Part shown: positions 1-64,000 of the stretch, in pieces
How positions within the stretch are numbered: the first letter of the stretch is position 1
How the letters are laid out: each line of letters begins with the position of its first letter
Assembly (NCBI GenBank): GCA_964604165.1
Contig: CAZRYF010000006.1
Coordinates: 62,317-126,316, forward strand
Direction: 5' to 3'
DNA: 64,000 bases
DNA from: an uncultured Enterobacterales bacterium
GTDB lineage: Bacteria; Myxococcota_A; UBA796; CAJQPC01
Position numbers and translations under genes: made by a program
The notes under the pieces: generated by a model
What the model saw: only the letters and a program-made list of their open reading frames with translations
Told to the model about the DNA's origin: nothing
The model's database searches: none

Positions 1-1274
1 AGCTCGATGCGCTGCTCCCAGGCAACAAATCGGCTGTCGATGCTGTACCGGTGGGCCTTTTGCACCTCGGCAAGGCCAATGGGGTGCCTCTCGGGTTTCT
101 TGAGCTTGATCTCGTAGAAGCGCCGGTAGGCTTCATCCGGCCAAATCTCCACCCGTGCCGTCAGCGCCACAGCCTCCTTGGAGCGCTTTGCGCTGTACTC
201 CAGTGCGTGGGACTCCCCGGGCATCAGGCGGGTATCAAAGCGCTCCACCTTTAAGTTCGGGGTGACATACCGGCCGATGGCATCGGTCTGGGTGGTGCCT
301 TCGATGGCGGATCCGCTGGCATTCAACTGTTCCATCACCAGGGTGACCTGCGGCGTGGAGTAGGTGGGAAACCGATGCCCCGTGCCCGTGTTTTCTACGC
401 GGAGCACGCCCACGAGGACACTGTCTCTCGTGTTGGCCTCCGCGCTGGCCGTGAAGCCGGACTTCACCATGTCCAAGTCATGAACCCCCTTGAAAAGGTG
501 GCGTCCCTCGGGCATGTGGCAGCTCTGGCAGGTGACGCCGTCCGCTGCGTAGTCCGTGCGCCTCCACTCCTCGTAGGTCTCCTGGAGCTTCTTGCTCTCC
601 AGGCCCTCCCCAGTCCGGAAGTCGTGGCATCCATAGCAGAACCGGGAGTCGTTGAACTCGTCCTTGGGCTCGAAGCCGTCGTGGGGTGCGCCAGCGATGG
701 GCTCGCCGTCCTTGGGAGGGCCAAACCTCTCATGGGCCCGCACGTGGCACCCCGCGCAGCTCAAGCCCTTGGCTCGCAGATCCGCATCAAAGTCTGGGTT
801 GGGGACGCCGTCCTCCAGGAAGGGCCACTGCTCCGCCAAGGGGGCATGGCACCGACTGCACTGGCGCGTCTTTTTGTCATTGGATCCGTCCCAGTCGACC
901 ATCTGCCCCAAGACACCTGGACCCATGCCAATGGCATGCCAGCTGTCCTTCCAGTCGGCGTACTGAGTGGGGTGGCAGGCTCCGCATTGCTCCGGATGAA
1001 GCGAGGCGGTGATTTCGGGCCAGTCCTCCGGGGGGGCTCCCTGGGCGGGTACTGGCACATCAAAATGTGCGTCCAGCCATTCGCTTTCTACAAAGGGGGT
1101 CTTCTCCTCGTACTCGGAGAGGGCAGCGGCATGCAGGTTCTTGGCCTCCGCGGGCAAGACCTCCCGCTCTTCCTTCTGATCGAAATTGCCCCAGCGCTTT
1201 GCCCCCACGACAGCAGCAATCACCACCATGAGTACAGCGATCTTCGGGAGAATGGAGTCTTCAGTCTGCGCCAT
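1..1274 (-). CDS. Multihaem c-type cytochrome, N-terminally membrane-anchored (start in window, 3' end runs off the left edge)
   Basis: This ORF is absent from the ORF track because no stop codon lies in the window. The reverse-strand frame from the ATG (complement of 1272-1274) is stop-free to position 1. It reads MAQTEDSILPKIAVLMVVIAAVVG (TM helix) and then carries five CxxCH haem motifs (CGACH, CSRCH, CAGCH, CYGCH, CQSCH). An AAGGTG Shine-Dalgarno-like sequence lies about 5 nt upstream. The listed + ORF 375..1310 is its antisense shadow. Confidence 0.8.
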   Translation of the reverse strand, partial: MAQTEDSILPKIAVLMVVIAAVVGAKRWGNFDQKEEREVLPAEAKNLHAAALSEYEEKTPFVESEWLDAHFDVPVPAQGAPPEDWPEITASLHPEQCGACHPTQYADWKDSWHAIGMGPGVLGQMVDWDGSNDKKTRQCSRCHAPLAEQWPFLEDGVPNPDFDADLRAKGLSCAGCHVRAHERFGPPKDGEPIAGAPHDGFEPKDEFNDSRFCYGCHDFRTGEGLESKKLQETYEEWRRTDYAADGVTCQSCHMPEGRHLFKGVHDLDMVKSGFTASAEANTRDSVLVGVLRVENTGTGHRFPTYSTPQVTLVMEQLNASGSAIEGTTQTDAIGRYVTPNLKVERFDTRLMPGESHALEYSAKRSKEAVALTARVEIWPDEAYRRFYEIKLKKPERHPIGLAEVQKAHRYSIDSRFVAWEQRIE

Positions 1275-1293
1275 ATCAACACCTTTAACGAAA

Positions 1294-1321
1294 GAAGCCC
1301 CCGGTCATGACCGGGGGCTTC
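1294..1321 (-). terminator. GC-rich perfect palindrome between the small peptide gene and the cytochrome gene; intrinsic terminator or attenuator-like hairpin
   Basis: The sequence GAAGCCCCCGGTCATGACCGGGGGCTTC is a perfect 28-nt palindrome with a 12-bp or longer stem. It lies 19 nt after the peptide stop and 19 nt before the cytochrome ATG. On the minus strand it is followed by TTTCGTT. Confidence 0.5.
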
Positions 1322-1340
1322 CATTCTATCGTTCGACTGA

Positions 1341-1538
1341 TCAGCCGCAGGCGTTGCAGGCGTCGCAGGCGTTGCAGGCGTCGCAAGCGTTGCAGGCGTT
1401 GCAAGCATCGCAAGCGTTGCAGGCGTCACATGCGTTGCATGCATCGTCAGCACCGGTGTCGTCGCCCGCGGGGCAGGCGGCGAGGGCCAGTGTAGAGGCA
1501 GCAGCTGCGATCAGGAAAAGGGCTTTGTTGTTGCTCAT
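1341..1538 (-). CDS. Small exported lipoprotein peptide with a (Cys-Asn/Asp-Ala) repeat; 11 Cys at strict 3-residue spacing
   Basis: The 65-aa product begins MSNNKALFLIAAAASTLALAAC, a signal peptide with lipobox L-A-A-C. It continues PAGDDTGADDA and then CNACDACNACDACNACNACDACNACDACNACG. Third codon positions are C-rich, as in the rest of the genome. Repeat copies differ mainly at wobble positions. A purine-rich stretch precedes the ATG. Confidence 0.6.
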   Translation of the reverse strand: MSNNKALFLIAAAASTLALAACPAGDDTGADDACNACDACNACDACNACNACDACNACDACNACG

Positions 1539-1748
1539 GAGTTTTCTCTCTTTCTTCTTGCGGTTTTGGACTCAGCCGGATCCAGCTGAGTCCGGGAATT
1601 CCCGGCCGAAAGTCCGGGAATGGGTTTGGAGTGTCTCCTCCGACCGGGAACCTAAGCTCCTCGTCCGGTTCGTGCCAGTGTAGCAGGGCAACTGGACTTG
1701 TCAATGGTGGGAACCCCCTTGGGGTGACTGGGACGCGGTATTCTTCCT

Positions 1749-3152
1749 ATGCCAATGACTTCTGATGTCGCCCAGCCCTTCCGAATCCCCCTGGCCAGGC
1801 CCATCTTTTGGTGGGTGCTGCTGGCCCAGTGCCTTCTGGGGGGGCTGGTATTCCTGGACTGGCGCCTTCCCCTGGTGGTCCTGTTGGGGGTGCTGGGGTT
1901 GGGGGTCGGCTTGCGTTGGCCCCTTGTGGCGGTGGGGGGGCTGATTGCGGGACGACTTCTGTCCACGGGCTCCATGTCCTGGCTTCGGATTGGCGGGCTG
2001 AACCTGGGGATCTTTGAGCCGCTCTTGGGGTTGGCACTCGTGGTGTGTGTGGGGCACGGCGTGTTGCGGAGGCGCTCCCTGTTTCCTCCCATTCCCTGGC
2101 GTGCGCCGTTGCTGGGCCTGTTTTTCTGGCAAGTGCTTGGTTTGGGGTGGGCCCACCGGCCGGGTGCGGGATTCCAGGAGATTGTGGCCGTTGGCGTCAT
2201 CTTGGTGAGTGCAACCATCATCGTCGTCTTCGTGCGTACCTGGGAAGATTTTCGACGCATGGCCCTGACTTGGGTTGTCGCTTCGGTCGGGGTGGCACTG
2301 ATCAGCGTGACCACGGATTTCGACCAGGTCGCCAGCGCCGGAAAGGTCTGGGAGATCGCAGCACAGGGGGGGCGCGAGACCGGCTTGGGACAGCAGCCGA
2401 ACTGGTTTGCCATGAATCTCATGTTCTCGGTGCTCTTGGCGTTTGCCCTTGCCCTGAACGAGAAGCGATGGGCGTTTCGGCTGTTTCTGGGGGGGTGTGG
2501 TGCAGCGATCTTTTTTGCCCAGTTGCGATCCGGGTCCCGGGGCGGGGCCTATGCAATCGTGATCGGTGGCGTTCTTGTGGCTTGCTCGCGCCCGGTCATA
2601 CGCAGATGGATGCTGCGCTTTGCCATCGTGGGGGTGGTGCTCTTTGGGGTCGGCGTCTTCTTGGGGGAGGACTCCACCCGAAAGGGCTTGATGCGGATTT
2701 GGCTGAACCTGGGCAATCTGTGGCGATCCGATGTGCGGGGGCGCAGCTGGTGGGTCTGCATCGAGATGTTCCAGAATACGTGGGGCATGGGCATTGGGCC
2801 GGGTAGTTTTGCGGTGCTTCTGGAGGAGTATGACTGGAAGCTGTTCAGCTCCATCCACCGGTATCCCCACGGAATCTTCTGGGGCGTGATGGCCCACTAT
2901 GGAGTCGTGGGTCTCTCTTTGGCTGTCTGGGGTGGTGTGGTGGTGTTTCGCATGGGGCGCGGGATCCTTGAGCGCACCCGGGGCACGGACGCCGAGGTTT
3001 TCGCCTGGGTGATGCCCGCCACAGTTGTGGGCTACGTGGCCTGGTCTTTCGTCGAGTTCAATTTCGACGACAAGCCTTTCTGGGAGTACCTGGCCTTGTA
3101 CACGGTGTTGGCTAGGGTTTCCCTGCCCGAAGAGGCAGAGGAGGTAGCGTGA
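1749..3152 (+). CDS. O-antigen ligase / Wzy_C family polytopic membrane protein
   Basis: The 467-aa product has about 10-12 hydrophobic segments. It carries the loop FFAQLRSGSRGGAYAI, typical of O-antigen ligase-like (Wzy_C) proteins. Its stop overlaps the next start (GTGA). Confidence 0.7.
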   Translation: MPMTSDVAQPFRIPLARPIFWWVLLAQCLLGGLVFLDWRLPLVVLLGVLGLGVGLRWPLVAVGGLIAGRLLSTGSMSWLRIGGLNLGIFEPLLGLALVVCVGHGVLRRRSLFPPIPWRAPLLGLFFWQVLGLGWAHRPGAGFQEIVAVGVILVSATIIVVFVRTWEDFRRMALTWVVASVGVALISVTTDFDQVASAGKVWEIAAQGGRETGLGQQPNWFAMNLMFSVLLAFALALNEKRWAFRLFLGGCGAAIFFAQLRSGSRGGAYAIVIGGVLVACSRPVIRRWMLRFAIVGVVLFGVGVFLGEDSTRKGLMRIWLNLGNLWRSDVRGRSWWVCIEMFQNTWGMGIGPGSFAVLLEEYDWKLFSSIHRYPHGIFWGVMAHYGVVGLSLAVWGGVVVFRMGRGILERTRGTDAEVFAWVMPATVVGYVAWSFVEFNFDDKPFWEYLALYTVLARVSLPEEAEEVA

Positions 3153-4216
3153 ATCCAACGGACCTCCTCTTGTGGGGCGTGGCCCTCGTCTTTTTTGGCG
3201 TGGCCTTCTCCTGCACGCTGCCTCGGCCCCCGGCTCTGGACTGGGAGCTCTACTTCAAGGTGGTGCTGGCGACCCTTCTTCGGGGTGAGGTGGAGTCCGA
3301 AGGCGGCAAGGCGGAAGACTGGTACGCCAAAGGGCGAAAGTGGATCTGGTTTCACCCCGCTGCCAGGAATCTGTCCCAGAAGATTGTCAGCCCGGCAGAT
3401 CTCGTGGTTCCCATTCCGGCCTTGGAGGGGGAGCTGGCGCTGGTGGCGGATCTGGCCGGGCTGGAGGGGCCGGCAGCGCGAATCCGACGGATCTTTGGCA
3501 CCGAGGGGCCGGACGATCTTCTCTACGATGACCCGGCCTGGCTGGGGGAAGCCTATGCGCCCTCCCAGCTCTTGGGGGCCGGACTGGACTGGGACCAGGT
3601 GGCCAGTTTTGGGGAGGAGCTTGTGGCCGCGTTGCACCGTCGCAGCGAGAGCGTGCACTGGGCCTTCGCGGGTGCTGCCCCGGCTTTGGAGGAGTCCATG
3701 AGGGCCTATCTGCCTCCCGACAAGGTCCATCACATGGATGGGGGTTCTGTGGAGGCCTTGGGGGAGAGGCTGGAGTCCGTGGTCCCCGGACGTTCGGATC
3801 GGCTGGTGGTGGTGGTGAGCGGTGAGGAAGCGCTGAAGACTACCCAGGCCATGCATGCTCGACCGGTTCTGCGGGACCGTGTTCTTGGTGTTGTGGGGGT
3901 CGGCGCCAAGCTGGGTGGGGACGGCAGCGCCTGGTTGGCCCAGTTCTTTGACCACGTGTCCATGGACACGGAGGTGGCACGGGCCACCTGTTGGTTTCAC
4001 CTGGCCTTTCTCGCGACCGAACTGGCCCCGCCAGGGGATGTGGCGTGTCCTCTGTCTGGAACCGCGTGGCCTGATCCACCGGTGCCCCAAAGCGGACGGG
4101 CTTCCATTGAAACTGTGGATCTTGGGGTCTTGCCGGGACCGGCGGGGGAGTACCCGGCGGCTCTCCTGGGAAGGGCGCTCCTGGTGACGGTGACGGCCCG
4201 TCTTGGCACCGGTTAG
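3149..4216 (+). CDS. Hypothetical protein with a single N-terminal TM helix
   Basis: The 355-aa ORF is coupled to the upstream gene by a 4-nt overlap. The N-terminus LLLWGVALVFFGVAF is hydrophobic. I recognised no motif. Confidence 0.5.
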   Translation: MNPTDLLLWGVALVFFGVAFSCTLPRPPALDWELYFKVVLATLLRGEVESEGGKAEDWYAKGRKWIWFHPAARNLSQKIVSPADLVVPIPALEGELALVADLAGLEGPAARIRRIFGTEGPDDLLYDDPAWLGEAYAPSQLLGAGLDWDQVASFGEELVAALHRRSESVHWAFAGAAPALEESMRAYLPPDKVHHMDGGSVEALGERLESVVPGRSDRLVVVVSGEEALKTTQAMHARPVLRDRVLGVVGVGAKLGGDGSAWLAQFFDHVSMDTEVARATCWFHLAFLATELAPPGDVACPLSGTAWPDPPVPQSGRASIETVDLGVLPGPAGEYPAALLGRALLVTVTARLGTG

Positions 4217-4236
4217 GCTCTGTTCCTGGAGAGGCC

Positions 4237-5082
4237 ATGCAATACGCCCTGCTTTGGATTCCGGCCCTGGTTGCTTGTGATGGCGGAGGGGTTGCCACCG
4301 ACCCTTCCCGCGTGATTGTGGAGATTACCTCCCCATCCGAGGGGGACCTCTTCCTGGAGGGGGAGGTCGTGTCACTGGAGGCAGACCTCACTGACCTGGA
4401 CGGAAACCCGGTGGAAGTGGATGGGGTCTCCTGGGAGATCTTCGGGGGGGACTGGAGCGCAGAGGGCAACCCGCTGGAGGTCACGGATCTCCCGGTCGGT
4501 GCCCTCGATTTGCAGGTTGTGGCGGACGTGGGAGGTAAGCCCGTGCGGGATACCGTGGGCATCCACGTTGCCTCGAACGATCCAGAGTCCGAGTGTGACG
4601 ATGGCCTGGACGATGATGGCGACGGTCTCGTGGACTGTGCCGATGAAGACTGCACAGGCGTGGTGGAGTGCACCTGGCCTGCCTCTCTCGCCCACACGGC
4701 GAGCATCGCCTACGAGGCCAGCTGGCAAGCCGAACTGGCGGGGTATTCCAGCTGTGCCGTGGCGTTCAACGGCACCCTGGACCGGGTACGGGATGACGGG
4801 GTGTGCGGCAATTGTGATCGCACCTTCGAGGGGGCCGTCACCTACACGGACACCTCCTGTGCCGAGACGCCGGGCGATCTTCCCACCACCATTCGGTACG
4901 GCATCATCTTTGCTTCCGAGAACGCCTGGACCCTCTGGTCCTCGGACGGCACTTCCTGGGGTGAATCGGGCACGGCAACCGGGGGGGCCGGAACCTACAC
5001 CCTCTCCCGCAGCGACCCCATCGAGGTGGATGGCAACGACGCGGGAGACCTCAACACCATCCTTTCTTTCACCGAGCTGTAG
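4237..5082 (+). CDS. Lipoprotein with a MopE-like Cys/Asp-rich putative metal-binding motif
   Basis: The signal with lipobox is MQYALLWIPALVAC. The motif CDDGLDDDGDGLVDCADEDC matches the myxobacterial putative metal-binding (MopE-like) repeat. Confidence 0.65.
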   Translation: MQYALLWIPALVACDGGGVATDPSRVIVEITSPSEGDLFLEGEVVSLEADLTDLDGNPVEVDGVSWEIFGGDWSAEGNPLEVTDLPVGALDLQVVADVGGKPVRDTVGIHVASNDPESECDDGLDDDGDGLVDCADEDCTGVVECTWPASLAHTASIAYEASWQAELAGYSSCAVAFNGTLDRVRDDGVCGNCDRTFEGAVTYTDTSCAETPGDLPTTIRYGIIFASENAWTLWSSDGTSWGESGTATGGAGTYTLSRSDPIEVDGNDAGDLNTILSFTEL

Positions 5083-5093
5083 ACCTGCTGGAC

Positions 5094-5600
5094 TTGCTGC
5101 TGGGGTTTGGCCGCGCTGGGCTGTTTGGCTTTGGCGGAGGCCCGGGGATGATTCCACTGCTTCAGGTGGAGTGCGTGGAGAAGGGCGGCTGGATCACGGA
5201 GAGTGAGTTTCTCGAGGTGCTGGCCATGAGCGCTGCCCTCCCGGGACCCCTGGCCCTCAAGGTGGCCGCCTTCGTGGGCCACAAGGAGGCGGGCATTGGG
5301 GGGGCCCTCGCGGCGCTGTTGGGGGTGGGGGCGCCAGCCCTGGTGCTCATGACCTTGTTGGCGAGCCTCTTCTTTCGGTACCGGTCCCACTCCGCCATGG
5401 AGGGCGCCCTGGGAGCGGTGCGCCCGGTGGTGGTGGGCATGCTGGCCTGGGTCGCGATCTCCCTGGTGCCCACAGGCATCACCTCCTGGGTGGGGGGTGC
5501 GATTGCGCTCACTGCCCTCGGAGCGCTTGCTCTTGGCGTGCACCCGGCTGTCGTCGTGGCGACCGCGCTGGGGGGAGGAGCCGTCTTTTTCAGGGGATAG
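5094..5600 (+). CDS. Chromate transporter (ChrA) family protein, short single-domain form
   Basis: GLFGFGGGPGMIPLL...ESEFLEVLAMSAALPGPLA is the ChrA-family signature. The true start may be an upstream CTG near 5085. Confidence 0.7.
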   Translation: MLLGFGRAGLFGFGGGPGMIPLLQVECVEKGGWITESEFLEVLAMSAALPGPLALKVAAFVGHKEAGIGGALAALLGVGAPALVLMTLLASLFFRYRSHSAMEGALGAVRPVVVGMLAWVAISLVPTGITSWVGGAIALTALGALALGVHPAVVVATALGGGAVFFRG

Positions 5601-7668
5601 GGGAAGGTACTGTCACCGAGAGTCCCTGTCGTACTGAGGCCTCGGAGATCTCCAACTCCAGCGGCTCGGCCCCCTCGATCTTCAAGAACGCCCGCTCCCG
5701 GCTCTGGATCTGGTCCGTGTCGCGGGTCCAAAGAGGGACCTGGAGGGTCCAACGGCCGGTTCCATCCGCCAAGACCTCCGCTCGCCAGGAGCGCCACTGG
5801 CCCATCCAGGAGATCGGCAGCAGGAACTCGACCCGGGCCCCGGGCGGTGCAGATCCCTGCAGGTTGGCTCCGGGAACCCGCTCGTACACCCACACCCCTG
5901 GAAGCTCGGTGGACACCATGCCATCCGGGTCGGGGGAGGCGTACACGGGTTTTAGGCCTGGAACTGCGGGAAGGCCCCCCCCGGCGCTGCCACCGAACAA
6001 GAGCCTCCCCAGGGGGCCGGGAACATCGTCCAGCTCGTCCGCGGAGACCAACAGGAAGCGATACCGGCCCTCATCGAGCAGGTCCAGCAGGTTCTCCACG
6101 GTGCCTGACCACATGGCTTCTGTGGCCCGGTACCGGGGAATGCCGCCTGCATAGGTTCCGAAATGTCCAATGGCGGAAGGGCGCTCTCCGAGAACGTTGA
6201 TCCAGTGCCCATGGCGCCAGGTCCCCAAGACGCCCCACTCCGGTGCGGTCTCATCCACCGGGTCTGTGGTGGCCAGCCACCGGTAGGCATCAAAGACCCA
6301 GGGAGACCGGTTTTCTCGGGCTTTGGGTGCCCACCAGGCCGCGTGGGCCTCGGCAGGACTTCGCAGAAAAAGGGCCACCGCACACAGCGGTGCCCAAGGG
6401 GTGATCCGGGCGAGGGAGGCTCCGATCACCACCCCCATCATCGGGGCCAGGGTCCACCCGAATCGGTTTTGGACCATCACGAGGGCCAGGCAACCGGCGG
6501 TGCCCCAGAGAAGAAGACGGGTGGGAGGGGAAGGCGCTGTGCGGGCCAGGTGGAACCCGCACACGGGAAGCAGCACGACCCCGAACCCAAGCAGGCGCAG
6601 GGAGCGCAGTCCTCCCTCCCGAACCCCCCCTTCCCACATGGGCTGCATTTCCGTCACCGTGGCGAGCCACGGATCGCCACGGGTCAGCCAGTCATCCAGC
6701 CCGGTTCTCGCCGCGTTGGCCAAGGCCATCGCCCCGACAAGAAGGACCAGGCCAATGCCCGCCTGGCGCTTCCAATCCGTCCCGGAGCGCCATGAGAGAA
6801 GCCAGCCCCCCCCCGCGGTCGCTCCCACCACCGCCAGGGGATGGAACAGGGAAAGGCGTGCATAGTCCAGAGGCTCTCCTGCCTGGAGGCCGGTGGCGGT
6901 CGCCACGGGCATGGCGAGGACGGCCCCAAGAGCGATCCCCGTGAGGCCGGTGCGGCCTGCATCTGTGGGACGAGGCAGCTGCGTGAGGGTCAGGGCCGCG
7001 GCCGCCAGGACTGCATAGAGAAAGCCCCCTACCCAGACCAGGCAGGCCCCCGCAGTCCAGAGGGCCACCCGGCGCCGACAGGGCCGCTTCGCCGCCAGGG
7101 CCAGGAGCAGGCCCGCCAGAAAGAGCCCCTCTGCCCCGCTGTGATCCGGCCGGCCCCACTGGGTGGCCGCCACATGTTGTGGGGCCAGGGCCGTCAGCAG
7201 CCCGGCGGCCAGGGCAGCCCTCTCCCCGAAGACGCGACGGGTTCCCCACAGCACCGTGGCCACCGTGAGCACGCCAATGACCAACGGAAAAAGCGCCAGC
7301 CCCACCTGAAAGCCCAGGCCCTCGGTTCCAAACCCACCCAGAATCCAGGCAAAGAGCGCCAACGCAGCATCCCAGCCTGGGGACCAGGGAAAGGGGGCGC
7401 CCTCGGGAAAGCCCAAGAACGGATCGTGCAGGGGAGGCCAGGGGAATCCCTCCACCCACGCAAGGGCGCGCCGCGTGTGCATGGCGGCATCCGCGTCCAC
7501 CGGGACCAGGTGGCCGTCGTGGAAATGGCTGCCAGGAGCGGACAGCCGCACCGCTGTTGCCAGCCCCAGCACGCCCGCTGCACCCACCGGCCAAGGAATA
7601 CCTGGGGTAGAGTCCGGGGTCTCCAGCATGTCTCGCGTCATCGACGATCCCCTGCTCTCCGTCGTCAT
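5590..7668 (-). CDS. AglB/STT3-like oligosaccharyltransferase-family membrane protein (GT-C) with a degenerate WWDxG motif
   Basis: The product is up to 692 aa. An N-terminal loop carries D-x-D (VPVDADAAMHTRR), and more than 10 TM segments follow. TWRHGHWINVLGERPSAIGHFGTY aligns by eye with the STT3 motif WWDYGYxI...R....T. The C-terminal soluble domain (VWVYERVPGANLQG...VSEASVRQGLSVTV) resembles the archaeal AglB tail. Alternative starts are at 7641 and 7629. Confidence 0.55.
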   Translation of the reverse strand: MTTESRGSSMTRDMLETPDSTPGIPWPVGAAGVLGLATAVRLSAPGSHFHDGHLVPVDADAAMHTRRALAWVEGFPWPPLHDPFLGFPEGAPFPWSPGWDAALALFAWILGGFGTEGLGFQVGLALFPLVIGVLTVATVLWGTRRVFGERAALAAGLLTALAPQHVAATQWGRPDHSGAEGLFLAGLLLALAAKRPCRRRVALWTAGACLVWVGGFLYAVLAAAALTLTQLPRPTDAGRTGLTGIALGAVLAMPVATATGLQAGEPLDYARLSLFHPLAVVGATAGGGWLLSWRSGTDWKRQAGIGLVLLVGAMALANAARTGLDDWLTRGDPWLATVTEMQPMWEGGVREGGLRSLRLLGFGVVLLPVCGFHLARTAPSPPTRLLLWGTAGCLALVMVQNRFGWTLAPMMGVVIGASLARITPWAPLCAVALFLRSPAEAHAAWWAPKARENRSPWVFDAYRWLATTDPVDETAPEWGVLGTWRHGHWINVLGERPSAIGHFGTYAGGIPRYRATEAMWSGTVENLLDLLDEGRYRFLLVSADELDDVPGPLGRLLFGGSAGGGLPAVPGLKPVYASPDPDGMVSTELPGVWVYERVPGANLQGSAPPGARVEFLLPISWMGQWRSWRAEVLADGTGRWTLQVPLWTRDTDQIQSRERAFLKIEGAEPLELEISEASVRQGLSVTVPSPIP

Positions 7669-8347
7669 CCCCGTCTACAACGAGGAGAATTTTGTCGAGG
7701 CCCTCGTGCGCCGAGTGGCTGAACAGCCTTGGCGCATGGAGATTCTCGCCATCGATGATGGCAGCACAGACGATACCCCATCTCGCCTTCAGGCCCTTGC
7801 GGAGGAGTTCGACAACCTGAAGCTTTTTCGCCACGAGAAGAACGCTGGCAAGGGCGCTGCCTTGCGCACAGGATTCGCCCAGGTCCAGGGAGACGTGGTC
7901 ATCGTGCAGGACGCCGACCTGGAGTACGATCCGCGGGAGTACGGTGTGCTCTTGGGGCCGATTCTGGATGGACGCGCGGACGTGGTCTACGGAAGCCGAT
8001 TTTTGGGCGGCCCCCACCGGGTGCACAACTTCCACCACTACGTGGCGAACCGGGGCCTCACCACTTTGTCCAATGTGCTCACGAACCTGAACCTCACGGA
8101 CATGGAGACCTGCTACAAGGTCTGCCGTCGGGAGGTGCTCGAGCAGCTGGACCTGCGCTCCAACGGGTTTGGATTCGATCCGGAATTTACGGCCCAGGTG
8201 GCTGCGCTGGGGTGCCGGGTCTACGAGGTGCCCATCTCGTATTCAGGGCGCGATTACTCGGAGGGAAAGAAGATCGGCTGGAAGGACGCCGTGGTCTCTC
8301 TCGGGGTCATCTTCACGGCGAAGATGCGCCGGGGGAGGCGGAGCTGA
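7628..8347 (+). CDS. Family 2 glycosyltransferase, polyprenol-phosphate sugar synthase (Dpm1/AglK-like)
   Basis: LSVVIPVYNEE, LAIDDGSTDDT and VIVQDADLEYDP are GT2 signatures. The internal ATG at 7628 was chosen because the upstream part of ORF 7475..8347 overlaps the divergent gene. Confidence 0.85.
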   Translation: MSRVIDDPLLSVVIPVYNEENFVEALVRRVAEQPWRMEILAIDDGSTDDTPSRLQALAEEFDNLKLFRHEKNAGKGAALRTGFAQVQGDVVIVQDADLEYDPREYGVLLGPILDGRADVVYGSRFLGGPHRVHNFHHYVANRGLTTLSNVLTNLNLTDMETCYKVCRREVLEQLDLRSNGFGFDPEFTAQVAALGCRVYEVPISYSGRDYSEGKKIGWKDAVVSLGVIFTAKMRRGRRS

Positions 8348-9522
8348 TGTTGTTTGGGGTGGGCTTGCGAGACCAATTCTTGTTGGAAAAGGACCTGGTG
8401 TTCCTGAACCACGGGTCCTTTGGGGCTTGTCCATTGCCTGTCCTGGAGGCCCAGCAGGCCTGGCGGCGGCGGTTTGAGGCGTCCCCCATCGAGTTCGTGT
8501 TGGGAGAGCTGGGGGACCTGATCCGGGAGACAGCGAGTCGGCTTGGGGGCCGCGTGGGTGCTCGGGGTGAGGATCTGGTCTTTGTGGAGAACGCCACCAC
8601 GGGGGTCAACACGGCGCTTCGGGCTGCGGACCTTGAGCCTGGGGACGAGGTGGTGCTCCTGGACCATGCCTACCCGGCCGTGAAAAATGCAGCGGCCCAC
8701 TTGTGTGAGGAGATGAGCGCCCGCCTGGTGGTGGCAGCGCTTCCGTTTCCCTGTGAGCCCGACTTGGTGTTGCAGGTCTTGGAGGGAGCCCTCTCCGAGC
8801 GCACCCGCCTGGTGGTGTTGGACCACATCACCTCAGCGAGCGGACTGGTGTTGCCGCTGGAGACCCTGGTGGCCAGGTGCCATGCCTTGGACATTCCCGT
8901 CTGTGTGGATGGGGCCCATGCGCCCGGTATGCTTCCTTTGGATCTCACCTCCCTCGGGGTGGACTGGTACACGGGGAATTGCCACAAGTGGATGTGGGCC
9001 CCCAAGGGGTGCGCCTTCCTTTGGACCCATCCGCGGCGGCAGGCCCAGACTCGCCCTTTGGTGATCTCCCTGGGCTACGGCCAGGGGTACACCGCTGAAT
9101 TCGATTGGGTTGGCACCCGGGATGTGAGCGCGTGGCTGTCGTTGGCCACAGCCCTGGACTTCATGGACTCTCTTGGGGCTTCTGCGGTGCGAGCCCACAA
9201 CCACGATCTTGTGATGTGGGGGGCGCAGCACCTCGCGGCGGTTTGGGGGGTGGATCTGCCCGTCCCCGAATCTATGCTCGGCTCTCTTGCCGCGTTGCCA
9301 GTGCCCGAGGTTTGGCAGACCGAACCAACGGTGGAGGCGGGTCTTTCCGTGCGTGGCCAGCTCTACAAGGAGCGCCGAATCGAGGTGCCGGTCCACCCGA
9401 TCGGGTCCCAGATGTGGGTGCGGATTTCCGCTCAGGTCTACAACACCCGGGAAGACTACGAAGCGCTGGGAGATGCGCTCGGGTCGGGACCAAAAGCAAT
9501 GGCGCCGCCCGGCAAGAAGTAG
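8347..9522 (+). CDS. Class V aminotransferase (isopenicillin-N-epimerase / cysteine-desulfurase-like, PLP-dependent)
   Basis: The start sits in an ATGA overlap with the GT2 stop. Supporting motifs are FLNHGSFGACP, ENATTGVN and the PLP-lysine context GNCHKWMWAPKG. Confidence 0.8.
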   Translation: MLFGVGLRDQFLLEKDLVFLNHGSFGACPLPVLEAQQAWRRRFEASPIEFVLGELGDLIRETASRLGGRVGARGEDLVFVENATTGVNTALRAADLEPGDEVVLLDHAYPAVKNAAAHLCEEMSARLVVAALPFPCEPDLVLQVLEGALSERTRLVVLDHITSASGLVLPLETLVARCHALDIPVCVDGAHAPGMLPLDLTSLGVDWYTGNCHKWMWAPKGCAFLWTHPRRQAQTRPLVISLGYGQGYTAEFDWVGTRDVSAWLSLATALDFMDSLGASAVRAHNHDLVMWGAQHLAAVWGVDLPVPESMLGSLAALPVPEVWQTEPTVEAGLSVRGQLYKERRIEVPVHPIGSQMWVRISAQVYNTREDYEALGDALGSGPKAMAPPGKK

Positions 9523-9944
9523 AGAATCACCATCTCCCCGCCCTGCACCGTAGGCACATGCCAGGTGCCGGGGGCCTTGACCACCCACCCGGGAGGCTCT
9601 CCGTCGAATGTTGGTTGACCCTCCGTTGCAAAGCACAGGTTGATCTCACCTTTGGGGTGGGCGTGACCGGGTCCGGGGCCGCTCATGTGCACGGCATCCA
9701 CAGAAAAGCTGTGGGTGTCTTCGGAAGCCTTGCATACGCGACCGTAGCGCATGCCATCCTCTCCGCGGGGCGTCAGTGTGCCTGCGGAGAGCCCCGTCTT
9801 CAGAAGGCCAAAGAGCGACTGCATGGACTCACCGGAGCTCGGCAGGGCCCGGTTGAGCGCTGTGGCCGTTGTGGGGTCGGAGGGGTCCAGTCTGGACAGG
9901 TGTTGAAGCAGGGGGGCCAGCGCGTGGCGCAGCTCGTTGGACAT
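9456..9944 (-). CDS. Hypothetical small protein, cupin/DUF4863-like (tentative)
   Basis: The 162-aa product carries the metal-site-like motif GHAHPKGEINL. The family assignment is from memory only. The 3' end overlaps the convergent aminotransferase by 67 nt. Confidence 0.35.
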   Translation of the reverse strand: MSNELRHALAPLLQHLSRLDPSDPTTATALNRALPSSGESMQSLFGLLKTGLSAGTLTPRGEDGMRYGRVCKASEDTHSFSVDAVHMSGPGPGHAHPKGEINLCFATEGQPTFDGEPPGWVVKAPGTWHVPTVQGGEMVILYFLPGGAIAFGPDPSASPSAS

Positions 9945-9985
9945 GGCATCACCTCTCGGCCCTTATGCCCCCCTTCTGCCTCATT

Positions 9986-10038
9986 GACAAGTTGTCACCT
10001 CGTGCAAGCCCTTGAGGGCTCCCGAGTGACAACTTGTC
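9986..10038. promoter_or_regulatory. Extended stem-loop in the divergent promoter region upstream of gspC
   Basis: GACAAGTTGTCAC (9986-9998) pairs perfectly with GTGACAACTTGTC (10026-10038). An inner helix is formed by AGCCC-TTGA-GGGCT (10007-10020). A TTGACA hexamer lies at 9984-9989. Confidence 0.4.
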
Positions 10039-10105
10039 TCTCATCTGCCCTCCTGGACCCTCATTGTTGCTCATTCTGGCCGGCATGGGCCTTGCATTGT
10101 AAGGG

Positions 10106-11044
10106 GTGATTCCCATGCGTATCTCGGTGAACCAACTTCTCGTTCCCTTCCGCTCCCGCCGCGTGCAGGCGGGTCTGGGCGTGGTGACTCTGGTGTCTGC
10201 CTTGTCTGGAATTGCCCTCGGGACTGGGGTGGGCAAGCTCCTGGCGCTGCCGGAAGACGTGGTGGTGGAGGAAATCGATTCCAAGAACGAAGAGAAGGAC
10301 GCGGAACCTGCAGGCCCCCGCCGGAACTCGGCTGCCCAAGCCCGCTCCAAGGAGTTCTACAACCGACCCATCCTGGAACGAAATCTCTTCGACCCGGATG
10401 CGGTGGCCGTCGTGGCAAGTGTCGACACGGAAGACGGTCGACCCACGGATCTGGACGTGGTGCTGCTGGCGACGGTGGTGGCCTCTCCGGCAGACTCAAG
10501 CTCGGCGCTCATTGTGGAGGGCAAACGGGGGGCCCGGGCCCGGGGCTATGGCATTGGGTACTCGCTGCTGGGCGAGGGAGTCATTCACAGCATTGAGAAG
10601 AAGCGGGTCGTGATCCTCCGGAACAGTGGAGAGATCGAGTACCTGGATATGTCCGAGGACAAGGCCAAGCCCAAGGGGAGATCTGCCAAGGGGGGCGGGG
10701 ATGGAGAGGTCCAGCGGGATGGAGACAACTTCACCGTGGAGCGCTCACTTCTGGATGAAGCCATGGAGAACATGGACAAGCTCGCCACACAGGTGCGGGT
10801 GGTGCCACACAAAGGGGCGGGGGGAGAGGTCGATGGCTACCGGTTGTCCGCCATCCGTCGAGGCACGCTGTTTGACAAGTTGGGAATCAAGAACGGGGAC
10901 ATCGTCCACAACGTGAACGGCCAGTCGCTCATGAGCACCTCGGATGCCATGAACGCCTACCAGGGCCTCCAGAACGAGTCGTCCTTCACCTTTGAAATCA
11001 CGCGTCGAAACAAGAAGAAGACGCTGAGCTACCAGGTTCGCTAG
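10106..11044 (+). CDS. gspC: Type II secretion system protein C (TM anchor plus C-terminal PDZ domain)
   Basis: It is the first gene of the gsp operon. It has an N-terminal TM helix (GLGVVTLVSALSGIALG) and a C-terminal PDZ-like segment (GYRLSAIRRGTLFDKLGIKNGDIVHNVNGQ). An alternative ATG at 10115 has an AAGGGG SD. Confidence 0.75.
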   Translation: MIPMRISVNQLLVPFRSRRVQAGLGVVTLVSALSGIALGTGVGKLLALPEDVVVEEIDSKNEEKDAEPAGPRRNSAAQARSKEFYNRPILERNLFDPDAVAVVASVDTEDGRPTDLDVVLLATVVASPADSSSALIVEGKRGARARGYGIGYSLLGEGVIHSIEKKRVVILRNSGEIEYLDMSEDKAKPKGRSAKGGGDGEVQRDGDNFTVERSLLDEAMENMDKLATQVRVVPHKGAGGEVDGYRLSAIRRGTLFDKLGIKNGDIVHNVNGQSLMSTSDAMNAYQGLQNESSFTFEITRRNKKKTLSYQVR

Positions 11045-11054
11045 GGGAAATGCT

Positions 11055-13760
11055 GTGATCAAAATCCAAAAATGGCTGCTGAAGACATCGGTGGTTCTTG
11101 CTGCACTGGTGGTGTTCCAACCCCCGTTGGCAGCCCAGGAAGACGACGACAGGCCGATGATTGGCGGACCTGCAGGCAAGCTGCCGCTGATGCCTGGACT
11201 TGGGCCGGGGGGAGCTCTTCCTCGGCCGTCCCTGAAACCCACGGCCTCTCGATCTGGAGAGGATGAGGGCGGCCCGGGAGCTGGGAATGGCGCCAAGCCC
11301 TCTGCCGGCCGTGAAGACAAGCCTTCTGGACCCGCGCCCCAATCTTCCAGCAGCCCCTCTTCCAGCAGTTCCTCCTCTTCATCTCCCAGCGCCCCCCCCC
11401 GTCCTGCGAACCAGAGCCGCCCCCCCAAGCTGGCCCCCAACTCCAAGGTGACTCTGGACTTTGTCAACACCCCCTTGCAGGACCTGGTGAAGTTCATGGC
11501 CGAGATCACCGGTCGAAACTTCATTCTTACGGACGATCTCAAGGGGGAGATCACCATCATCTCCCACCAGATGGTCTCTCCGGCGGAAGCCTACGAGGCA
11601 TTCCTTTCGGCGTTGGCGGTCAAGGGCTACACAACGGTCACCGTGGGAAAGATCACCAAGGTGATCAAGGACCGGGAAGCCACCTCACATCCGCTGCGGG
11701 TGTACGAGGGGGACACGATCCCCTACATCGACAACTTTGTCACCCAGATCTTCCAGTTTGAGAACACGACGGTCAGTGACATCTCAAGCGTGGTGAAGCA
11801 GCTCTCGGGATCGGCCGCCAACATCATCGCCTACCAGCCCACCAACACGCTGATCGTGACCGACTCGGCCGTGAACATTCGCCGCATGTGGAAGGTGGTG
11901 AGTCAGCTGGATGTGGCAGCGCCCAAGTCGACCCTGCAGGTGGTGCCAGTGCACTACGCAATGGCGGCAGAAATCGCTCGTCTGATCACCGAATTGTACG
12001 GCGTGGAAGGGGAGAACAAGAAGAGCAGTTCGAGCTCCCGGAAGTCGAGTTCGGCCAAGGATCGAAAGCGCCGGCGCCGGGGAGGGGACAAGGACTCGGG
12101 AGGTTCCGCCACCACCACTTCGGTGGGAGAGGGGCGCTATATTTCCAAGATTCTTGCGGATGAGCGCACGAACTCCCTGATCATTCAGGCCAATGAGACC
12201 GCCATGGCGGACATTCTCTCCCTGATCGGGGAGCTGGATGTGGATGTGGACCCCTCTTCTCGCTCGCAGATCCACGTGGTCTACCTGGAGCACGCCAAGG
12301 CCCAGGACGTGGCTCAGGTGCTCACAAACCTCGCCCAGGAGTCCCAGAGCAATCGGAACAGTCGAAACAACAACCGGCGGCAGCCTTCCAGCCGAAACCA
12401 GAACAGTCGAAACAACCGGGGCCGGCCGGAACGAGACCAGGGACCGGCTGCGGACAAGACCAGTCCCACGGCGGTCTTTGAGGATGGCGTCAAGGTGACC
12501 GCCGATGAGAACACCAACTCCCTGGTCATCGTGGCCAGCCCGGAGAGCTTCTCGATTCTGCGCCAGGTCATCAACCAGCTGGACATTCGCCGCAAGCAGG
12601 TCTTCGTGGAGGCGGTGATTATGGAGATCGCCTCGGACGATGACCTGAACCTGGGGCTTGGGATGCACATGGGGCTCCCCGGCGACTCGGGAACGGCTTT
12701 TAGCTTTGGCTCCGCCCAGTTGAACGGAAACAGTGTGGGGCTGGACTTGCAGAGCGTGCTGTCCGGCATGGCGATGGGGGTCTTTGGGGACTCCATTGAC
12801 GTCACATTGAGCGATGGCACCAGCTTGCCCATTCCCGCCTTTGGCGTGGCGCTGAATGCGCTCCAGGCGAACTCCATGGTGAACATTCTCTCCACCCCGA
12901 ACATCCTCACCATGGACAACGAGGAGGCCAAGATTGTGGTGGGGCGGAACATTCCCTTCCCCATTTCATCGGGCATGGACTCCAACGGGAACCAGCTCAT
13001 CTCCTACCAGCGCGAGGATGTGGCCATCACCTTGAAGGTCACGCCCCAGATCAACGAGTCGGACTTTGTCACTTTGGAGATCTTCCAGGAGGTCTCGGAG
13101 ATCGAGGAGGACTCCAGCGGACTCGACGTCAACTCGGCCGGCTTCATTACCTCGAAGCGTTCCGCAGAGACCACGGTGTTGGTCAAGGACAACCAGACGG
13201 TCGTGATCGGGGGCCTCATGGGCCAAACGGAGACCGAGGTGGAGACCAAGATTCCGCTTCTCGGGGATCTTCCCCTTGTGGGGGCCCTCTTCCGGGGCCG
13301 CCGCAAGAGTGCTCGCAAGACGAATCTGCTCATCGTGATGACACCCCATGTCATCGACGAGCCTGAAGACCTGGAAGAGGTCTACCGGATCAAGGTGGCC
13401 CAGCGGGAGGAGTTCTTGCGACGGTTCTATGGAAAGACCACTCAGGAGCAGGCCGTGGAGCTCAACGGTCTCTTGCGCTACAGCATGAACCTGGTCAACG
13501 AGCCCAGTGTCTACCGGACACGCATTCAGGAGCCCGCGCCGGAGGCTGCTCCCGAAGGGGAGTCGACGGGTGAGGAGGGCCCCTCGGGGGACTCCGCGGC
13601 ACCTGTGTCTCCGGAGGACTCCGACAGCGCGGCGTACCAGGAGGAGACTCTCCCGCGGGAAAACGCGACAGCAGCCCTGACGGACGAAGACATTCGCATG
13701 CTTCTGGGGGGCGGGCTGGAGTCCGCCTATCTCCAGGGCGAGAAGGAGGCCGGACGGTGA
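11055..13760 (+). CDS. gspD: Type II secretion system secretin GspD
   Basis: The 901-aa product has a signal peptide. The secretin C-domain reads VLVKDNQTVVIGGLM...IPLLGDLPLVGALFRGRRK...LLIVMTPHVI. Low-complexity Ser/Pro and Arg/Asn/Ser insertions are present. Confidence 0.9.
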   Translation: MIKIQKWLLKTSVVLAALVVFQPPLAAQEDDDRPMIGGPAGKLPLMPGLGPGGALPRPSLKPTASRSGEDEGGPGAGNGAKPSAGREDKPSGPAPQSSSSPSSSSSSSSSPSAPPRPANQSRPPKLAPNSKVTLDFVNTPLQDLVKFMAEITGRNFILTDDLKGEITIISHQMVSPAEAYEAFLSALAVKGYTTVTVGKITKVIKDREATSHPLRVYEGDTIPYIDNFVTQIFQFENTTVSDISSVVKQLSGSAANIIAYQPTNTLIVTDSAVNIRRMWKVVSQLDVAAPKSTLQVVPVHYAMAAEIARLITELYGVEGENKKSSSSSRKSSSAKDRKRRRRGGDKDSGGSATTTSVGEGRYISKILADERTNSLIIQANETAMADILSLIGELDVDVDPSSRSQIHVVYLEHAKAQDVAQVLTNLAQESQSNRNSRNNNRRQPSSRNQNSRNNRGRPERDQGPAADKTSPTAVFEDGVKVTADENTNSLVIVASPESFSILRQVINQLDIRRKQVFVEAVIMEIASDDDLNLGLGMHMGLPGDSGTAFSFGSAQLNGNSVGLDLQSVLSGMAMGVFGDSIDVTLSDGTSLPIPAFGVALNALQANSMVNILSTPNILTMDNEEAKIVVGRNIPFPISSGMDSNGNQLISYQREDVAITLKVTPQINESDFVTLEIFQEVSEIEEDSSGLDVNSAGFITSKRSAETTVLVKDNQTVVIGGLMGQTETEVETKIPLLGDLPLVGALFRGRRKSARKTNLLIVMTPHVIDEPEDLEEVYRIKVAQREEFLRRFYGKTTQEQAVELNGLLRYSMNLVNEPSVYRTRIQEPAPEAAPEGESTGEEGPSGDSAAPVSPEDSDSAAYQEETLPRENATAALTDEDIRMLLGGGLESAYLQGEKEAGR

Positions 13761-15466
13761 GCGCTGGCTTCTTTGCCCTGGAGCAGAGCCTTCTGCAGGA
13801 AGGGGTGCAGGCCTCCGACCTGGAGGATGCTCGGCAACATGCGGATCGCACGGGCTTGAGTCTGCTGGAGGTCATCCAGCGCACAGACTCCGTGGACCCG
13901 GCGCTGCTGCACAAAGTGCTGGCAGGCCTGACGGGGCTGGAAGTGCTGGAGGACGTGGATCTGGAGCAGGTCGATGTGGAGCTGGTGCGCCAGCTTCCCC
14001 TTGGGTTGGCCCGGGAGCAGGGAGTGCTTCCCTTGTGGGAGAAGAACGGCCGGGTGCTCGTGGCCATGGGCAGCCCCGAGGCGCTGAGCGCCACGGATGA
14101 TCTGCGGGTGCTCTTTTCATTGCCGGTCTCACCCGTTCTGGTGCGCCACGACACCCTCCGGGACATCATCAACAAGGCTTTTGACAAGGCGTCTCGCACC
14201 GCCAGCGCGGTGATGGAAGAAATCCAGGAGGAGGAAGAGGACGACCTGACAGGCGGCTTGGATCTCGAAGCCGACATCCTGGACGATCCAAACCAGGCCC
14301 CGATCATTCGGTTCGTAAACACGTTGCTGACCCAGGCCATCAAGGACAGGGCCTCGGACATCCACATCGAGCCCTTCGAAAAGGAGCTGGTGGTTCGGTT
14401 CCGCATTGATGGGGTCCTCTACGAAGTGGTCAAGCCTCCTCCGCGGCTTCAGGCCTCCATCGTGTCCCGCGTGAAGATCATGGCGGGCCTGAACATCGCC
14501 GAGAAACGTGTTCCCCAGGACGGGCGAATTCGCATTCGAATGGCGGGCCGGGAGATCGACCTGCGGGTGTCCACACTGCCGGTGCGGCACGGGGAGCGCG
14601 TGGTCATGCGTATCCTGGAAAAGGGAGCGGTCTTCAGTCTGGATTCCACGGGCATGGAGCCTGCCGAATTGGAGGACTTCCGAAAGCACATTCGGCGGCC
14701 CCACGGAATCCTTCTGGTGACCGGACCTACGGGGTCCGGAAAGACCACCACGCTCTACTCGGCCCTCTCGGAGATCAACAAGCCCGACTTGAACATCCTC
14801 ACCATCGAGGATCCCATCGAGTACGAGCTCAAGGGCATCGGCCAGACCCAGGTCAACCCCAAGATCAAGCTCACCTTTGCCTCCGCCCTGCGGGCACACC
14901 TGCGTCAGGACCCAGACATCATCATGGTGGGAGAGATTCGAGACAAGGAGACCGCGGACAACGCGGTCCAGGCGGCCCTGACCGGTCACCTCGTCTTTTC
15001 CACTCTGCACACCAACGATGCTGCAGGTGCTTTCTCCCGACTTGTGGACATGGGGGTGGAGCCGTTCCTGGTGGCCTCTTCCCTGGTGGCGGTGCTTGCC
15101 CAGAGGTTGGTGCGACAGCTCTGTAGCGAGTGCAAGGAGGCCTACGAGCCATCCGCGGTGCAGCTCAAGGATGTGGGACTGACCAAGAAGGACCTCAAGG
15201 GGAAGGTCTACCGGCCCAAGGGGTGCCCCGAATGCCTGGACACGGGCTACCGGGGGCGATCGGGCATCTACGAGCTGCTTCATGTGACCGACGACGTGAA
15301 ACACCTGGTGATGCAATCCGCCGATGCAGGCTCCATCAAGAAGGCGGCTCTCGCAAATGGCCTGGTGACCCTGCGCCGGGATGGCCTCCGCAAGGTTTTG
15401 GACGGGGTCACCTCCTTTGACGAAGTGGTGCGCGTCACCCAGGAAGAGGTCGCCGACAAGGGCTGA
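13757..15466 (+). CDS. gspE: Type II secretion ATPase GspE
   Basis: The Walker A motif is GPTGSGKTTT. Asp and His boxes are present, as is the tetracysteine motif CSEC...CPEC. The start is in a GTGA overlap with gspD. Confidence 0.95.
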   Translation: MSAGFFALEQSLLQEGVQASDLEDARQHADRTGLSLLEVIQRTDSVDPALLHKVLAGLTGLEVLEDVDLEQVDVELVRQLPLGLAREQGVLPLWEKNGRVLVAMGSPEALSATDDLRVLFSLPVSPVLVRHDTLRDIINKAFDKASRTASAVMEEIQEEEEDDLTGGLDLEADILDDPNQAPIIRFVNTLLTQAIKDRASDIHIEPFEKELVVRFRIDGVLYEVVKPPPRLQASIVSRVKIMAGLNIAEKRVPQDGRIRIRMAGREIDLRVSTLPVRHGERVVMRILEKGAVFSLDSTGMEPAELEDFRKHIRRPHGILLVTGPTGSGKTTTLYSALSEINKPDLNILTIEDPIEYELKGIGQTQVNPKIKLTFASALRAHLRQDPDIIMVGEIRDKETADNAVQAALTGHLVFSTLHTNDAAGAFSRLVDMGVEPFLVASSLVAVLAQRLVRQLCSECKEAYEPSAVQLKDVGLTKKDLKGKVYRPKGCPECLDTGYRGRSGIYELLHVTDDVKHLVMQSADAGSIKKAALANGLVTLRRDGLRKVLDGVTSFDEVVRVTQEEVADKG

Positions 15467-15470
15467 ATTC

Positions 15471-16724
15471 ATGGCTGTCTACGAATACAAAGGACTGGAC
15501 GGCCGCGGCAAGGCAATCGCAGGCATCATCGATGCCGAGGGCTCCAAGAGCGCCCGGGCCCGGCTTCGGAAGCAGGGACTCTTCCCCACGGACATCAAGC
15601 AGCAGGCGGTCTCCGGGGGCGGGAGTGGGGACACGGAAAAGAAGGGTGGTGGTCTGTCTCGGGAAGTGGACGTCGCCGCATTCTTTCAGCGGGTGGGGAT
15701 CAAAGATGTATCCGCCATGACCACGCAGCTGGCCACCTTGATCGGAGCCAACATCCCCATGGTGGAGGCGCTGGCTGCGATCCAGGAGCAGTGTGAGAAG
15801 GACAAGCTGAAGGTGATCCTGGCGGATGTGCGGGAGAAGGTGAACCAGGGGGGGAGCCTGGCGGACGCCATGGAAAACCACCCGAAGATCTTCTCGGATC
15901 TCTACGTGAATATGGTTCGCGCGGGAGAAGCCTCCGGCAGTCTGGATCTGGTATTACAGCGACTGGCGGCCTACACCGAGGGCCAGGTCAAGCTCCGGGG
16001 AAAGGTGACCGGGGCCATGATCTACCCGATTCTCATGTCCGTGGTGGGTGGGGCCATTGTCTTGGGTCTCTTTGTGTTCGTCATCCCGCGGATTCGGCGG
16101 GTGCTGGAGTCCTTCGGGCAGGCCTTGCCCGCCATTACCCGGATCACACTGGGAATCTCCGAACTGGTGCTTGGTTGGTGGTGGGCCATTGGCCTGGTCG
16201 GGTTGGGTGCCTACACCTTGTTCCGTCGTTGGAAGGCCACAAAAGCGGGCCGCTTCAAGTGGCACTCTCTCCTCCTCAAGGCACCCGTGTTGGGCCCCAT
16301 CGTTCGCCGGGTGGCCGTGACGCGGTTTTGCCAGACCCTATCGACGCTTCTGGATTCCGGTGTGCCCATCCTTACCGCTGTGGGAATTGTGGAGCGGGTG
16401 GTTCAGAACGATGTCCTGGCCAGGGCCGTTCGAGAAGCGGCGGACAACATTTCTGAGGGGGACTCCATCTCTGCTCCCCTTCGCCAGTCCGGGGAGTTTC
16501 CGCCCCTGGTGACCCATATGATCGCCATCGGGGAGCGCACCGGCGAGCTGGAGAGCATGCTCGGCAAGGTGGCGGACGCCTATGAATCCCAGCTGGAGTC
16601 CACCCTGGAGGGACTGACCAGCTTGCTGGAGCCTCTTCTTATTCTCGTGATGGGCGGCGTGGTCGGCTTCATCGCCATGGCCATCATGCTGCCCATGCTC
16701 AACATGTCCAATTCCCTTCGATAG
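15471..16724 (+). CDS. gspF: Type II secretion inner-membrane platform protein GspF
   Basis: The product begins MAVYEYKGLDGRGK. It has a duplicated GspF/PilC domain and three TM segments. The ATG at 15471 lies 5 nt after the gspE stop. Confidence 0.9.
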   Translation: MAVYEYKGLDGRGKAIAGIIDAEGSKSARARLRKQGLFPTDIKQQAVSGGGSGDTEKKGGGLSREVDVAAFFQRVGIKDVSAMTTQLATLIGANIPMVEALAAIQEQCEKDKLKVILADVREKVNQGGSLADAMENHPKIFSDLYVNMVRAGEASGSLDLVLQRLAAYTEGQVKLRGKVTGAMIYPILMSVVGGAIVLGLFVFVIPRIRRVLESFGQALPAITRITLGISELVLGWWWAIGLVGLGAYTLFRRWKATKAGRFKWHSLLLKAPVLGPIVRRVAVTRFCQTLSTLLDSGVPILTAVGIVERVVQNDVLARAVREAADNISEGDSISAPLRQSGEFPPLVTHMIAIGERTGELESMLGKVADAYESQLESTLEGLTSLLEPLLILVMGGVVGFIAMAIMLPMLNMSNSLR

Positions 16725-16738
16725 CCCAGGAGTCCTCG

Positions 16739-17161
16739 ATGTTCTGCCTTTCCTCCCGCAACCGAAACCGCCGCGCTCGCGCCCGGCGAGGCATGACCCT
16801 CATGGAGATCATGGTCGTGATCGCCATCCTCGGCACCATCATGACCGTGGTGGCCGTAAACGTGCTCGAAGTCTTCGGTGAGTCCAACGTGGAAAACACC
16901 AAGATCCAGATGGCGAACATGGACAACATGCTCACCATTCACCGGGCCACCCACAAGAACAAGTACCCGGCCAGCCTGGACGAGGTGAAGGCCAAGTTCA
17001 AGAATGGAGAGGTACCCACGGACGCCTGGGGCGGGAACTTCGAGTACTCCTGTACGGATGACTGCCGGGGCTACAAGATGGTGTCCCTTGGGGAGGACGG
17101 CAAGTCGGGTGGCTCCGACAAGTCTGCCGATATCGTCTCCAATTCTGGGAAGTTCCAGTAG
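16739..17161 (+). CDS. gspG: Major pseudopilin GspG
   Basis: The prepilin-type N-terminus is RRG|MTLMEIMVVIAILG. The GspG body contains DAWGGNFEY and SLGEDGKSGG. Confidence 0.9.
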   Translation: MFCLSSRNRNRRARARRGMTLMEIMVVIAILGTIMTVVAVNVLEVFGESNVENTKIQMANMDNMLTIHRATHKNKYPASLDEVKAKFKNGEVPTDAWGGNFEYSCTDDCRGYKMVSLGEDGKSGGSDKSADIVSNSGKFQ

Positions 17162-17164
17162 GAA

Positions 17165-17908
17165 TTGATGCGACTGCGATCCAAATCCCGCCGCGGCATG
17201 ACGCTGATGGAGATCATGGTCTCCATTGCGATCATCGCGGGCATCTTCGGGATCGCGCTGCCGGGGCTTGGGGGCTTGTTTGGGTTGGAGCGATCCCAGA
17301 TGGCCAAGCAGATCGCCACCACCTACAACTTCCTTCGGGAAGAGGCTGGCTTGCGAAACGTTAGCTTTCGGGTGGAGTACGACCTGGACCGCAACAGCTG
17401 GAGTGTGCAGGTGGGAGACCCGAACACCCTGGTCTTCACCGACGCGGAGGCCCGCATGGAGTTCGAGGAGGAGCTCGAGGACGAGCTGGCCCGGTACACG
17501 CAGCGGGAGATCGAGGAGGGCGAGGCGCGGGAAGTCCTGGAGAAGCGCGGCCGGTTCGAGGGCTTGCAGGGCGATCGGACGCTCCCCACCCGGGTGGAAC
17601 TGCCGGGGGGCACCGTTTTTGGCTGGGTCTACACCCCTCAGTACGAGGAGCCGGTAGAGGCGCCCGATGAGCCATTTGATCCTGAAATGGACGAGGAGTC
17701 GGATCGCCGAGTGGCCCATTCCCATGTCTTTCCGGATGGGTACATGGAGCACACGCTTATCTACCTCGTGGACGAGAACGATCCCGACGACGGACTCACC
17801 CTCGAGGTGGAGCCTCTCACGGGTCGGGTCCAGATTCACGAGGGGGAGGTTCGACCTGAGGACAGGCGGGATTGGCTGCCCGAGGAAGCCCCGGAGTTGG
17901 ACCTGTGA
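17165..17908 (+). CDS. gspH: Minor pseudopilin, GspH-like by position
   Basis: The prepilin-type N-terminus is RRG|MTLMEIMVSIAII. The C-terminal part is acidic and long. The assignment rests on gene order. Confidence 0.6.
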   Translation: MMRLRSKSRRGMTLMEIMVSIAIIAGIFGIALPGLGGLFGLERSQMAKQIATTYNFLREEAGLRNVSFRVEYDLDRNSWSVQVGDPNTLVFTDAEARMEFEEELEDELARYTQREIEEGEAREVLEKRGRFEGLQGDRTLPTRVELPGGTVFGWVYTPQYEEPVEAPDEPFDPEMDEESDRRVAHSHVFPDGYMEHTLIYLVDENDPDDGLTLEVEPLTGRVQIHEGEVRPEDRRDWLPEEAPELDL

Positions 17909-18525
17909 CCCCGTCGAAAAACCAACGCGGCTTTACCTTGCTTGAGGTGGTCATCGCCATGGGCATCCTGGCCATTTCCCTGGTGGTCCTGGTGGATGCA
18001 CAGGCCACGGCGGTGGACATGACCCTGGGGGCGGAGCGCTACGGAACCGCCACCATGCTCGCCCAGGAGAAGATGACCGAGGTTCGGATCCAGCTGGAGC
18101 AAGAGGGCTTCACGGACCGGGACATTGAAGAGGAGGGGGACTTTGACGAGTACGGCGACGACATGGAGTCGGTGGATTTTGAAGATGTGTTCTCCGACTA
18201 CGAGTGGGCCTACACGGTCCGGGAGATCGAGCTGTCCCTGGCGGGGGACCTCATGGGAATGGCAGGAGACCTGGCGGGGGATGGCTATTGGGGGGATCAG
18301 GGGCAAGAAGCAGACCTCGCACAGGCCACTCCGCAAGCGGGAATGCTCGGAAACTTCCTCTCCCCGGAGATGATCACCGACTCCCTGTCCCCCTACATGC
18401 GGGAGCTGGTGGTGCGGGTCTGGTGGGGAGACAACGAGGACGGCATCGATCAGGTGGAGCTGACCACCCACGTGATCAATCCCTCGGGAGTGGTCATCCC
18501 CGGCGGGAGCGAGGACTCTCCATGA
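17905..18525 (+). CDS. gspI: Minor pseudopilin, GspI-like
   Basis: A GTG start overlaps the upstream stop. The N-terminus reads KNQRG|FTLLEVVIAMGILA. Confidence 0.6.
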   Translation: MTPSKNQRGFTLLEVVIAMGILAISLVVLVDAQATAVDMTLGAERYGTATMLAQEKMTEVRIQLEQEGFTDRDIEEEGDFDEYGDDMESVDFEDVFSDYEWAYTVREIELSLAGDLMGMAGDLAGDGYWGDQGQEADLAQATPQAGMLGNFLSPEMITDSLSPYMRELVVRVWWGDNEDGIDQVELTTHVINPSGVVIPGGSEDSP

Positions 18526-19223
18526 TCGCCAACCTGAAACGACAGGGCATGACCCTCATGGAGGTGATGGTCGCCATGGGCATTCTGGCGGGAATCGCTG
18601 CCATGACCTGGATCTCCCTGGCCGGTGTGCTGGATGCCCGGGACACGCTGGAGGTGCAGGACGAGCTGCAGCAGTCCGCCCGGGTGGCCATGGACCGCAT
18701 CACGCGAGAGCTGGAGCTGGCCTGGCTCACTGAGCACACCAGCGCGATCAACACCTTTCGCACTGTTTTTGTGGCCGAGGACAATGAGCCCCTGGACAGG
18801 ATCTGGTTCACCACCTTGTCCCACCGGCGAATGGTGCGGGACTCCCGCGAAGGGGACCAGACCGAGATCACCCTCTGGACCGAGGATGACCCCGAGCACT
18901 CCGGCAATGCCGTGCTTCTTCACAGGGAAGCCCCGCGAATTGACCATGAACCCGACAAGGACGGGGTCATTCTGCCCCTGGCCCACCGGGTGGAGCGGTT
19001 CGACCTCTCTTTTCTGGATGGGACCCGGGGGGAGTGGGTGGAGGAATGGGACACGACGGGGATTGAGACCCCCAACAGGCTCCCCCGGGCAGTGCGGATC
19101 ATTCTTGTGTTGGAGGGGCCCGATCCGAGCGATCCGGAGGAGACCCGCGAGACCACCTACTCCACCACGGTTCTACTTCAATACGCGGATGCGCTTCCAC
19201 GCTCCGCCTTTGCAAACAAGTAG
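18522..19223 (+). CDS. gspJ: Minor pseudopilin GspJ-like
   Basis: The start is in an ATGA overlap. The N-terminus reads KRQG|MTLMEVMVAMGILAG. Confidence 0.65.
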   Translation: MIANLKRQGMTLMEVMVAMGILAGIAAMTWISLAGVLDARDTLEVQDELQQSARVAMDRITRELELAWLTEHTSAINTFRTVFVAEDNEPLDRIWFTTLSHRRMVRDSREGDQTEITLWTEDDPEHSGNAVLLHREAPRIDHEPDKDGVILPLAHRVERFDLSFLDGTRGEWVEEWDTTGIETPNRLPRAVRIILVLEGPDPSDPEETRETTYSTTVLLQYADALPRSAFANK

Positions 19224-19239
19224 CTGCAAGAAAAATACC

Positions 19240-20448
19240 TTGAAACTCTTTCGCAACCCCCATCCATTTTACGGATTTCCCCGGCGCCGGGACAAGCGTC
19301 GGGGGGTGGCTTTGTTGTTGGTTGCGACGACGTTGATGTTCATGACGGTTCTTGTCACAGAAATCAGCTTCAGCTCCCGGGTTCGGTTCCTCCAGTCCGC
19401 CCACGCCAGGGACGAGGTGGCAGCCGGAGCCCTGGCCCGCACCGGCGTCAACATGTACCGGCTGATCCTGGTGGGCACCAAGCAGATGGAAAACAACCCC
19501 ATGCTCAAGAACATGATGAACACCATCGGGATGGGCGGGGTGGAGCTGTGGCAGCTCATGCCCAACATCAACACCAGCCTATTGCGGATGATCTTCGTGA
19601 GCGGTTCGGACCTGGAATCAGAAGACCTGGAGAAACTGCGGGACGAGGGACTGGACGCTGAGACCCGGGAAGCCAGCCGGGAGAGCCGGTTTTCGGACCG
19701 AAACTTCCTGGATTTCGACGGGGACTTCCTGGCGGAGATCGTGGACGAGGACTCCAAGGTCAACATCGGCCTCATCGGCACCTACGGCACGGTTCCCTTG
19801 ATGGAAAACCCCACGGCCATTCAGCTCTTTGGACTCATGTCCGGGGAGGAGCACGACCAGTGGTTCTACGATCGGAACATTGATCGCTGGGAATTGATCT
19901 CCAACCTGCTCGACTGGGTGGATCAGGACACCATGCGCTCCGGCGCCCAGGGCGGGTATGAGGATGACCTCTACAACAACCTGGAGTCGCCGTACCTCTC
20001 CAAGAACGCGTCTTTTGAAACAAAGGCGGAGATTCGCCTGGTGGAAGGTTGGCAGGACGACGTGTACGACCGGTATTCAGACTATTTCACCCTGTACGGC
20101 ACGGGGAAGATCAACGTGAACACCGCCACCACAGAGGTGCTGGTGGGGCTCTTCAAGGCCTACATCAGCCCGAGTCCCACGGACTCCCAGTGCGAGGTGC
20201 TGCTGCAGGAGCTGGCGGAGTACCGGATGCTGGGGGCGAGTTTTTCCAAGCCCAAGGACTTCACGAACTGGCTTTCAGGCCAGGGGGTGAATGTGGAACC
20301 GGCCATGACCAAGGCCATCGGAACGAAGTCGACGGTGTTCACCGTCAAGTCCATCGGCATGGTGGGGGATGCAACGCAAAGCCTCACCGTGGTCATGGAT
20401 TTCGCAAAGAACAAGGAAGGCAAGATTGTCTTCTGGCGCGTGGATTGA
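19240..20448 (+). CDS. gspK: Minor pseudopilin GspK-like
   Basis: RRRDKRRGVALLLVATTLMF is a GspK-type N-terminus. The GspK core contains KINVNTATTEVLVGL (helix-hairpin-helix-like). The TTG start at 19240 is inferred and is not certain. Confidence 0.65.
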   Translation: MKLFRNPHPFYGFPRRRDKRRGVALLLVATTLMFMTVLVTEISFSSRVRFLQSAHARDEVAAGALARTGVNMYRLILVGTKQMENNPMLKNMMNTIGMGGVELWQLMPNINTSLLRMIFVSGSDLESEDLEKLRDEGLDAETREASRESRFSDRNFLDFDGDFLAEIVDEDSKVNIGLIGTYGTVPLMENPTAIQLFGLMSGEEHDQWFYDRNIDRWELISNLLDWVDQDTMRSGAQGGYEDDLYNNLESPYLSKNASFETKAEIRLVEGWQDDVYDRYSDYFTLYGTGKINVNTATTEVLVGLFKAYISPSPTDSQCEVLLQELAEYRMLGASFSKPKDFTNWLSGQGVNVEPAMTKAIGTKSTVFTVKSIGMVGDATQSLTVVMDFAKNKEGKIVFWRVD

Positions 20449-20458
20449 GGAGAAGAAA

Positions 20459-22090
20459 ATGGCAACCATTCTCGGCATTGACATCGGAACCCACTCGGTC
20501 AAACTGGCCTTGGTGGAGGGTCGTCTTGGACGCGGCGGCACCTTGGCCTACAAGGTGGGGCCCATCCTCCAGGATACGGACAACCTTCCCACGGACGCAG
20601 AGCGATTTGCTGCGCTGGAGGCGCTGCTTCGGGATCTTCCCCAAGCCGAGGGAGCCACGTGCGCAGCGGGGTTTCCAGCAGATCGGGTCTCTTTGCGGGG
20701 CATCCGGCTTCCCTTCACGGACCGCGCCCAGATTCAAAAGACTCTTGCGTTTGAGCTGGAAGGCCACGTGCCCTTTGACTTGGACGACTTTGTGCTCGAC
20801 TACCGGGTGCTCAAGCCCGTGGGAGAAGGGAGCCGGGTCTTCTGTGCCCTGGCCAGCAAACAAGTCCTTGGGGACATGCTCGGTGGCCTGAAAGAAGCGG
20901 GTCTCCAGCCGCGCCGCGTGGTGTTGGATGCGGAAGTTCTGGCGAGTTTTGCGCCGGGAATGGGGCACCGCATGGTGGTGGACATCGGACACACCCGGAC
21001 GCTGGTGGCCTTTGTGTCCGGGGGAGAGGTCATCCAGGCCCGGGCCCTCTCTTTGGGTGGGCGGGGTCTGACTCTTGCCCTCTGCCGGGCCTTTGACTGG
21101 GACTGGGAGGTTGCTGAAGAAGAAAAACACACGGCTGCCTTGCCCAAGTTCGCCGGTGGTGTTTCGGTGGTGGAGGCCACGGAAGCCCCCAATGCCGAGG
21201 AAGCCACCGATCCGGGGGCAACCCCGGGGCGGGTCCTGGAACAAGCGCTGGTGCCGCTGCTTTCTGAGCTGCGTGCGACCCGCTTGGCCTTTGAGGCCAG
21301 CACCGGTGTGGAGATCGAAGACCTGGTGGTGACCGGTGGAAGCTCAGAGCTTCAGGGGTTCACTCCGCGGCTCGCCGCTGCCCTGGGGGTGCCGGTTCGC
21401 CGTGCTTCCATTTCCGACGAAGCGGTTTTTGAAGGAGACCCGGGCCGGTTTGCATTGTCTCATGCATTGAGCGAGGTGGCCGGCGGATTGACCCACAGCC
21501 GGGAGTTCCAGTTCAGAAAGGGAGAGTTTGGCTACAAGGGGGACCTGGCCATTGTACGGGACCTGGCGGGGTATGCGGCAGCGGGAGGGGTCGGGTTGCT
21601 CGCTGTGGGGCTGTTGCTGTTTGCCCTCAAGTGGGTGGGGCTGTCGCAAGAAATCTCAGATCTCGATGCTCAGGTCATTGCGGAGGTGGCTGCCATCGTA
21701 CCGGATGTGCCGGAATCCATCATGCAAGATGCGGCCCTCTCCCGGGACTTCTTGTTGGAGCTGGCGGGCACCGAGGCGGAACGGGTTGACATCCTGGAGG
21801 GTGCCATGCAGGGAGAGCCGCCCATGCTGGTGCTGCTCAAGGATATCTCCCAGGCCTTCCCCCCTCCCAAGGATGTGCGGGTTGAAGTGCGGGAGATGAC
21901 CCTGTCTCCCACGTCGGTGCGGATGAAGGCCGAGACCACCGGGTACGAAGCTGCAGCCAGCATCGAGCAGTCCTTGCAGCGGAGGGCGCGATTCAAGAAC
22001 ACGGTCAAGGGGGATGAAAAGAAGCTGGGCGATGGCATCAGCTTTTCCTTGACCATTCCCCTGGATGGGGAAGAAAAGGAGGAAGGCTGA
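20459..22090 (+). CDS. gspL: GspL (PilM-like cytoplasmic actin-fold domain, TM helix, periplasmic domain)
   Basis: MATILGIDIGTHSVKLALVEG is a PilM/GspL-type start. A single TM helix (GGVGLLAVGLLLFAL) is present. It occupies the expected position in the operon. Confidence 0.7.
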   Translation: MATILGIDIGTHSVKLALVEGRLGRGGTLAYKVGPILQDTDNLPTDAERFAALEALLRDLPQAEGATCAAGFPADRVSLRGIRLPFTDRAQIQKTLAFELEGHVPFDLDDFVLDYRVLKPVGEGSRVFCALASKQVLGDMLGGLKEAGLQPRRVVLDAEVLASFAPGMGHRMVVDIGHTRTLVAFVSGGEVIQARALSLGGRGLTLALCRAFDWDWEVAEEEKHTAALPKFAGGVSVVEATEAPNAEEATDPGATPGRVLEQALVPLLSELRATRLAFEASTGVEIEDLVVTGGSSELQGFTPRLAAALGVPVRRASISDEAVFEGDPGRFALSHALSEVAGGLTHSREFQFRKGEFGYKGDLAIVRDLAGYAAAGGVGLLAVGLLLFALKWVGLSQEISDLDAQVIAEVAAIVPDVPESIMQDAALSRDFLLELAGTEAERVDILEGAMQGEPPMLVLLKDISQAFPPPKDVRVEVREMTLSPTSVRMKAETTGYEAAASIEQSLQRRARFKNTVKGDEKKLGDGISFSLTIPLDGEEKEEG

Positions 22091-22695
22091 TGTTTGAAAA
22101 CATTCGTGCTCGAGTAGGCCAGGTGGCCGCGCCATGGGGGTCTCGTTTCGAGGCCTTCTTGCTGGGGATGACTCCCCGGGATCGAAAGCTGTTTTATGGG
22201 CTCTCTTCCACGGTGGTTGTAGCCCTCGTGGGGGCGGTGGTTCTGGGCATGATGGCGGTGTTGGAGGGGTTGGAGGAAGATCTGGCCCAGGGGCAGCAGA
22301 CCCTTGTCCTGGTTCAGGCACTGGGAGAGGAGTACGCCGAGGCAGGTGCAAAGGCCGAGGCGTTGGAAGCAAAGCTCAAAGTTTACGCTGACACGGACCT
22401 CTCGGCCTTCCTTGAAAAGGCAGCCAGTTCGGCTCAAATACGGGGAAACCTGGACTCGGTGCGAGAGACCTCCAAGAGCCAGCAGGGCATCCTGGAAATC
22501 AAGAACTACTCGGTGACCGTCAAGAAGGCAGCCTTGGACCAGGTGTTGAACTTTCTGTACGAGACGGAAGGCACGGGGTACCCCCTGCGTATCCAGTCGG
22601 CGAACCTCAAGAATGTGCGCGTGTCTGGTGAGAAGAAGTTGACCTTGAAGCTGGATGTGGCGGCCTACCGCCTCGTCGAGGAGGAGAGCGGATGA
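22090..22695 (+). CDS. gspM: GspM-like bitopic protein
   Basis: The start is in a TGATG overlap with gspL. The 201-aa product has one TM helix (VVVALVGAVVLGMMAV) followed by a coiled coil. The assignment rests on position and architecture. Confidence 0.55.
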   Translation: MFENIRARVGQVAAPWGSRFEAFLLGMTPRDRKLFYGLSSTVVVALVGAVVLGMMAVLEGLEEDLAQGQQTLVLVQALGEEYAEAGAKAEALEAKLKVYADTDLSAFLEKAASSAQIRGNLDSVRETSKSQQGILEIKNYSVTVKKAALDQVLNFLYETEGTGYPLRIQSANLKNVRVSGEKKLTLKLDVAAYRLVEEESG

Positions 22696-24011
22696 TCCAG
22701 CGCATCGGAATGGGCTTGTTTGGCGTGGTGTGGGGGGCCCTGGTCTTTCAGGTGGCGTTCCACATGAGCTTTCCCTCGGAAGCCCTGGGGGATCGGATGG
22801 CCTACGAGGTGGAGCAGGCCACGAGCGGAAAGCAGCTGCTTCGGGTGGAAAAGGCGTCTCCCTGGGGTGTGTTGGGCGTATCGTTAAAGGGGGTCCAGCT
22901 CTTCTCTCGAGCCAAGGGCTCGTCACGGGACGAGGAGGGTGCGGGCCCCACCCTGCGCCTGGCGCTGGAGAAGTTTGCAGCTCGCATGCGTGCATTGCCC
23001 TTGTTGGGAGGCACCCGTGCGGTCGAGCTTGATGCGCACCTCTACGATGGCCGCATCGCTGGGGAGGTCTTCCAGTCCTCTGATGGGTCGGGCATGGATC
23101 TCAAGATTCGCGGCCTTGAACTTTCCGCGTATCCCCTTGGGGGCGACTCCTTTGAAGTGGGTTTGGAGGGGCGCCTGAAGGGCTTGATCAAGCTCGCTAT
23201 CGATGGAGAGGATGCATCGAAGAGCAAGGGGCGGGTGCGGCTCTCCGTGGACGGGTTGGCCCTGAACCATGCGTCCTTTGGCGGCTTTGAATTGGAACCC
23301 ACCACGTTTGACGAGGCCGTCATCCAGCTGGAGGTGGATGATGGACGGTTGAAGGTCAAGAAGGGCAAGATCGAGTCCGATGTGATTCGGCTGGTGCTGG
23401 AGGGTGACATCGTGCTGCAGGAGCCCATGGACCGAAGTCGCGTGCGACTGAAGGTGCGGTTCAAGCTCTCGGAAGAGATGGACGACCTCGCGAAGATTCT
23501 CCCGCAGATGAAGCGGGCCCGGGACACGGGTGGCGAGTACCACTTTCAGGTCACAGGCACTGTGGCGAACTGGCGTTTCCGAGAGGACCGAAGCGCTGCC
23601 CGAGGCAAGACCTCCTCCCGCACGGACCGGAGAAAGAAGACCGGTTCCGTGAACCGGGTGGAGGAGGAGGACTCTGAGGTCGAAGAGGATGAAGCCCGAA
23701 AGGAGCGGCGAGAGGCTCGAATTCGGGAGCGTCGAGAGCGCATGCGGGAGCGACGCTCCAAGCGGGAGTCAGATGAGGAGGGCTCTCCGAGGGAGGAGGC
23801 TCGAGACAAGAAGGTCATGCGACGTCCGGAACCGGAGGACGATCGAGATCTGGAGTTTGACGACCTGGACGATGAGCCGGCGCGGCCGACACGCTTCCAG
23901 GACTTTGGGCCAGATGATGAGGGGCCAGCGCCGTACGAGGCCGGACCGCCGGACGATGAGTTCGGGAATGTGCCCATTGATGGCGACTATGACCCGGTTT
24001 ACGACGATTGA
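22692..24011 (+). CDS. gspN: GspN-like protein with a long polyampholyte C-terminal tail
   Basis: The start is in an ATGA overlap. The N-terminal TM helix is GMGLFGVVWGALVFQVAF. A GspN-like body is followed by about 140 aa rich in R, E and D. Confidence 0.55.
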   Translation: MIQRIGMGLFGVVWGALVFQVAFHMSFPSEALGDRMAYEVEQATSGKQLLRVEKASPWGVLGVSLKGVQLFSRAKGSSRDEEGAGPTLRLALEKFAARMRALPLLGGTRAVELDAHLYDGRIAGEVFQSSDGSGMDLKIRGLELSAYPLGGDSFEVGLEGRLKGLIKLAIDGEDASKSKGRVRLSVDGLALNHASFGGFELEPTTFDEAVIQLEVDDGRLKVKKGKIESDVIRLVLEGDIVLQEPMDRSRVRLKVRFKLSEEMDDLAKILPQMKRARDTGGEYHFQVTGTVANWRFREDRSAARGKTSSRTDRRKKTGSVNRVEEEDSEVEEDEARKERREARIRERRERMRERRSKRESDEEGSPREEARDKKVMRRPEPEDDRDLEFDDLDDEPARPTRFQDFGPDDEGPAPYEAGPPDDEFGNVPIDGDYDPVYDD

Positions 24012-25594
24012 TTTGAGGAGGAGGGGAGGCAGCGCCGGAGCCGGAGGACCCCGAGCAGCAATCCCCCCAGCACCATCGCGTAGAGCCCGGCCACCAGTCC
24101 CGGGGCGGTAAACACAGCCGGAAGGAGCTGGGTCTCCCGCACGGGGAAGCTCCACCAGCGCACCAGTGGTGCAAAGTGCCAGTCCCAGTACAGGAGCTCA
24201 AAGTGGTGGTGAATGCCCAGTGCGGCCCAAGCTTCCTTGTCGGTCACAAAGAGCGCTTTCAGCCACTGGTAGTAGTCGTGGGGGTTGACAAGAATGCCGT
24301 TGATGGCAACCAGGGCTGTGAGGCCCACGGCGACTTGGATGACCCCTCGTCGGACCCCTTGTACGTGCTCCAGCGCCACGGCGATGGGCACGAAGAAGAG
24401 TGGGAGCACGGGCACAAGAAACCGGGGACCCCAACACCAGCTACCGCCCCAATCCCACCACCTGCAGTACAAGCCCAACAGCGTGGCGAGCCCGCCGAGA
24501 GCCAGGATGGAGGTGGTTCGGGCGGCTCCTTTGCACCGTCCAAAGCTCCAGAGGGACGCCAACACAAGGGGGAAGTGCCAGAGGAGCCCGCGTCCTGGAC
24601 TTGCGATCAGTCCAAAGAGGCCTTCGGTCCAGGGACTGGTCCAGGCATCCACCTCGGCGCTGTACCCTGTGGAAAGCGGGGAACCAAAGCGTACCGCGTT
24701 GTAGGCTCCGACCAGCACAAAAAAAGGCGCTGCGCCTGCGGTGATCCAACCCACATCCATTGAGGCCTCCTTCCATTTCCATTGGCGGCTGTACAGGACG
24801 GCCAGGCCCATAGGGAGCGCCAGAATGCCAAGTGCAATCTTGGTTGCCACCAACAGCCCGTAGAAGGCACCGGCCCCTACCAGGTCACGCCTTTGCCCCG
24901 AGCTGGAGTGCCGAACCAAGCAGGTGGCAATCCCAGTATAGGAAAGAGCCGCGAGCGGCTCAGCCCAGAAGGTCCGCGCATAGTGCAACATCGGGCTTCC
25001 AAGTCCGCAGGCCACGGCACACCCAAGGGAGAGCCCTGCTCCGACTCCAAGGCCTCTGAGCAGAAGAAAAAGGAGAGCGCAGGTACCCGCTGTGAGAGCT
25101 GGATTCGTCCATGACACAAGAAAGGCGCCAAATGCTTCGCTGAACCGGGTTCGGTCTACTTGGTACCAAAGCCGCCGAAAGGACCGGCGATCTGGATCTT
25201 GTACCCGAAAGGGAGACTCCCAGGAGGTGGGGCCTTCCAGGGTGGCGGGGGTGCGGAAGAGGCCCTGCTCCTCGGGGGTGGAAAGCGGGACCAGCCACCG
25301 GCTGGCTACGTAGGCAGGAACGGATGCTGCGGAAAGGGCGAGTCCGTACTTGGAGTGCCGCCTTGTGACCTTGCCGTCTTCTTCCAGGGATGCTGGGCCG
25401 CCAAATGCCTCGTGGTCCATCAATACGGGATAGTCCAGGGTCCCGGCGTCGACCCACCCCTGGGTCACCCGGTACATGACCGTGCCGTCCGGACTGTAGA
25501 TGTGTCCGCCCAGCAGCAGGATGTACCAGCAGGTAAGGGACAGCCAAAGCCAGCGGGCGATTCTCGGGTCCTGGCCCCGGCCCGAGGAATGCAC
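23999..25594 (-). CDS. GT-C fold membrane glycosyltransferase (ArnT/PMT_2-like, family 39/83-like)
   Basis: The 531-aa polytopic protein has an N-terminal loop IYSPDGTVMYRVTQ, and aromatic-rich TM segments follow. It starts 3 nt downstream of the response-regulator stop, indicating an operon. Confidence 0.6.
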   Translation of the reverse strand: MHSSGRGQDPRIARWLWLSLTCWYILLLGGHIYSPDGTVMYRVTQGWVDAGTLDYPVLMDHEAFGGPASLEEDGKVTRRHSKYGLALSAASVPAYVASRWLVPLSTPEEQGLFRTPATLEGPTSWESPFRVQDPDRRSFRRLWYQVDRTRFSEAFGAFLVSWTNPALTAGTCALLFLLLRGLGVGAGLSLGCAVACGLGSPMLHYARTFWAEPLAALSYTGIATCLVRHSSSGQRRDLVGAGAFYGLLVATKIALGILALPMGLAVLYSRQWKWKEASMDVGWITAGAAPFFVLVGAYNAVRFGSPLSTGYSAEVDAWTSPWTEGLFGLIASPGRGLLWHFPLVLASLWSFGRCKGAARTTSILALGGLATLLGLYCRWWDWGGSWCWGPRFLVPVLPLFFVPIAVALEHVQGVRRGVIQVAVGLTALVAINGILVNPHDYYQWLKALFVTDKEAWAALGIHHHFELLYWDWHFAPLVRWWSFPVRETQLLPAVFTAPGLVAGLYAMVLGGLLLGVLRLRRCLPSSSNQSS

Positions 25595-25597
25595 CGA

Positions 25598-27298
25598 TCA
25601 GATTCCGAGTTCGCGGCGCAGGCTGTTCAACAAGGTGCGGGCCACGCGGTTGCCCGGGTCGTCTTGAAGAAGCCCCTGCAGGCGCTTGATGGCCTGTTCG
25701 GGCTTGCCGTGCTTTCCCTCGATGAAGGCCAGAAAGTACTGTCCTTCCTTGTGGTGAGGGTCAAAAGAACTGGCGAGGCGCAGGAAGTCCAGCCCCTCCT
25801 TGCAGCGGTCCTCCACGGAGAGGTTGGCGTTGTGGTAGGTGGCCCAGCCGAGCCACGCCAGGTTCCGGGCCGAGTCCAGGCGCTCGTTCCGGGCTGCCGT
25901 AAAACACTGGGCGGCCCGCTCGAAGAGCCCGGCCTCCATGGCGGTCTGCCCTTCCTGGAACGCCAGGTCTTCCTTGGACAGGTTGCCGGCATCGTCCTCC
26001 ATGCCAAAGGTCGCCACTGCCTGCTTGCGGCCCGCCACCAACTCCTGGGCGTCCTCCACTCGACTCAGGATTTTGCCCGCCAGCTCCCGCACTGGATGCG
26101 GTTGCTTCTCATCGTTGGCCAGGGTGGAGTAGCGCTCCACCATGCGCTGCGCCTGGGCTTCCAATCGGTCTGGCGGAGTCGTCGGGGAGGCGCCCAACAC
26201 CGTGTAGTGGTCCGCTCCCTGGAGGGCACCCCACTCGCGCACGAGCCGCTTCATGGTCACGGTGGCCTCCTCCGAGGCACCCTCTGAAACGGACAGGCCT
26301 GCGCTGGGAAGGGAGCTTTCTTCTTCTCCGGTGGCCGGCTCCACGGCGGCGGGGGTCTCCGCAGCCCGGGCCGCTGCACGCCTTCTGGCTTCTGCCGCCG
26401 TCTTTCGTGCAGCGGCGCGGGTGGAAATGGCCTGGAATTCGATCACCCCCAGCTGTGCCAACGCTGCCAGTTCGCGGGCCTGTTCGTCGGTGCCGTCCAG
26501 GAGCGTCTCCAGGGGGACCTGGCTGCTGCTCGCCTGTAGCAAGGCCTTGACGGACGAGGAAGCCCCGAGCTCGTCCAGGCGGTCGTTGCGCTCCCCTGGG
26601 GCTGCCCAGGTCTTGTCCCGTTGCAGGACAAAGGTGGTTTGCACCCGAGCCATGCATCCCTCCATCAACAAAGTGGAGAAAGGCAGAATCGAGGCGCTTC
26701 CTGACTGGCTTGTCTCCGAAAAAGAAGCCCCCCCTTCGAACATGGCCAATCGTGCCAGCGCGAGCGAACCTTCATCCATGGCTGCACCTTCATTGAACAA
26801 CGCCCAGTTGTCCGTAGAAGCCAACCGAAGCACGCCTGTTCGCTTCTCAAGCCAGATGGACTGCAGGAGGCGAAGGGCCTTGCGATCAGGCTTTGGAGCA
26901 GGGACAGTGCTCGGCTCTGCGATCGGCGCATTGGCGGCCGCTTCCCGAAGGCGATCCGCCAGGTCCAGCATGGGAAATGGGCGGGCCAGAAAACCCTGGC
27001 ACCGGTGGTGGGACAGCAGGTGCTGCACGCGCGGGTCGGTGTCCGACCAGGTGGCGGACATGAGCAGAATAGGCAGGGTGGCCCCCACAGGCTCTCTGCG
27101 GAGACGCGTCAGAAGCGGGCCGGTCCCCGCGAGATCCCCGTCAAGCCCCAGCACCAGGAGATCCGGCAAGGAGGTGCGCACCCTGGAGAGGGCCTTTTCC
27201 GCGGAGGGAACCTGTTCGACGCGGATTCCGGTCTTGTCCAGCACCTGAGTGAGGACGCGGGCAAAGTCGGCATCTGATTCGAGGAGGATGAGCTTCAT
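25598..27298 (-). CDS. Atypical response-regulator receiver, PATAN/DUF4388-like, J-like (no HPD), TPR protein
   Basis: The REC-like N-terminus reads MKLILLESDADF...PDLLVLGLDGDL...ILLMSA...ARPF. The J-like segment ADHYTVLGASPTTPPDRLEAQAQRMVERY lacks the HPD motif. The C-terminus has TPR-like repeats. Confidence 0.6.
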   Translation of the reverse strand: MKLILLESDADFARVLTQVLDKTGIRVEQVPSAEKALSRVRTSLPDLLVLGLDGDLAGTGPLLTRLRREPVGATLPILLMSATWSDTDPRVQHLLSHHRCQGFLARPFPMLDLADRLREAAANAPIAEPSTVPAPKPDRKALRLLQSIWLEKRTGVLRLASTDNWALFNEGAAMDEGSLALARLAMFEGGASFSETSQSGSASILPFSTLLMEGCMARVQTTFVLQRDKTWAAPGERNDRLDELGASSSVKALLQASSSQVPLETLLDGTDEQARELAALAQLGVIEFQAISTRAAARKTAAEARRRAAARAAETPAAVEPATGEEESSLPSAGLSVSEGASEEATVTMKRLVREWGALQGADHYTVLGASPTTPPDRLEAQAQRMVERYSTLANDEKQPHPVRELAGKILSRVEDAQELVAGRKQAVATFGMEDDAGNLSKEDLAFQEGQTAMEAGLFERAAQCFTAARNERLDSARNLAWLGWATYHNANLSVEDRCKEGLDFLRLASSFDPHHKEGQYFLAFIEGKHGKPEQAIKRLQGLLQDDPGNRVARTLLNSLRRELGI

Positions 27299-27386
27299 GA
27301 GCAGTCAAGTCGAGGTTTTTCAGAGTGAATTGAACACACCTCGGTGCCGGCTGCAACGGTGTTCCCGAGACTCCGGGTCGTGATAG

Positions 27387-28694
27387 TTGCGCTTCATGGT
27401 TCGGTACTTTGGCAAGCTCACCCCCTCCTGGGAGTCCGTGGCTCGAATCGCTGCTTTGAAGCCACGGTTTTGTTGGTTTGATGGCCCCTGGGGCACAGTG
27501 CTTACCTGGGGAGGGCATTCGGACGTGGTTCCCGGGCCCGGTTGGATGGACGCCGTTCGGGGTCTTCTTCATCCCAAGTCCGAGGCGCCTGGGATGCCGT
27601 TTGCGGGAGGCGTGGTGGGGTATCTCGGCTACGAGGCGGGGAGGTGGTGTGAGAAGATGCCGTCTCCTCGAGAACCTCGCCCCCTGGCGGATCTCGCCTT
27701 GTGGCGTGTGGAGGGTGCGCTCTGGTGGGATGGGGGGGCTTGGAGGGCAGGGGGGGCTCCCGCTTTTGTGGAAATGGCGTCCGAGGTCTTGGAGAGTGCC
27801 TTTGAGGCATCCCTGCCCAGCATCCCCGTGGGTCACCTCGCCCATGTCGGGGATCCCGCAGGGTTCCTCCAGGGCGTGGAGCAGGTGTTGGCCTCCATTC
27901 GCGCGGGGGAGTGCTACCAGGCGAACCTGTCCCGGCGCCTCGTGGTGGAGAGGGCCGGCTCTCCTTTGGAGTGCGCGATTCGTCTCCGACGAACACACCC
28001 GGCGCGGTACGGAGCCGCGCTGCACCTCGGGGATGGAGGGCAGGTGATCTCGAACTCACCTGAGCTGCTTCTGCGCGTGGAAGATGGACAGGCGGAGACC
28101 CGGCCGGTCAAGGGAACCCGCCCGCGGGGAAAAAGCGACAAGCTGGATCGGGAGTTGGCGCGGCAGCTCATGGACGATCCCAAGGAGCGGGCGGAGCTCA
28201 CCATGATTGTGGATATGGCCCGTAATGACCTCTCCCGGGTGTGCACACCCGGCTCGGTGGTCGCCTCACCGAGGGTTCTGGCCTCCCTGCCCACCCTCTT
28301 CCATGCGGAGCAGTCCGTGCAAGGCCAATTGTCGCCTGGGAAGGACGCGGTTTCAGCCTTGGAGGCCACCTTTCCAGGTGCAAGCATCACCGGCGCCCCC
28401 AAGGTGGCGGCCATGGAGATCATCCATGCTCTGGAGCCGGTGCCGCGGGGGGTCTACACAGGTTGCATCGGGTTTTTCGCAGACGGGGGTTCGGCACAGT
28501 GGAACGTGGCCATTCGCACCGCCACTTTTCTACCCTCCGGGCACGGGGAGCACAGCGCCCATGTGCAGGTGGGGGCGGGAATCGTTGCCGACTCCGATCC
28601 ACGCATGGAGCTGGACGAGACCGATTGGAAGGCACGGGCGTGGCTCGCTGCAATTCTGGAACCAGAGACACAGGCCCAGGAGGTGCATTCGTGA
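27387..28694 (+). CDS. pabB: Aminodeoxychorismate synthase component I / chorismate-binding enzyme
   Basis: FPGASITGAPKVAAMEIIHALEPVPRGVYTGCIGFF is the chorismate-binding signature. The start is TTG at 27387 or ATG at 27396. Confidence 0.8.
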   Translation: MRFMVRYFGKLTPSWESVARIAALKPRFCWFDGPWGTVLTWGGHSDVVPGPGWMDAVRGLLHPKSEAPGMPFAGGVVGYLGYEAGRWCEKMPSPREPRPLADLALWRVEGALWWDGGAWRAGGAPAFVEMASEVLESAFEASLPSIPVGHLAHVGDPAGFLQGVEQVLASIRAGECYQANLSRRLVVERAGSPLECAIRLRRTHPARYGAALHLGDGGQVISNSPELLLRVEDGQAETRPVKGTRPRGKSDKLDRELARQLMDDPKERAELTMIVDMARNDLSRVCTPGSVVASPRVLASLPTLFHAEQSVQGQLSPGKDAVSALEATFPGASITGAPKVAAMEIIHALEPVPRGVYTGCIGFFADGGSAQWNVAIRTATFLPSGHGEHSAHVQVGAGIVADSDPRMELDETDWKARAWLAAILEPETQAQEVHS

Positions 28695-29161
28695 GTTCAC
28701 CAGCAGACGGATCTCCAATCTTGGACGCCCAGGTAGCGGACTACCTGGGGACTTTGGACACCGAGAGCGACTCGCTGCTCGACGCCCTTGAAGCTCATGC
28801 AGCCCAGCGGGGCTTTCCCTTGATCGGCAGGGCGAGTGGGCGTTGGCTCACCTTGTTGGCGCAGGCAGTTGGCGCCCGAAGGGTGTTTGAAGTGGGGAGT
28901 GGTTTTGGGTACTCCGCCTACTTCTTCGCCCATGCGGTGGGCCCGGATGGCGAGATCCATGGAGCGGACCGAGACGCCCACGAGCTGGACGACCACCGCC
29001 GCCTGTATGGCGACCACCCTTTCTCCCAGCGCATCCACATTCACCACGGGGAAGCGCTCGAGGTGTTGTCCGGGCTGCCGGGTCTCTTTGATGTCTTTCT
29101 CCTGACCAGCGCAATCCTCCCGGTCGGGGATGGCCTGGGGGTCTGCGTCAAGACTTCCTGA
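28691..29161 (+). CDS. Class I SAM-dependent O-methyltransferase (family 3) carrying an apparent in-frame internal deletion
   Basis: The start is in a GTGA overlap with pabB. SAM motif I is RVFEVGSGFGYSAYFFA. After FDVFLL the sequence jumps straight to the family C-terminus TSAILPVGDGLGVCVK. The product is 156 aa, against the 210-220 aa I recall for this family. Confidence 0.55.
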   Translation: MSSPADGSPILDAQVADYLGTLDTESDSLLDALEAHAAQRGFPLIGRASGRWLTLLAQAVGARRVFEVGSGFGYSAYFFAHAVGPDGEIHGADRDAHELDDHRRLYGDHPFSQRIHIHHGEALEVLSGLPGLFDVFLLTSAILPVGDGLGVCVKTS

Positions 29162-29738
29162 ACCGCTGGGTGGCGGCGACAACGTCCTCCTGTCCCAGCA
29201 GGGCCGAAATGGGTGCCCAAGCCTGGACACCCGTGCCGCGTACCTCAGAGAGGTTCTCCTCGGTGATCCCGCCAATGGCCACAACCGGTGTGTCACCGGC
29301 CGCCTCCACCGCTCGTTGCAGGGCGATCAGGCCCCGGGGGGAGTAGCCCGTGGCCTTGGTTTTGGATCCAAAAACAGGCCCGAACCCGATGTAGTCCACT
29401 CCCTCTTCCAGGGCCGCATGGATCTGTGCCTCATTATGGGTGGAGCGGCCCAGGAGCGCTCCCCGTGGAAGGTCCACTCGCTGCACTGCGCCATCCTCCT
29501 GGCCCAGGTGAAGTCCGCCTGCAAGGGGCGCCAAATCCACGTGGTCGTTGACCAGGACCAGGCAGCCCCGGGCGGCGCAAGCTGGAGTGATCTCCTGCAG
29601 AGCCTCGCGGACTCGGGAGGGTTCCCAACGCTTGCATCGAACCTGGAGTGTTTCCACCTCCCCTTCCAACAGTTGCAACGCCAGGGCAACCGGGTCTCCA
29701 AAGTCCGCGTCGGCGATGGCGTAGAGCCCCCGGATCAC
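29148..29738 (-). CDS. thiE: Thiamine-phosphate synthase
   Basis: The 196-aa product contains LYAIAD, HLGQED, GRSTHN, DYIGFGPVFGSKTK and VVAIGGI. Confidence 0.9.
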   Translation of the reverse strand: MIRGLYAIADADFGDPVALALQLLEGEVETLQVRCKRWEPSRVREALQEITPACAARGCLVLVNDHVDLAPLAGGLHLGQEDGAVQRVDLPRGALLGRSTHNEAQIHAALEEGVDYIGFGPVFGSKTKATGYSPRGLIALQRAVEAAGDTPVVAIGGITEENLSEVRGTGVQAWAPISALLGQEDVVAATQRFRKS

Positions 29739-30961
29739 GCTTCCTCTCCCTCAATGCCAAGCTGCGCGATCTTGGTGCGCAGGGTGTTTCTTGCGACTCC
29801 GAGTAAATTGGCGGCCGCCTTTTGGTTGCCGCCGGTCCGGGACAGCGCCAAGCGAAACAAGGCCCTCTCGGTGGCGTTGACCGCAAGTCGATGAAGCCCG
29901 AGCTCTGAGTCGATCTGGTACTCCTCGACAATGGGTCCCAATCGGGCTTCCACCACTTTCTCGAATCCCTGGGCCAGGTCGCGAATCTCAGCGTGTGGGT
30001 TTTTTTGTATCAGGTCACGCACGGCGCGAGGGAGATCTCGTCGGCGGATCTCCGGTCGGTTGGTGGAGGTCAACACCCGGACCACCAAGTGCTCCAGTTC
30101 CTTTGTGTTGCCGGGCCAGTCGTAGGCGTGGAGCATTCTCCAGACGGAATCATCCAGGCGCCTTTTGGGCATTCCAAGGGTCCGTCGGTATTGCTCCATG
30201 TAGAGACGGGTCAGGAGCTTGATGTCCTTTTGTCTCTCTCGCAGCGGGGGCAACGACAGGTGGGTCCAGGCGAGTACCTCATCATCTCCAACGGGAGGAC
30301 TGCGGGACCCTCCGATGATGCGCCAGCGGGTTTCTTCCAGACTTCGGATGAGCTGCTCCAGGTCTTCGTTTTCCCACTCGTCCACGTCCTTCAGGTACAG
30401 GGTGCCCTCTCTTCCTGAGAGGTTTGGCATGGCCTTGCCACGATGCTTGACGAAAGGGCCGGTGTCTCCCTTGAGAGCGTGAAGGGCTCGGGCAATGCTC
30501 TCTTTGTTGGTGCCGCGCTCCCCTTGGATTCGGACTGGAAGGGGATGGGTCGCCATGCGGGCCAATCGGCGAAAGGGCTTTCTCCCGAGCCCCATGTGGC
30601 GCAGGATGCGGCGCTCCCTGGAGTCCAAGCTGGCAGGGGTGCGGGACCGGACCTGCCCCAGAAGCAGGTCCTGTCGGGTCGATACACGTGTCAGGGGTGG
30701 TGCTGCACCCCCCATGACCCGCACCAGGGGCTTGTGGGTGAGGGAGGCTGTGATTTGGAGGAGTAGATTTGGTTGGAGCTCGGGTAAGTCCGCATCCACC
30801 AGGACCATGGTGCAGCCGGGATCGGCGAGCCCTCGCACCAGCCCATCCCAGCCGGTCGTGGCATGCACAGCGTGACCTGTGTCGGCCAGGGGTTCAACCA
30901 CCTGGTTCCGCAGGGTCTCGTCCTGGGTAGCGATGACAATGTGGGACATGGGGGGTGCCAA
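29735..30961 (-). CDS. NtrC-family-like regulator: REC-like domain, strongly reduced AAA+ domain, Fis-type HTH
   Basis: The Walker-A-like motif is GERGTNKE, against the consensus GESGTGKE. No GAFTGA loop is present. The conserved tail YDWPGNTKELEH is retained. The C-terminal HTH reads GGNQKAAANLLGVARNTLRTKI. Confidence 0.7.
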   Translation of the reverse strand: MAPPMSHIVIATQDETLRNQVVEPLADTGHAVHATTGWDGLVRGLADPGCTMVLVDADLPELQPNLLLQITASLTHKPLVRVMGGAAPPLTRVSTRQDLLLGQVRSRTPASLDSRERRILRHMGLGRKPFRRLARMATHPLPVRIQGERGTNKESIARALHALKGDTGPFVKHRGKAMPNLSGREGTLYLKDVDEWENEDLEQLIRSLEETRWRIIGGSRSPPVGDDEVLAWTHLSLPPLRERQKDIKLLTRLYMEQYRRTLGMPKRRLDDSVWRMLHAYDWPGNTKELEHLVVRVLTSTNRPEIRRRDLPRAVRDLIQKNPHAEIRDLAQGFEKVVEARLGPIVEEYQIDSELGLHRLAVNATERALFRLALSRTGGNQKAAANLLGVARNTLRTKIAQLGIEGEEA

Positions 30962-31042
30962 GCGGTGGGTGCGCCGGTGGTAGCGCAGGAAGGCCCGCCG
31001 AGCAACGCTGGCTGGGGAGGGGGGACCCGGCTACGGGAGGCC

Positions 31043-32497
31043 ATGATCTCGTTTCTTCCGCTCCTTGGTTGTGCCCTCTGCGTACCCGCATGGGGTCAGG
31101 AAGAGAGCCCCTGGAGCCCACCGAAAGAGGAGAAAGGTGAGCCTCCTTCTCTGTGGGACATCGTGGAGCAGGGGAGCGAGCCTGTGTCGGAGGAGGGAAA
31201 ACAAGAGGCCGAGGAGTTTTCGGAAGAGAAGGTGGCAGAGCAAGAGGTGATGGAGAATGGCGCCTGGCCCGGGGCCCCCGCGGAGGAAGTGGAGGAGCCG
31301 CCGGTGGAACCCGATCCGAAGAGCGGCTTGGACCCCTCCGAGTTCGACATTCCAGTGGTGTTGAACGCGGATGTCCTGCGCTGGGTCCACTACTTTCAGG
31401 GGCGTGGCAGCAAGTACTATCGAAAGTGGCTTGCACGGCAGGGCCGGTACCAGCCCATGATTTCCGCGGCCTTGGCGGAGGCAGGTCTTCCCCAGGACAC
31501 CATCTACCTGGCCATGATCGAGTCGGGTTTCTCTCCCCATGCCAAGTCGACTGCATCCGCGGTGGGACTCTGGCAGTTCATTGCTCCTACAGGCCGTGGC
31601 TACGGCCTTCGAATTGACTACTGGGTCGACGAACGCCGGGATCCAGAAGCCGCCACGGCGGCCGCTGTGGACATGTTGGACGATCTCTACCGGCTCTTCG
31701 GGGACTGGCCTCTGGCATGGTCTGCTTACAACGCGGGCACCGGCCGGGTGCGTGGGGCGGTCCGAAAACAGGGAACCGACGACTACTGGGAGCTTGTACG
31801 CCTCAAGGGGTTGCCCCCCGAGACGCGAAACTACGTGCCCAAGCTCATGGCGGCGGCCATTATCGGAAAGCATCCAGCGCGCTACGGGTTCACAGGCATC
31901 ACCCCACGGGCTCCCCTGGTCTACGACACGGTGGAGGTGAAGGGGTCGGTCACGCTGGATGTGATCGCGCGCTGCGCGGGTGTGGACGAGGCGGCAGTCA
32001 CCACCTTGAACCCTGCCTTGCTCCGAGGCGCAACACCTCCGCAGGCCGTAACCCGGGTGCGCATTCCCCTCGGAACGACCGCTGCGTTTCAGGCAGCCAT
32101 TGTCAACGTGCCCGCTGCTGAACGTGTCACCTACCGCAAGCACAAGGTCCAACCGGGGGAGTCCCTGGGGGCCATCGCATCCCGGTATGGGGTGGATGTG
32201 TCGGCGCTTGTGGAGTTCAACCGCATCTCTGATCCCAACCGGATCGCGGTAGGAATGGAGGTGGTGGTACCCTTGCCGGGTGCGGGGACCGGTTCGGCGT
32301 CTTCCAGTGCCACTGGAGAACCCATGAAGGTAAAGGTCCGGAACGGAGACAGTCTGGGGGGAATCGCCCAAAGACACGGGGTAAGCGTGGGAGACCTGGT
32401 CGCCTGGAACCAGGTGGAGGACCCGAACCAGCTCCAGGTGGGCCAGGTGCTTCTGGTTTTTCCGCAGCCCCTCAAACGTGACAGCGGAGCGCAGTGA
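31043..32497 (+). CDS. Lytic murein transglycosylase (MltD-like) with LysM domains
   Basis: A signal peptide is present (MISFLPLLGCALCVPAWG). The SLT catalytic region reads AMIESGFSPHAKSTASAVGLWQF. There are two clear LysM repeats, HKVQPGESLGAIASRYGV... and VKVRNGDSLGGIAQRHGV.... Confidence 0.8.
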   Translation: MISFLPLLGCALCVPAWGQEESPWSPPKEEKGEPPSLWDIVEQGSEPVSEEGKQEAEEFSEEKVAEQEVMENGAWPGAPAEEVEEPPVEPDPKSGLDPSEFDIPVVLNADVLRWVHYFQGRGSKYYRKWLARQGRYQPMISAALAEAGLPQDTIYLAMIESGFSPHAKSTASAVGLWQFIAPTGRGYGLRIDYWVDERRDPEAATAAAVDMLDDLYRLFGDWPLAWSAYNAGTGRVRGAVRKQGTDDYWELVRLKGLPPETRNYVPKLMAAAIIGKHPARYGFTGITPRAPLVYDTVEVKGSVTLDVIARCAGVDEAAVTTLNPALLRGATPPQAVTRVRIPLGTTAAFQAAIVNVPAAERVTYRKHKVQPGESLGAIASRYGVDVSALVEFNRISDPNRIAVGMEVVVPLPGAGTGSASSSATGEPMKVKVRNGDSLGGIAQRHGVSVGDLVAWNQVEDPNQLQVGQVLLVFPQPLKRDSGAQ

Positions 32498-32513
32498 TGA
32501 AGGGAGCGAGCTG

Positions 32514-33743
32514 ATGCTGTCGCCTGAGGAGGCCTTGAGGCGGGTCCTGACCGCCGTCACTCCGCCGTTGATCGAGGAGATCCCCATCGAGAAGGCGTGC
32601 GGGCGGGTGCTCGCAGAAGATGTGACCGCCCCGGCGGACCTTCCTCCGTGGGACAACTCGGCCATGGACGGGTTCGCCGTGGTGTCCGCGGACACTCAGG
32701 CGGTTCCAGTGCGCTTGCCGGTGGTGGAGCACATCGGTGCGGGTCAATCACCGTCTGTCTTGATCACGCCGGGCACGTGCGCCCGGATCATGACCGGCGC
32801 CCCCATGCCGGAAGGGGCGGATGCGGTGGTGATGATTGAGCACACGGACGGAGGTATGGAGGTTGTGGAGGTCGTCAAGGGGGTCAACCCCCGGCAGAAC
32901 GTGCGGGAAAAGGGAAACGATGTTTCGGTCGGGACGGTGGTCCTTCGTGGCGGCCGAACACTCGGTCCCCCGGAGGTGGGGCTGTTGGCGGGGCTCGGCA
33001 TGCCGCGCGTGCGGGTGGCGCGGCAGCCCCGGGTGGCCATTCTTTCCACCGGTGACGAGGTCATGCCGGTGGATGCGCCCTTGCAGCCTGGGCAGATCCA
33101 CTCCTCCAACACCCACACTCTCATGGGAATGGTCGCTGCCGCGGGGGGGATCGGTGTGGACTGTGGAATTGCTCCGGACGACCCGGACGAGTTGAAGCAG
33201 TACCTGGACCGTTGCGTGAAGGAGGATCTGATCGTGACCACGGGGGGGGTGTCCATGGGGGATCACGATCACGTCAAGGACGCTTTTGATGCCCACGATG
33301 CAGCGCTGGACTTCTGGAAGATTCGTATGAAGCCGGGCAAGCCGCTTGCCTTTGGGAGCATGGGAGGCAAGCCCGCTTTTGGCCTTCCGGGCAACCCGGT
33401 CTCGTGCATGGTGGGCTTTCTCCAGTTTGTGCGGCCGGTGATCCGGGGCTTTCTGGGGGATCCGTCCCCCTTTCTCCCGGTGGTGCGGGCGCGGCTCACC
33501 AACGAGGTGAGAAAGAAGCCCGGGCGGGCGGAGTTCTGCCGGGTGTCCCTGGCGAATCTCGATGGGATTCAAGCCACCCCAGCGGCCAACGTCTCCTCCG
33601 GCGCGATCACCTCCATGGTCTTCGCGGATGGATTTGCGCTTCTGGGAGAAGACTGCGCTGGCCTTGCAGCGGGAGACGAGGTCTCGGTCCAGGTGCTGCG
33701 GTGGGACTGGACCGGCCGGTCCGAGGCCAGGTTCGATTGGTAA
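32514..33743 (+). CDS. moeA: Molybdopterin molybdenumtransferase
   Basis: MoeA hallmarks LPPWDNSAMDGFAV, RIMTGAPMPEGAD and SGGVSMGDHD are present. The ATG at 32514 was chosen (MLSPEEAL). Confidence 0.9.
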   Translation: MLSPEEALRRVLTAVTPPLIEEIPIEKACGRVLAEDVTAPADLPPWDNSAMDGFAVVSADTQAVPVRLPVVEHIGAGQSPSVLITPGTCARIMTGAPMPEGADAVVMIEHTDGGMEVVEVVKGVNPRQNVREKGNDVSVGTVVLRGGRTLGPPEVGLLAGLGMPRVRVARQPRVAILSTGDEVMPVDAPLQPGQIHSSNTHTLMGMVAAAGGIGVDCGIAPDDPDELKQYLDRCVKEDLIVTTGGVSMGDHDHVKDAFDAHDAALDFWKIRMKPGKPLAFGSMGGKPAFGLPGNPVSCMVGFLQFVRPVIRGFLGDPSPFLPVVRARLTNEVRKKPGRAEFCRVSLANLDGIQATPAANVSSGAITSMVFADGFALLGEDCAGLAAGDEVSVQVLRWDWTGRSEARFDW

Positions 33744-34258
33744 GGGGCTTTGTGCTGGCGGGGGGCCAGTCCCGGCGCTTCGGCACGGACAAGGCCCGGC
33801 ACCCGGTGAATGGCCTTCCCATGGCGGCCAGGGTGGCGTCGGTGCTGGAGGCGGCAGGTCTTCCCGTGCAACTGGTCGTGCGAGACCTTGCCCTGGAGGA
33901 GCTGGGCATCCCGCTCTTGCTGGAGCCGCCCACGAAGGAGCCCCCTCATCCGCTGCGGGGGGTGCTGGCGGCGCTGGGTTCTCTGGAGACAGGGGACACG
34001 GCGCTGCTGGTGCCCTGCGATGTTCCTGGACTTCTCGCGTCTGGCGTGGCCCTGCTGGTGGAAGCGGGAGCTTCGTCCGTGGCCGTGGATGGGAAGGGAC
34101 GTGTACATCCCCTGGTGGCCCATCTCTCTGGGAGTTGGGCGCCCCAAGTGGAGGCAGTTTTGGCGGCGGGTGGCAGCGCCACTGCGGCCCTGGCCGGCGC
34201 GAGCCCTGTGTCCTTTCCTGAGGACCAATTGGTCAATTGGAACCGTCCGCCGGGATAA
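33737..34258 (+). CDS. mobA: Molybdenum cofactor guanylyltransferase
   Basis: Supporting motifs are GFVLAGGQSRRFGTDK and LVPCDVP. The start is uncertain, either TTG at 33737 or GTG at 33752. Confidence 0.75.
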   Translation: MVRGFVLAGGQSRRFGTDKARHPVNGLPMAARVASVLEAAGLPVQLVVRDLALEELGIPLLLEPPTKEPPHPLRGVLAALGSLETGDTALLVPCDVPGLLASGVALLVEAGASSVAVDGKGRVHPLVAHLSGSWAPQVEAVLAAGGSATAALAGASPVSFPEDQLVNWNRPPG

Positions 34259-34268
34259 GACCTCTTTC

Positions 34269-34799
34269 ATGGGCCACAGGGAACATCACAGTCATGCTGG
34301 ACGCACCTCGGTGAAAGTACGGCTCGCGGTGGTTTCCACCACCCGAACTGACAAGACGGACACCTCGGGTGCTGTGTTGAAGGAGCGCCTCGAGGCTGCC
34401 GGACACCGGGTTTCGGGGTTGGACTTTCTGCCCGATGATCCCGACCGGGTGCGAGCCTGGGTGCTGGAAGCGATTCAAGGTGGCCAAGAGCAGGCGCTGG
34501 TGCTCTCGGGGGGCACTGGGGTTTCTGCCCGGGATGGGACCTTTGAGGCTGTGGCTGAAGTGATCGACCGGCCCTTGCCGGGGTTCGGTGAGTTGTTTCG
34601 CATGTTGTCATTCCAGGAGATTGGTGCGGCCGCCATGCTCTCTCGGGCGTCCGCTGGAATCTGCCAGGGGGTGGTCCTCTTTTCCGTTCCTGGATCCACG
34701 GCGGCCTGTCGCCTCGCAGTGGACTCGCTGATCGGCCCGGAGCTGTCCCACCTGGTGTGGGAGCTCTCCAAGGAGGCCCCTTCCGGCTCGGCCGGATAA
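34269..34799 (+). CDS. moaB: Molybdenum cofactor biosynthesis protein B (MoaB/MogA family)
   Basis: Supporting motifs are VVSTTRTDKTDTSG, LVLSGGTGVSARD and VPGSTAAC. Confidence 0.8.
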   Translation: MGHREHHSHAGRTSVKVRLAVVSTTRTDKTDTSGAVLKERLEAAGHRVSGLDFLPDDPDRVRAWVLEAIQGGQEQALVLSGGTGVSARDGTFEAVAEVIDRPLPGFGELFRMLSFQEIGAAAMLSRASAGICQGVVLFSVPGSTAACRLAVDSLIGPELSHLVWELSKEAPSGSAG

Positions 34800-34824
34800 G
34801 AGAGAGCCTTAGATCGAGGGCGCC

Positions 34825-35937
34825 ATGACCACGGCAGATCATCTCCTGGAACCCGCTGCCACACAGGTTCGCGACCCTTTGAGCGGTCGATCCATCTGGT
34901 TGGCGGACATGGTCTCCGACAGCAAGCTCACGGAAGGTGCTCTGCGCTACACCCTCACCTTTGCCACCGGCCATACCCCGACGGACCGAGAGCAGATCCA
35001 GCTTGCCTTGCACCAGAACCTGGAGGACCTGGGGTGGTCCGGCGAGGTCATCTGCAATGTTCGGCTGGCTCGGGTCTCAACGCCGGCCCCGGGGGCTGGT
35101 TCGAAGCCTGCACCCGCGGCACCCAGCGGAGTGCGGGGCATGCAGGGACCTGGCATGGGTCCCCACGGTGGACCCATTCAACTCCAGGCCATTGAAGGTG
35201 TGAAGCACATCGTGGCGGTCGCCTCGGGCAAAGGCGGGGTGGGCAAGTCCACCGTGGCGGTCAACCTGGCCTGTGGCCTCGCAAAGGCCGGCAAGAAGGT
35301 GGGCCTCATGGATGCAGACATCTACGGCCCCTCCCTGCCTCTGATGATGCGGGTCAATGGCAAGCCTCTGGCCAGTCGCGAGAACAAGATGATCCCCCTG
35401 GTGGCCTATGGGGTGAAGTGCATCTCCATCGGCTTTATGGTCGACGCCAACGAACCCATCATCTGGCGGGGACCCATGGTCATGGGGGTCGTGCGGCAAT
35501 TTCTGCGGGACGTGGACTGGGGGGAGCTCGACGTGTTGGTGGTGGACCTTCCCCCTGGAACAGGGGATGCGCAGCTCACCATGATCCAGGCGGTTCCCAT
35601 TTCCGGGGCGATCATTGTGTCCACCCCACAGGAGGTGGCGCTGTTGGATGCGCGCCGCGGCATGGAGATGTTCCGCAAGCTGAATGTACCGGTGATGGGG
35701 GTCGTGGAGAACATGGCCTGGTATGCCTTGCCCGATGGCTCCCGCGCCCATCCCTTTGGAGAAGGGGGGGCCGCTGCCTTGACCCGAACCGAGGATCTTC
35801 CCCTGTTGGCGCAGGTGCCCCTGGAGCAGGGCATTCGGGAAGGGGGAGATGCAGGAAAGCCCGCGGTGCTCGGAGGTGGCCCGGCGGCACATATCTTTGA
35901 CCAGCTGGCGAGCGCCGTGTTGGATCAACTCGCGTGA
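34825..35937 (+). CDS. apbC: Mrp/ApbC/NBP35-family Fe-S cluster carrier ATPase
   Basis: A DUF59-like N-terminal domain is present. The deviant Walker A reads VASGKGGVGKSTVAVNLA, and MDADIYGPS follows it. Confidence 0.9.
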   Translation: MTTADHLLEPAATQVRDPLSGRSIWLADMVSDSKLTEGALRYTLTFATGHTPTDREQIQLALHQNLEDLGWSGEVICNVRLARVSTPAPGAGSKPAPAAPSGVRGMQGPGMGPHGGPIQLQAIEGVKHIVAVASGKGGVGKSTVAVNLACGLAKAGKKVGLMDADIYGPSLPLMMRVNGKPLASRENKMIPLVAYGVKCISIGFMVDANEPIIWRGPMVMGVVRQFLRDVDWGELDVLVVDLPPGTGDAQLTMIQAVPISGAIIVSTPQEVALLDARRGMEMFRKLNVPVMGVVENMAWYALPDGSRAHPFGEGGAAALTRTEDLPLLAQVPLEQGIREGGDAGKPAVLGGGPAAHIFDQLASAVLDQLA

Positions 35938-36917
35938 CGGCCCTGGTCGACAGCTTGGGTCGGGTGCACGACACCCTTCGGGTCTCTGTGACGGACCGCT
36001 GCAACTTCCGGTGTACCTACTGTCTTCCAAAGGAGGGCGTGAACTGGCTGCCCCGGGAGTCGCTGCTCACCTACGAGGAGATTCAGCGTCTGGTGGCGTG
36101 TTTTGTGTCCCTGGGAGTTCGACGGGTCAGACTGACGGGGGGAGAGCCCACTTTGCGAAGGGACCTGCCCCGCCTGGTGAAGGGGATGGCGGCGCTTCCG
36201 GGTCTGGATGACCTTTCCATGACCACCAATGCCCACGTGTTGGCTTTCATGGCCGGGGAGCTGGCGGAGGCCGGCTTGCATCGCATCAACGTCTCCCTGG
36301 ATGCGCTGGACCCGCATCTCTTCCACAGGATGACCCGGGGGGGAGACCTTTCCCGGGTGTTGGATGGCATCGATGCTGCCCTGGCGGCCGGGCTCTCCCC
36401 CATCAAGATCAACGCGGTGGTGATGGAGGGGGAGAACGAGGATCAGGTAGAGCCTCTCCTTTCTTGGGCCAGTGAGCGCCCTGGGGATCTCCAGGTCCGC
36501 TTCATTGAATACATGCCGTTTGAAGTCCGCCGGCACCGTTGTGTTCCGGGTGCGGTTCTTCGGGAGCGAATCATGCGCACGCGCCGGTTGGAGCCGGAGA
36601 CCACTGTGCAGGGAGGAGGCCCCGCAGTCCATTGGCGCTTGCCCGATTCCGGGGCCGTGGTGGGCTTCATTTCGCCCCTCTCTGAGCGTTTCTGCGCCGG
36701 TTGCAACCGACTGCGCCTCACGGCGGAGGGCAACCTGCGAACCTGTCTTTCGGACGATGGGACCCCGCCGCTGACCACCTTGCTCCGTGGCGGGGCAAGC
36801 GATGCAAGGATTCAGGAGCAGATCCGTGCCCTGACTCTGGGCAAGCGCGAGGGCCATGGATGTGAAGTGGACGGTGGGGTTCCCTTTGAGGGTGTGATGA
36901 CACGCATTGGCGGTTGA
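35934..36917 (+). CDS. moaA: GTP 3',8-cyclase (radical SAM)
   Basis: LRVSVTDRCNFRCTYCLP is the CxxxCxxC motif. The C-terminal motif CAGCNRLRLTAEGNLRTCL is present. The start is in a GTGA overlap with the upstream gene. Confidence 0.9.
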   Translation: MTALVDSLGRVHDTLRVSVTDRCNFRCTYCLPKEGVNWLPRESLLTYEEIQRLVACFVSLGVRRVRLTGGEPTLRRDLPRLVKGMAALPGLDDLSMTTNAHVLAFMAGELAEAGLHRINVSLDALDPHLFHRMTRGGDLSRVLDGIDAALAAGLSPIKINAVVMEGENEDQVEPLLSWASERPGDLQVRFIEYMPFEVRRHRCVPGAVLRERIMRTRRLEPETTVQGGGPAVHWRLPDSGAVVGFISPLSERFCAGCNRLRLTAEGNLRTCLSDDGTPPLTTLLRGGASDARIQEQIRALTLGKREGHGCEVDGGVPFEGVMTRIGG

Positions 36918-38283
36918 TGCGTTAGACCGCGCCTCGAGGACGGGTCCCATGCCAGAAGACAAGCGCCGCGCACAGGGAGAAGACCTGGTTGCGCTGGCAG
37001 CATCCGCTTTTGCTGGGGTGTGTGCCTTTGCCTGGCTCGGTCGCCTCGGGCTCGGGGCGGTGGGCCTCTTTCTCGTGGCCGTGGTGGCCCTGGGATTGGC
37101 CCGTAGGAAACTGGAGAAGCCAGCGCGGCTGCGGGTGGACAAGTGGGCCAAGGCGCTCTTCACTCTCGCCGGGCTCATGGCGCTACTGCGGCACCCCATT
37201 GAGGTGCCGGTGTTGGACCCGGAGACAGGTGCCTCCCTGGCGGGCGGGGGGGTGGAGTTGCCGATCTACGCGGCCATCGCCGAGTACGTGGGCCAGGTGG
37301 ATGCAGGAACGTTCTTCCTCTTTGCCTTCCTCGCCATGGGGGTGAAGTTCACAGGAGTCATTGCCTCGGCCTTTGGCTGGCAGCTTCTGCTCCGGGGCCA
37401 AGGGGTGCGTTTTCCTTTTTGGTCCCTGACCTTCACCAGCTTTCTGATCGGGCGATTCATCGGCACCTTTCTGCCCAGCACGTTGGGGCTGGATGGCTAC
37501 ACACTCTACGAGGCGGGGCGGTATTCAAACCGGTGGCCCCGGGTCATCACCGCCAAGGGGCTGGAGAAGTTTATCGGCGTGGCAGGACTCTTCTTGGGCA
37601 TGCTGCTGACGCTGCCCTTCGGGTACCAGGTCATTGTGGATGTCACGGAGCACGTGGGGCGTCCCGAGGCGGCTGGGCCGCTTGCGGGGGCCATTGCCCT
37701 GGTGGCGGGGGGCGTGTCGGGCTGCGTGCTCCTGGGGCTGGTGTGGCCCGTGCTCATTGTCTGGGGCATGGGGCTGGTGGGTCGCTTCCTGCCCGCCAAG
37801 GTCTCGGGAATCTTTCAGCGGTTTGTGGATGCGGTGGGGGCCTACCGGGGACAGGTGAAGCTCTTGCTCTTGACCTTCCTGTGCAAGTTCATCACACACT
37901 TCACCACGGCGGTGGTGTACTTCTTCACCGCGTTGGCCATCGGAGTTGTGGGGGCGAAGTTCTGGCCGATCGTGTTTGGCTCCACCATTCAGATCCTGGC
38001 CACGCTCCTTTCTCCCACCATCGCTGGTGAAGGTGCGCGGGAGGCATTTCAGGCGCTGCTCCTGTCCAAGCAGCTTGGGGGGGTCGCCCCGGCGGTCCTG
38101 TCCGGCGCCTTGGGGTTCATCGCCGCGGAGGCCGCTACGTTGTGGGGAGGGGCCTTTCTATGGACCCGTAAGCCCGGTTGGCGTCCCAAGTACGCCAAGG
38201 TGGATGGGGAGCAGGTGGACTACGCCTGGATCCCTGAGGATGACATGGGGTCATGGGTCGACGCGGGGGCGGGTGCGAGGTAG
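36907..38283 (+). CDS. Flippase-like / lysylphosphatidylglycerol-synthase TM-region family (UPF0104) membrane protein
   Basis: The polytopic product has a Gly/Leu-rich pattern (FLPSTLGLDGYTLYEAGR) typical of the LPG_synthase_TM family. An alternative ATG start lies at 36949. Confidence 0.55.
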   Translation: MAVDALDRASRTGPMPEDKRRAQGEDLVALAASAFAGVCAFAWLGRLGLGAVGLFLVAVVALGLARRKLEKPARLRVDKWAKALFTLAGLMALLRHPIEVPVLDPETGASLAGGGVELPIYAAIAEYVGQVDAGTFFLFAFLAMGVKFTGVIASAFGWQLLLRGQGVRFPFWSLTFTSFLIGRFIGTFLPSTLGLDGYTLYEAGRYSNRWPRVITAKGLEKFIGVAGLFLGMLLTLPFGYQVIVDVTEHVGRPEAAGPLAGAIALVAGGVSGCVLLGLVWPVLIVWGMGLVGRFLPAKVSGIFQRFVDAVGAYRGQVKLLLLTFLCKFITHFTTAVVYFFTALAIGVVGAKFWPIVFGSTIQILATLLSPTIAGEGAREAFQALLLSKQLGGVAPAVLSGALGFIAAEAATLWGGAFLWTRKPGWRPKYAKVDGEQVDYAWIPEDDMGSWVDAGAGAR

Positions 38284-38307
38284 CATTCGGCAACTCGGGA
38301 GCGTTCG

Positions 38308-39177
38308 ATGGTTCGTGTGAGTGGGTTGCTTCTTTGGGCCGGCTGCCTTGGAGCGCCGGGAACCGCCTGGGCTGCGGGTGCACTCGACGTGGATCTAAGA
38401 GCCCTCTCCACCTGGAATGGGGTGTCGGTCGACAACGAGACCATCCGGCAGAACGCCTACCACAAGGTCGTGCGCGAGCTGGGGGCGGTGATCGCCAACA
38501 AGCCCATGGCCCCGGGAAACACTCTGGGCGCCTATGGATTTGAGATCAAGGCCACGGGGACGGTGGGGTTTATTTCCGGTGTGGGGGGCTCGGCGCCCTC
38601 GGCCTGGGAGCGGGTCCAGGAAGAAGGCCGTGCCCAGCCGGCACTTTGGATGTCTGGTTTGGGGATTCGAAAAGGGCTGCCTGCCTCTGTGGATATTGGT
38701 GCCTCCATGGCGACCCTTTCCGCCAGCCAACAGACTGTTTTTGGCGCCTACGGACGCTGGTCTCCCCTTGAGGGGTACCGCCAGTACCCGGACCTGACGA
38801 TGCAGTGGGGGTATTCCGGCCTGGTGGGCAATGATCAGCTGGAAGCAGGCGCCATGGACCTGACCGCATCCAGTGGGTACACGATTCCTTTCGGCAAAGT
38901 GGTGGGCGTGAACCATGGCACGGTGACCCCCTACCTGGGAATGGGGCTGCTGCGAATCCACGCCAGGCCGTTGTTGTCGGAGGACGAGTCCCAGTCGTTG
39001 GGCATTTCGGAGGTCAGCGGGTTCAAGGACTCGGAGTTCTACGATGAGTCATTTCAGCCGCTTCAATTCCACACGGGGCTCCGCATTGTGAGTTCTGGCT
39101 TTGAGTGTGTGCTGGCGGGCACTTGGGCCCGGAGCGTGCTGCCCACGGCGAACATGAGCCTAGGCTTCAGCTTTTAG
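38308..39177 (+). CDS. Putative outer-membrane beta-barrel protein
   Basis: A signal peptide is present (LLLWAGCLGAPGTAWA). The body shows alternating amphipathic segments. The C-terminal residue is aromatic (...NMSLGFSF). Confidence 0.5.
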   Translation: MVRVSGLLLWAGCLGAPGTAWAAGALDVDLRALSTWNGVSVDNETIRQNAYHKVVRELGAVIANKPMAPGNTLGAYGFEIKATGTVGFISGVGGSAPSAWERVQEEGRAQPALWMSGLGIRKGLPASVDIGASMATLSASQQTVFGAYGRWSPLEGYRQYPDLTMQWGYSGLVGNDQLEAGAMDLTASSGYTIPFGKVVGVNHGTVTPYLGMGLLRIHARPLLSEDESQSLGISEVSGFKDSEFYDESFQPLQFHTGLRIVSSGFECVLAGTWARSVLPTANMSLGFSF

Positions 39178-39193
39178 GGTTTCCAGCCGGGAC

Positions 39194-41536
39194 GTGAGAA
39201 CCGCGCGGGAACCCAGCGGTTGCCGGGGCCTGCTGTGGTGGGTGCTTTGGGCGGCGGTGTTGCTGCCGCCGTCTGCCCAGGCGATGGACCTGTCCATCGA
39301 GGCGGAGATAGATGAGACCTTCCTCGGGATTCGCGGAACCGTGTGCGGGGAGGGGCCCAAGGCCTGGGTGAACCCACTGGAGGAGCTGCCTTGGCCAGCC
39401 GATGACCTGAACTGGCCTCGCACCGCGCCGGGGCGAGAGGATCGGGGGGAGATGACGTGGGAGGTGGCCGGGGAGGGCTGCATCGCCTTTCACACCCGCA
39501 TGCCCGAGCGGTACGGCGCCGTGGGTGGGCTGGAGGGCCGGGGGGTGTGGGCCAACGGGGGCTGGTACCCCCAGCCGCTTCAGGGGGACGTTCTTCCATC
39601 GGTGACCTGGAGAGTACAGCTGAAGGGACCCCAGGGGGCGGTCCTGGTGGTAAACGACGGGGTGGGCCAGGGGACTGCCCAGTGGTCTGGTCAGGCGTTT
39701 CGGGTGGCGATTGCGGCGCTGGCCGAGGCGACCACTGCGGTGCTGGGTGAGGAGGGCCTGGAGACGGTGCTGGTTTCAGAGGGGCGGCAAGCCCGCCCCC
39801 TGGAGGGAGAGCTTGTCCTCCTGGCCCAGGCCGCTTGGACCCAGGATCACCCGGGACGGGTGGTGGTGGTGGTGGCACCGATGTACCGGAGGCTTGTTAG
39901 GGCCGGCCCCGGAGTGCTCTTTCTTTCCGAGCGGGCCTTCCGGGTCAGTCCGAGTCTGCTTCGATACCACCGGGCCCCAGTGGTCCAGGGAATGTTGGAG
40001 GCCGCCCTTCCCTTGGATGACCCCTGGCACCGGGCTCTGGCGGCTGAGGCCCTCGGGCAAGCTGTGGCGGAGTCGGTCAATGGGGCGGAGCGCCTTCGAA
40101 TGTGGGCTCGGTTGGGGCTCCCGGATGCACACACTCTCCTGTATGACGGCAGGACCCTGTTCCTTTCCGATGTCTTTGGGGAAGCCCTGCAGTCGGACCC
40201 CCTTGCCGATGACCTCCTGGAGCGCTTCCGCCCCCGGGTCCCCGGGCCCCTTGTGGCCCGCTGGGTCCAGGCCCTGGCGGGGAAAGCGGCCCCAGCGGGG
40301 ATCGCTCGGGATCTCCTGGCGGGGGAGTCCTTGCCGGAAGCCTTTGTCGCCCAGGGTTTGGACGGCGCTCTGGCGGTGGCGTGGGAATCACCCGTGCCGG
40401 CACAGGACTTGATCCTGGCGGTGGACCCCGGTGCGGAGCCTCGCCTCTGGATGGAGCGGCGGGCGGCGGGGGCTGCGGCACCGGTCCCTGTGGTGGTGGA
40501 TGTGGATGGCGAACGAGAGGTCTGGCTCACGGATTTTGGGCCGGACTGGCGCATCCAGGCCTATGACGAGAAGGTGAAGCGGGTCTGGCTGGACCCGGAT
40601 CGACTGGTGCCCCAAGCCAACCGAGCGAACGACCGGTGGCCCCGGGGGGCTTCCTTCATGCCGGGCGTTTACTTGGGGGGGATCCACTTGACCGAACGCC
40701 GGTTTGAGGGGATTGCTTGGGCCACGATTCGCCGCCCCTACAACACCCACCGCATGGCCCAGGTGGTGGTGGCCCACGATGCACGCTCCGTGGTGTCCCT
40801 GGAGACTCTCCTGGTCCGGTACGTGGGACCGCTGCGGGATCGAATGCGACGGGAACACCTGGTCTGGCTCTCTGGCTCGGGGGGGGTGTTGGACACGGAA
40901 TACCGGCCGACGACAGACGCGCTCACCCACGTGGACATCGGGGCTGGGTATGCTTGGGACACCCGGGTCACCCCCTATTTCCCCGAGAAGGGACGGCGCT
41001 TCTGGATCGATGGGGGAGGCGGCATGGTGCCTGCCTCCGACTCGTTCTGGCTGCGAGGCCGCCTCGGGGCCCGGGGGGTGCGGGCGATCCACCCGCGCCA
41101 TGCCTTCGCGGGCCGGGCGAGCCTCGGCTGGATGAAGGGAAACCTGGAACACCGGATGTTGGGTATGGGGGGGGGCAGCGGGCTGCATTCTGTGCCGAGC
41201 AGTGAAGTCCTTGGGCGACGACAGGCGGCGGCGGCAGCGGAGTACCGTGTGCTCGCAGCGCGAAACCTCTCCCTGCATGTGCCTTTCTGGTGGGTCACGG
41301 ACGTGCAGGTCTCGGCGGGGGTCGAAGCCGGCTGGTTGGATGACGGGGCATTCGCGGATCCCCTGGACGGCGTGCTCGGCCTTGGCTTCACCCTGGGACT
41401 TGGCGTGGTGGCGGACACCCTGGGTGTGCGGCCCGCGTTGGGCGGCATCACCTTCAGCCGACTTCTGTGGCAGGAGCCTACGTTCTATGAGGACCCGCAG
41501 GTGCTGGTGATGCTGCGGATTAGCCAGTTGTTCTGA
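39194..41536 (+). CDS. Large secreted protein with a probable C-terminal beta-barrel (terminal ...RISQLF); function unknown
   Basis: The 780-aa product has a signal peptide (LLWWVLWAAVLLPPSAQA). The C-terminal roughly 300 aa shows a Gly/aromatic alternation and ends in Phe. Confidence 0.45.
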   Translation: MRTAREPSGCRGLLWWVLWAAVLLPPSAQAMDLSIEAEIDETFLGIRGTVCGEGPKAWVNPLEELPWPADDLNWPRTAPGREDRGEMTWEVAGEGCIAFHTRMPERYGAVGGLEGRGVWANGGWYPQPLQGDVLPSVTWRVQLKGPQGAVLVVNDGVGQGTAQWSGQAFRVAIAALAEATTAVLGEEGLETVLVSEGRQARPLEGELVLLAQAAWTQDHPGRVVVVVAPMYRRLVRAGPGVLFLSERAFRVSPSLLRYHRAPVVQGMLEAALPLDDPWHRALAAEALGQAVAESVNGAERLRMWARLGLPDAHTLLYDGRTLFLSDVFGEALQSDPLADDLLERFRPRVPGPLVARWVQALAGKAAPAGIARDLLAGESLPEAFVAQGLDGALAVAWESPVPAQDLILAVDPGAEPRLWMERRAAGAAAPVPVVVDVDGEREVWLTDFGPDWRIQAYDEKVKRVWLDPDRLVPQANRANDRWPRGASFMPGVYLGGIHLTERRFEGIAWATIRRPYNTHRMAQVVVAHDARSVVSLETLLVRYVGPLRDRMRREHLVWLSGSGGVLDTEYRPTTDALTHVDIGAGYAWDTRVTPYFPEKGRRFWIDGGGGMVPASDSFWLRGRLGARGVRAIHPRHAFAGRASLGWMKGNLEHRMLGMGGGSGLHSVPSSEVLGRRQAAAAAEYRVLAARNLSLHVPFWWVTDVQVSAGVEAGWLDDGAFADPLDGVLGLGFTLGLGVVADTLGVRPALGGITFSRLLWQEPTFYEDPQVLVMLRISQLF

Positions 41537-41610
41537 GTCGGTCGTTCGATTCCGGTTGTCGCGCCACCCAGCATCCGAGCCTTCGGCGACCCTGGGCGAT
41601 CGCCATCACG

Positions 41611-41806
41611 GACCGAGTTCCGGGCAGAGTTCCCACGGACCGAGTTCCGGGGACCCACGAGTTCCGCGAGTTCCGGGGACACCCCCACGGAGTTCCGGGG
41701 ACAGCATACTTAACTCCCTACCGAGTTCCGGGGACTCTCCGCTTTCGTGCTGTCCCCGGAACTCAGTACACGGAACTCAGTCCCCGGAACTCTCCCCGGA
41801 ACTCTC
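41611..41806. repeat. Clustered 13-bp repeat GAGTTCCGGGGAC: about 7 forward and about 4 inverted copies in a convergent intergenic region
   Basis: Forward copies, full or partial, start at 41615, 41627, 41642, 41659, 41668, 41690 and 41723. Inverted copies (GTCCCCGGAACTC) lie at 41752, 41771 (partial), 41780 and 41793. Positions 41723-41735 and 41752-41764 form a perfect 13-bp stem around a 16-nt loop. Confidence 0.85.
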
Positions 41807-41816
41807 GCGCCGCCCA

Positions 41817-42635
41817 TTAGTTGTTCTCCTCCTCCACCTCCACCGGAGGCAGCACCCGCTGGCGATACGAATCCCGCCCCTCTTCATCGACTCGCTTCAT
41901 GAGGTCCAGGGCGCCGAAGACCTTGGCCAGCCAGCGTCCCAGACCATCGGGGATCAGCCAGGGGAGGAGGGCGAAAAGGGCGCCCACGGCGGGCACGAAG
42001 ACCCGGCGCTTGTTGCGGGAGATGGCACGACAGGTGGCGGCGGCCACTTGCTGGGGGGTCACGTGCTTGGGCCAGGTGGGCTCCTTCAGTCCCGACACAA
42101 GCTCTGTGTCCACGCTGCCGGGGTGCACGGTGGTGAAGCGGACCCCCGAGCGCCAATGCTCGTGGATCAGGGACTCGGTCAGGCCCACTACGGCGAACTT
42201 CGTGGCGGCGTAGGTGGACACGTATGGCATGGGCATGCGGCCCACGACGCTGGACACGTTCACGATGTGGCCGCTCTTTCGCTCCAGCATGCCCGGAAGC
42301 ACCGCGTGGATTCCGTTGAGCACGCCGTGGATGTTGACGTCCACCATCAGCTGGTCCGCCGCCTCCGTGTGGGAGAGAAAAGGTCCCACGGGCATGATGC
42401 CGGCGTTGTTCACCAGGAGGTCCGCCGGCCCCATTTGCGCCTCGATCTGCTGGACCCACGCGAAGAAGGCAGCCCGGTCCCGCACATCCAGCACATGCCC
42501 CTCCGGCTGCCCAGCCAGATCCAGGTCGCACCAAGCCACCTTGGCACCTCGAGCCACCAGGGCCTCACAGATCGCGCGACCGATGCCCCGGGCACCCCCG
42601 GTCACTAGGGCCACCGCCCCGTTCAGTTCGGACAC
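41817..42635 (-). CDS. Short-chain dehydrogenase/reductase (SDR)
   Basis: Supporting motifs are TGGARGIGRA, NNAG and the catalytic YAATKFAV. The GTG start at 42635 overlaps the upstream TAG stop by 1 nt. The longer version in the ORF track overlaps the upstream gene. Confidence 0.85.
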   Translation of the reverse strand: MSELNGAVALVTGGARGIGRAICEALVARGAKVAWCDLDLAGQPEGHVLDVRDRAAFFAWVQQIEAQMGPADLLVNNAGIMPVGPFLSHTEAADQLMVDVNIHGVLNGIHAVLPGMLERKSGHIVNVSSVVGRMPMPYVSTYAATKFAVVGLTESLIHEHWRSGVRFTTVHPGSVDTELVSGLKEPTWPKHVTPQQVAAATCRAISRNKRRVFVPAVGALFALLPWLIPDGLGRWLAKVFGALDLMKRVDEEGRDSYRQRVLPPVEVEEENN

Positions 42636-43669
42636 TAGGCCGCGTGCTCCTCTTTGGCGCTGGCCAGCTCCCGCTGGATTTCCCGGGTCCGGTCGCTGTT
42701 GAAGAACAAGGCGGACAAGGCCTGCTGCCATTGCTCCCGGCGCCGCGTGTCCTCGGCGGGGAAGTCCAGGGCCATGCGGAACTCAACCGCCCGGGTGACA
42801 AGTTCCTCCACGGGCAGTCCCGGCGGAAGCTGTTTCACCACCAGGCGTGCCGCACTTAGCTGCTTGATCTCTCCCAAGCGAATGGCCTCTTCAGGTGTGA
42901 AACCAAGGGCGTGAAAGTCCTGCTGCAACTCCTTGACCCCATCCAGCTGGATCATGAACATCTTGACCTGCCAGGCATAGAAGTCCATCAACTCCAGCGG
43001 GCCCATGGCACGGATCAACTCGGGCAGGTAGTTCACCCCCAGCGCCACGTGGCGGGCTTCGTCCCGCTCGTAGTACGCAAGCAGGTCGCAGAGCACGGGC
43101 TCAATGGCCCTCTGTCGCACCAGCTGGAAGAGGGTCAGGGCGATGGGCTCGACCATGAGCTGCATGCCCATGATCTTCTTCGCCAGGCTGTTGGCCCCCA
43201 CAATCTCCGCGATGATTCGGTTGCCTGCATCGGTCAGTTTCTCCGGGGTGTACCCGAGCAGGGCGAGATAGTCGTGGAGCACATAGAAGTGCCGGGCCTC
43301 GTCGTGGGCTTGGGAGACCGCCGCCATCTTGGCCTCCAGGGGCACAAGCTCCAGGGCCAGCTCTGCGCTGACCTTCCATGCGGCCAACTCCCCCCAGAAA
43401 ATGGTGGCAAAGATGCGCTTGAGGGGCTCGATCTGCTCCGGGGGTAGGTTGATTCCTCCGTGCTTCTCGACAAGATCTGCAAGTACCTTTTTGCCGTTCC
43501 AGGCCTTGTGTTGGCCCTTGTGGTAGATGCGTTCCAGGGACCGGGCTGCTGCCGCCTCTTCGGAAGCGCGCTCGAGGTCAAACATGTCGTAGGGAATCAT
43601 CCCCGCCCTGCCGTTTTCGGCCGAGGGATGCAGGGGGCGGGTGGCCCATCGGGCTGCTCTTAGGATCAT
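42635..43669 (-). CDS. Ferritin-like di-iron carboxylate protein (AurF/desaturase-like oxygenase superfamily)
   Basis: Two E...DEARH motifs are present (SQAHDEARHFY and YYERDEARHVALG), each preceded by an upstream Glu-containing helix. The start is at 43669 or 43600. Confidence 0.6.
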   Translation of the reverse strand: MILRAARWATRPLHPSAENGRAGMIPYDMFDLERASEEAAAARSLERIYHKGQHKAWNGKKVLADLVEKHGGINLPPEQIEPLKRIFATIFWGELAAWKVSAELALELVPLEAKMAAVSQAHDEARHFYVLHDYLALLGYTPEKLTDAGNRIIAEIVGANSLAKKIMGMQLMVEPIALTLFQLVRQRAIEPVLCDLLAYYERDEARHVALGVNYLPELIRAMGPLELMDFYAWQVKMFMIQLDGVKELQQDFHALGFTPEEAIRLGEIKQLSAARLVVKQLPPGLPVEELVTRAVEFRMALDFPAEDTRRREQWQQALSALFFNSDRTREIQRELASAKEEHAA

Positions 43670-43764
43670 GGGGGCTTCCGCTCCATTGTGCCGGTCCCTC
43701 GGTAGGGTTGCAAGGAAAACCCATGCATGGGGTACCCTGCTCCAAGGGGGCAGGAGCAAGGAAG

Positions 43765-45303
43765 ATGTCCTCGGAGAGAGGTCGGCACATTCGCTTTCTG
43801 CGGCCCCTTGGACGAGGGGGATTTGGGGCGGTGCACCTGGCGGATGTGACGACGTCCGATGGCCTGGTGCAGCGTATGGCGGTCAAGCTCCTCCACGGGG
43901 AACTTGGGCTGGACCCCGAGCTGCAGGCCCGCGCGCGGGACGAGGCCCGGCTGTTGGCCCAGGTGAACCACGACAACGTGGTGAAGGTCTTTGGGCTCAC
44001 AGAGGTGGACGGCCGGGTGGCGGTCCTGATGGAGTTTGTGGAGGGGGTGGACTGTGCCACCTTGCTCTTGCATTCCCGACGACATTCAGGTGCGGGGATG
44101 GCCCCTCGCGTTGCTGCCCGCATCTGTGAGTGTGCTGCCAGTGCGCTTCATGCGGCGTGGGCTGGGGTGTCCCCCCAGAGTGACAAGCCCTTGCACATCG
44201 TGCACCGGGACATCAAGCCCACGAACATCCTCCTTTCTCGCAGGGGGGCGGTGAAGGTCATGGACTTCGGTGTGGCCCGGGGGGAGATCGAGAGAGAGGC
44301 GGAGACCAAAGCCTATAGCTTTGGCACCCGTCGCTACATGGCTCCTGAGCGCATTCTTGATCGAACGGCGGGACATCCCTCGGATGTATATGCCCTGGGC
44401 GCCACGTTTTTTGAGCTGGTGACCGGGACACGGTTCGAGTCCCTCCCACCACGGGAAGACGCATTCGCCCGGGCACTGGCACAGCGCATTGAGGAGATCC
44501 GTGACCTGGAGGAGTCCTGGGGCACCCAGTTTGTGGGTTCGGGCTTGGGCAAGTTTCTGGCCTGGCACCCGGAGGATCGCTCGACCGCAGCCGAGGCCGA
44601 GGCCCTGTTTGGGAGCTGGGGCGATGCCCTTCCGGGACCGGAACTCCGGCGGTTTGCAAAAGAGAGAGTGCCGGGATTGTTGGAACGCCGGGAGAAGACT
44701 CTGGGAGACGACACAGCCCCCAGCGGCTCCTTTCTGACCCACCGCGGCTTCTCCGAGGTCCCCCCAACGCCTTCTCGATCGTCTTCACTGTTTCGGGGGC
44801 TGGGTCTGACGCTGGGGATTCTGGGGGTTTTTTGGGGGCTTCAACAGCGCAGGGGAGACCTGGAAGAGAAGGTGGCCCCCGCTTCGGTCTTTGAAGAGCC
44901 TGCCCCGGTGGACTTCCTGAAGCTGGATCCCCCGTCACCCGAGGTGGTGGTCCCCGAAGAGAAGCCCGTTTCGCCAGCGACTGTTCCCGTGAAGACCCCT
45001 GCTCAAAGACCTGCGGTTGCGCCGGTGTCCGGCGAGGTGAGAGCCCCCCCCGCAGATCCGAGCCCTCTCCCCGTACGGGAGCTGGACTGGGTGTCGCTGA
45101 AGATCCTTGCAGATCCGAGAGAGGGCCGGGTGGAGGTAATGGAGCTGGGTGTCGAGGTGGGAGGGCGGGTCACGCTTCCGGTCGGGCCGCACACCTTTCG
45201 CTTTTTCGGCGCGGGTTGGGATGTGGTGTGCAGGGTTTCGGTGACGCAGGCCTCCCGCCGCATCAAGTTCGTGAAGGAGGGTGGGTCTTGCGAGCTGCTT
45301 TAG
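43765..45303 (+). CDS. Eukaryote-like Ser/Thr protein kinase with a TM helix and a C-terminal extracytoplasmic domain
   Basis: Kinase motifs are LGRGGFGAV, MAVKLL, HRDIKPTNILL, DFGVAR and APE. An AGGAGCAAGGAAG SD precedes the ATG at 43765. The TM helix is GLGLTLGILGVFWGL. Confidence 0.85.
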   Translation: MSSERGRHIRFLRPLGRGGFGAVHLADVTTSDGLVQRMAVKLLHGELGLDPELQARARDEARLLAQVNHDNVVKVFGLTEVDGRVAVLMEFVEGVDCATLLLHSRRHSGAGMAPRVAARICECAASALHAAWAGVSPQSDKPLHIVHRDIKPTNILLSRRGAVKVMDFGVARGEIEREAETKAYSFGTRRYMAPERILDRTAGHPSDVYALGATFFELVTGTRFESLPPREDAFARALAQRIEEIRDLEESWGTQFVGSGLGKFLAWHPEDRSTAAEAEALFGSWGDALPGPELRRFAKERVPGLLERREKTLGDDTAPSGSFLTHRGFSEVPPTPSRSSSLFRGLGLTLGILGVFWGLQQRRGDLEEKVAPASVFEEPAPVDFLKLDPPSPEVVVPEEKPVSPATVPVKTPAQRPAVAPVSGEVRAPPADPSPLPVRELDWVSLKILADPREGRVEVMELGVEVGGRVTLPVGPHTFRFFGAGWDVVCRVSVTQASRRIKFVKEGGSCELL

Positions 45304-46079
45304 GACTTGTCTGGTGCGCCGTCCTTGCAAAGGATGCCTGGGCCGACTGCGGGGGACGGTCCCTGGAGGACCTGGCTGCAGAGGCTGTGGCGGCGGTGGT
45401 GGACGATGAGTTGGACCGGGCCGAGTCTCTGGTGGTAGCCGGCTTGCAAGAGGCCCGGTGCATCACGATCCCGGTGGAACCGCATGCCTATGCCACGCTC
45501 TGGCAGGTGCAGGCGGCGGTCTTTTTCTTTCGGGAAGACGTCGCGCTGGAGGGGGCGTTGGGCCAGGCGGTCGCAGTGTCGATGGATTGGTTCGAGCCGC
45601 GTCTTGGGGCCTCGTTGCAGGTCTTGTGGGAGGCGCCCCGCCACCGGCACACACAGCCCTCCACTGTCCGCATCGCGCCCATGATCCCCGGCGCCTCGTT
45701 GTGGGTCAATGGACAGGGACAACCGGGCGATTCCGCACAGGTCTTGCCTGGGCAGCACCTGGTGCAGGTGGTGGAGGACGGGTCGGTGGTCTTTCTCCGA
45801 ATGGTGGATCTCCGTGGGGGAGAGCAGGTCATCCTGGATGCTGGTTTCCAACAGCCTCGGCCCTCTCTCTCCCTGGTACAGAGATGTGCACTTGGAAGCA
45901 GCGCCCTGGCGGTGGCTTCGTGGGGCGGGGCGATGGCCCTGGACCGCAGGAGCCTGCAGGCCACCACCCTGGAGGCTCACGATGCCCAGTACGCAGCCTC
46001 CCGGGCGCTGGCCGGAACGGCCGTGGGCACGGCCGCCTTTTCTCTGGCTTTGTGGGGTGTGGATCGCTGGCGGCGCTGA
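45288..46079 (+). CDS. Hypothetical exported protein with a PEGA-like segment and a C-terminal TM helix
   Basis: The TTG start is preceded by a GAAGGAGG SD at optimal spacing. The signal-like N-terminus reads LRAALGLVWCAVLAKDAWA. I recognised no firm family. Confidence 0.4.
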   Translation: MRAALGLVWCAVLAKDAWADCGGRSLEDLAAEAVAAVVDDELDRAESLVVAGLQEARCITIPVEPHAYATLWQVQAAVFFFREDVALEGALGQAVAVSMDWFEPRLGASLQVLWEAPRHRHTQPSTVRIAPMIPGASLWVNGQGQPGDSAQVLPGQHLVQVVEDGSVVFLRMVDLRGGEQVILDAGFQQPRPSLSLVQRCALGSSALAVASWGGAMALDRRSLQATTLEAHDAQYAASRALAGTAVGTAAFSLALWGVDRWRR

Positions 46080-46120
46080 TTCCCATTGAGTCTTTGACTG
46101 TCAATGGGTATGCTAGTGCG

Positions 46121-46960
46121 ATGGTTGAGAGAATGCCCCTTTTCTTGCTCGTTGCACTGCTGTCAGTGGGCTGTGCATCGACCCCCATGCGTTTTCCCGG
46201 ACCCACCCGGCACATGCGTGGAACCCCGAAGCACGCGGAGTCCTCCCCCCAGAAAGAGGAGATCTCCCCGACGGCGGAGCGAAACACGGGCCGATCCACC
46301 CGAGGAGGGCGCCGGGTTGCAGCCTCGGCGTCAGCCCTGGTGGGGAAGAGCCGACTGCACACCGGGGGGACCACCTATCGGTACGACTGCTCCGGCTTTG
46401 TGGACGCCGCCCACGCCCGGGCCGGGGTGGATCTGGGCTCTCGAAATGCAGCGGCGCTCTATGACCTGGCCCGAAAGCACGGGGTCTACACGAAGAAGAA
46501 GGGCAAGCTTCGGGTGGGGGACACGGTGTTCTTCGACAACACCCACGATCGGAACCGCAACGGCCGCCAGGACGATCGCAACACCCACGTGGCGGTGGTG
46601 GAGCGTCTGGATGCAGACGGCACCGCCCACCTGGTGCACCTGGGCAGCAAAGGCGTCACCCGGATGCGCATGAACCTGTCCCATCCCGCCGTTTTCAAGA
46701 ACGCGGCGGGCAAGGAGTGGAACAGCTTTCTTCGGGCACGTAAGGGGAGGGACCCGCGCCACACTCCCTACCTGTCGGGCCAGCTCTGGAGTGGCACTGC
46801 CTCGTTGTGGGCGGTGTCAGCCGGTATCTCGCTGCACGAGGAACGGCCCCAGAATGAGGGCATCCAGATCGCTCTCTCGCCAGGCGCGGATGGCATCGTG
46901 GGGGGAGCAGACAATGGGCTCCTCGTGGCGGTTGAAGCTGGTGTTCACCAGGGCGGGTAG
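46121..46960 (+). CDS. NlpC/P60 (C40) family cell-wall hydrolase lipoprotein
   Basis: The lipobox is LLSVGC. The catalytic Cys lies in YRYDCSGFV and the catalytic His in THVAVVE. The last roughly 48 codons overlap the convergent carbamoyltransferase. Confidence 0.75.
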   Translation: MVERMPLFLLVALLSVGCASTPMRFPGPTRHMRGTPKHAESSPQKEEISPTAERNTGRSTRGGRRVAASASALVGKSRLHTGGTTYRYDCSGFVDAAHARAGVDLGSRNAAALYDLARKHGVYTKKKGKLRVGDTVFFDNTHDRNRNGRQDDRNTHVAVVERLDADGTAHLVHLGSKGVTRMRMNLSHPAVFKNAAGKEWNSFLRARKGRDPRHTPYLSGQLWSGTASLWAVSAGISLHEERPQNEGIQIALSPGADGIVGGADNGLLVAVEAGVHQGG

Positions 46961-48505
46961 TCCCGTTTTCTCGGCAAAAGCGTCCAGGATGGCGTAGAGG
47001 CTCGGGTTGTCGGCGGGGGCGAGCACCTGGGGCCGCGCGGTGCCGTCCACGTGGATCGCTCCCGCAGCGATCTCCAAAAAGGCCTCGGTGCAGTCAAAGC
47101 ACACGGTCATGAATCGGGCCGCGTCTGCAGCCTTCTGAAATCCCCGGAAGAACCGGTCAGCGTCCTTTTCGCGGACCAGGGGCGCAAAGGGCATGAACTC
47201 GGAGCGCCCCAGCTTGTCGTTGAGCCACCGGTTGACCGCGGGGTCATCCGGCCGCACCAGGAGGGAGCGGTTGCCCAGGGCCCGGGGACCAAACTCCATG
47301 CGCCCATCAAAGCGTGCCACCACCTTCCCCTGGGCCAAGAGGTCCGCGACGGCTTCCGCCAGGTTTGTCGGTTTCTCCTTGGGGAGTCTCGCCACCTGCA
47401 GCGCACGGACAAGCTCCGTCTCCCCGTAGCTTGGTCCCAGGCACAGGGTCTCGGGGCGGGCGGGAGGCGCGTGGGCTGCTGCCAGGGCTGCCCCAACCGC
47501 CAGCCCTCCGTCTCCCATGTTCGGGTAGACCCACAGGCTGTCCACGCACCGCAGCTCTGCGATGCGCTGGTTGAGCTTCACGTTGGCAAAGATTCCGCCG
47601 CACACGGCCACATCGGCCACTCCCACCTCTCGCACCCAGTGCTGGATCCAGGAGCAGACCGCCTCCTCCAGGTTGGCCTGCAGGGCGCTGGCCACTTCCT
47701 CTCGGGGGCGTTCTCGGAGGGGGGCATGGAAGGCGTCGTCCAGGCGCTGGCGTTTACGGTAGTTGGTTGTGGAGAATCCGGGGCCCACAAAGTGGAGCTG
47801 GGACTTGAAGTGGGCCCACAGATCCGGCGGGGGATCCGCCAGGGCTGCCAGCCCGGTGATCTTGCCCTCGTGGCGATTTGGGACAAATCCAAGCAGCTGC
47901 GTGATGCGCGAGTAGTAGGTGTTCAGGGCTGCAAACCCGGACTGCTGCCACACGCCGGTGAGGGATGTGCCCTCCCCTCGCCAGACCGCGCAGGTGATGC
48001 CATCCCCCATGGCATCGGCCGTGAACACAAGACAGGGATCCCGTGTCTGGGTGCGCCATGCCGCTTGGGCGTGGGCTCCGTGGTGGTCCATGAGATCCAC
48101 CGGGACTCCCTTGAAACCCAAGCTGCCGAGGCGCCTTCTCAGCAGGCGGCGGTTGGCGCGCAGCTCCAATCCCTGGAGGCCCGCAGCCCGAAGCCCCACC
48201 TGGTACACGATGTACGCGTTCAACAAGGGGTCAAACTGGTCTTGGGACTCTTTTCGCTTGTGGTGGAAACCCGGCAGGCGCCGCAGGGCAAAGGACGGCG
48301 TGAACGCGGTGCCCACCACAATGCGGTCCACATCGCTCGCCCGGTGCCCCGCAATGTCCAGCACGGCGTCGATCGCTGCGGTGGGAAAGGCCCCACTGTT
48401 CTTGATGCGGTCGAACCTCTCTTGGCCACAGGCCGCCACCAGGCGTCCGTCTTCCACCAGGGCTGCCCCAGCGTCGTGGTTGTCGGCAATGCCGAGAATC
48501 AACAT
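46817..48505 (-). CDS. Carbamoyltransferase (NodU/CmcH family)
   Basis: The family N-terminus MLILGIADNHDAGAALVEDGRLVAACGQERFDRIKNSGAFP is present, and the 562-aa product has a C-terminal carbamoyltransferase domain. Confidence 0.9.
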   Translation of the reverse strand: MLILGIADNHDAGAALVEDGRLVAACGQERFDRIKNSGAFPTAAIDAVLDIAGHRASDVDRIVVGTAFTPSFALRRLPGFHHKRKESQDQFDPLLNAYIVYQVGLRAAGLQGLELRANRRLLRRRLGSLGFKGVPVDLMDHHGAHAQAAWRTQTRDPCLVFTADAMGDGITCAVWRGEGTSLTGVWQQSGFAALNTYYSRITQLLGFVPNRHEGKITGLAALADPPPDLWAHFKSQLHFVGPGFSTTNYRKRQRLDDAFHAPLRERPREEVASALQANLEEAVCSWIQHWVREVGVADVAVCGGIFANVKLNQRIAELRCVDSLWVYPNMGDGGLAVGAALAAAHAPPARPETLCLGPSYGETELVRALQVARLPKEKPTNLAEAVADLLAQGKVVARFDGRMEFGPRALGNRSLLVRPDDPAVNRWLNDKLGRSEFMPFAPLVREKDADRFFRGFQKAADAARFMTVCFDCTEAFLEIAAGAIHVDGTARPQVLAPADNPSLYAILDAFAEKTGLPALVNTSFNRHEEPIVCSPHDAIRAWRESDLDALILGPFLVQRDTG

Positions 48506-48540
48506 GCCGGGAGCCTATCAGGCGAGATCATCTGCGCCTA

Positions 48541-50010
48541 TCAGGCCAGGACTTCCATGCCGGTTGCATCCTCTCCGAGGTTGTGTTCGCGAAGCATCTG
48601 AACGGCGGTCTGGATCGAGCGCTGTACCTCGCCAATGGACTTCATGCGGCGAAGCTGACGCAACATCATCTTGGGCCGGTAGTAGAACCGCAGGTATCCC
48701 AGGCGGGTCCAGCGCTGGATCTCTGCGTCGGTCATGTCGCAACGGGGACGGGGCACGAGCTGGTCGTGGGGTTGCAGGACAAATTCCCGCCAGTAGTCCA
48801 CGCCGGTTTCCTCGAGCATCATTGTGTACATTTCGGTGGCCGGCATGGGCGTGACCTTGGAGAACTGGGCGTAGTCCAGGTCCAGCTCAATGGCCAGTCG
48901 AATGGTCTGGCGGATGGTGGTCTCGGTCTCGTAGGGGTTGCCCACCATGAAGTACCCGAAGGTGTCGATCCCCGTCTCCCGGGTCTCCCGAACAATGCGC
49001 TTGATCTGCTCCAGGCTTGTGCTCTTCTTGAGCACCCGGAGAATCTCGCGGTTGCCGGACTCGATTCCGTAGTAGATGCGGCTGCAACCGGCGCTGGCCA
49101 TGGCTTCGAGCACGTCCTTGTTGATGCAGTCCACCCGGGTCCTGGCCGCCCAGGTCAGGGGAAGCTTCCGGCGCTTGATCTCATCGCAGATGGCGATGAC
49201 CCGGTCCTTGCGGATGGTGAACGAGCTGTCGAAGAAGTCGAGCTCCCGGATGCCGTGGTCGTGGTAGCACATCTCCAACTCGTCTACGACAAGGGTGGGG
49301 GAACGGGCCCGAAAGGCCTTGGAACCCTGCTCACAGAAGATGCACTTGTAGGGGCAACCCCGGCTCGTGATGAAGCAGCTGAAGTTCTTGTAGCGGCTGA
49401 TGAAAGAGTGGTAGAGCGTGTTGTCCAGCAGGTGCCGCGCGGGCAGGGGCGCCTGGTCCACGTCCACATCACAGGCATGTTCTGTCACCACGACCTCGTC
49501 TGATTCTTTGCCGTGCGGCCGGTAGGCAATGCCCCGGACCTCCCGCAGGTTCCCGCCGGTCTCCAGGGCGTGGAGCAGCTCGGCCAGGGACACTTCGCAC
49601 TCGCCGGTGACGGCGTAGTCAATGGAGTCGTGCGTCAAGGTCTCCCGGGGGTAGATGGACAGGTGGACGCCGCCCACAAGGGTGGGGACATCCACAAGTT
49701 CCTTGATGGCCTTGATCCAATCCAGGGTCTGGAAGAACAGGTAGGTGGTGATCGTGTAGCCGATGTAGGAGGGGCCAAATGCGCGAAGTCGCGCCACGGT
49801 CTGGTCCAGGTCCAGGCCTTCCGCGTGGGCATCGATGAGCTGCACCTCGCAGCCCGCCGCCTCCAGGATGCCCGCCACGTACAACAGCGACAGGCTGGGG
49901 AAGATCCCGTAGTTCTCCTTGACGGCTTTGATGCCGGGCTCGTTCTTCACCGGGCCGTAGGGGGGGTAGACCAGTGCTACCTTCAGGCCGTCGAGACGTG
50001 GATGCGACAT
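48541..50010 (-). CDS. B12-binding-domain radical SAM enzyme
   Basis: The ATG at 50010 gives MSHPRLDGLKVALVYPP. An N-terminal cobalamin-binding-like Rossmann segment is followed by ITSRGCPYKCIFC (CxxxCxxC). The upstream extension in the ORF track is P/R/H-rich and is not credible. Confidence 0.9.
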   Translation of the reverse strand: MSHPRLDGLKVALVYPPYGPVKNEPGIKAVKENYGIFPSLSLLYVAGILEAAGCEVQLIDAHAEGLDLDQTVARLRAFGPSYIGYTITTYLFFQTLDWIKAIKELVDVPTLVGGVHLSIYPRETLTHDSIDYAVTGECEVSLAELLHALETGGNLREVRGIAYRPHGKESDEVVVTEHACDVDVDQAPLPARHLLDNTLYHSFISRYKNFSCFITSRGCPYKCIFCEQGSKAFRARSPTLVVDELEMCYHDHGIRELDFFDSSFTIRKDRVIAICDEIKRRKLPLTWAARTRVDCINKDVLEAMASAGCSRIYYGIESGNREILRVLKKSTSLEQIKRIVRETRETGIDTFGYFMVGNPYETETTIRQTIRLAIELDLDYAQFSKVTPMPATEMYTMMLEETGVDYWREFVLQPHDQLVPRPRCDMTDAEIQRWTRLGYLRFYYRPKMMLRQLRRMKSIGEVQRSIQTAVQMLREHNLGEDATGMEVLA

Positions 50011-50028
50011 AGTGAGACTCCGGGTTGA

Positions 50029-51690
50029 ATGATAGCTGACCCGGTGCCATCCAGGAGGTTTGCCGTTCAGTCTCCCATTTTCCAGGCGCGGCAGCATTGG
50101 TTTCTGGGCGTGGCGCTGCTTGGGTTCTTCACGTGGCAGACAATGGCCTGGTCTGCCCTGAACGGTCGAATGGACGGGTACCAGAACGAGTTTCTCCACG
50201 TGGGGAATGCTCTGGACTTCTGGGTGGCCTTTGTAGACCGAGACCTCTACCACCTGGGCCACTTTTTTGAGACCTACCCCTGGCCGCCTGGCTTTTATGC
50301 CTGGCCCTGGCCGCTCTTTGCCTTGGGGGGCGCGAACCACAAGATGATGGTGCTCTCCAACCTGGGCCACCTGGCGGTTCTGCTGGGGGCCACCTATGGG
50401 TTGGGGGCGCACGTAAGCCGGCGGGTGGGTCTCCTCTCCATGGGGATCGTGGCCCTCTATCCGTCCATCTATGGAAACCTCGTGCGCTTTGAGCCCAACG
50501 TGGCTGCGACCGCATGGGTCACCGTGTGTGCCCTGGCCCTGGTTCGGTGTCGGTCCTTCCAAAGCAACACGGGGTCCCTTGTTCTTGGGGTGCTGCTTGG
50601 AGCGGGGCTTTGGATGGATCGGATGACGGTGGGCATGTTTCTGCTGGTGCCGGTGTGCGTGGAAGCCCTCCGAGGCTTGTCCGGGCCTCACCACAAGAGG
50701 GTCCTGCGAAACGGTCTTCGCGCGGGCGGCCTTGTGCTGCTTCTGGCGGGGGCCTGGTACTGGGGGTTTCTCCGAAACCACCTCCCCGAGCTGGTGGAGC
50801 AGCTTCCCATTGGCGAGGTGGACTCCACCGGTCGCTTGACGGAACACCGGGAGCCGCTCTCCGCGACAAGCCTGCTGTTCTATCCGGCGAGCCTAATGGA
50901 TGGGCAGGCTGGCCTGGTTCCGGGGCTCCTTGGATTGCTGGCGTTGGCCCGGTGGGGAGCCGCCCGAGGGCGCCACAACCGGGTGCCGGGGACGGTCGTT
51001 CTGTGGGGGATGGTGCTGTTTACCGTCATCCAGAAGAAGCAGGTCTACTACACCATCCCGATGCTGGGTTGTCTGTCGGTGTTGACCGCCGCCTGGCTGT
51101 GTCGCATGCGGCGCGGCGGTGTGGTTCTCACCGTCGTCTTGTTTGTGGCGGGCCTTCACCAGGTGGGTTTTCGCATGTGGGACAAGGGGCTGCCCCTTCC
51201 CACCGGTGCTGGGCAGCTGCTGGGGGGAGAGGTGCTGGGGGATGCATGGGTGGCCCCCCGGTACCCCCAGGCAACTCCTCCGCGGGATCACAGGTGGCCC
51301 GCTGAAGAGGTGGCTGGAGTTCTTCCTCCCGGTGAGGTGCTGGTGTTCAGCGAGGACTCTGACTGGTACGAGGGATACCTGGTGTTGTCCTTGAGGGAGC
51401 AGCTGCCCGGTCGCCGAATCCGCGGGGTGCTGGGAGACCCACAGGGCACCTACGAGTGGTACCGAACCGCCACGTCATTTCTCTACCTGGCCTCAGATTC
51501 GGATGTGCACTGGCCGGATGCAGCCCGCATTCACCGGGCCCTCCGTGAAGAGCATTACCAGATCGGGGACCTGCCCCCGGTGGGGGACGTCCTCGCGGAA
51601 CAGCGAAATGGTTTTCGGCAAGTGGGGTCCTGGCCACTCCGCGGTGGGGTGACCCTGCGGGCCTTCCGGCGGGTGGGCTCGAACGAGTGA
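50029..51690 (+). CDS. GT-C fold membrane glycosyltransferase (ArnT/PMT_2-like) with a C-terminal soluble domain
   Basis: The 553-aa product has about 9-11 TM segments. The first periplasmic loop carries YQNEFLHVGNALDFW...DRDLYH. It is divergent from the rSAM gene with an 18-nt gap. Confidence 0.55.
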   Translation: MIADPVPSRRFAVQSPIFQARQHWFLGVALLGFFTWQTMAWSALNGRMDGYQNEFLHVGNALDFWVAFVDRDLYHLGHFFETYPWPPGFYAWPWPLFALGGANHKMMVLSNLGHLAVLLGATYGLGAHVSRRVGLLSMGIVALYPSIYGNLVRFEPNVAATAWVTVCALALVRCRSFQSNTGSLVLGVLLGAGLWMDRMTVGMFLLVPVCVEALRGLSGPHHKRVLRNGLRAGGLVLLLAGAWYWGFLRNHLPELVEQLPIGEVDSTGRLTEHREPLSATSLLFYPASLMDGQAGLVPGLLGLLALARWGAARGRHNRVPGTVVLWGMVLFTVIQKKQVYYTIPMLGCLSVLTAAWLCRMRRGGVVLTVVLFVAGLHQVGFRMWDKGLPLPTGAGQLLGGEVLGDAWVAPRYPQATPPRDHRWPAEEVAGVLPPGEVLVFSEDSDWYEGYLVLSLREQLPGRRIRGVLGDPQGTYEWYRTATSFLYLASDSDVHWPDAARIHRALREEHYQIGDLPPVGDVLAEQRNGFRQVGSWPLRGGVTLRAFRRVGSNE

Positions 51691-51705
51691 ACCCGAGTGC
51701 CACGA

Positions 51706-53424
51706 TCAGCCTCTCGCCCGCTCCTGGATGAACTGACGCAGGCCCTCTGTGAGGTCTGCCACGTTGATGGGTTTCTCCAAGACTGCGTCGGCCCCCATTT
51801 CCAGCCCTCGCTCTACATCCGCTGCGCTGCTTCGGTTGGTGAGAAGAATCACGGGGGTTCTTGAGATCGTCGGGTCCGATCGTATGTCCAGGACCAGGGA
51901 GAGGCCGTCTTTGCCGGGAAGCCGCAAGTTGGCCACCACACCCGCTGGACGAAGGGCGCGAATTCGGGCGAGTGCCTGGGCACCGTCGGGCACCGTGACA
52001 GCCCGGAAACCTGCCCGGGTCAAGCGCAGCTCAAGGGCGGTCAGTAGCGATGCATCCCTCTCCGCAAGGATCACCGTCCGGGAGGCGACGTTGTCGGTTC
52101 GTGCCCATACAGCCGAGTCGTCCTCCGTGGCCTCCGCCTCCAGCACCTGCTCCAGGGCTTCCAAGACCTCTACCGTGTGTCGGGGTGCCTCGGTCCCGAG
52201 AATGCCTCGAACGGTGCTGCGGGGGTTCTCCCCCCGGGCGAGGTAGGCACCCAGGGTAAACAGGATTTCCGCTCCCACGTTTTGTGAGATCTCCTTCTCA
52301 CCGGTGAGGCGGGCCTCCAGGGCGGAGAGAAGGTTGTGGACCGGCAAGGGGCAGGTCAAGCCCGACATGAGGGCCCGGGAGGCCTCAAATCGTCCGCCTT
52401 GCCTGCGATCCGTGGTTTCATCTGCCAGCAGTCCGTGAAAACGGGTCATCTCCGGGAGGTCTACCAGGAGGGTTGATACAAGCAAGGCATCCCGCTCGTG
52501 GGGTGGAAGCTGAAGCCTTTCTCCCAGCTGGCGGCACAGCTGGGACTTTCGCCGGATTCGCGCCCTCAGGCCAAAGTTCTCGTGTTCGGATGCGATCAGA
52601 AGGAACTCGAACAGACCCATCAGGAAGTCCCGCAAGGTCTCGTGGGGTGACCCCGGGTGGCCTGCTGGTCCATAGGAGGCAATCTCCGCCACGTGAAGAT
52701 GCGGCGTGTTCTGTCGCCAGATCTCCAGGTGCTCATCGAGGATTGATCTGGATTCCGGGCGGTAGTACAGGCGATCTGCGCTGGGATTGTCCAGGCAAGC
52801 GGTGACCTGGGCGGCAGTAGAGGCGTAGAGCGCCTGGCGACCCTCCAACATGTCCAGCTGCTTGAGGGCGCCCAAGCGCTGGACGTTCGGGTCCAGGAGG
52901 ATCGCCAGGCTCTCCTTGCGTCGCGGCAAGTGTGGACTGGGCGTTTGCACCGCAGGCGCCTCGGGCTCGGGAGCTCCCTCGATGCGGGCGAGGGCTCGGT
53001 CCAGGAGCTCCACGAGGGGAGTATGCGGCACGACATAGAGCTTCAGCTCCGTGGCCCGCGTGGATTCCCTGGCTTCCGCCAGAATGTCCGAGTCCGTCGG
53101 GTCCGCCACCAACAGGGAAACCACACCCGACTCTTGGTCTCGGAAGGTGGGAAGCAGTGGACCTCTTTGCATCAACTCCCTTGGCAGAATCCCCAGAGCC
53201 TCCGCCGACGGTTCCAGCCCGCTCAGGCGGCTTGCAGAGACAAAACCTGCGTCGCATTGCACCGCCAAGGCTCGCGCCAGACCCTCCTCGTCCAGGACAC
53301 CGATTTCCAGGGCGGTCTGCCCCAGGCGACCGCCCTTTTGGGCTCGCTCCAGCACAGATGCCAGCTCATTCTTGGTGAGCAGGCCCAGGCGCACGAGGAT
53401 CTCTCCCAAGGGTGGCCGGATCAT
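51706..53424 (-). CDS. MshEN (T2SSE_N) domain, degenerate HD-like domain, pseudo-receiver protein
   Basis: The N-terminus is MIRPPLGEILVRLGLLTKNELASVLERAQKGGRLGQTALEIGVLDEEGLARALAVQ, which contains tandem MshEN-type motifs. The middle region reads ...DALLVSTLLVDLPEM, with VD in place of HD. The C-terminal REC has Asn at the phospho-acceptor position (GVVANLRLPGKDG), while T (ILLTN) and K (EKP) are retained. Confidence 0.7.
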   Translation of the reverse strand: MIRPPLGEILVRLGLLTKNELASVLERAQKGGRLGQTALEIGVLDEEGLARALAVQCDAGFVSASRLSGLEPSAEALGILPRELMQRGPLLPTFRDQESGVVSLLVADPTDSDILAEARESTRATELKLYVVPHTPLVELLDRALARIEGAPEPEAPAVQTPSPHLPRRKESLAILLDPNVQRLGALKQLDMLEGRQALYASTAAQVTACLDNPSADRLYYRPESRSILDEHLEIWRQNTPHLHVAEIASYGPAGHPGSPHETLRDFLMGLFEFLLIASEHENFGLRARIRRKSQLCRQLGERLQLPPHERDALLVSTLLVDLPEMTRFHGLLADETTDRRQGGRFEASRALMSGLTCPLPVHNLLSALEARLTGEKEISQNVGAEILFTLGAYLARGENPRSTVRGILGTEAPRHTVEVLEALEQVLEAEATEDDSAVWARTDNVASRTVILAERDASLLTALELRLTRAGFRAVTVPDGAQALARIRALRPAGVVANLRLPGKDGLSLVLDIRSDPTISRTPVILLTNRSSAADVERGLEMGADAVLEKPINVADLTEGLRQFIQERARG

Positions 53425-53487
53425 CAATTCTCCAGTGGGCGTACAGCATACGTCATCAGCGGTACACTCTTCCTCTCGGAGACACAC

Positions 53488-55332
53488 GTGTCGGACCTCG
53501 ACCAATACCTGAACCAGGTGGCCTCCTCCGAGGAGGACCCCGCGACCATGCGCCGGCTGGTCAAGCAGGCACAGTTGATCTTCCAGAACCTGATCAAGTT
53601 TGGACGAACCTCTCGGCTCTACGGTTCCTCCCACCACCAGTCACAGCGGTTTCTGAGCCAGTACGTGGAAGGGGTGCAGGAGCTTCTGGACCGATTTGAG
53701 GTCCTGGATTTCGAGTTCAGCGCTACGGAAATCCAGTTCCATGGAGAGCGAATTGTCGGCCAGGACAAGGCGGGGGAAGACATGGCCTACGGGCTCCACA
53801 TGGAGGGGGCCCGGGGGTTTGGCATTCAACGCGACGTGTCTCCCCGAGAGCTGCTGAAGCTTGCCGAGTTGCTGGTGGCCGACTGGTCGCACCGGGGGGA
53901 GTTCGAGGACGACCTGGTGTCCGCGCTTTGGCGGTCCGAGTTCGAGAACATTCACGTGGACATCGCGGATCGCTTTTCAGCAGAGGATGAAATGGGAATC
54001 GCCGCGGAACGGGAAGACCTGATGTCCGGTCGGTCGGCGGGGGTGGACCCCGAGATGGCCCAAGGGGACTCTTTGCTGGTGCCAGAGATCCAGGGGCTCA
54101 TTGCGGAGCTGCAGGCCGAAGGTGCCCGGGTCGCTGACGTGATTCAGATGAAACAGGACGAGGTGGCCCTTTACTTGCGCCTGAAGGACGAGTTGCACCT
54201 AGAAGTCGAGGGGGGCGAAGGGGAAGACGACGCGCTCTTGCAGGTGGATAATGCCGGACGAAAGGCCCTCCAGGCCGAGGTGAATGAGCTGCGGGCCGGA
54301 ACGGACGCCGACTTTGAACGGGTGGGAAGGGTGTTGTTTGAGACTCTTCGGCTGGAGGAGGATCTCGGGCGGGTGGAGGAGATGGGGCGTGATGTGGGCC
54401 GCCACTGCCTGGAGCTCATTTCCAGCGACGAACTGCAAGGGGCGGGGGCTTTTGTGCGGCGCGTTCTCGCATTTTCCACGAATGCTCCCCGGGCTTCGCC
54501 GGAGCGGCTGGAGGCCTTTCAGCGAGGCTTTGGTCGGCTCTTGGCAGACAAGAGTCTGGAGCGTCTCGGCGCGGTCCTGTCCGCACGATGCGAGACCCGT
54601 GCGGACTGTGGCCCGGTCTTTACCCTCTTCTCGGTGGTTCCTCGCGCGGGTGTGGACCGGTTGATCTCTCTGGGGGCACATTGTGGCTCATCGTCCGTGC
54701 GGCAGGTCTTGGCCGATGTCCTGGTGTTGAAGGTGAATTGGGACCCGGAAGCGGTGTTGACCCTCTTGGTGACGGCGCAGCCTACCGAGGCCGTTGTCCC
54801 CCTTCTGGCCCTGGGCCGGGTCACCGCGCCCCAGGCCATTGATGTGTGCCTGGGCCACGTGAACGCAGAAGAAAGCGCCACCCGTGAGGCTGCGCTGCGT
54901 GCCCTTCGGAAGCAGCAGTCTCCTGCGATTCGGGCGGCCATGCTCTCGGCCCTGGAGGACAAGGAGAGCGGCGTGCGTATCGAGGCGCTGCGCTACCTGT
55001 CGGTCTACCGGGACCGCTCCAGCTTGAACCACATCGAAGTCAGGATGCGCTCTCCCCTACTGGGTACCTGTAGCGATGCGGAACGCCGGGCCTGGTTTCT
55101 CGCTTACGGCATCATTGGCCGGGTGGAGTCCATTCCCCTCCTGCGGGGTGTGCTCACCGGGCAGTTCGAGATGGCGGGGCCGCCGCGCAGTGTGAGCGAG
55201 TGCGCCGTCCATGCGCTGGTGGCCATTGAATTGGATGAGAGCCGGGCAGCCCTGGATCTCGTGGCTCGAAAGCAGCCGGAGCTGGTGCCCGTGATTCAAG
55301 GTGCCACCCACAAGAGGCGGGGGAACCCATGA
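53488..55332 (+). CDS. HEAT-repeat protein with an unknown N-terminal domain
   Basis: C-terminal HEAT/PBS-lyase-like repeats are present (ATREAALRALRKQQSPAIRAAMLSALEDKESGVRIEALRYL). The start is GTG at 53488 or ATG at 53548. The earlier part of ORF 52930..55332 overlaps the divergent gene. Confidence 0.6.
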   Translation: MSDLDQYLNQVASSEEDPATMRRLVKQAQLIFQNLIKFGRTSRLYGSSHHQSQRFLSQYVEGVQELLDRFEVLDFEFSATEIQFHGERIVGQDKAGEDMAYGLHMEGARGFGIQRDVSPRELLKLAELLVADWSHRGEFEDDLVSALWRSEFENIHVDIADRFSAEDEMGIAAEREDLMSGRSAGVDPEMAQGDSLLVPEIQGLIAELQAEGARVADVIQMKQDEVALYLRLKDELHLEVEGGEGEDDALLQVDNAGRKALQAEVNELRAGTDADFERVGRVLFETLRLEEDLGRVEEMGRDVGRHCLELISSDELQGAGAFVRRVLAFSTNAPRASPERLEAFQRGFGRLLADKSLERLGAVLSARCETRADCGPVFTLFSVVPRAGVDRLISLGAHCGSSSVRQVLADVLVLKVNWDPEAVLTLLVTAQPTEAVVPLLALGRVTAPQAIDVCLGHVNAEESATREAALRALRKQQSPAIRAAMLSALEDKESGVRIEALRYLSVYRDRSSLNHIEVRMRSPLLGTCSDAERRAWFLAYGIIGRVESIPLLRGVLTGQFEMAGPPRSVSECAVHALVAIELDESRAALDLVARKQPELVPVIQGATHKRRGNP

Positions 55333-56804
55333 GTGTCGACAGCGGAGTTTCTCAAGCGGAGCTGCGCCGCGTCCACAATGTGGGCAAACGGTTCACCTAT
55401 CGAATCACCACGTTGATTCGCACGGCTCGGATTCACAACATGTCCAACCGGGCGTTGGACAACCCTCTCACAGTGACAGCCACCGCTGCGAGTTCCTTGT
55501 TCCAAGACCTGGGTTTTGCCAGCCTTCAAGGGGAGGGGGATGTGATTCACATCAACCAGAACCGCATTCGCGTGGAGCGGGCGCAGGTGAAGCAGGTTCG
55601 ATTCCTGAATGACTTCCTGCGGGAGAGGGGTGTGGGGGGGTTTGAAATCCATGGACCCAGCCTGGGGGAGGATTGGCGCGCGGTTCTGGCTGCGATTCTG
55701 GAGGCGCCAACCGTCGATGAGGAGGACCGGGAGGCGTGGCAGCGGCTCAACGATCGATTGTCCCGAAATGCAGTGGAGTCGGTCCGCTTTGGTCGGCCCA
55801 TGCGCCTGACCAGCGGGACGGTAGGAGGCGATGGAGGAGGTGAGGCGGACTCCATTGCCATGGCTGGTTCCCGCTCTTTGCAGTTGTATCTGCGGGCCCT
55901 GCGCGTGGTGGCGGCTCTCTACCAGCGAGAGAGCTCCCAGGGGCTGCAGTCCTCGCTGCGGAGAATCATGCAATTCCTGGTGGAGCAGGCCATGGACGAG
56001 CCCCGGCAGCACCTGGCATTGGTGCAGCTCAAAGGAAGCCACGCCTTTGAGCTACGCCACCCGGTGAACACCGCGATCTTGAGCATTGCCCTGGGGCATG
56101 CCATCGAGCTGCCTCGCGGGGCCCTTTTGGACCTTGGTATGGCGGCGGTCTTGTGTGATCTGGGCATGCGGGAGCTGCCGGAGAGCATTCGGTACAACAC
56201 CCGGCAATTGGATCCTGAAGCCCAGAAGCAGCTGGAGCAGCACCCCCTTGCGTCTGTCCGGGCCACAGTGGGAATGGGCCGCTTGGACCCCGCCACCCGG
56301 CGCTGGATGGTGACCGCCTTTGAACACCACATGGGCCATGACCACAGCGGCTACCCGCAGGTGCCGGGCTGGCCGGTGTCGCATCTTTTTTCACGGATCA
56401 TCGCCATCGCCGAGGCCTACGACTCCCTGACCACTCAGCGTCCCGGACAGGACGGTCTGCTTCCAGACGAAGCGTTGGCGAAGATTCTGGAGGCGGCAGG
56501 GAAGAGCCTGGACCCGGTGTTGGTGGCCCTGTTTGTAAACCTTGTGGGGTGCTATCCATTGGGTTCGCTGCTTCTGCTCTCCACGGGCGAGGTGGGGGTG
56601 GTGTACATGACGCCGACCGGCGCAGAAGATCTGCGCAGGCCCGTGGTGCGTCTCTTGTTGGATCGGTTCGGCACCCAGGTGCGGGAGTCCAAGCTCGTGG
56701 ATCTCAGGGACAAGGACGAGGGGGGCGCCTGGTTGCGATCTGCTGCGCGGGTGGTGCGTCCCGAAGAGCTCGGGGTGGACCTGAACCGGGCCATCTTCAC
56801 CTGA
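55329..56804 (+). CDS. HD-GYP-like domain protein with substituted metal ligands
   Basis: The start is in an ATGA overlap with the HEAT gene. The domain runs RHPVNTAIL...AAVLCDLGM...EQHPLASV...FEHHMGHDHSGYP. CD replaces HD and HHM replaces HHE, while GYP is retained. Confidence 0.75.
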   Translation: MSVDSGVSQAELRRVHNVGKRFTYRITTLIRTARIHNMSNRALDNPLTVTATAASSLFQDLGFASLQGEGDVIHINQNRIRVERAQVKQVRFLNDFLRERGVGGFEIHGPSLGEDWRAVLAAILEAPTVDEEDREAWQRLNDRLSRNAVESVRFGRPMRLTSGTVGGDGGGEADSIAMAGSRSLQLYLRALRVVAALYQRESSQGLQSSLRRIMQFLVEQAMDEPRQHLALVQLKGSHAFELRHPVNTAILSIALGHAIELPRGALLDLGMAAVLCDLGMRELPESIRYNTRQLDPEAQKQLEQHPLASVRATVGMGRLDPATRRWMVTAFEHHMGHDHSGYPQVPGWPVSHLFSRIIAIAEAYDSLTTQRPGQDGLLPDEALAKILEAAGKSLDPVLVALFVNLVGCYPLGSLLLLSTGEVGVVYMTPTGAEDLRRPVVRLLLDRFGTQVRESKLVDLRDKDEGGAWLRSAARVVRPEELGVDLNRAIFT

Positions 56805-56823
56805 GGGGATTAGAAGGGCCTTC

Positions 56824-57633
56824 ATGGCAGACGCGGCTCTTCAGCGCTTGGAATCCGTGCTTGGCGACGCCGGGAACGCCTTGGTTGCGTTTTCGGGGGG
56901 GGTCGATTCCGGGCTGGTTCTACAGGTGGCTCACCGGGTGTTGGGGGACAAGGCCGTGGCCTTGACCGCGGACTCACCCACTTTTCCCAGGGAGGAGAAG
57001 GAACAGGCCATTGCTTTCGCAGAGCGCTTGGGGGTGCGGCACCTGGTCGTGGATGCACACGAGTTGGAGCGTGAGGGGTACGCAGCAAACGAGGGTCGTC
57101 GCTGCTATTTCTGCAAGACTGAGCTCTTTGACCTGGCGCGGCTCTGGGCGGATCGGGTTGGGATTCGTTGGGTGATGGATGGAACCATCACCGATGATCT
57201 TGGGGAGGATCGGCCGGGCTTGGAGGCGGCGGAAGAGCACCGGGTGCGTCATCCCCTGGTAGAAGCGGGGTTCGACAAGTCGGCCGTGCGGGACGCGGCG
57301 CGGTCCTTGGGGCTGGACTTATGGGACAAGCCCTCTTTTGCTTGCTTGGGCAGTCGCTTTCCCGTGGGAACAAGGGTGACGTCCGAACGCGTGGAAAAGG
57401 TCGGGCGGATCGAGAGCGTCCTGCGCATTTACGGGTTTCGCCACTTTCGGGTTCGTTTCCACGAGCTTGACGAGGGCCCCCTGGCCCGTATCGAGCTGGA
57501 CCCCAGCGATTTTTCTGCCTTGGTCGCGGAAGGGGTGCGAGATGCGGTGCTGGCCGCCTGTTGGCAAGAGGGCTTTCGCCAGGTGACCCTGGATCTCGCG
57601 GGCTACCGCAGCGGCGGGCAGCCCGCGGAATGA
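56824..57633 (+). CDS. larE: LarE-like PP-loop ATP-dependent sulfur transferase
   Basis: The PP-loop reads ALVAFSGGVDSG. The Cys context FACLGSRFPVG matches the LarE sacrificial-Cys motif CLxSR. Confidence 0.75.
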   Translation: MADAALQRLESVLGDAGNALVAFSGGVDSGLVLQVAHRVLGDKAVALTADSPTFPREEKEQAIAFAERLGVRHLVVDAHELEREGYAANEGRRCYFCKTELFDLARLWADRVGIRWVMDGTITDDLGEDRPGLEAAEEHRVRHPLVEAGFDKSAVRDAARSLGLDLWDKPSFACLGSRFPVGTRVTSERVEKVGRIESVLRIYGFRHFRVRFHELDEGPLARIELDPSDFSALVAEGVRDAVLAACWQEGFRQVTLDLAGYRSGGQPAE

Positions 57634-58358
57634 TCGAGGCGCCAGGTCTCGGAGACCGCCCCACCCATGGGGTTGAGTTGCCTACGGTTCTTCGGGAGGT
57701 CGTGGGGCTTTGGCTCGTGACGCTCCTCTTGATTCGGGGGGCGGTGGAGCTGCACGGCAGCGCTGGGCTGCCCGACTGGGTCCTGGCTGCGGTGCCTGTC
57801 CTGTTTATCTATGCGCCGGTGGTGCTCTGTCGGATTCGCCGGGTGGACTCCTATGCCTACCGCCTGGCGGTGCCGGCCTTTCGGGATGGACGGGCATGGG
57901 GCAGTGCCCTGGCGCTGGCTGGCAAGCTGCTGCTGGCGATTCTGGTGCCGTGGCTGGTGGTCTACCACTTCTACCAGACGGTCCTTTTTGGGGCAGAGCC
58001 TGCGTTTCGGTTTCCAGCCGATGTTGCGACCCTCATCGCCTACCAGGTGTTCTTCGTGGCAATTCCCGAAGAGTTCTTCTACCGAGGCTACCTGCTGACC
58101 CGGCTCAACGAGGCGCTGCCGAGGAAGTTCATCCTGGCGGGCATTCCCTTTGGGCACGGCCTCTGGATCAGCTCTCTGTTGTTTGCGTTTGGCCACTCCC
58201 TCGTGACCTTCCAGTGGTGGCACTTCGCGATCTTCTTCCCCGGCCTGTTGTTCGGGTTGCTGCGGGAGAAGACCGGGGGGGTGCTTGCGGCGGCCTTCTT
58301 TCACGCCGGGTGCAACGTAATGGTGCACTTGTTGGATACGGCGTATGGGTTGATTTGA
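57630..58358 (+). CDS. CPBP-family intramembrane glutamic endopeptidase (CAAX protease-like)
   Basis: The start is in an ATGA overlap with larE. The family motifs are IPEEFFYRGYL, LLFAFGHSL and AFFHAGCN. Confidence 0.8.
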   Translation: MIEAPGLGDRPTHGVELPTVLREVVGLWLVTLLLIRGAVELHGSAGLPDWVLAAVPVLFIYAPVVLCRIRRVDSYAYRLAVPAFRDGRAWGSALALAGKLLLAILVPWLVVYHFYQTVLFGAEPAFRFPADVATLIAYQVFFVAIPEEFFYRGYLLTRLNEALPRKFILAGIPFGHGLWISSLLFAFGHSLVTFQWWHFAIFFPGLLFGLLREKTGGVLAAAFFHAGCNVMVHLLDTAYGLI

Positions 58359-58473
58359 AACCAAAGAGGCACCGCTTGGCCTCACCGTGATCGCCGCGCC
58401 CGTTCGGGAGCCTTCCCTACCCTTCGCCACTCGTCATTTCGTGAGGGACCGTTCAACAACCCTTGACACAGAG

Positions 58474-58842
58474 TCAAGGCTGGCAGGACTCACCGGTCAC
58501 CGTCACCACCGGTGAACAATGCTCCGCACCGAGTCTGAATTCATAGTCCGGAAGGATTGAGATCAGGTTCTCGGGAAGAAGATTTTGACCGGCCACCTCA
58601 GCGAGACCGGGCTCGCCTGTGTCTCCAACACAAACTGTGTGCTCGAGAATGTACCGTCCGCTGGCCTCATCCCAACTCTCATTTGCCCTGCGCGTGGCCA
58701 CGAACAGGCAATCTGCCAGCGTTTCGGGGAGTTGCATGTCAATGCGGTAGGTGCACTCTCCCTCGCATGTGTACTCGGCTCCACCTCCCTGTCCCTTCCC
58801 CCCGCAGGACAGAGTCAGAAGGACAAGAATCCACTGGGCCAC
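58474..58842 (-). CDS. Hypothetical Cys-containing lipoprotein
   Basis: The N-terminus MAQWILVLLTLSCGG carries lipobox L-S-C. The mature part is acidic and contains 6 Cys. GC is lower than in the surroundings. Confidence 0.5.
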   Translation of the reverse strand: MAQWILVLLTLSCGGKGQGGGAEYTCEGECTYRIDMQLPETLADCLFVATRRANESWDEASGRYILEHTVCVGDTGEPGLAEVAGQNLLPENLISILPDYEFRLGAEHCSPVVTVTGESCQP

Positions 58843-58849
58843 GAAGGGG

Positions 58850-59434
58850 CTATTCCCTCGAAAGTTGAAGGCGGGTCAGTTCCATCCAAACTGCGGTTTC
58901 AGATCCTGAAGAAGCCTCCACTTTGGCTGTCTCGTGAAGCGCAATCGTGTGCTCGGAAGAAAAAGTAATCCAGCTATCCCAAACCAAGCCGGACCCACTC
59001 TCCGGATCCACCAACTCCATCCGCAGGACAGCGAGATTGGCAGCTTCATCGCCTGAGGTACTACAATCTCCGACCGGCCCATAACTTGAAACTTCTACAA
59101 GACAGGTCCATTCGGACTCCAGAATACCCGGGTAGAAGTCACTGGGTTGACAGTCGCAGGTCCCAGATCCCGACAGATCGTCCTCGGTTTCCTCCAAGAC
59201 GAGATCGATGGAACCCTCGCATCCGTCCGCTGCGACGGCAGCGTCTTCCTCGGCGAAGAAGGCCATTTCGAAATCCCCAACCCACTCTCCTACCAAGCTG
59301 TTTGCACTTGGCTCCAACTCGACCTTGCAATCTTCAGGATAATCCTCATCTCCATTGCTGCATGACGGTAGACAAAGGGCCGCGCCCAGCAGGGCAACAG
59401 GACTGTAAAATGCCTTTGTAAGTGTACAAGTCAT
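58850..59434 (-). CDS. Hypothetical acidic Cys-containing lipoprotein
   Basis: The signal with lipobox reads VALLGAALCLPSCSNG. The 194-aa product is very acidic. GC is clearly lower, about 48-60% in hand-counted 60-nt lines. Confidence 0.5.
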   Translation of the reverse strand: MTCTLTKAFYSPVALLGAALCLPSCSNGDEDYPEDCKVELEPSANSLVGEWVGDFEMAFFAEEDAAVAADGCEGSIDLVLEETEDDLSGSGTCDCQPSDFYPGILESEWTCLVEVSSYGPVGDCSTSGDEAANLAVLRMELVDPESGSGLVWDSWITFSSEHTIALHETAKVEASSGSETAVWMELTRLQLSRE

Positions 59435-59585
59435 GGTGATCCAATCCGGGCCAGCATATCACCTGCAAACGGGGGGACATCGTTCTTTCTATGCCCGTGC
59501 CGAGCCCCACGAACCGAAGCTACGGGACGGTGCCGGCGGCACCGCCAGCGGATGCCAGTGGGTGAGAGTGCTGGGGGGGCAAGGG

Positions 59586-59873
59586 CTACTTGTTTTTCTT
59601 GGCAGGGGCCTTGCGGGGCTTCTTCTTCTCCAGTGCGGCCAGGCGCTCTTCCATGGCCACAAGTCGTTCCTCCATCTTCTTGACGGAGCTTGTGGTGGCG
59701 GTCACCGAGGACCGCATTTTGTTCACCACGTCGCGTAGCTCCCGAAAGTCGGTGCGCGTCGGCACCTGCCGCTCGCCCAGCACTTCCATCACCACGTCGG
59801 TCAGGGCCTGTTTCAGGAACGGGAGCATGGAGTCAGAGGAGGCGGAACGAATGAAGTCGGAGAGGCTGCCCAT
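59586..59873 (-). CDS. Small coiled-coil protein with a Lys-rich tail (phasin/UbiK-BMFP-like, tentative)
   Basis: The product reads MGSLSDFIRS...VPTRTDFRELRDVVNKM...MEERLVAMEERLAALEKKKPRKAPAKKNK. The internal start was chosen because the 52-aa N-terminal extension of ORF 59586..60029 is Arg-rich and not protein-like. Confidence 0.4.
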   Translation of the reverse strand: MGSLSDFIRSASSDSMLPFLKQALTDVVMEVLGERQVPTRTDFRELRDVVNKMRSSVTATTSSVKKMEERLVAMEERLAALEKKKPRKAPAKKNK

Positions 59874-60027
59874 TGCGAGAGGTAGGGTGCGATGCTGTGC
59901 CCACCCTGTCAACCGTAGATTCATGGTGGGCATCCCGGTTGCCGTATTCCGGGGGCAAGTGCTACCGTTGCCGTCACGGCGGCGATCCGGGCGGATTCGT
60001 TGCACCTGATCGACCTGGGAGACCTGC

Positions 60028-60870
60028 ATGCCTGAATGTCCGTTCTGCAGAGCGGAAGTAGAGGAAGACCTGGTCCTCTATGGCGGCTCCTGCCCCCATT
60101 GCTTCAACACGATCCCTGGGGAGGAGACTCCGACGGATCCAGGAGTGGCCAAGAAAGCCGAGGGAAAAAAGAAGGATTCCGGGGGGATTGGCATGGGGCG
60201 TCTGGTGGCCGCCGCGGCGCTCTTGGCGATTGTTGGAGGGGGGATTTTCACTCAGACACAGGAGAAACCCCTGCCTGCGGTGGATCTGGAAGGTGAATTT
60301 GAGTTGTTTGATAACGGCACGGACCCCGAAGCCCAGGCCCAGGCCATGTCCGACGCCTTAAAGGAAAACGCGCCGGAGGAACCAGAGCAGCCTGCCCAGA
60401 CCGCGGTTGTGCCGATGCCCTCCAAGAGCACCTCCAGCAAACCGAAGAAGAAGACCGACTACCCAGCCTCCTCAAACCACTCCTCCCGCACCGGAACCAC
60501 CCAGGAGCCTGCCACACTGTCCTCCGGTGGACCGGTGGTGGTGCCGCGCCGTATGCAGCTGGCACCCGATGCGCTCTCGAACCCGGACGAGATCGCCGAG
60601 GCCATCACCCACACCCTCCGGGCCAACAACGGCCGCTTTGAGCAGTGCTACAACCAGCGGCTGAAGACGCTGGAGGGGCTGAAGGGATCTTGGATGGTGA
60701 GCTTCACGGTGCAGCCGAGTGGGACGCCAAACAGCATTCGTGTGCGGGCATTGACGGTGCGCGACAAGGATTTGGAGGGTTGTCTGAAGCGGCAGATGGG
60801 GGATCTGCACTTTCCGAAGATCACAGCGGCGTCCGCTTTTGCTCGGAAGTACCACTTCGGCAGCAAATAG
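60028..60870 (+). CDS. Zinc-ribbon, TM helix, AgmX/PglI-type (TonB-C-like) C-terminal domain protein
   Basis: The N-terminal zinc ribbon is CPFC...CPHC. The TM helix is LVAAAALLAIVGGGIF, and a Pro/Ser-rich linker follows it. The C-terminus reads FEQCYNQRLKTLEGLKGSWMVSFTVQPSGTP...LEGCLKRQMGDLHFP. Confidence 0.55.
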   Translation: MPECPFCRAEVEEDLVLYGGSCPHCFNTIPGEETPTDPGVAKKAEGKKKDSGGIGMGRLVAAAALLAIVGGGIFTQTQEKPLPAVDLEGEFELFDNGTDPEAQAQAMSDALKENAPEEPEQPAQTAVVPMPSKSTSSKPKKKTDYPASSNHSSRTGTTQEPATLSSGGPVVVPRRMQLAPDALSNPDEIAEAITHTLRANNGRFEQCYNQRLKTLEGLKGSWMVSFTVQPSGTPNSIRVRALTVRDKDLEGCLKRQMGDLHFPKITAASAFARKYHFGSK

Positions 60871-60948
60871 CGCTGGATACTCAAGGCTCATCTGCAAGTC
60901 ACTGAAGACCTTGGGGGGAACGCCGGGCCAGTGATTCAGGCAAGGGAT

Positions 60949-61242
60949 TCACCCGGCCATTCTTGCGAGTGTGCAACCAACACGCCGAAGGCGGTCTTGC
61001 TGAGCCTCCGCCCCGCTCAGGGCCACGAGGTCCAGAAAGGCGCGGACCTCTGCCGCTGAACCGTGGGCAATCCGGTAGTGGTTGGCTTCCGCGCCACCTC
61101 CACGCCCCTTTCCCTCAGCAATGTTCAGACAGACGGACCGACTCGCCCGAAGCGCCTGGTCCCGAATGTTCGCGTTGCCCCGTCCGAACCGGGCACTTTG
61201 TACCCACCGGAAGCCCAAAGGAGGACGCGGAACCCGCCACAA
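60949..61242 (-). CDS. Four-helix-bundle protein (23S rRNA intervening-sequence protein / Avd-like family), N-terminally short
   Basis: The core reads RDQALRASRSVCLNIAEGKGRGGGAEANHYRIAHGSAAEVRAFLDLV. Only a TTG start is available, and the first helix of the family appears to be missing. Confidence 0.55.
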   Translation of the reverse strand: MWRVPRPPLGFRWVQSARFGRGNANIRDQALRASRSVCLNIAEGKGRGGGAEANHYRIAHGSAAEVRAFLDLVALSGAEAQQDRLRRVGCTLARMAG

Positions 61243-61305
61243 AAAATCCCGCCAAAAAGACCCGACAACTCGACAACTCGACCCTCAACAACCCACCCCT
61301 TCCCT

Positions 61306-61725
61306 TCAAACCTCCAACGTCATCAAAACCGCCTCCTCCCCATCCCGGTAGTACCCCCCCCGCCGACCCACCTCCCGAAACCCCAGGCCTTCATAAAGAG
61401 CGCGAGCCGCCCCATTCGAAGCCCGAAGCTCCAACAGCACTTCCCCCTCTCCCCCTCGTTCCAAGAGCTCCTTCACAAGTTCGCGCCCAATCCCTTCTCG
61501 CCGGTGTTCCGAATGCACAGCCACATTCAGGATGTGCGTTTGGTTCGCAACGGTCCATCCAATGCCGAAGCCGCGCACTCTACCTCCCACCTCCGCCACC
61601 AGAAAATGCCCCCCAGCTCGCTGAAGCTCTTCCCGGAATTGTGCGCGTGACCATCCGGGTGGCTGCGCGGCCTTTTCGATCGCAACCACCTCTTCCAGGT
61701 CAGGCTCGGCGCCGGCGCGAATCAT
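61306..61725 (-). CDS. rimI: Ribosomal-protein-alanine N-acetyltransferase (GNAT)
   Basis: The 139-aa product carries NVAVHSEHRREGIGRELV (acetyl-CoA motif), RASNGAARALYEGLGF and YYRDGEEA. Confidence 0.8.
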   Translation of the reverse strand: MIRAGAEPDLEEVVAIEKAAQPPGWSRAQFREELQRAGGHFLVAEVGGRVRGFGIGWTVANQTHILNVAVHSEHRREGIGRELVKELLERGGEGEVLLELRASNGAARALYEGLGFREVGRRGGYYRDGEEAVLMTLEV

Positions 61726-62300
61726 CGGGCAGGAATCCGCCGCACGCGGGCCTCATCTCGGTGTGGTGTGATCCAGCGCTCGTAGGTGGTGATGTATACG
61801 TCTGCCCACCCCACCTGCTCGGACTCCCACTCCAGAGACAGCCCCACGTTTCGATGGATGAAGGACTCCACCACCATGCGTCCATGCAGGTGCGAGCGCA
61901 GGTCAGTCTCGGACATGCCCCATTGGGCCAGAAAGGCGAGGTAGGCCTTTTCCCCGTCCCAGGTGGAACGGACCGCGGCCAGCCTCGCGTCCAGCTGGGT
62001 GCGGTCCGGTGCGTAAAGAGGCACATCTCCCGCCAACAGGAGCAGGATCCGCATGTCCTCCAGGCGCTGAAGCGCCGCCGTTTCCGGATTGGCGAGAGGG
62101 GGAATTGGAGTCTCCACATGGGGGTGAAGTGCCTCTTCAAACCCTACTTCCGTCGAGGTGACGATGGACTCTCCGAGCACGGAGACGACCCGGTCTGCCA
62201 GGGCGGCGCCAGGCTCTTGGACATCGGAGCCGAGAGCCGTTGAGAACAGGGAGTTCCCCAGAACAAAGCCCCACACCTTTGTGAACCGCTGGGGAGGCAT
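61722..62300 (-). CDS. Hypothetical exported protein (possible SurA-N-like chaperone fold, weak)
   Basis: The ATG at 62300 gives MPPQRFTKVWGFVLGNSLFSTALG, a signal-like N-terminus. Its stop overlaps the rimI start (ATGA). The rest of listed ORF 61722..63203 is antisense to the ABC gene. Confidence 0.4.
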   Translation of the reverse strand: MPPQRFTKVWGFVLGNSLFSTALGSDVQEPGAALADRVVSVLGESIVTSTEVGFEEALHPHVETPIPPLANPETAALQRLEDMRILLLLAGDVPLYAPDRTQLDARLAAVRSTWDGEKAYLAFLAQWGMSETDLRSHLHGRMVVESFIHRNVGLSLEWESEQVGWADVYITTYERWITPHRDEARVRRIPAR

Positions 62301-62330
62301 TACACTCCCACTCCGCAGCGCGGGGAGACC

Positions 62331-63257
62331 ATGATCGAAGCCCGGAAATTGACGAAGCGATACGGCGACCTGACGGCGATCGACCAGGTCAGTTTTTCTG
62401 TGGACAAGGGGGAGGTCCTGGGGTTCATTGGGCCAAACGGTGCGGGCAAGACCACTACCATGCGTATCCTGACGGGCTTCCTTCCCGCCACGGAGGGAGT
62501 CGCAATCGTCGCGGGACACGATGTGTTTGCCTCCCCTCGGGAGGTCAAGAGGGCTGTGGGCTACCTTCCGGAGACCCCTCCGTTGTACCGGGAGCTCACA
62601 GTGGGCCAGTACTTGAGATTTGTCGCGCAGCTGCGCGAGGTTCCGGCCAAGGAGACCCTGACCCGCATTGGCTCGGTCATGGAGCGTGTAGGGCTCACCG
62701 GGTGGGAGTCCCGGATTCTCGGCAGCCTGTCCAAGGGCTACAGGCAGCGTGTGGGCATTGCCCAGGCTCTGGTCCATGACCCCCAGGTGCTTATTCTCGA
62801 TGAGCCCACCAGTGGTCTGGACCCCGCCCAGAACCTGGGCATTCGACGTCTCATAGGGGAGCTGGCCTCGGATCGGACCGTGGTTCTTTCCACCCACATT
62901 CTCCGGGAGGTGGAGGCTGTGGCAAGCCGGGTGGTGGTGATTGACCGGTCCCGGATTGTGGCGGATGGAACCCTGGAAGAGGTCTGTGCCCACGGAGGCG
63001 ATCCCACTTGGCGCGTGCAATTCGGAAGCAGCGCTTCGGACACCGCGGAACAGGCGGTGGCGGTGGGAGACCTCGCCGCGGTGGCCCGCGTGCACCCCCG
63101 GGCCGATGGCGTCCTGGAAGTCCGTGCCCCTGCGGATCCCCGGGTGGAGATCTCGAAGATGGCGGCGGCGAAGGGGTGGGAAATTGCCTCTTTGGAAGCT
63201 CACCTTCCGGGGCTGGAAGCCGCCTTTCTCTCCCTGGTAGGCGAGGAGGCCGCATGA
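62331..63257 (+). CDS. ABC transporter ATP-binding protein (ABC-2 / GldA-like)
   Basis: The Walker A motif is GPNGAGKTTT, the signature is LSKGYRQR and the Walker B is LILDEPTSGLD. Confidence 0.9.
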   Translation: MIEARKLTKRYGDLTAIDQVSFSVDKGEVLGFIGPNGAGKTTTMRILTGFLPATEGVAIVAGHDVFASPREVKRAVGYLPETPPLYRELTVGQYLRFVAQLREVPAKETLTRIGSVMERVGLTGWESRILGSLSKGYRQRVGIAQALVHDPQVLILDEPTSGLDPAQNLGIRRLIGELASDRTVVLSTHILREVEAVASRVVVIDRSRIVADGTLEEVCAHGGDPTWRVQFGSSASDTAEQAVAVGDLAAVARVHPRADGVLEVRAPADPRVEISKMAAAKGWEIASLEAHLPGLEAAFLSLVGEEAA

Positions 63258-63964
63258 GCGGAATGTGGGCCATTTACCGCAAGGAGCTGCGGAGCTACTT
63301 TGTGAGCCCCCTGGCGTATGCCTTTCTATGCGCGTTCCTGTTTCTTGCGGGGGTGTTTTTCTACCTGGGCATTGCCCTGACCGGGGAGGCTTCCCTTCGG
63401 GTCATGCTGGGCAACCTCTCCATTTCCCTGATCTTCGTTCTGCCCATGCTCACCATGGGCCACTTCTCCGAGGAGCAGCGCGGCGGCACCCTGGAGCTTT
63501 TGATGACCGTGCCTTTGTCGCTGCCTTCCCTGGTGCTGGGCAAGTGGTTGGCCTCGTGGACCTTGTGTGGGGTGATGCTCACGGGGACGCTGCTGTTTCC
63601 GTGGATCCTCTCCTGGTACGGGGACCCAGACTGGGGGATAGTCCTCACTTCTTACCTGGGCCTCGCGTTGAGCTGCGGCGCTTTCTGTGCTGCCGGCTTG
63701 TTCGCCTCTTCTCTGACCGAAGATGCAGTGGCCGCTGGGTTGGCCGGCATCCTGATGCTTCTGCCCTTCTGGCTCATGGGCAGCGCCGTGCGCCTGGTGG
63801 GGGAGACCTGGGGCCCCCGCCTGGAGAAGCTCGCGCTCCTGCCCCACTTGCGAGACTTCAACCGGGGAATTGTGGACACCGGGGACCTGGCCTGGTTCGC
63901 GGGCTTCACCTTTGTCTTTCTCTTCCTGACCTTTCGTTCCCTGGAGTCCCGCCGATGGCGTTGA
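63254..63964 (+). CDS. ABC-2 type transporter permease (GldF-like)
   Basis: The start is in an ATGA overlap with the ATPase gene. The product begins MSGMWAIYRKELRSYFVSPLAY, has six hydrophobic segments and contains EEQRGGTLELL. Confidence 0.75.
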   Translation: MSGMWAIYRKELRSYFVSPLAYAFLCAFLFLAGVFFYLGIALTGEASLRVMLGNLSISLIFVLPMLTMGHFSEEQRGGTLELLMTVPLSLPSLVLGKWLASWTLCGVMLTGTLLFPWILSWYGDPDWGIVLTSYLGLALSCGAFCAAGLFASSLTEDAVAAGLAGILMLLPFWLMGSAVRLVGETWGPRLEKLALLPHLRDFNRGIVDTGDLAWFAGFTFVFLFLTFRSLESRRWR

Positions 63965-64000
63965 ATCTCCAGAGCCGTCGTCGCCTGGCCCATGGAGGCA
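63955..64000 (+). CDS. 5' end of the next gene (possibly the GldG-like auxiliary component), truncated by the window edge
   Basis: The ATG at 63955 overlaps the permease stop. The product begins MALNLQSRRRLAHGG. Only 15 codons are visible. Confidence 0.3.
   Translation, partial: MALNLQSRRRLAHGG

Follow-up and report, generated by a model that had tools for sequence, protein, structure and literature searches.

The peptide gene and its surroundings

The window, by which we mean the whole 64-kb stretch of DNA analysed here, carries on its minus strand a 65-residue ORF at 1341-1538, whose translation is exactly that given in an earlier note on this DNA. The ORF lies 66 nt (and not 67 nt, as the earlier note had it) upstream of the gene for a pentahaem cytochrome. 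The features of the locus are as follows.

1..1274, minus strand: c-type cytochrome with five haems, an N-terminal membrane anchor and, at the C-terminus, an Ig-like domain (five CxxCH motifs)
1290..1326, minus strand: perfect 13-bp GC-rich hairpin, then CUUCUUUCGUU, between the peptide and cytochrome genes (fold)
1341-1343, minus strand: stop codon of the peptide gene
1344..1439, minus strand: repeat (C-N/D-A)x10-C-G, equal to 11 [N/D]-A-C motifs (translation and Tandem Repeats Finder)
1440..1472, minus strand: acidic linker PAGDDTGADDA, codons 23-33 (read from the translation)
1473..1538, minus strand: signal peptide with lipobox (MSNNKALFLIAAAASTLALAA, then C), codons 1-22 (read directly from the translation)
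1539..1670, minus strand: 5′ leader of ~130 nt with several hairpins (conserved blocks in an alignment of four orthologous loci)
1677..1704, minus strand: sigma-70-type promoter, TTGACA-16 nt-TACACT with a TG extension (promoter scan, 10/12 match)
1749..3152, plus strand: divergent gene for a Wzy_C (O-antigen-ligase-like) polytopic membrane protein (Pfam Wzy_C, 8e-5)
3149..4216, plus strand: 355-aa protein, part of a conserved Myxococcota block (tblastn: L009, L011-L014, L016, L026)

The product is laid out as MSNNKALFLIAAAASTLALAAC / PAGDDTGADDA / (C-N/D-A)x10-C-G, with 11 cysteines in the repeat in addition to the lipobox Cys. Read against the pattern of a lipoprotein (SPII) signal, namely a positive n-region, a hydrophobic h-region and a lipobox of the form [LVI][ASTVI][GAS]-C, the N-terminus divides into MSNNK / ALFLIAAAASTLA / LAA-C. 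Tandem Repeats Finder reports a 9-nt unit at 1347-1439 in 10.3 copies, with 79% matches and no indels, and the codons used within the repeat are TGC (ten times) and TGT (once), GCC/GCT/GCA (6/3/1), AAC (six times) and GAC/GAT (3/1). The earlier note had remarked that third codon positions resemble those of the genome's other genes, which agrees with a GC3 of 0.74 against 0.72-0.82 in neighbouring genes. The repeat unit is better read as [N/D]-A-C, present 11 times, and we take the true unit across the wider family described below to be N-[P/A]-C. A 9-nt DNA repeat of such a type is not special in itself and is common in metagenomes; the peptide is significant because its context is conserved, and not because of the repeat alone.

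The first 424 of the 426 codons of the cytochrome gene fall inside the window, the remainder lying to its left. Pfam matches were obtained to MtrC-II/IV, Cytochrome_C7 and C554. The best Foldseek match for an AF2 model of the protein (pLDDT 81.6, haems absent from the model) was 5ZE8, the pentahaem c552 of Thermochromatium tepidum (E 6.6e-13, probability 1.00), with 420 aligned columns, TM 0.54/0.59 and 18% identity, and a profile of the cytochrome matched PDB entries 5ze8 at 5e-15 and MccSep 9wt8 at 5e-10, these two being its closest relatives of solved structure. The only invariant cysteines of the cytochrome family are the 10 in CxxCH motifs: the loop at the position of MccSep Sec/Cys325 reads G-H-R-F-P-T-Y-S-T-P, with neither Cys nor Sec, and the region of MccSep C239 aligns with L-Q-E-T. 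As judged from the model, the cytochrome shares the fold of T. tepidum c552 and MccSep and is without the catalytic Cys and Sec of MccSep.

In all Myxococcota loci the peptide-cytochrome pair is flanked by the Wzy_C-like gene and a gene for a 564-aa GT-C-like membrane protein (weak PMT_2). The Wzy_C-like gene is conserved beside the peptide in L001, L009-L013, L016 and L026, and also in L216 (43% identity), a locus reached from the peptide alone. A PDB sequence search with the 564-aa protein returned no match, and the 355-aa protein matched nothing in Pfam, NCBIfam or the PDB. Elsewhere in the window lie a chromate-transporter-family gene 3.5 kb from the peptide, an STT3/AglB-like oligosaccharyltransferase gene at 5590-7668 that is conserved only in the closest relatives, and, some 47 kb from the peptide at 48.5-50.8 kb, the sole radical SAM gene found in the window, of the B12-binding kind and beside a carbamoyltransferase gene. 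Genes for sulfur oxidation or sulfur reduction did not turn up in the 64-kb window, thiol-redox genes of the Redoxin/thioredoxin/CcdA kind are absent from the neighbourhood, and the Myxococcota loci have neither a SoxA-like haem protein nor a YeeE-type transporter.

Conservation of the peptide gene

The exact peptide is present on 13 metagenome contigs, and orthologues were found directly upstream of cytochromes that are 88, 74, 68, 55, 55, 51 and 42% identical to that of the window. Synonymous and non-synonymous codon differences between orthologues stand at 10:4, 16:1 and 12:5, and comparison of the repeat between orthologues gave 21/21 identical in the coding frame against 11-16/20 in the other five frames. 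The number of repeat units varies from 4 to 10, in-frame every time and with the Cys period kept. Out-of-frame changes of the repeat and conservation of the plus-strand frames, both named in the earlier note as findings that would speak against the gene, were not seen, and its contention that selection acts on the peptide frame, rather than on the DNA repeat or the plus-strand frames, is borne out. The lipobox (L/V/F-A/T/S-A-C) is retained in L009, L010, L011, L013, L014, L016, L117, L126, L135, L175 and P0122, the forms seen in at least ten orthologues being LAAC, FTAC, VAAC, LSAC, LIAC and LLAC, and the linkers of the orthologues are acidic (D/E/G/S/T) and of variable length.

The flanking signals are conserved as well. 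SD-like sequences precede the ATG in 7/7 orthologues; in the window, a purine-rich ribosome-binding stretch (~1542-1559, minus strand) lies inside the 5′ leader, whose fold reaches -52.6 kcal/mol (z = -2.7). The promoter scan found one site against 0.1 expected, and L009, L010 and L011 share its two hexamers as well as the TGC that precedes the -10. A search of 1200-1800 against Rfam gave no family at threshold and only sub-threshold chance matches. The hairpin after the stop codon (-28.1 kcal/mol, z = -5.5) has equivalents with different stem sequences in L009, L011, L013, L014 and L016 (-29 to -45 kcal/mol, z -3.4 to -7.3), and would be terminator-like or mRNA-stabilising. Neither this hairpin nor the conserved promoter and leader had been seen in the earlier note.

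We consider ORF 1341-1538 (minus strand) to be a genuine, conserved gene because its orthologues lie beside cytochromes, differ mostly at synonymous positions and conserve a single frame, and because promoter, ribosome-binding site and hairpin are conserved; the proposal that it encodes a real exported lipoprotein stands, with lipobox, frame and orthologue context all conserved. The contrary reading, in which the ORF arises by chance from a 9-nt tandem repeat or is a Cys-codon leader peptide attenuating the cytochrome operon, could draw on the abundance of matching 9-nt repeats in metagenomes and on the terminator-like hairpin directly after the ORF, and we put its probability close to nil. 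It is already contradicted by the comparative data, since signal peptide, lipobox, SD sequence and frame are conserved and substitutions are mainly synonymous; the leader or attenuator version in particular was rejected, as long NPC proteins exist and relatives of 100-300 aa with haem domains cannot be leader peptides. The best explanation of the product is a peptide predicted to be Sec/SPII-exported, lipid-anchored and intrinsically disordered, bearing 11 independent [N/D]-A-C thiol motifs.

N-[P/A]-C repeat proteins beside pentahaem cytochromes

Secreted N-P-C repeat proteins occur near the cytochrome homologue in 32 of the 80 genomes that carry it, a locus being scored as positive when the cytochrome locus held an ORF with at least three [ND][PA]C motifs. 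The N-P-C ORF lies no more than 250 bp from the cytochrome gene in 25 of these 32 loci (binomial P 1e-23). With synteny to multihaem cytochromes found in related genomes, and extending down to 42% cytochrome identity, the tie to the downstream five-haem cytochrome suggested in the earlier note holds. No NPC protein was found within the flank in about 45 of the 80 cytochrome loci, and no convincing P-C motif protein of another kind came to light when the 48 “negative” loci were searched. When the test was reversed, the cytochrome was present in five of the six lipoprotein-type (CNA)n loci obtained from a DNA-pattern scan, as it was at P0122, found by phmmer alone, and was not found within 10 kb of one (CNA)n locus (L096/L159). 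NPC peptides picked without reference to the cytochrome likewise adjoin it or its usual partners. The scan itself, run on metagenomes with the pattern (TGY-RAY-GCN)4, returned at least 120 stretches, mostly unrelated simple repeats and many on low-GC contigs, with about eight genuine loci among the stretches listed.

The family takes the form of small peptides or of NPC tails flanking a SoxA/TsdA-like mono-haem domain, the latter in 19 loci, and relatives that combine a folded haem domain with the motif are 100-300 aa long. A protein may have as few as 1-2 motifs (Entotheonella L019/L020, L026) or upwards of 30 (L029), set apart by 0 to about 20 residues, and NAC and NPC are mixed inside single proteins in L048, L029 and L071. 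The majority are Lys-rich (NPCAAK) and not acidic. The peptides end in C-G, C-G-G or C-G-A, and their genes may stand in tandem (three in L126, two in L175). The strict 3-residue Cys period of the window peptide would be one extreme of this beads-on-a-string family. As read from the sequences, the peptide is a zero-spacer lipoprotein variant of a widespread, unnamed N-[P/A]-C repeat class whose members are putatively periplasmic and are genetic partners of a c552/MccSep-type cytochrome; the Myxococcota N-A-C peptides are grouped with the N-P-C proteins by motif and synteny instead of by alignable homology.

Searches of Pfam and NCBIfam with the peptide and its NPC relatives gave nothing meaningful, and the literature on the peptide motifs, NPC repeats and DUF6969 yielded nothing relevant except the repeat of Clostridioides difficile CdeC. 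A word-indexed homology search with the peptide produced one match only and an exhaustive phmmer search of 1.84 billion representatives three, among which P0123 was rejected as an unrelated giant protein with C-D/E-x linkers. No Pfam or NCBIfam model and no paper was found for the family, in keeping with the earlier view that no described family covers the peptide. Annotators should be aware that very short, low-complexity genes of this kind often go uncalled: an exact-sequence look-up showed eight of nine peptides to be absent from the protein collection, the ninth being named “hypothetical protein”, and in the Myxococcota MAG locus L011 no gene had been called at the position of the peptide.

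Recurrent neighbours of the system are YeeE/YedE-type sulfur or selenium transporters (6-9 loci), FGE-like proteins, DUF6969 and thioredoxin/CcdA. FGE-sulfatase-like domains stand beside the system in eight loci. In L029 the domain is part of the cytochrome polypeptide, and in another case it is joined to a membrane protein encoded close to the L159 peptides; the one FGE-like protein inspected has no obvious CxxxxC catalytic pair. Genes for AhpC/Redoxin, AhpD-like CMD, thioredoxin and DsbD_TM/CcdA directly adjoin NPC peptides in L212, L214 and L215, and the L214 peptide also adjoins a CzcCBA-type efflux system and an NrsF/ECF sigma pair.

Possible functions and comparison with known systems

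We tentatively favour a role for the peptide as a flexible chain, tethered to the membrane, of carrier thiols that probably bear sulfane sulfur and are serviced by the cytochrome; both the carrier role and the sulfur chemistry are read from context. The peptide would be made in excess of the enzyme, because the hairpin sits between the two genes, and would be tethered at the membrane beside the membrane-anchored cytochrome. Its thiols may serve as carriers or substrates whose most likely load is sulfane sulfur (as persulfide or polysulfide), if not another chalcogen adduct, and the haem chain would oxidise or reduce them, the peptide giving in trans the reactive Cys that MccSep has in cis (C239/U325), much as the SoxY Cys serves SoxAX. 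The neighbours favour sulfur/selenium chemistry and thiol redox over metal storage, and the conservation of Asn/Asp two residues before each Cys and of Pro/Ala directly before it suggests that every Cys is recognised singly. Against this carrier model stand the 64-kb window, in which no genes of sulfur oxidation or reduction were found, the Myxococcota loci, whose conserved neighbours are Wzy_C-like and GT-C-like instead of a SoxA-like haem protein and a YeeE-type transporter, the grouping of N-A-C with N-P-C by motif and synteny, the roughly 45 of 80 cytochrome loci with no NPC protein, the L096/L159 peptides with no cytochrome within 10 kb, and the fact that the closest structural relative, T. 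tepidum c552, is itself of no known function. The broader proposal that N-[P/A]-C proteins are new, widespread disordered poly-Cys carriers, which would shuttle sulfane sulfur or selenium and supply in trans the thiol that c552-type enzymes lack, is a rather doubtful possibility.

The extreme Cys density with its overlapping CxxC, the acidic linker, the chromate-transporter-family gene and the CzcCBA-type efflux beside L214 would also suit a periplasmic metallothionein-like binder that chelates Cu(I), Zn, Cd, Hg, As(III) or similar, with the cytochrome redox-active on the bound metal. We think this unlikely: a fixed metal or Fe-S site is disfavoured because motif number (1-2 to >30) and spacing (0 to about 20) vary freely and leave no fixed chelating geometry, most members are Lys-rich, Asn/Asp at -2 and Pro/Ala at -1 are conserved, the recurrent partners concern haem, thiol redox and sulfur transport rather than metal transporters or chaperones, and no metallothionein model in Pfam or NCBIfam was matched. 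An Fe-S cluster peptide was rejected, both for the variable spacing and for Sec export, which gives an unfolded, cofactor-free chain. Of the thiolate-rich metal-, Fe-S- or redox-active peptide envisaged in the earlier note, thiol redox is favoured by the neighbours and a defined metal or Fe-S site is not. A sacrificial or recyclable thiol redox buffer, re-reduced via the cytochrome or a CcdA/thioredoxin pathway, would fit the AhpC/Redoxin, CMD, thioredoxin and CcdA genes beside the L212, L214 and L215 peptides and the abundance of peptide that the post-gene hairpin implies. It is distinctly unlikely, as such genes are absent near the window peptide and double as standard helpers of cytochrome c maturation, and as the SoxA-like haem fusion, the YeeE-type transporters and the FGE-like partners are left unexplained; moreover, it overlaps the carrier model rather than excluding it.

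The FGE-like domains of eight loci, one of them fused to the cytochrome (L029), raise the idea of a modification substrate, in which Cys (or Asn/Asp) is converted, for example to formylglycine by an FGE-like oxidase or into thioether cross-links. Tandem peptide genes, as in L126 and L175, and a hairpin behind the precursor gene are reminiscent of RiPP operons, and the C-x3-D/N spacing is akin to the Cys-Asp thioether motifs of ranthipeptides. We nevertheless regard it as quite improbable, given a Sec signal and lipobox in place of a RiPP leader, the absence, from the ~47 kb of the window nearest the peptide, of radical SAM, cyclase and FGE-like genes, the FGE-like protein without an obvious CxxxxC pair, and the occurrence of NPC repeats as tails on a folded haem protein. 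A RiPP precursor had been thought unlikely in the earlier note too, and this stands; the absence of a maturase, offered there in support, is correct for the neighbours, and a radical SAM gene does exist ~47 kb off. An envelope or glycosylation role, as a disulfide-cross-linking surface lipoprotein or as a glycan acceptor (N-X-C sequon) for the Wzy_C-like, GT-C-like and STT3-like enzymes, finds encouragement in the zero-spacer 6x NPC of the self-assembling exosporium protein CdeC (PMC7677010), in the STT3/AglB-like gene at 5590-7668 and in the Wzy_C-like and GT-C-like genes that flank every Myxococcota pair, including L216 at 42-43% identity. It is highly improbable, however, as the cross-phylum partner is the cytochrome and not glycosylation genes, and the STT3-like gene is kept only in the closest relatives. 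Furthermore, four of the ten repeat units have Asp for Asn, and Pro at the X position, as in NPC, precludes N-glycosylation.

Should the carrier model be true, at least 154 clusters of small NPC peptides that are now “hypothetical”, spread over Proteobacteria, Nitrospinota, Methylomirabilota/Rokubacteria, Entotheonella and Myxococcota, would become interpretable as thiol-carrying partners of a widespread pentahaem cytochrome family. On the broader proposal, orphan c552 cytochromes would gain a function, and a second carrier principle would stand alongside SoxYZ. The carrier model would bear on periplasmic sulfur or selenium handling, including that of sulfur oxidisers and of marine and groundwater lineages, and the peptide-cytochrome pair, to which the SoxA-like haem protein may be added, would make it testable by biochemistry.

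Among known systems, MccSep (ExtKL) is a pentahaem selenoprotein polysulfide reductase of Geobacter sulfurreducens (PDB 9wt8; bioRxiv 10.1101/2025.11.18.688581), whose cluster also encodes the rhodanese-family lipoprotein ExtH (PMC6148476). It shares with the window cytochrome five CxxCH motifs, a C-terminal Ig-like domain, a periplasmic location and a Cys-bearing lipoprotein encoded alongside. In contrast to MccSep, the window cytochrome is without the haem-2-ligating C239 and the Sec/Cys325 of the D-G-U-P loop, scores 33 bits against a cut-off of 250 with the NCBIfam model for MccSep, and is accompanied by a disordered poly-Cys peptide rather than a folded rhodanese. The best structural and sequence match, T. 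tepidum c552 (5ZE8), has an equal haem count and an Ig-like domain but only 18% identity, and is of unknown function (bioRxiv 10.1101/2023.11.21.568154). CdeC, a self-assembling, Cys-rich exosporium protein of C. difficile with 6x Asn-Pro-Cys (PMC7677010), has in its zero-spacer N-P-C the same period-3 Cys as the (CNP)n of L029 and the (CNA)n of the window; the likeness is at motif level only, CdeC being a 405-aa Gram-positive spore-surface protein without a signal peptide/lipobox context or cytochrome partner.

Metallothioneins and Cys-rich RiPP precursors (sactipeptide, ranthipeptide) resemble the peptide in small size and dense, short periodic Cys motifs, but the peptide is a Sec-exported lipoprotein with no adjacent maturase, no match to a Pfam or NCBIfam model and, across its family, no fixed spacing. 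CXXX-repeat peptides are likewise small and very Cys-rich, with short periodic motifs. In SoxY, the C-terminus GGCGG lies on a flexible arm, and its Cys is handled by the c-type haem enzyme SoxAX. The peptide is unrelated to SoxY in sequence or fold, carries many Cys instead of one and has no SoxZ, and there is no SoxA-like gene at the window locus; it is low-complexity, matches no NCBIfam or Pfam model of such a carrier, and resembles SoxY only in its C-G(-G) end. The SoxA-like haem domain of the relatives scores 24.6 with the NCBIfam SoxA model against a cut-off of 110. What the peptide would share with SoxYZ/SoxAX, and with TsdA and its His/Cys-ligated haem, is the concept of a flexible C-terminal Cys served by a c-type haem enzyme, and it is to a haem domain of the SoxA/TsdA type that NPC repeats are fused in the 19 related loci.

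The small lipoprotein gene

Comparison of orthologous loci indicates that the 65-aa ORF is a real gene. Translation reproduces exactly the signal, acidic linker and cysteine repeat described in the earlier note, and the five-haem cytochrome placed there downstream indeed comes next on the minus strand, with five CxxCH motifs, across a gap of 66 nt rather than 67 nt.

1341-1538, minus strand: peptide; lipoprotein signal MSNNKALFLIAAAASTLALAA followed by C, then linker PAGDDTGADDA, then (C-N/D-A)x10-C-G
1-1274, minus strand: pentahaem c-type cytochrome, start at 1274

The repeat (1347-1439; 9-nt unit, 10.3 copies, 79% matches and no indels by Tandem Repeats Finder) varies between copies at third positions or by the AAC/GAC switch, much as had been claimed, and GC3 of the ORF is 0.74 against 0.72-0.82 in neighbouring genes. 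The identical peptide was found on 13 metagenome contigs, which also supply the flank outside the window. Beyond the peptide gene, the compared locus L001 encodes, in this order, the 426-aa cytochrome, a polytopic membrane protein of 564 aa (weak PMT_2/GT-C match), a MOSC-domain protein and a 574-aa protein. Starting from 774 cytochrome homologues (E <= 1e-5), we found that every close Myxococcota-type locus has, immediately upstream of the cytochrome gene and in the same orientation, a gene for an orthologous small lipoprotein; a strain variant of the peptide (P0001) has 8 units.

Orthologous loci: cytochrome identity and peptide repeat units
L009: 88%; 9 units
L010: 74%; 9 units
L011/L012 (Myxococcota MAG): 68%; 9 units
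L013: 55%; 7 units, all CNA
L014: 55%; 4 units
L016: 51%; 7 units
L015: partial

Over an ungapped 54-codon stretch, synonymous to non-synonymous codon differences between orthologues were 10:4, 16:1 and 12:5, with codon position 3 taking the overwhelming share. Conservation favouring the plus-strand frames, which the earlier note had said would refute its reading, was not found: between orthologues the coding frame of the repeat region is identical at 21/21 positions and the other five frames at only 11-16/20. An SD-like purine run precedes the ATG in all orthologues, and the four closest loci have in common a TTGACA-16-TGCTACACT promoter and a ~130-nt leader. Promoter and leader together occupy window 1539-1704 (minus strand). 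The structured 5' leader, which matches no Rfam family, contains blocks conserved even between loci with no more than 68-88% cytochrome identity, and may be a regulatory RNA element. Folding of six loci showed, in every one, a perfect GC hairpin of at least 13 bp 3' of the stop codon (-28 to -45 kcal/mol; z -3.4 to -7.3), its stem sequences diverging among more distant loci. On these orthologue, codon, frame, SD, promoter and hairpin data, none of the conditions that the note had named as refuting its own reading does so. We consider it extremely improbable that there is no gene, or a leader peptide only.

The peptide gene was uncalled in the deposited Myxococcota MAG locus L011 (5469-6001; GCA_036337845.1), and exact look-up in a collection of 15 billion proteins failed to find eight of nine such peptides; these genes are thus systematically under-annotated.

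A family of N-[P/A]-C repeat proteins

Judged by its motif, the window repeat lies at one end of a broad family built on the unit N-[P/A]-C. Motif number and spacing vary freely across this family, but N/D is retained at -2 and P/A at -1.

Forms of the repeat
NPCAAK-type repeats in small secreted proteins: Accumulibacter, Azoarcus, Motiliproteus, Nitrospinota, Rokubacteria, other Myxococcota
Zero-spacer (CNP)n: Arenicellales (L029)
HNPC repeats: a gammaproteobacterium (L024)
Two NPC motifs only: Entotheonella (L019/L020)
Single G-N-A-C: L026

NAC and NPC are mixed inside single proteins at three loci (L048, L029, L071). Motif and synteny are the basis for equating the N-A-C lipoproteins with the N-P-C proteins, as such low-complexity sequences are not alignable as homologues. 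On some metagenome contigs, tandem paralogous (CNA)n lipoprotein genes occur in two or three copies (L126 3-840; L175 2001-2588; L096/L159), some of which have lost the last cysteine (for example ...CNAANADGA and ...CNAEG). A cysteine period of three also occurs, in an unrelated setting, in P0123, a giant repetitive protein (1841 aa) with (C-D/E-x)n linkers between Ig-like repeats, such as GCDKCDKCDECKGGDECDECDECDGCDG.

A scan for Cys-repeat ORFs in the best 80 genome loci with a cytochrome homologue found an ORF with at least three N-[P/A]-C motifs in 32, and in 25 of these it is at most 250 bp from the cytochrome gene (P ~1e-23, assuming that such ORFs fall uniformly over the flanks); about 45 of the 80 had no NPC-type partner in the ~5 kb of flank examined. 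Gene order indicates that the linkage also holds in reverse: among the listed metagenome DNA-pattern matches, five of six contigs with a genuine lipoprotein-type (CNA)n carry the cytochrome, and the sixth (L096/L159) has nearby a membrane protein with a fused FGE-like domain. P0122, retrieved solely by phmmer with the peptide as query, is flanked by a Wzy_C-like gene (43% identity) and, on the other side, a cytochrome homologue (42%). An Accumulibacter query gave at least 154 clusters of NPC peptides, all named "hypothetical protein" at source, which adjoin the cytochrome or its usual partners. Neither the N-[P/A]-C repeat proteins nor their link to this pentahaem cytochrome family is described in Pfam, NCBIfam, source annotations or searchable papers, although literature beyond these may differ.

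Neighbouring genes

Neighbours were counted by tblastn across loci, with Pfam and NCBIfam.

Recurrent neighbours
Mono-haem SoxA/TsdA-like domain, NPC repeats on both sides: 19 loci
DUF6969: 10 loci
FGE-sulfatase-like domains: 8 loci, with a cytochrome fusion in L029
YeeE/YedE-type transporters: 6-9 loci
Thioredoxin, CcdA, AhpD-like and Redoxin genes: beside NPC peptides

The best NCBIfam models for the transporters are YedE/FdhT (selenium) and TsuA (thiosulfate). At L212 (8877-9353) and L213 (5229-5687) the transporter adjoins a ~150-aa conserved secreted protein (motif ...Y.YSCPLN.TPDY...) with no Pfam family. In the L029 fusion (4851-6917; Arenicellales chromosome OZ244198.1) the FGE-sulfatase-like domain is C-terminal (Pfam 1e-43; nearest NCBIfam models PvdO, SenA and EgtB), with two (CNP)n proteins upstream and a DUF6969 gene downstream. 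Myxococcota have a different conserved block, in which the genes for a Wzy_C-like protein and an uncharacterised 355-aa protein are divergent from those for the peptide, the cytochrome and the 564-aa GT-C-like protein.

Other genes in the window
4237-5082, plus strand: 281-aa protein with "acidic double-disulfide repeat" (NCBIfam NF033662, 2e-8, below cut-off)
5590-7668, minus strand: 692-aa STT3/AglB-like oligosaccharyltransferase (NCBIfam TIGR04154, E 5e-37, below curated cut-off)
10106-22090, plus strand: type II secretion cluster, ~12 kb (secretin, GspE, GspF, pseudopilins, GspK, GspL/PilM-like)
32.5-34.8 kb: Moco biosynthesis genes MoeA and MoCF
46817-50847, minus strand: B12-binding radical SAM protein (768 aa) beside a carbamoyltransferase (562 aa)

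No sulfur genes were seen elsewhere in the 64-kb window. The oligosaccharyltransferase gene, on what is a bacterial contig of Myxococcota-like type and set among GT2, GT4, DegT-type aminotransferase and Wzy_C-like genes, may mark a protein N-glycosylation locus; it is kept only in the closest relatives, as is the 281-aa protein, which has a weak bacterial Ig domain. The radical SAM gene, ~47 kb away, is probably unrelated to the peptide.

Possible function and comparison with known systems

The export and lipid anchoring of the peptide, the free variation in motif number and spacing, the tight cytochrome linkage and the hairpin, which should raise the peptide transcript above that of the cytochrome, together lead us to favour, tentatively, a reading from context in which each N-[P/A]-C motif would be an independently recognised reactive thiol and the peptide would serve the membrane-anchored pentahaem cytochrome as a multivalent carrier or substrate, its load most plausibly sulfane sulfur or a related chalcogen adduct.

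Binding of a metal or metalloid by the peptide is unlikely, and a periplasmic thiol redox buffer, to be set beside the thioredoxin-type neighbours, a little more so. Lower again we place a substrate for modification by the FGE-like proteins or by other enzymes. A part in the envelope or in glycosylation, together with the neighbours specific to Myxococcota, has a structural precedent in the 6x NPC repeat of C. difficile CdeC (PMC7677010), and is to our mind the most doubtful of these four.

The AF2 model of the cytochrome (pLDDT 81.6) has one good solved match, Thermochromatium tepidum pentahaem c552 (5ZE8, E 6.6e-13), the function of which is not known (bioRxiv 10.1101/2023.11.21.568154), and the family profile also matches MccSep (9wt8, E 5e-10), a periplasmic pentahaem selenoenzyme of Geobacter sulfurreducens that reduces polysulfide at a C239-ligated haem and carries Sec325 on an Ig-like-domain loop (bioRxiv 10.1101/2025.11.18.688581); its gene cluster includes ExtH, a rhodanese-family lipoprotein (PMC6148476). 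The only invariant cysteines of the cytochrome family are ten, all within CxxCH. The cytochrome is not a MccSep, since the Sec-loop position reads G-H-R-F-P-T-Y-S-T-P and the C239 region lacks Cys; it scores 33 bits with NCBIfam ExtKL, against a cut-off of 250. The proposed carrier would resemble the SoxY cysteine served by SoxAX, and the in-cis selenol/thiol chemistry of MccSep, with a cytochrome of the c552/MccSep fold that is without the reactive Cys and Sec of MccSep.
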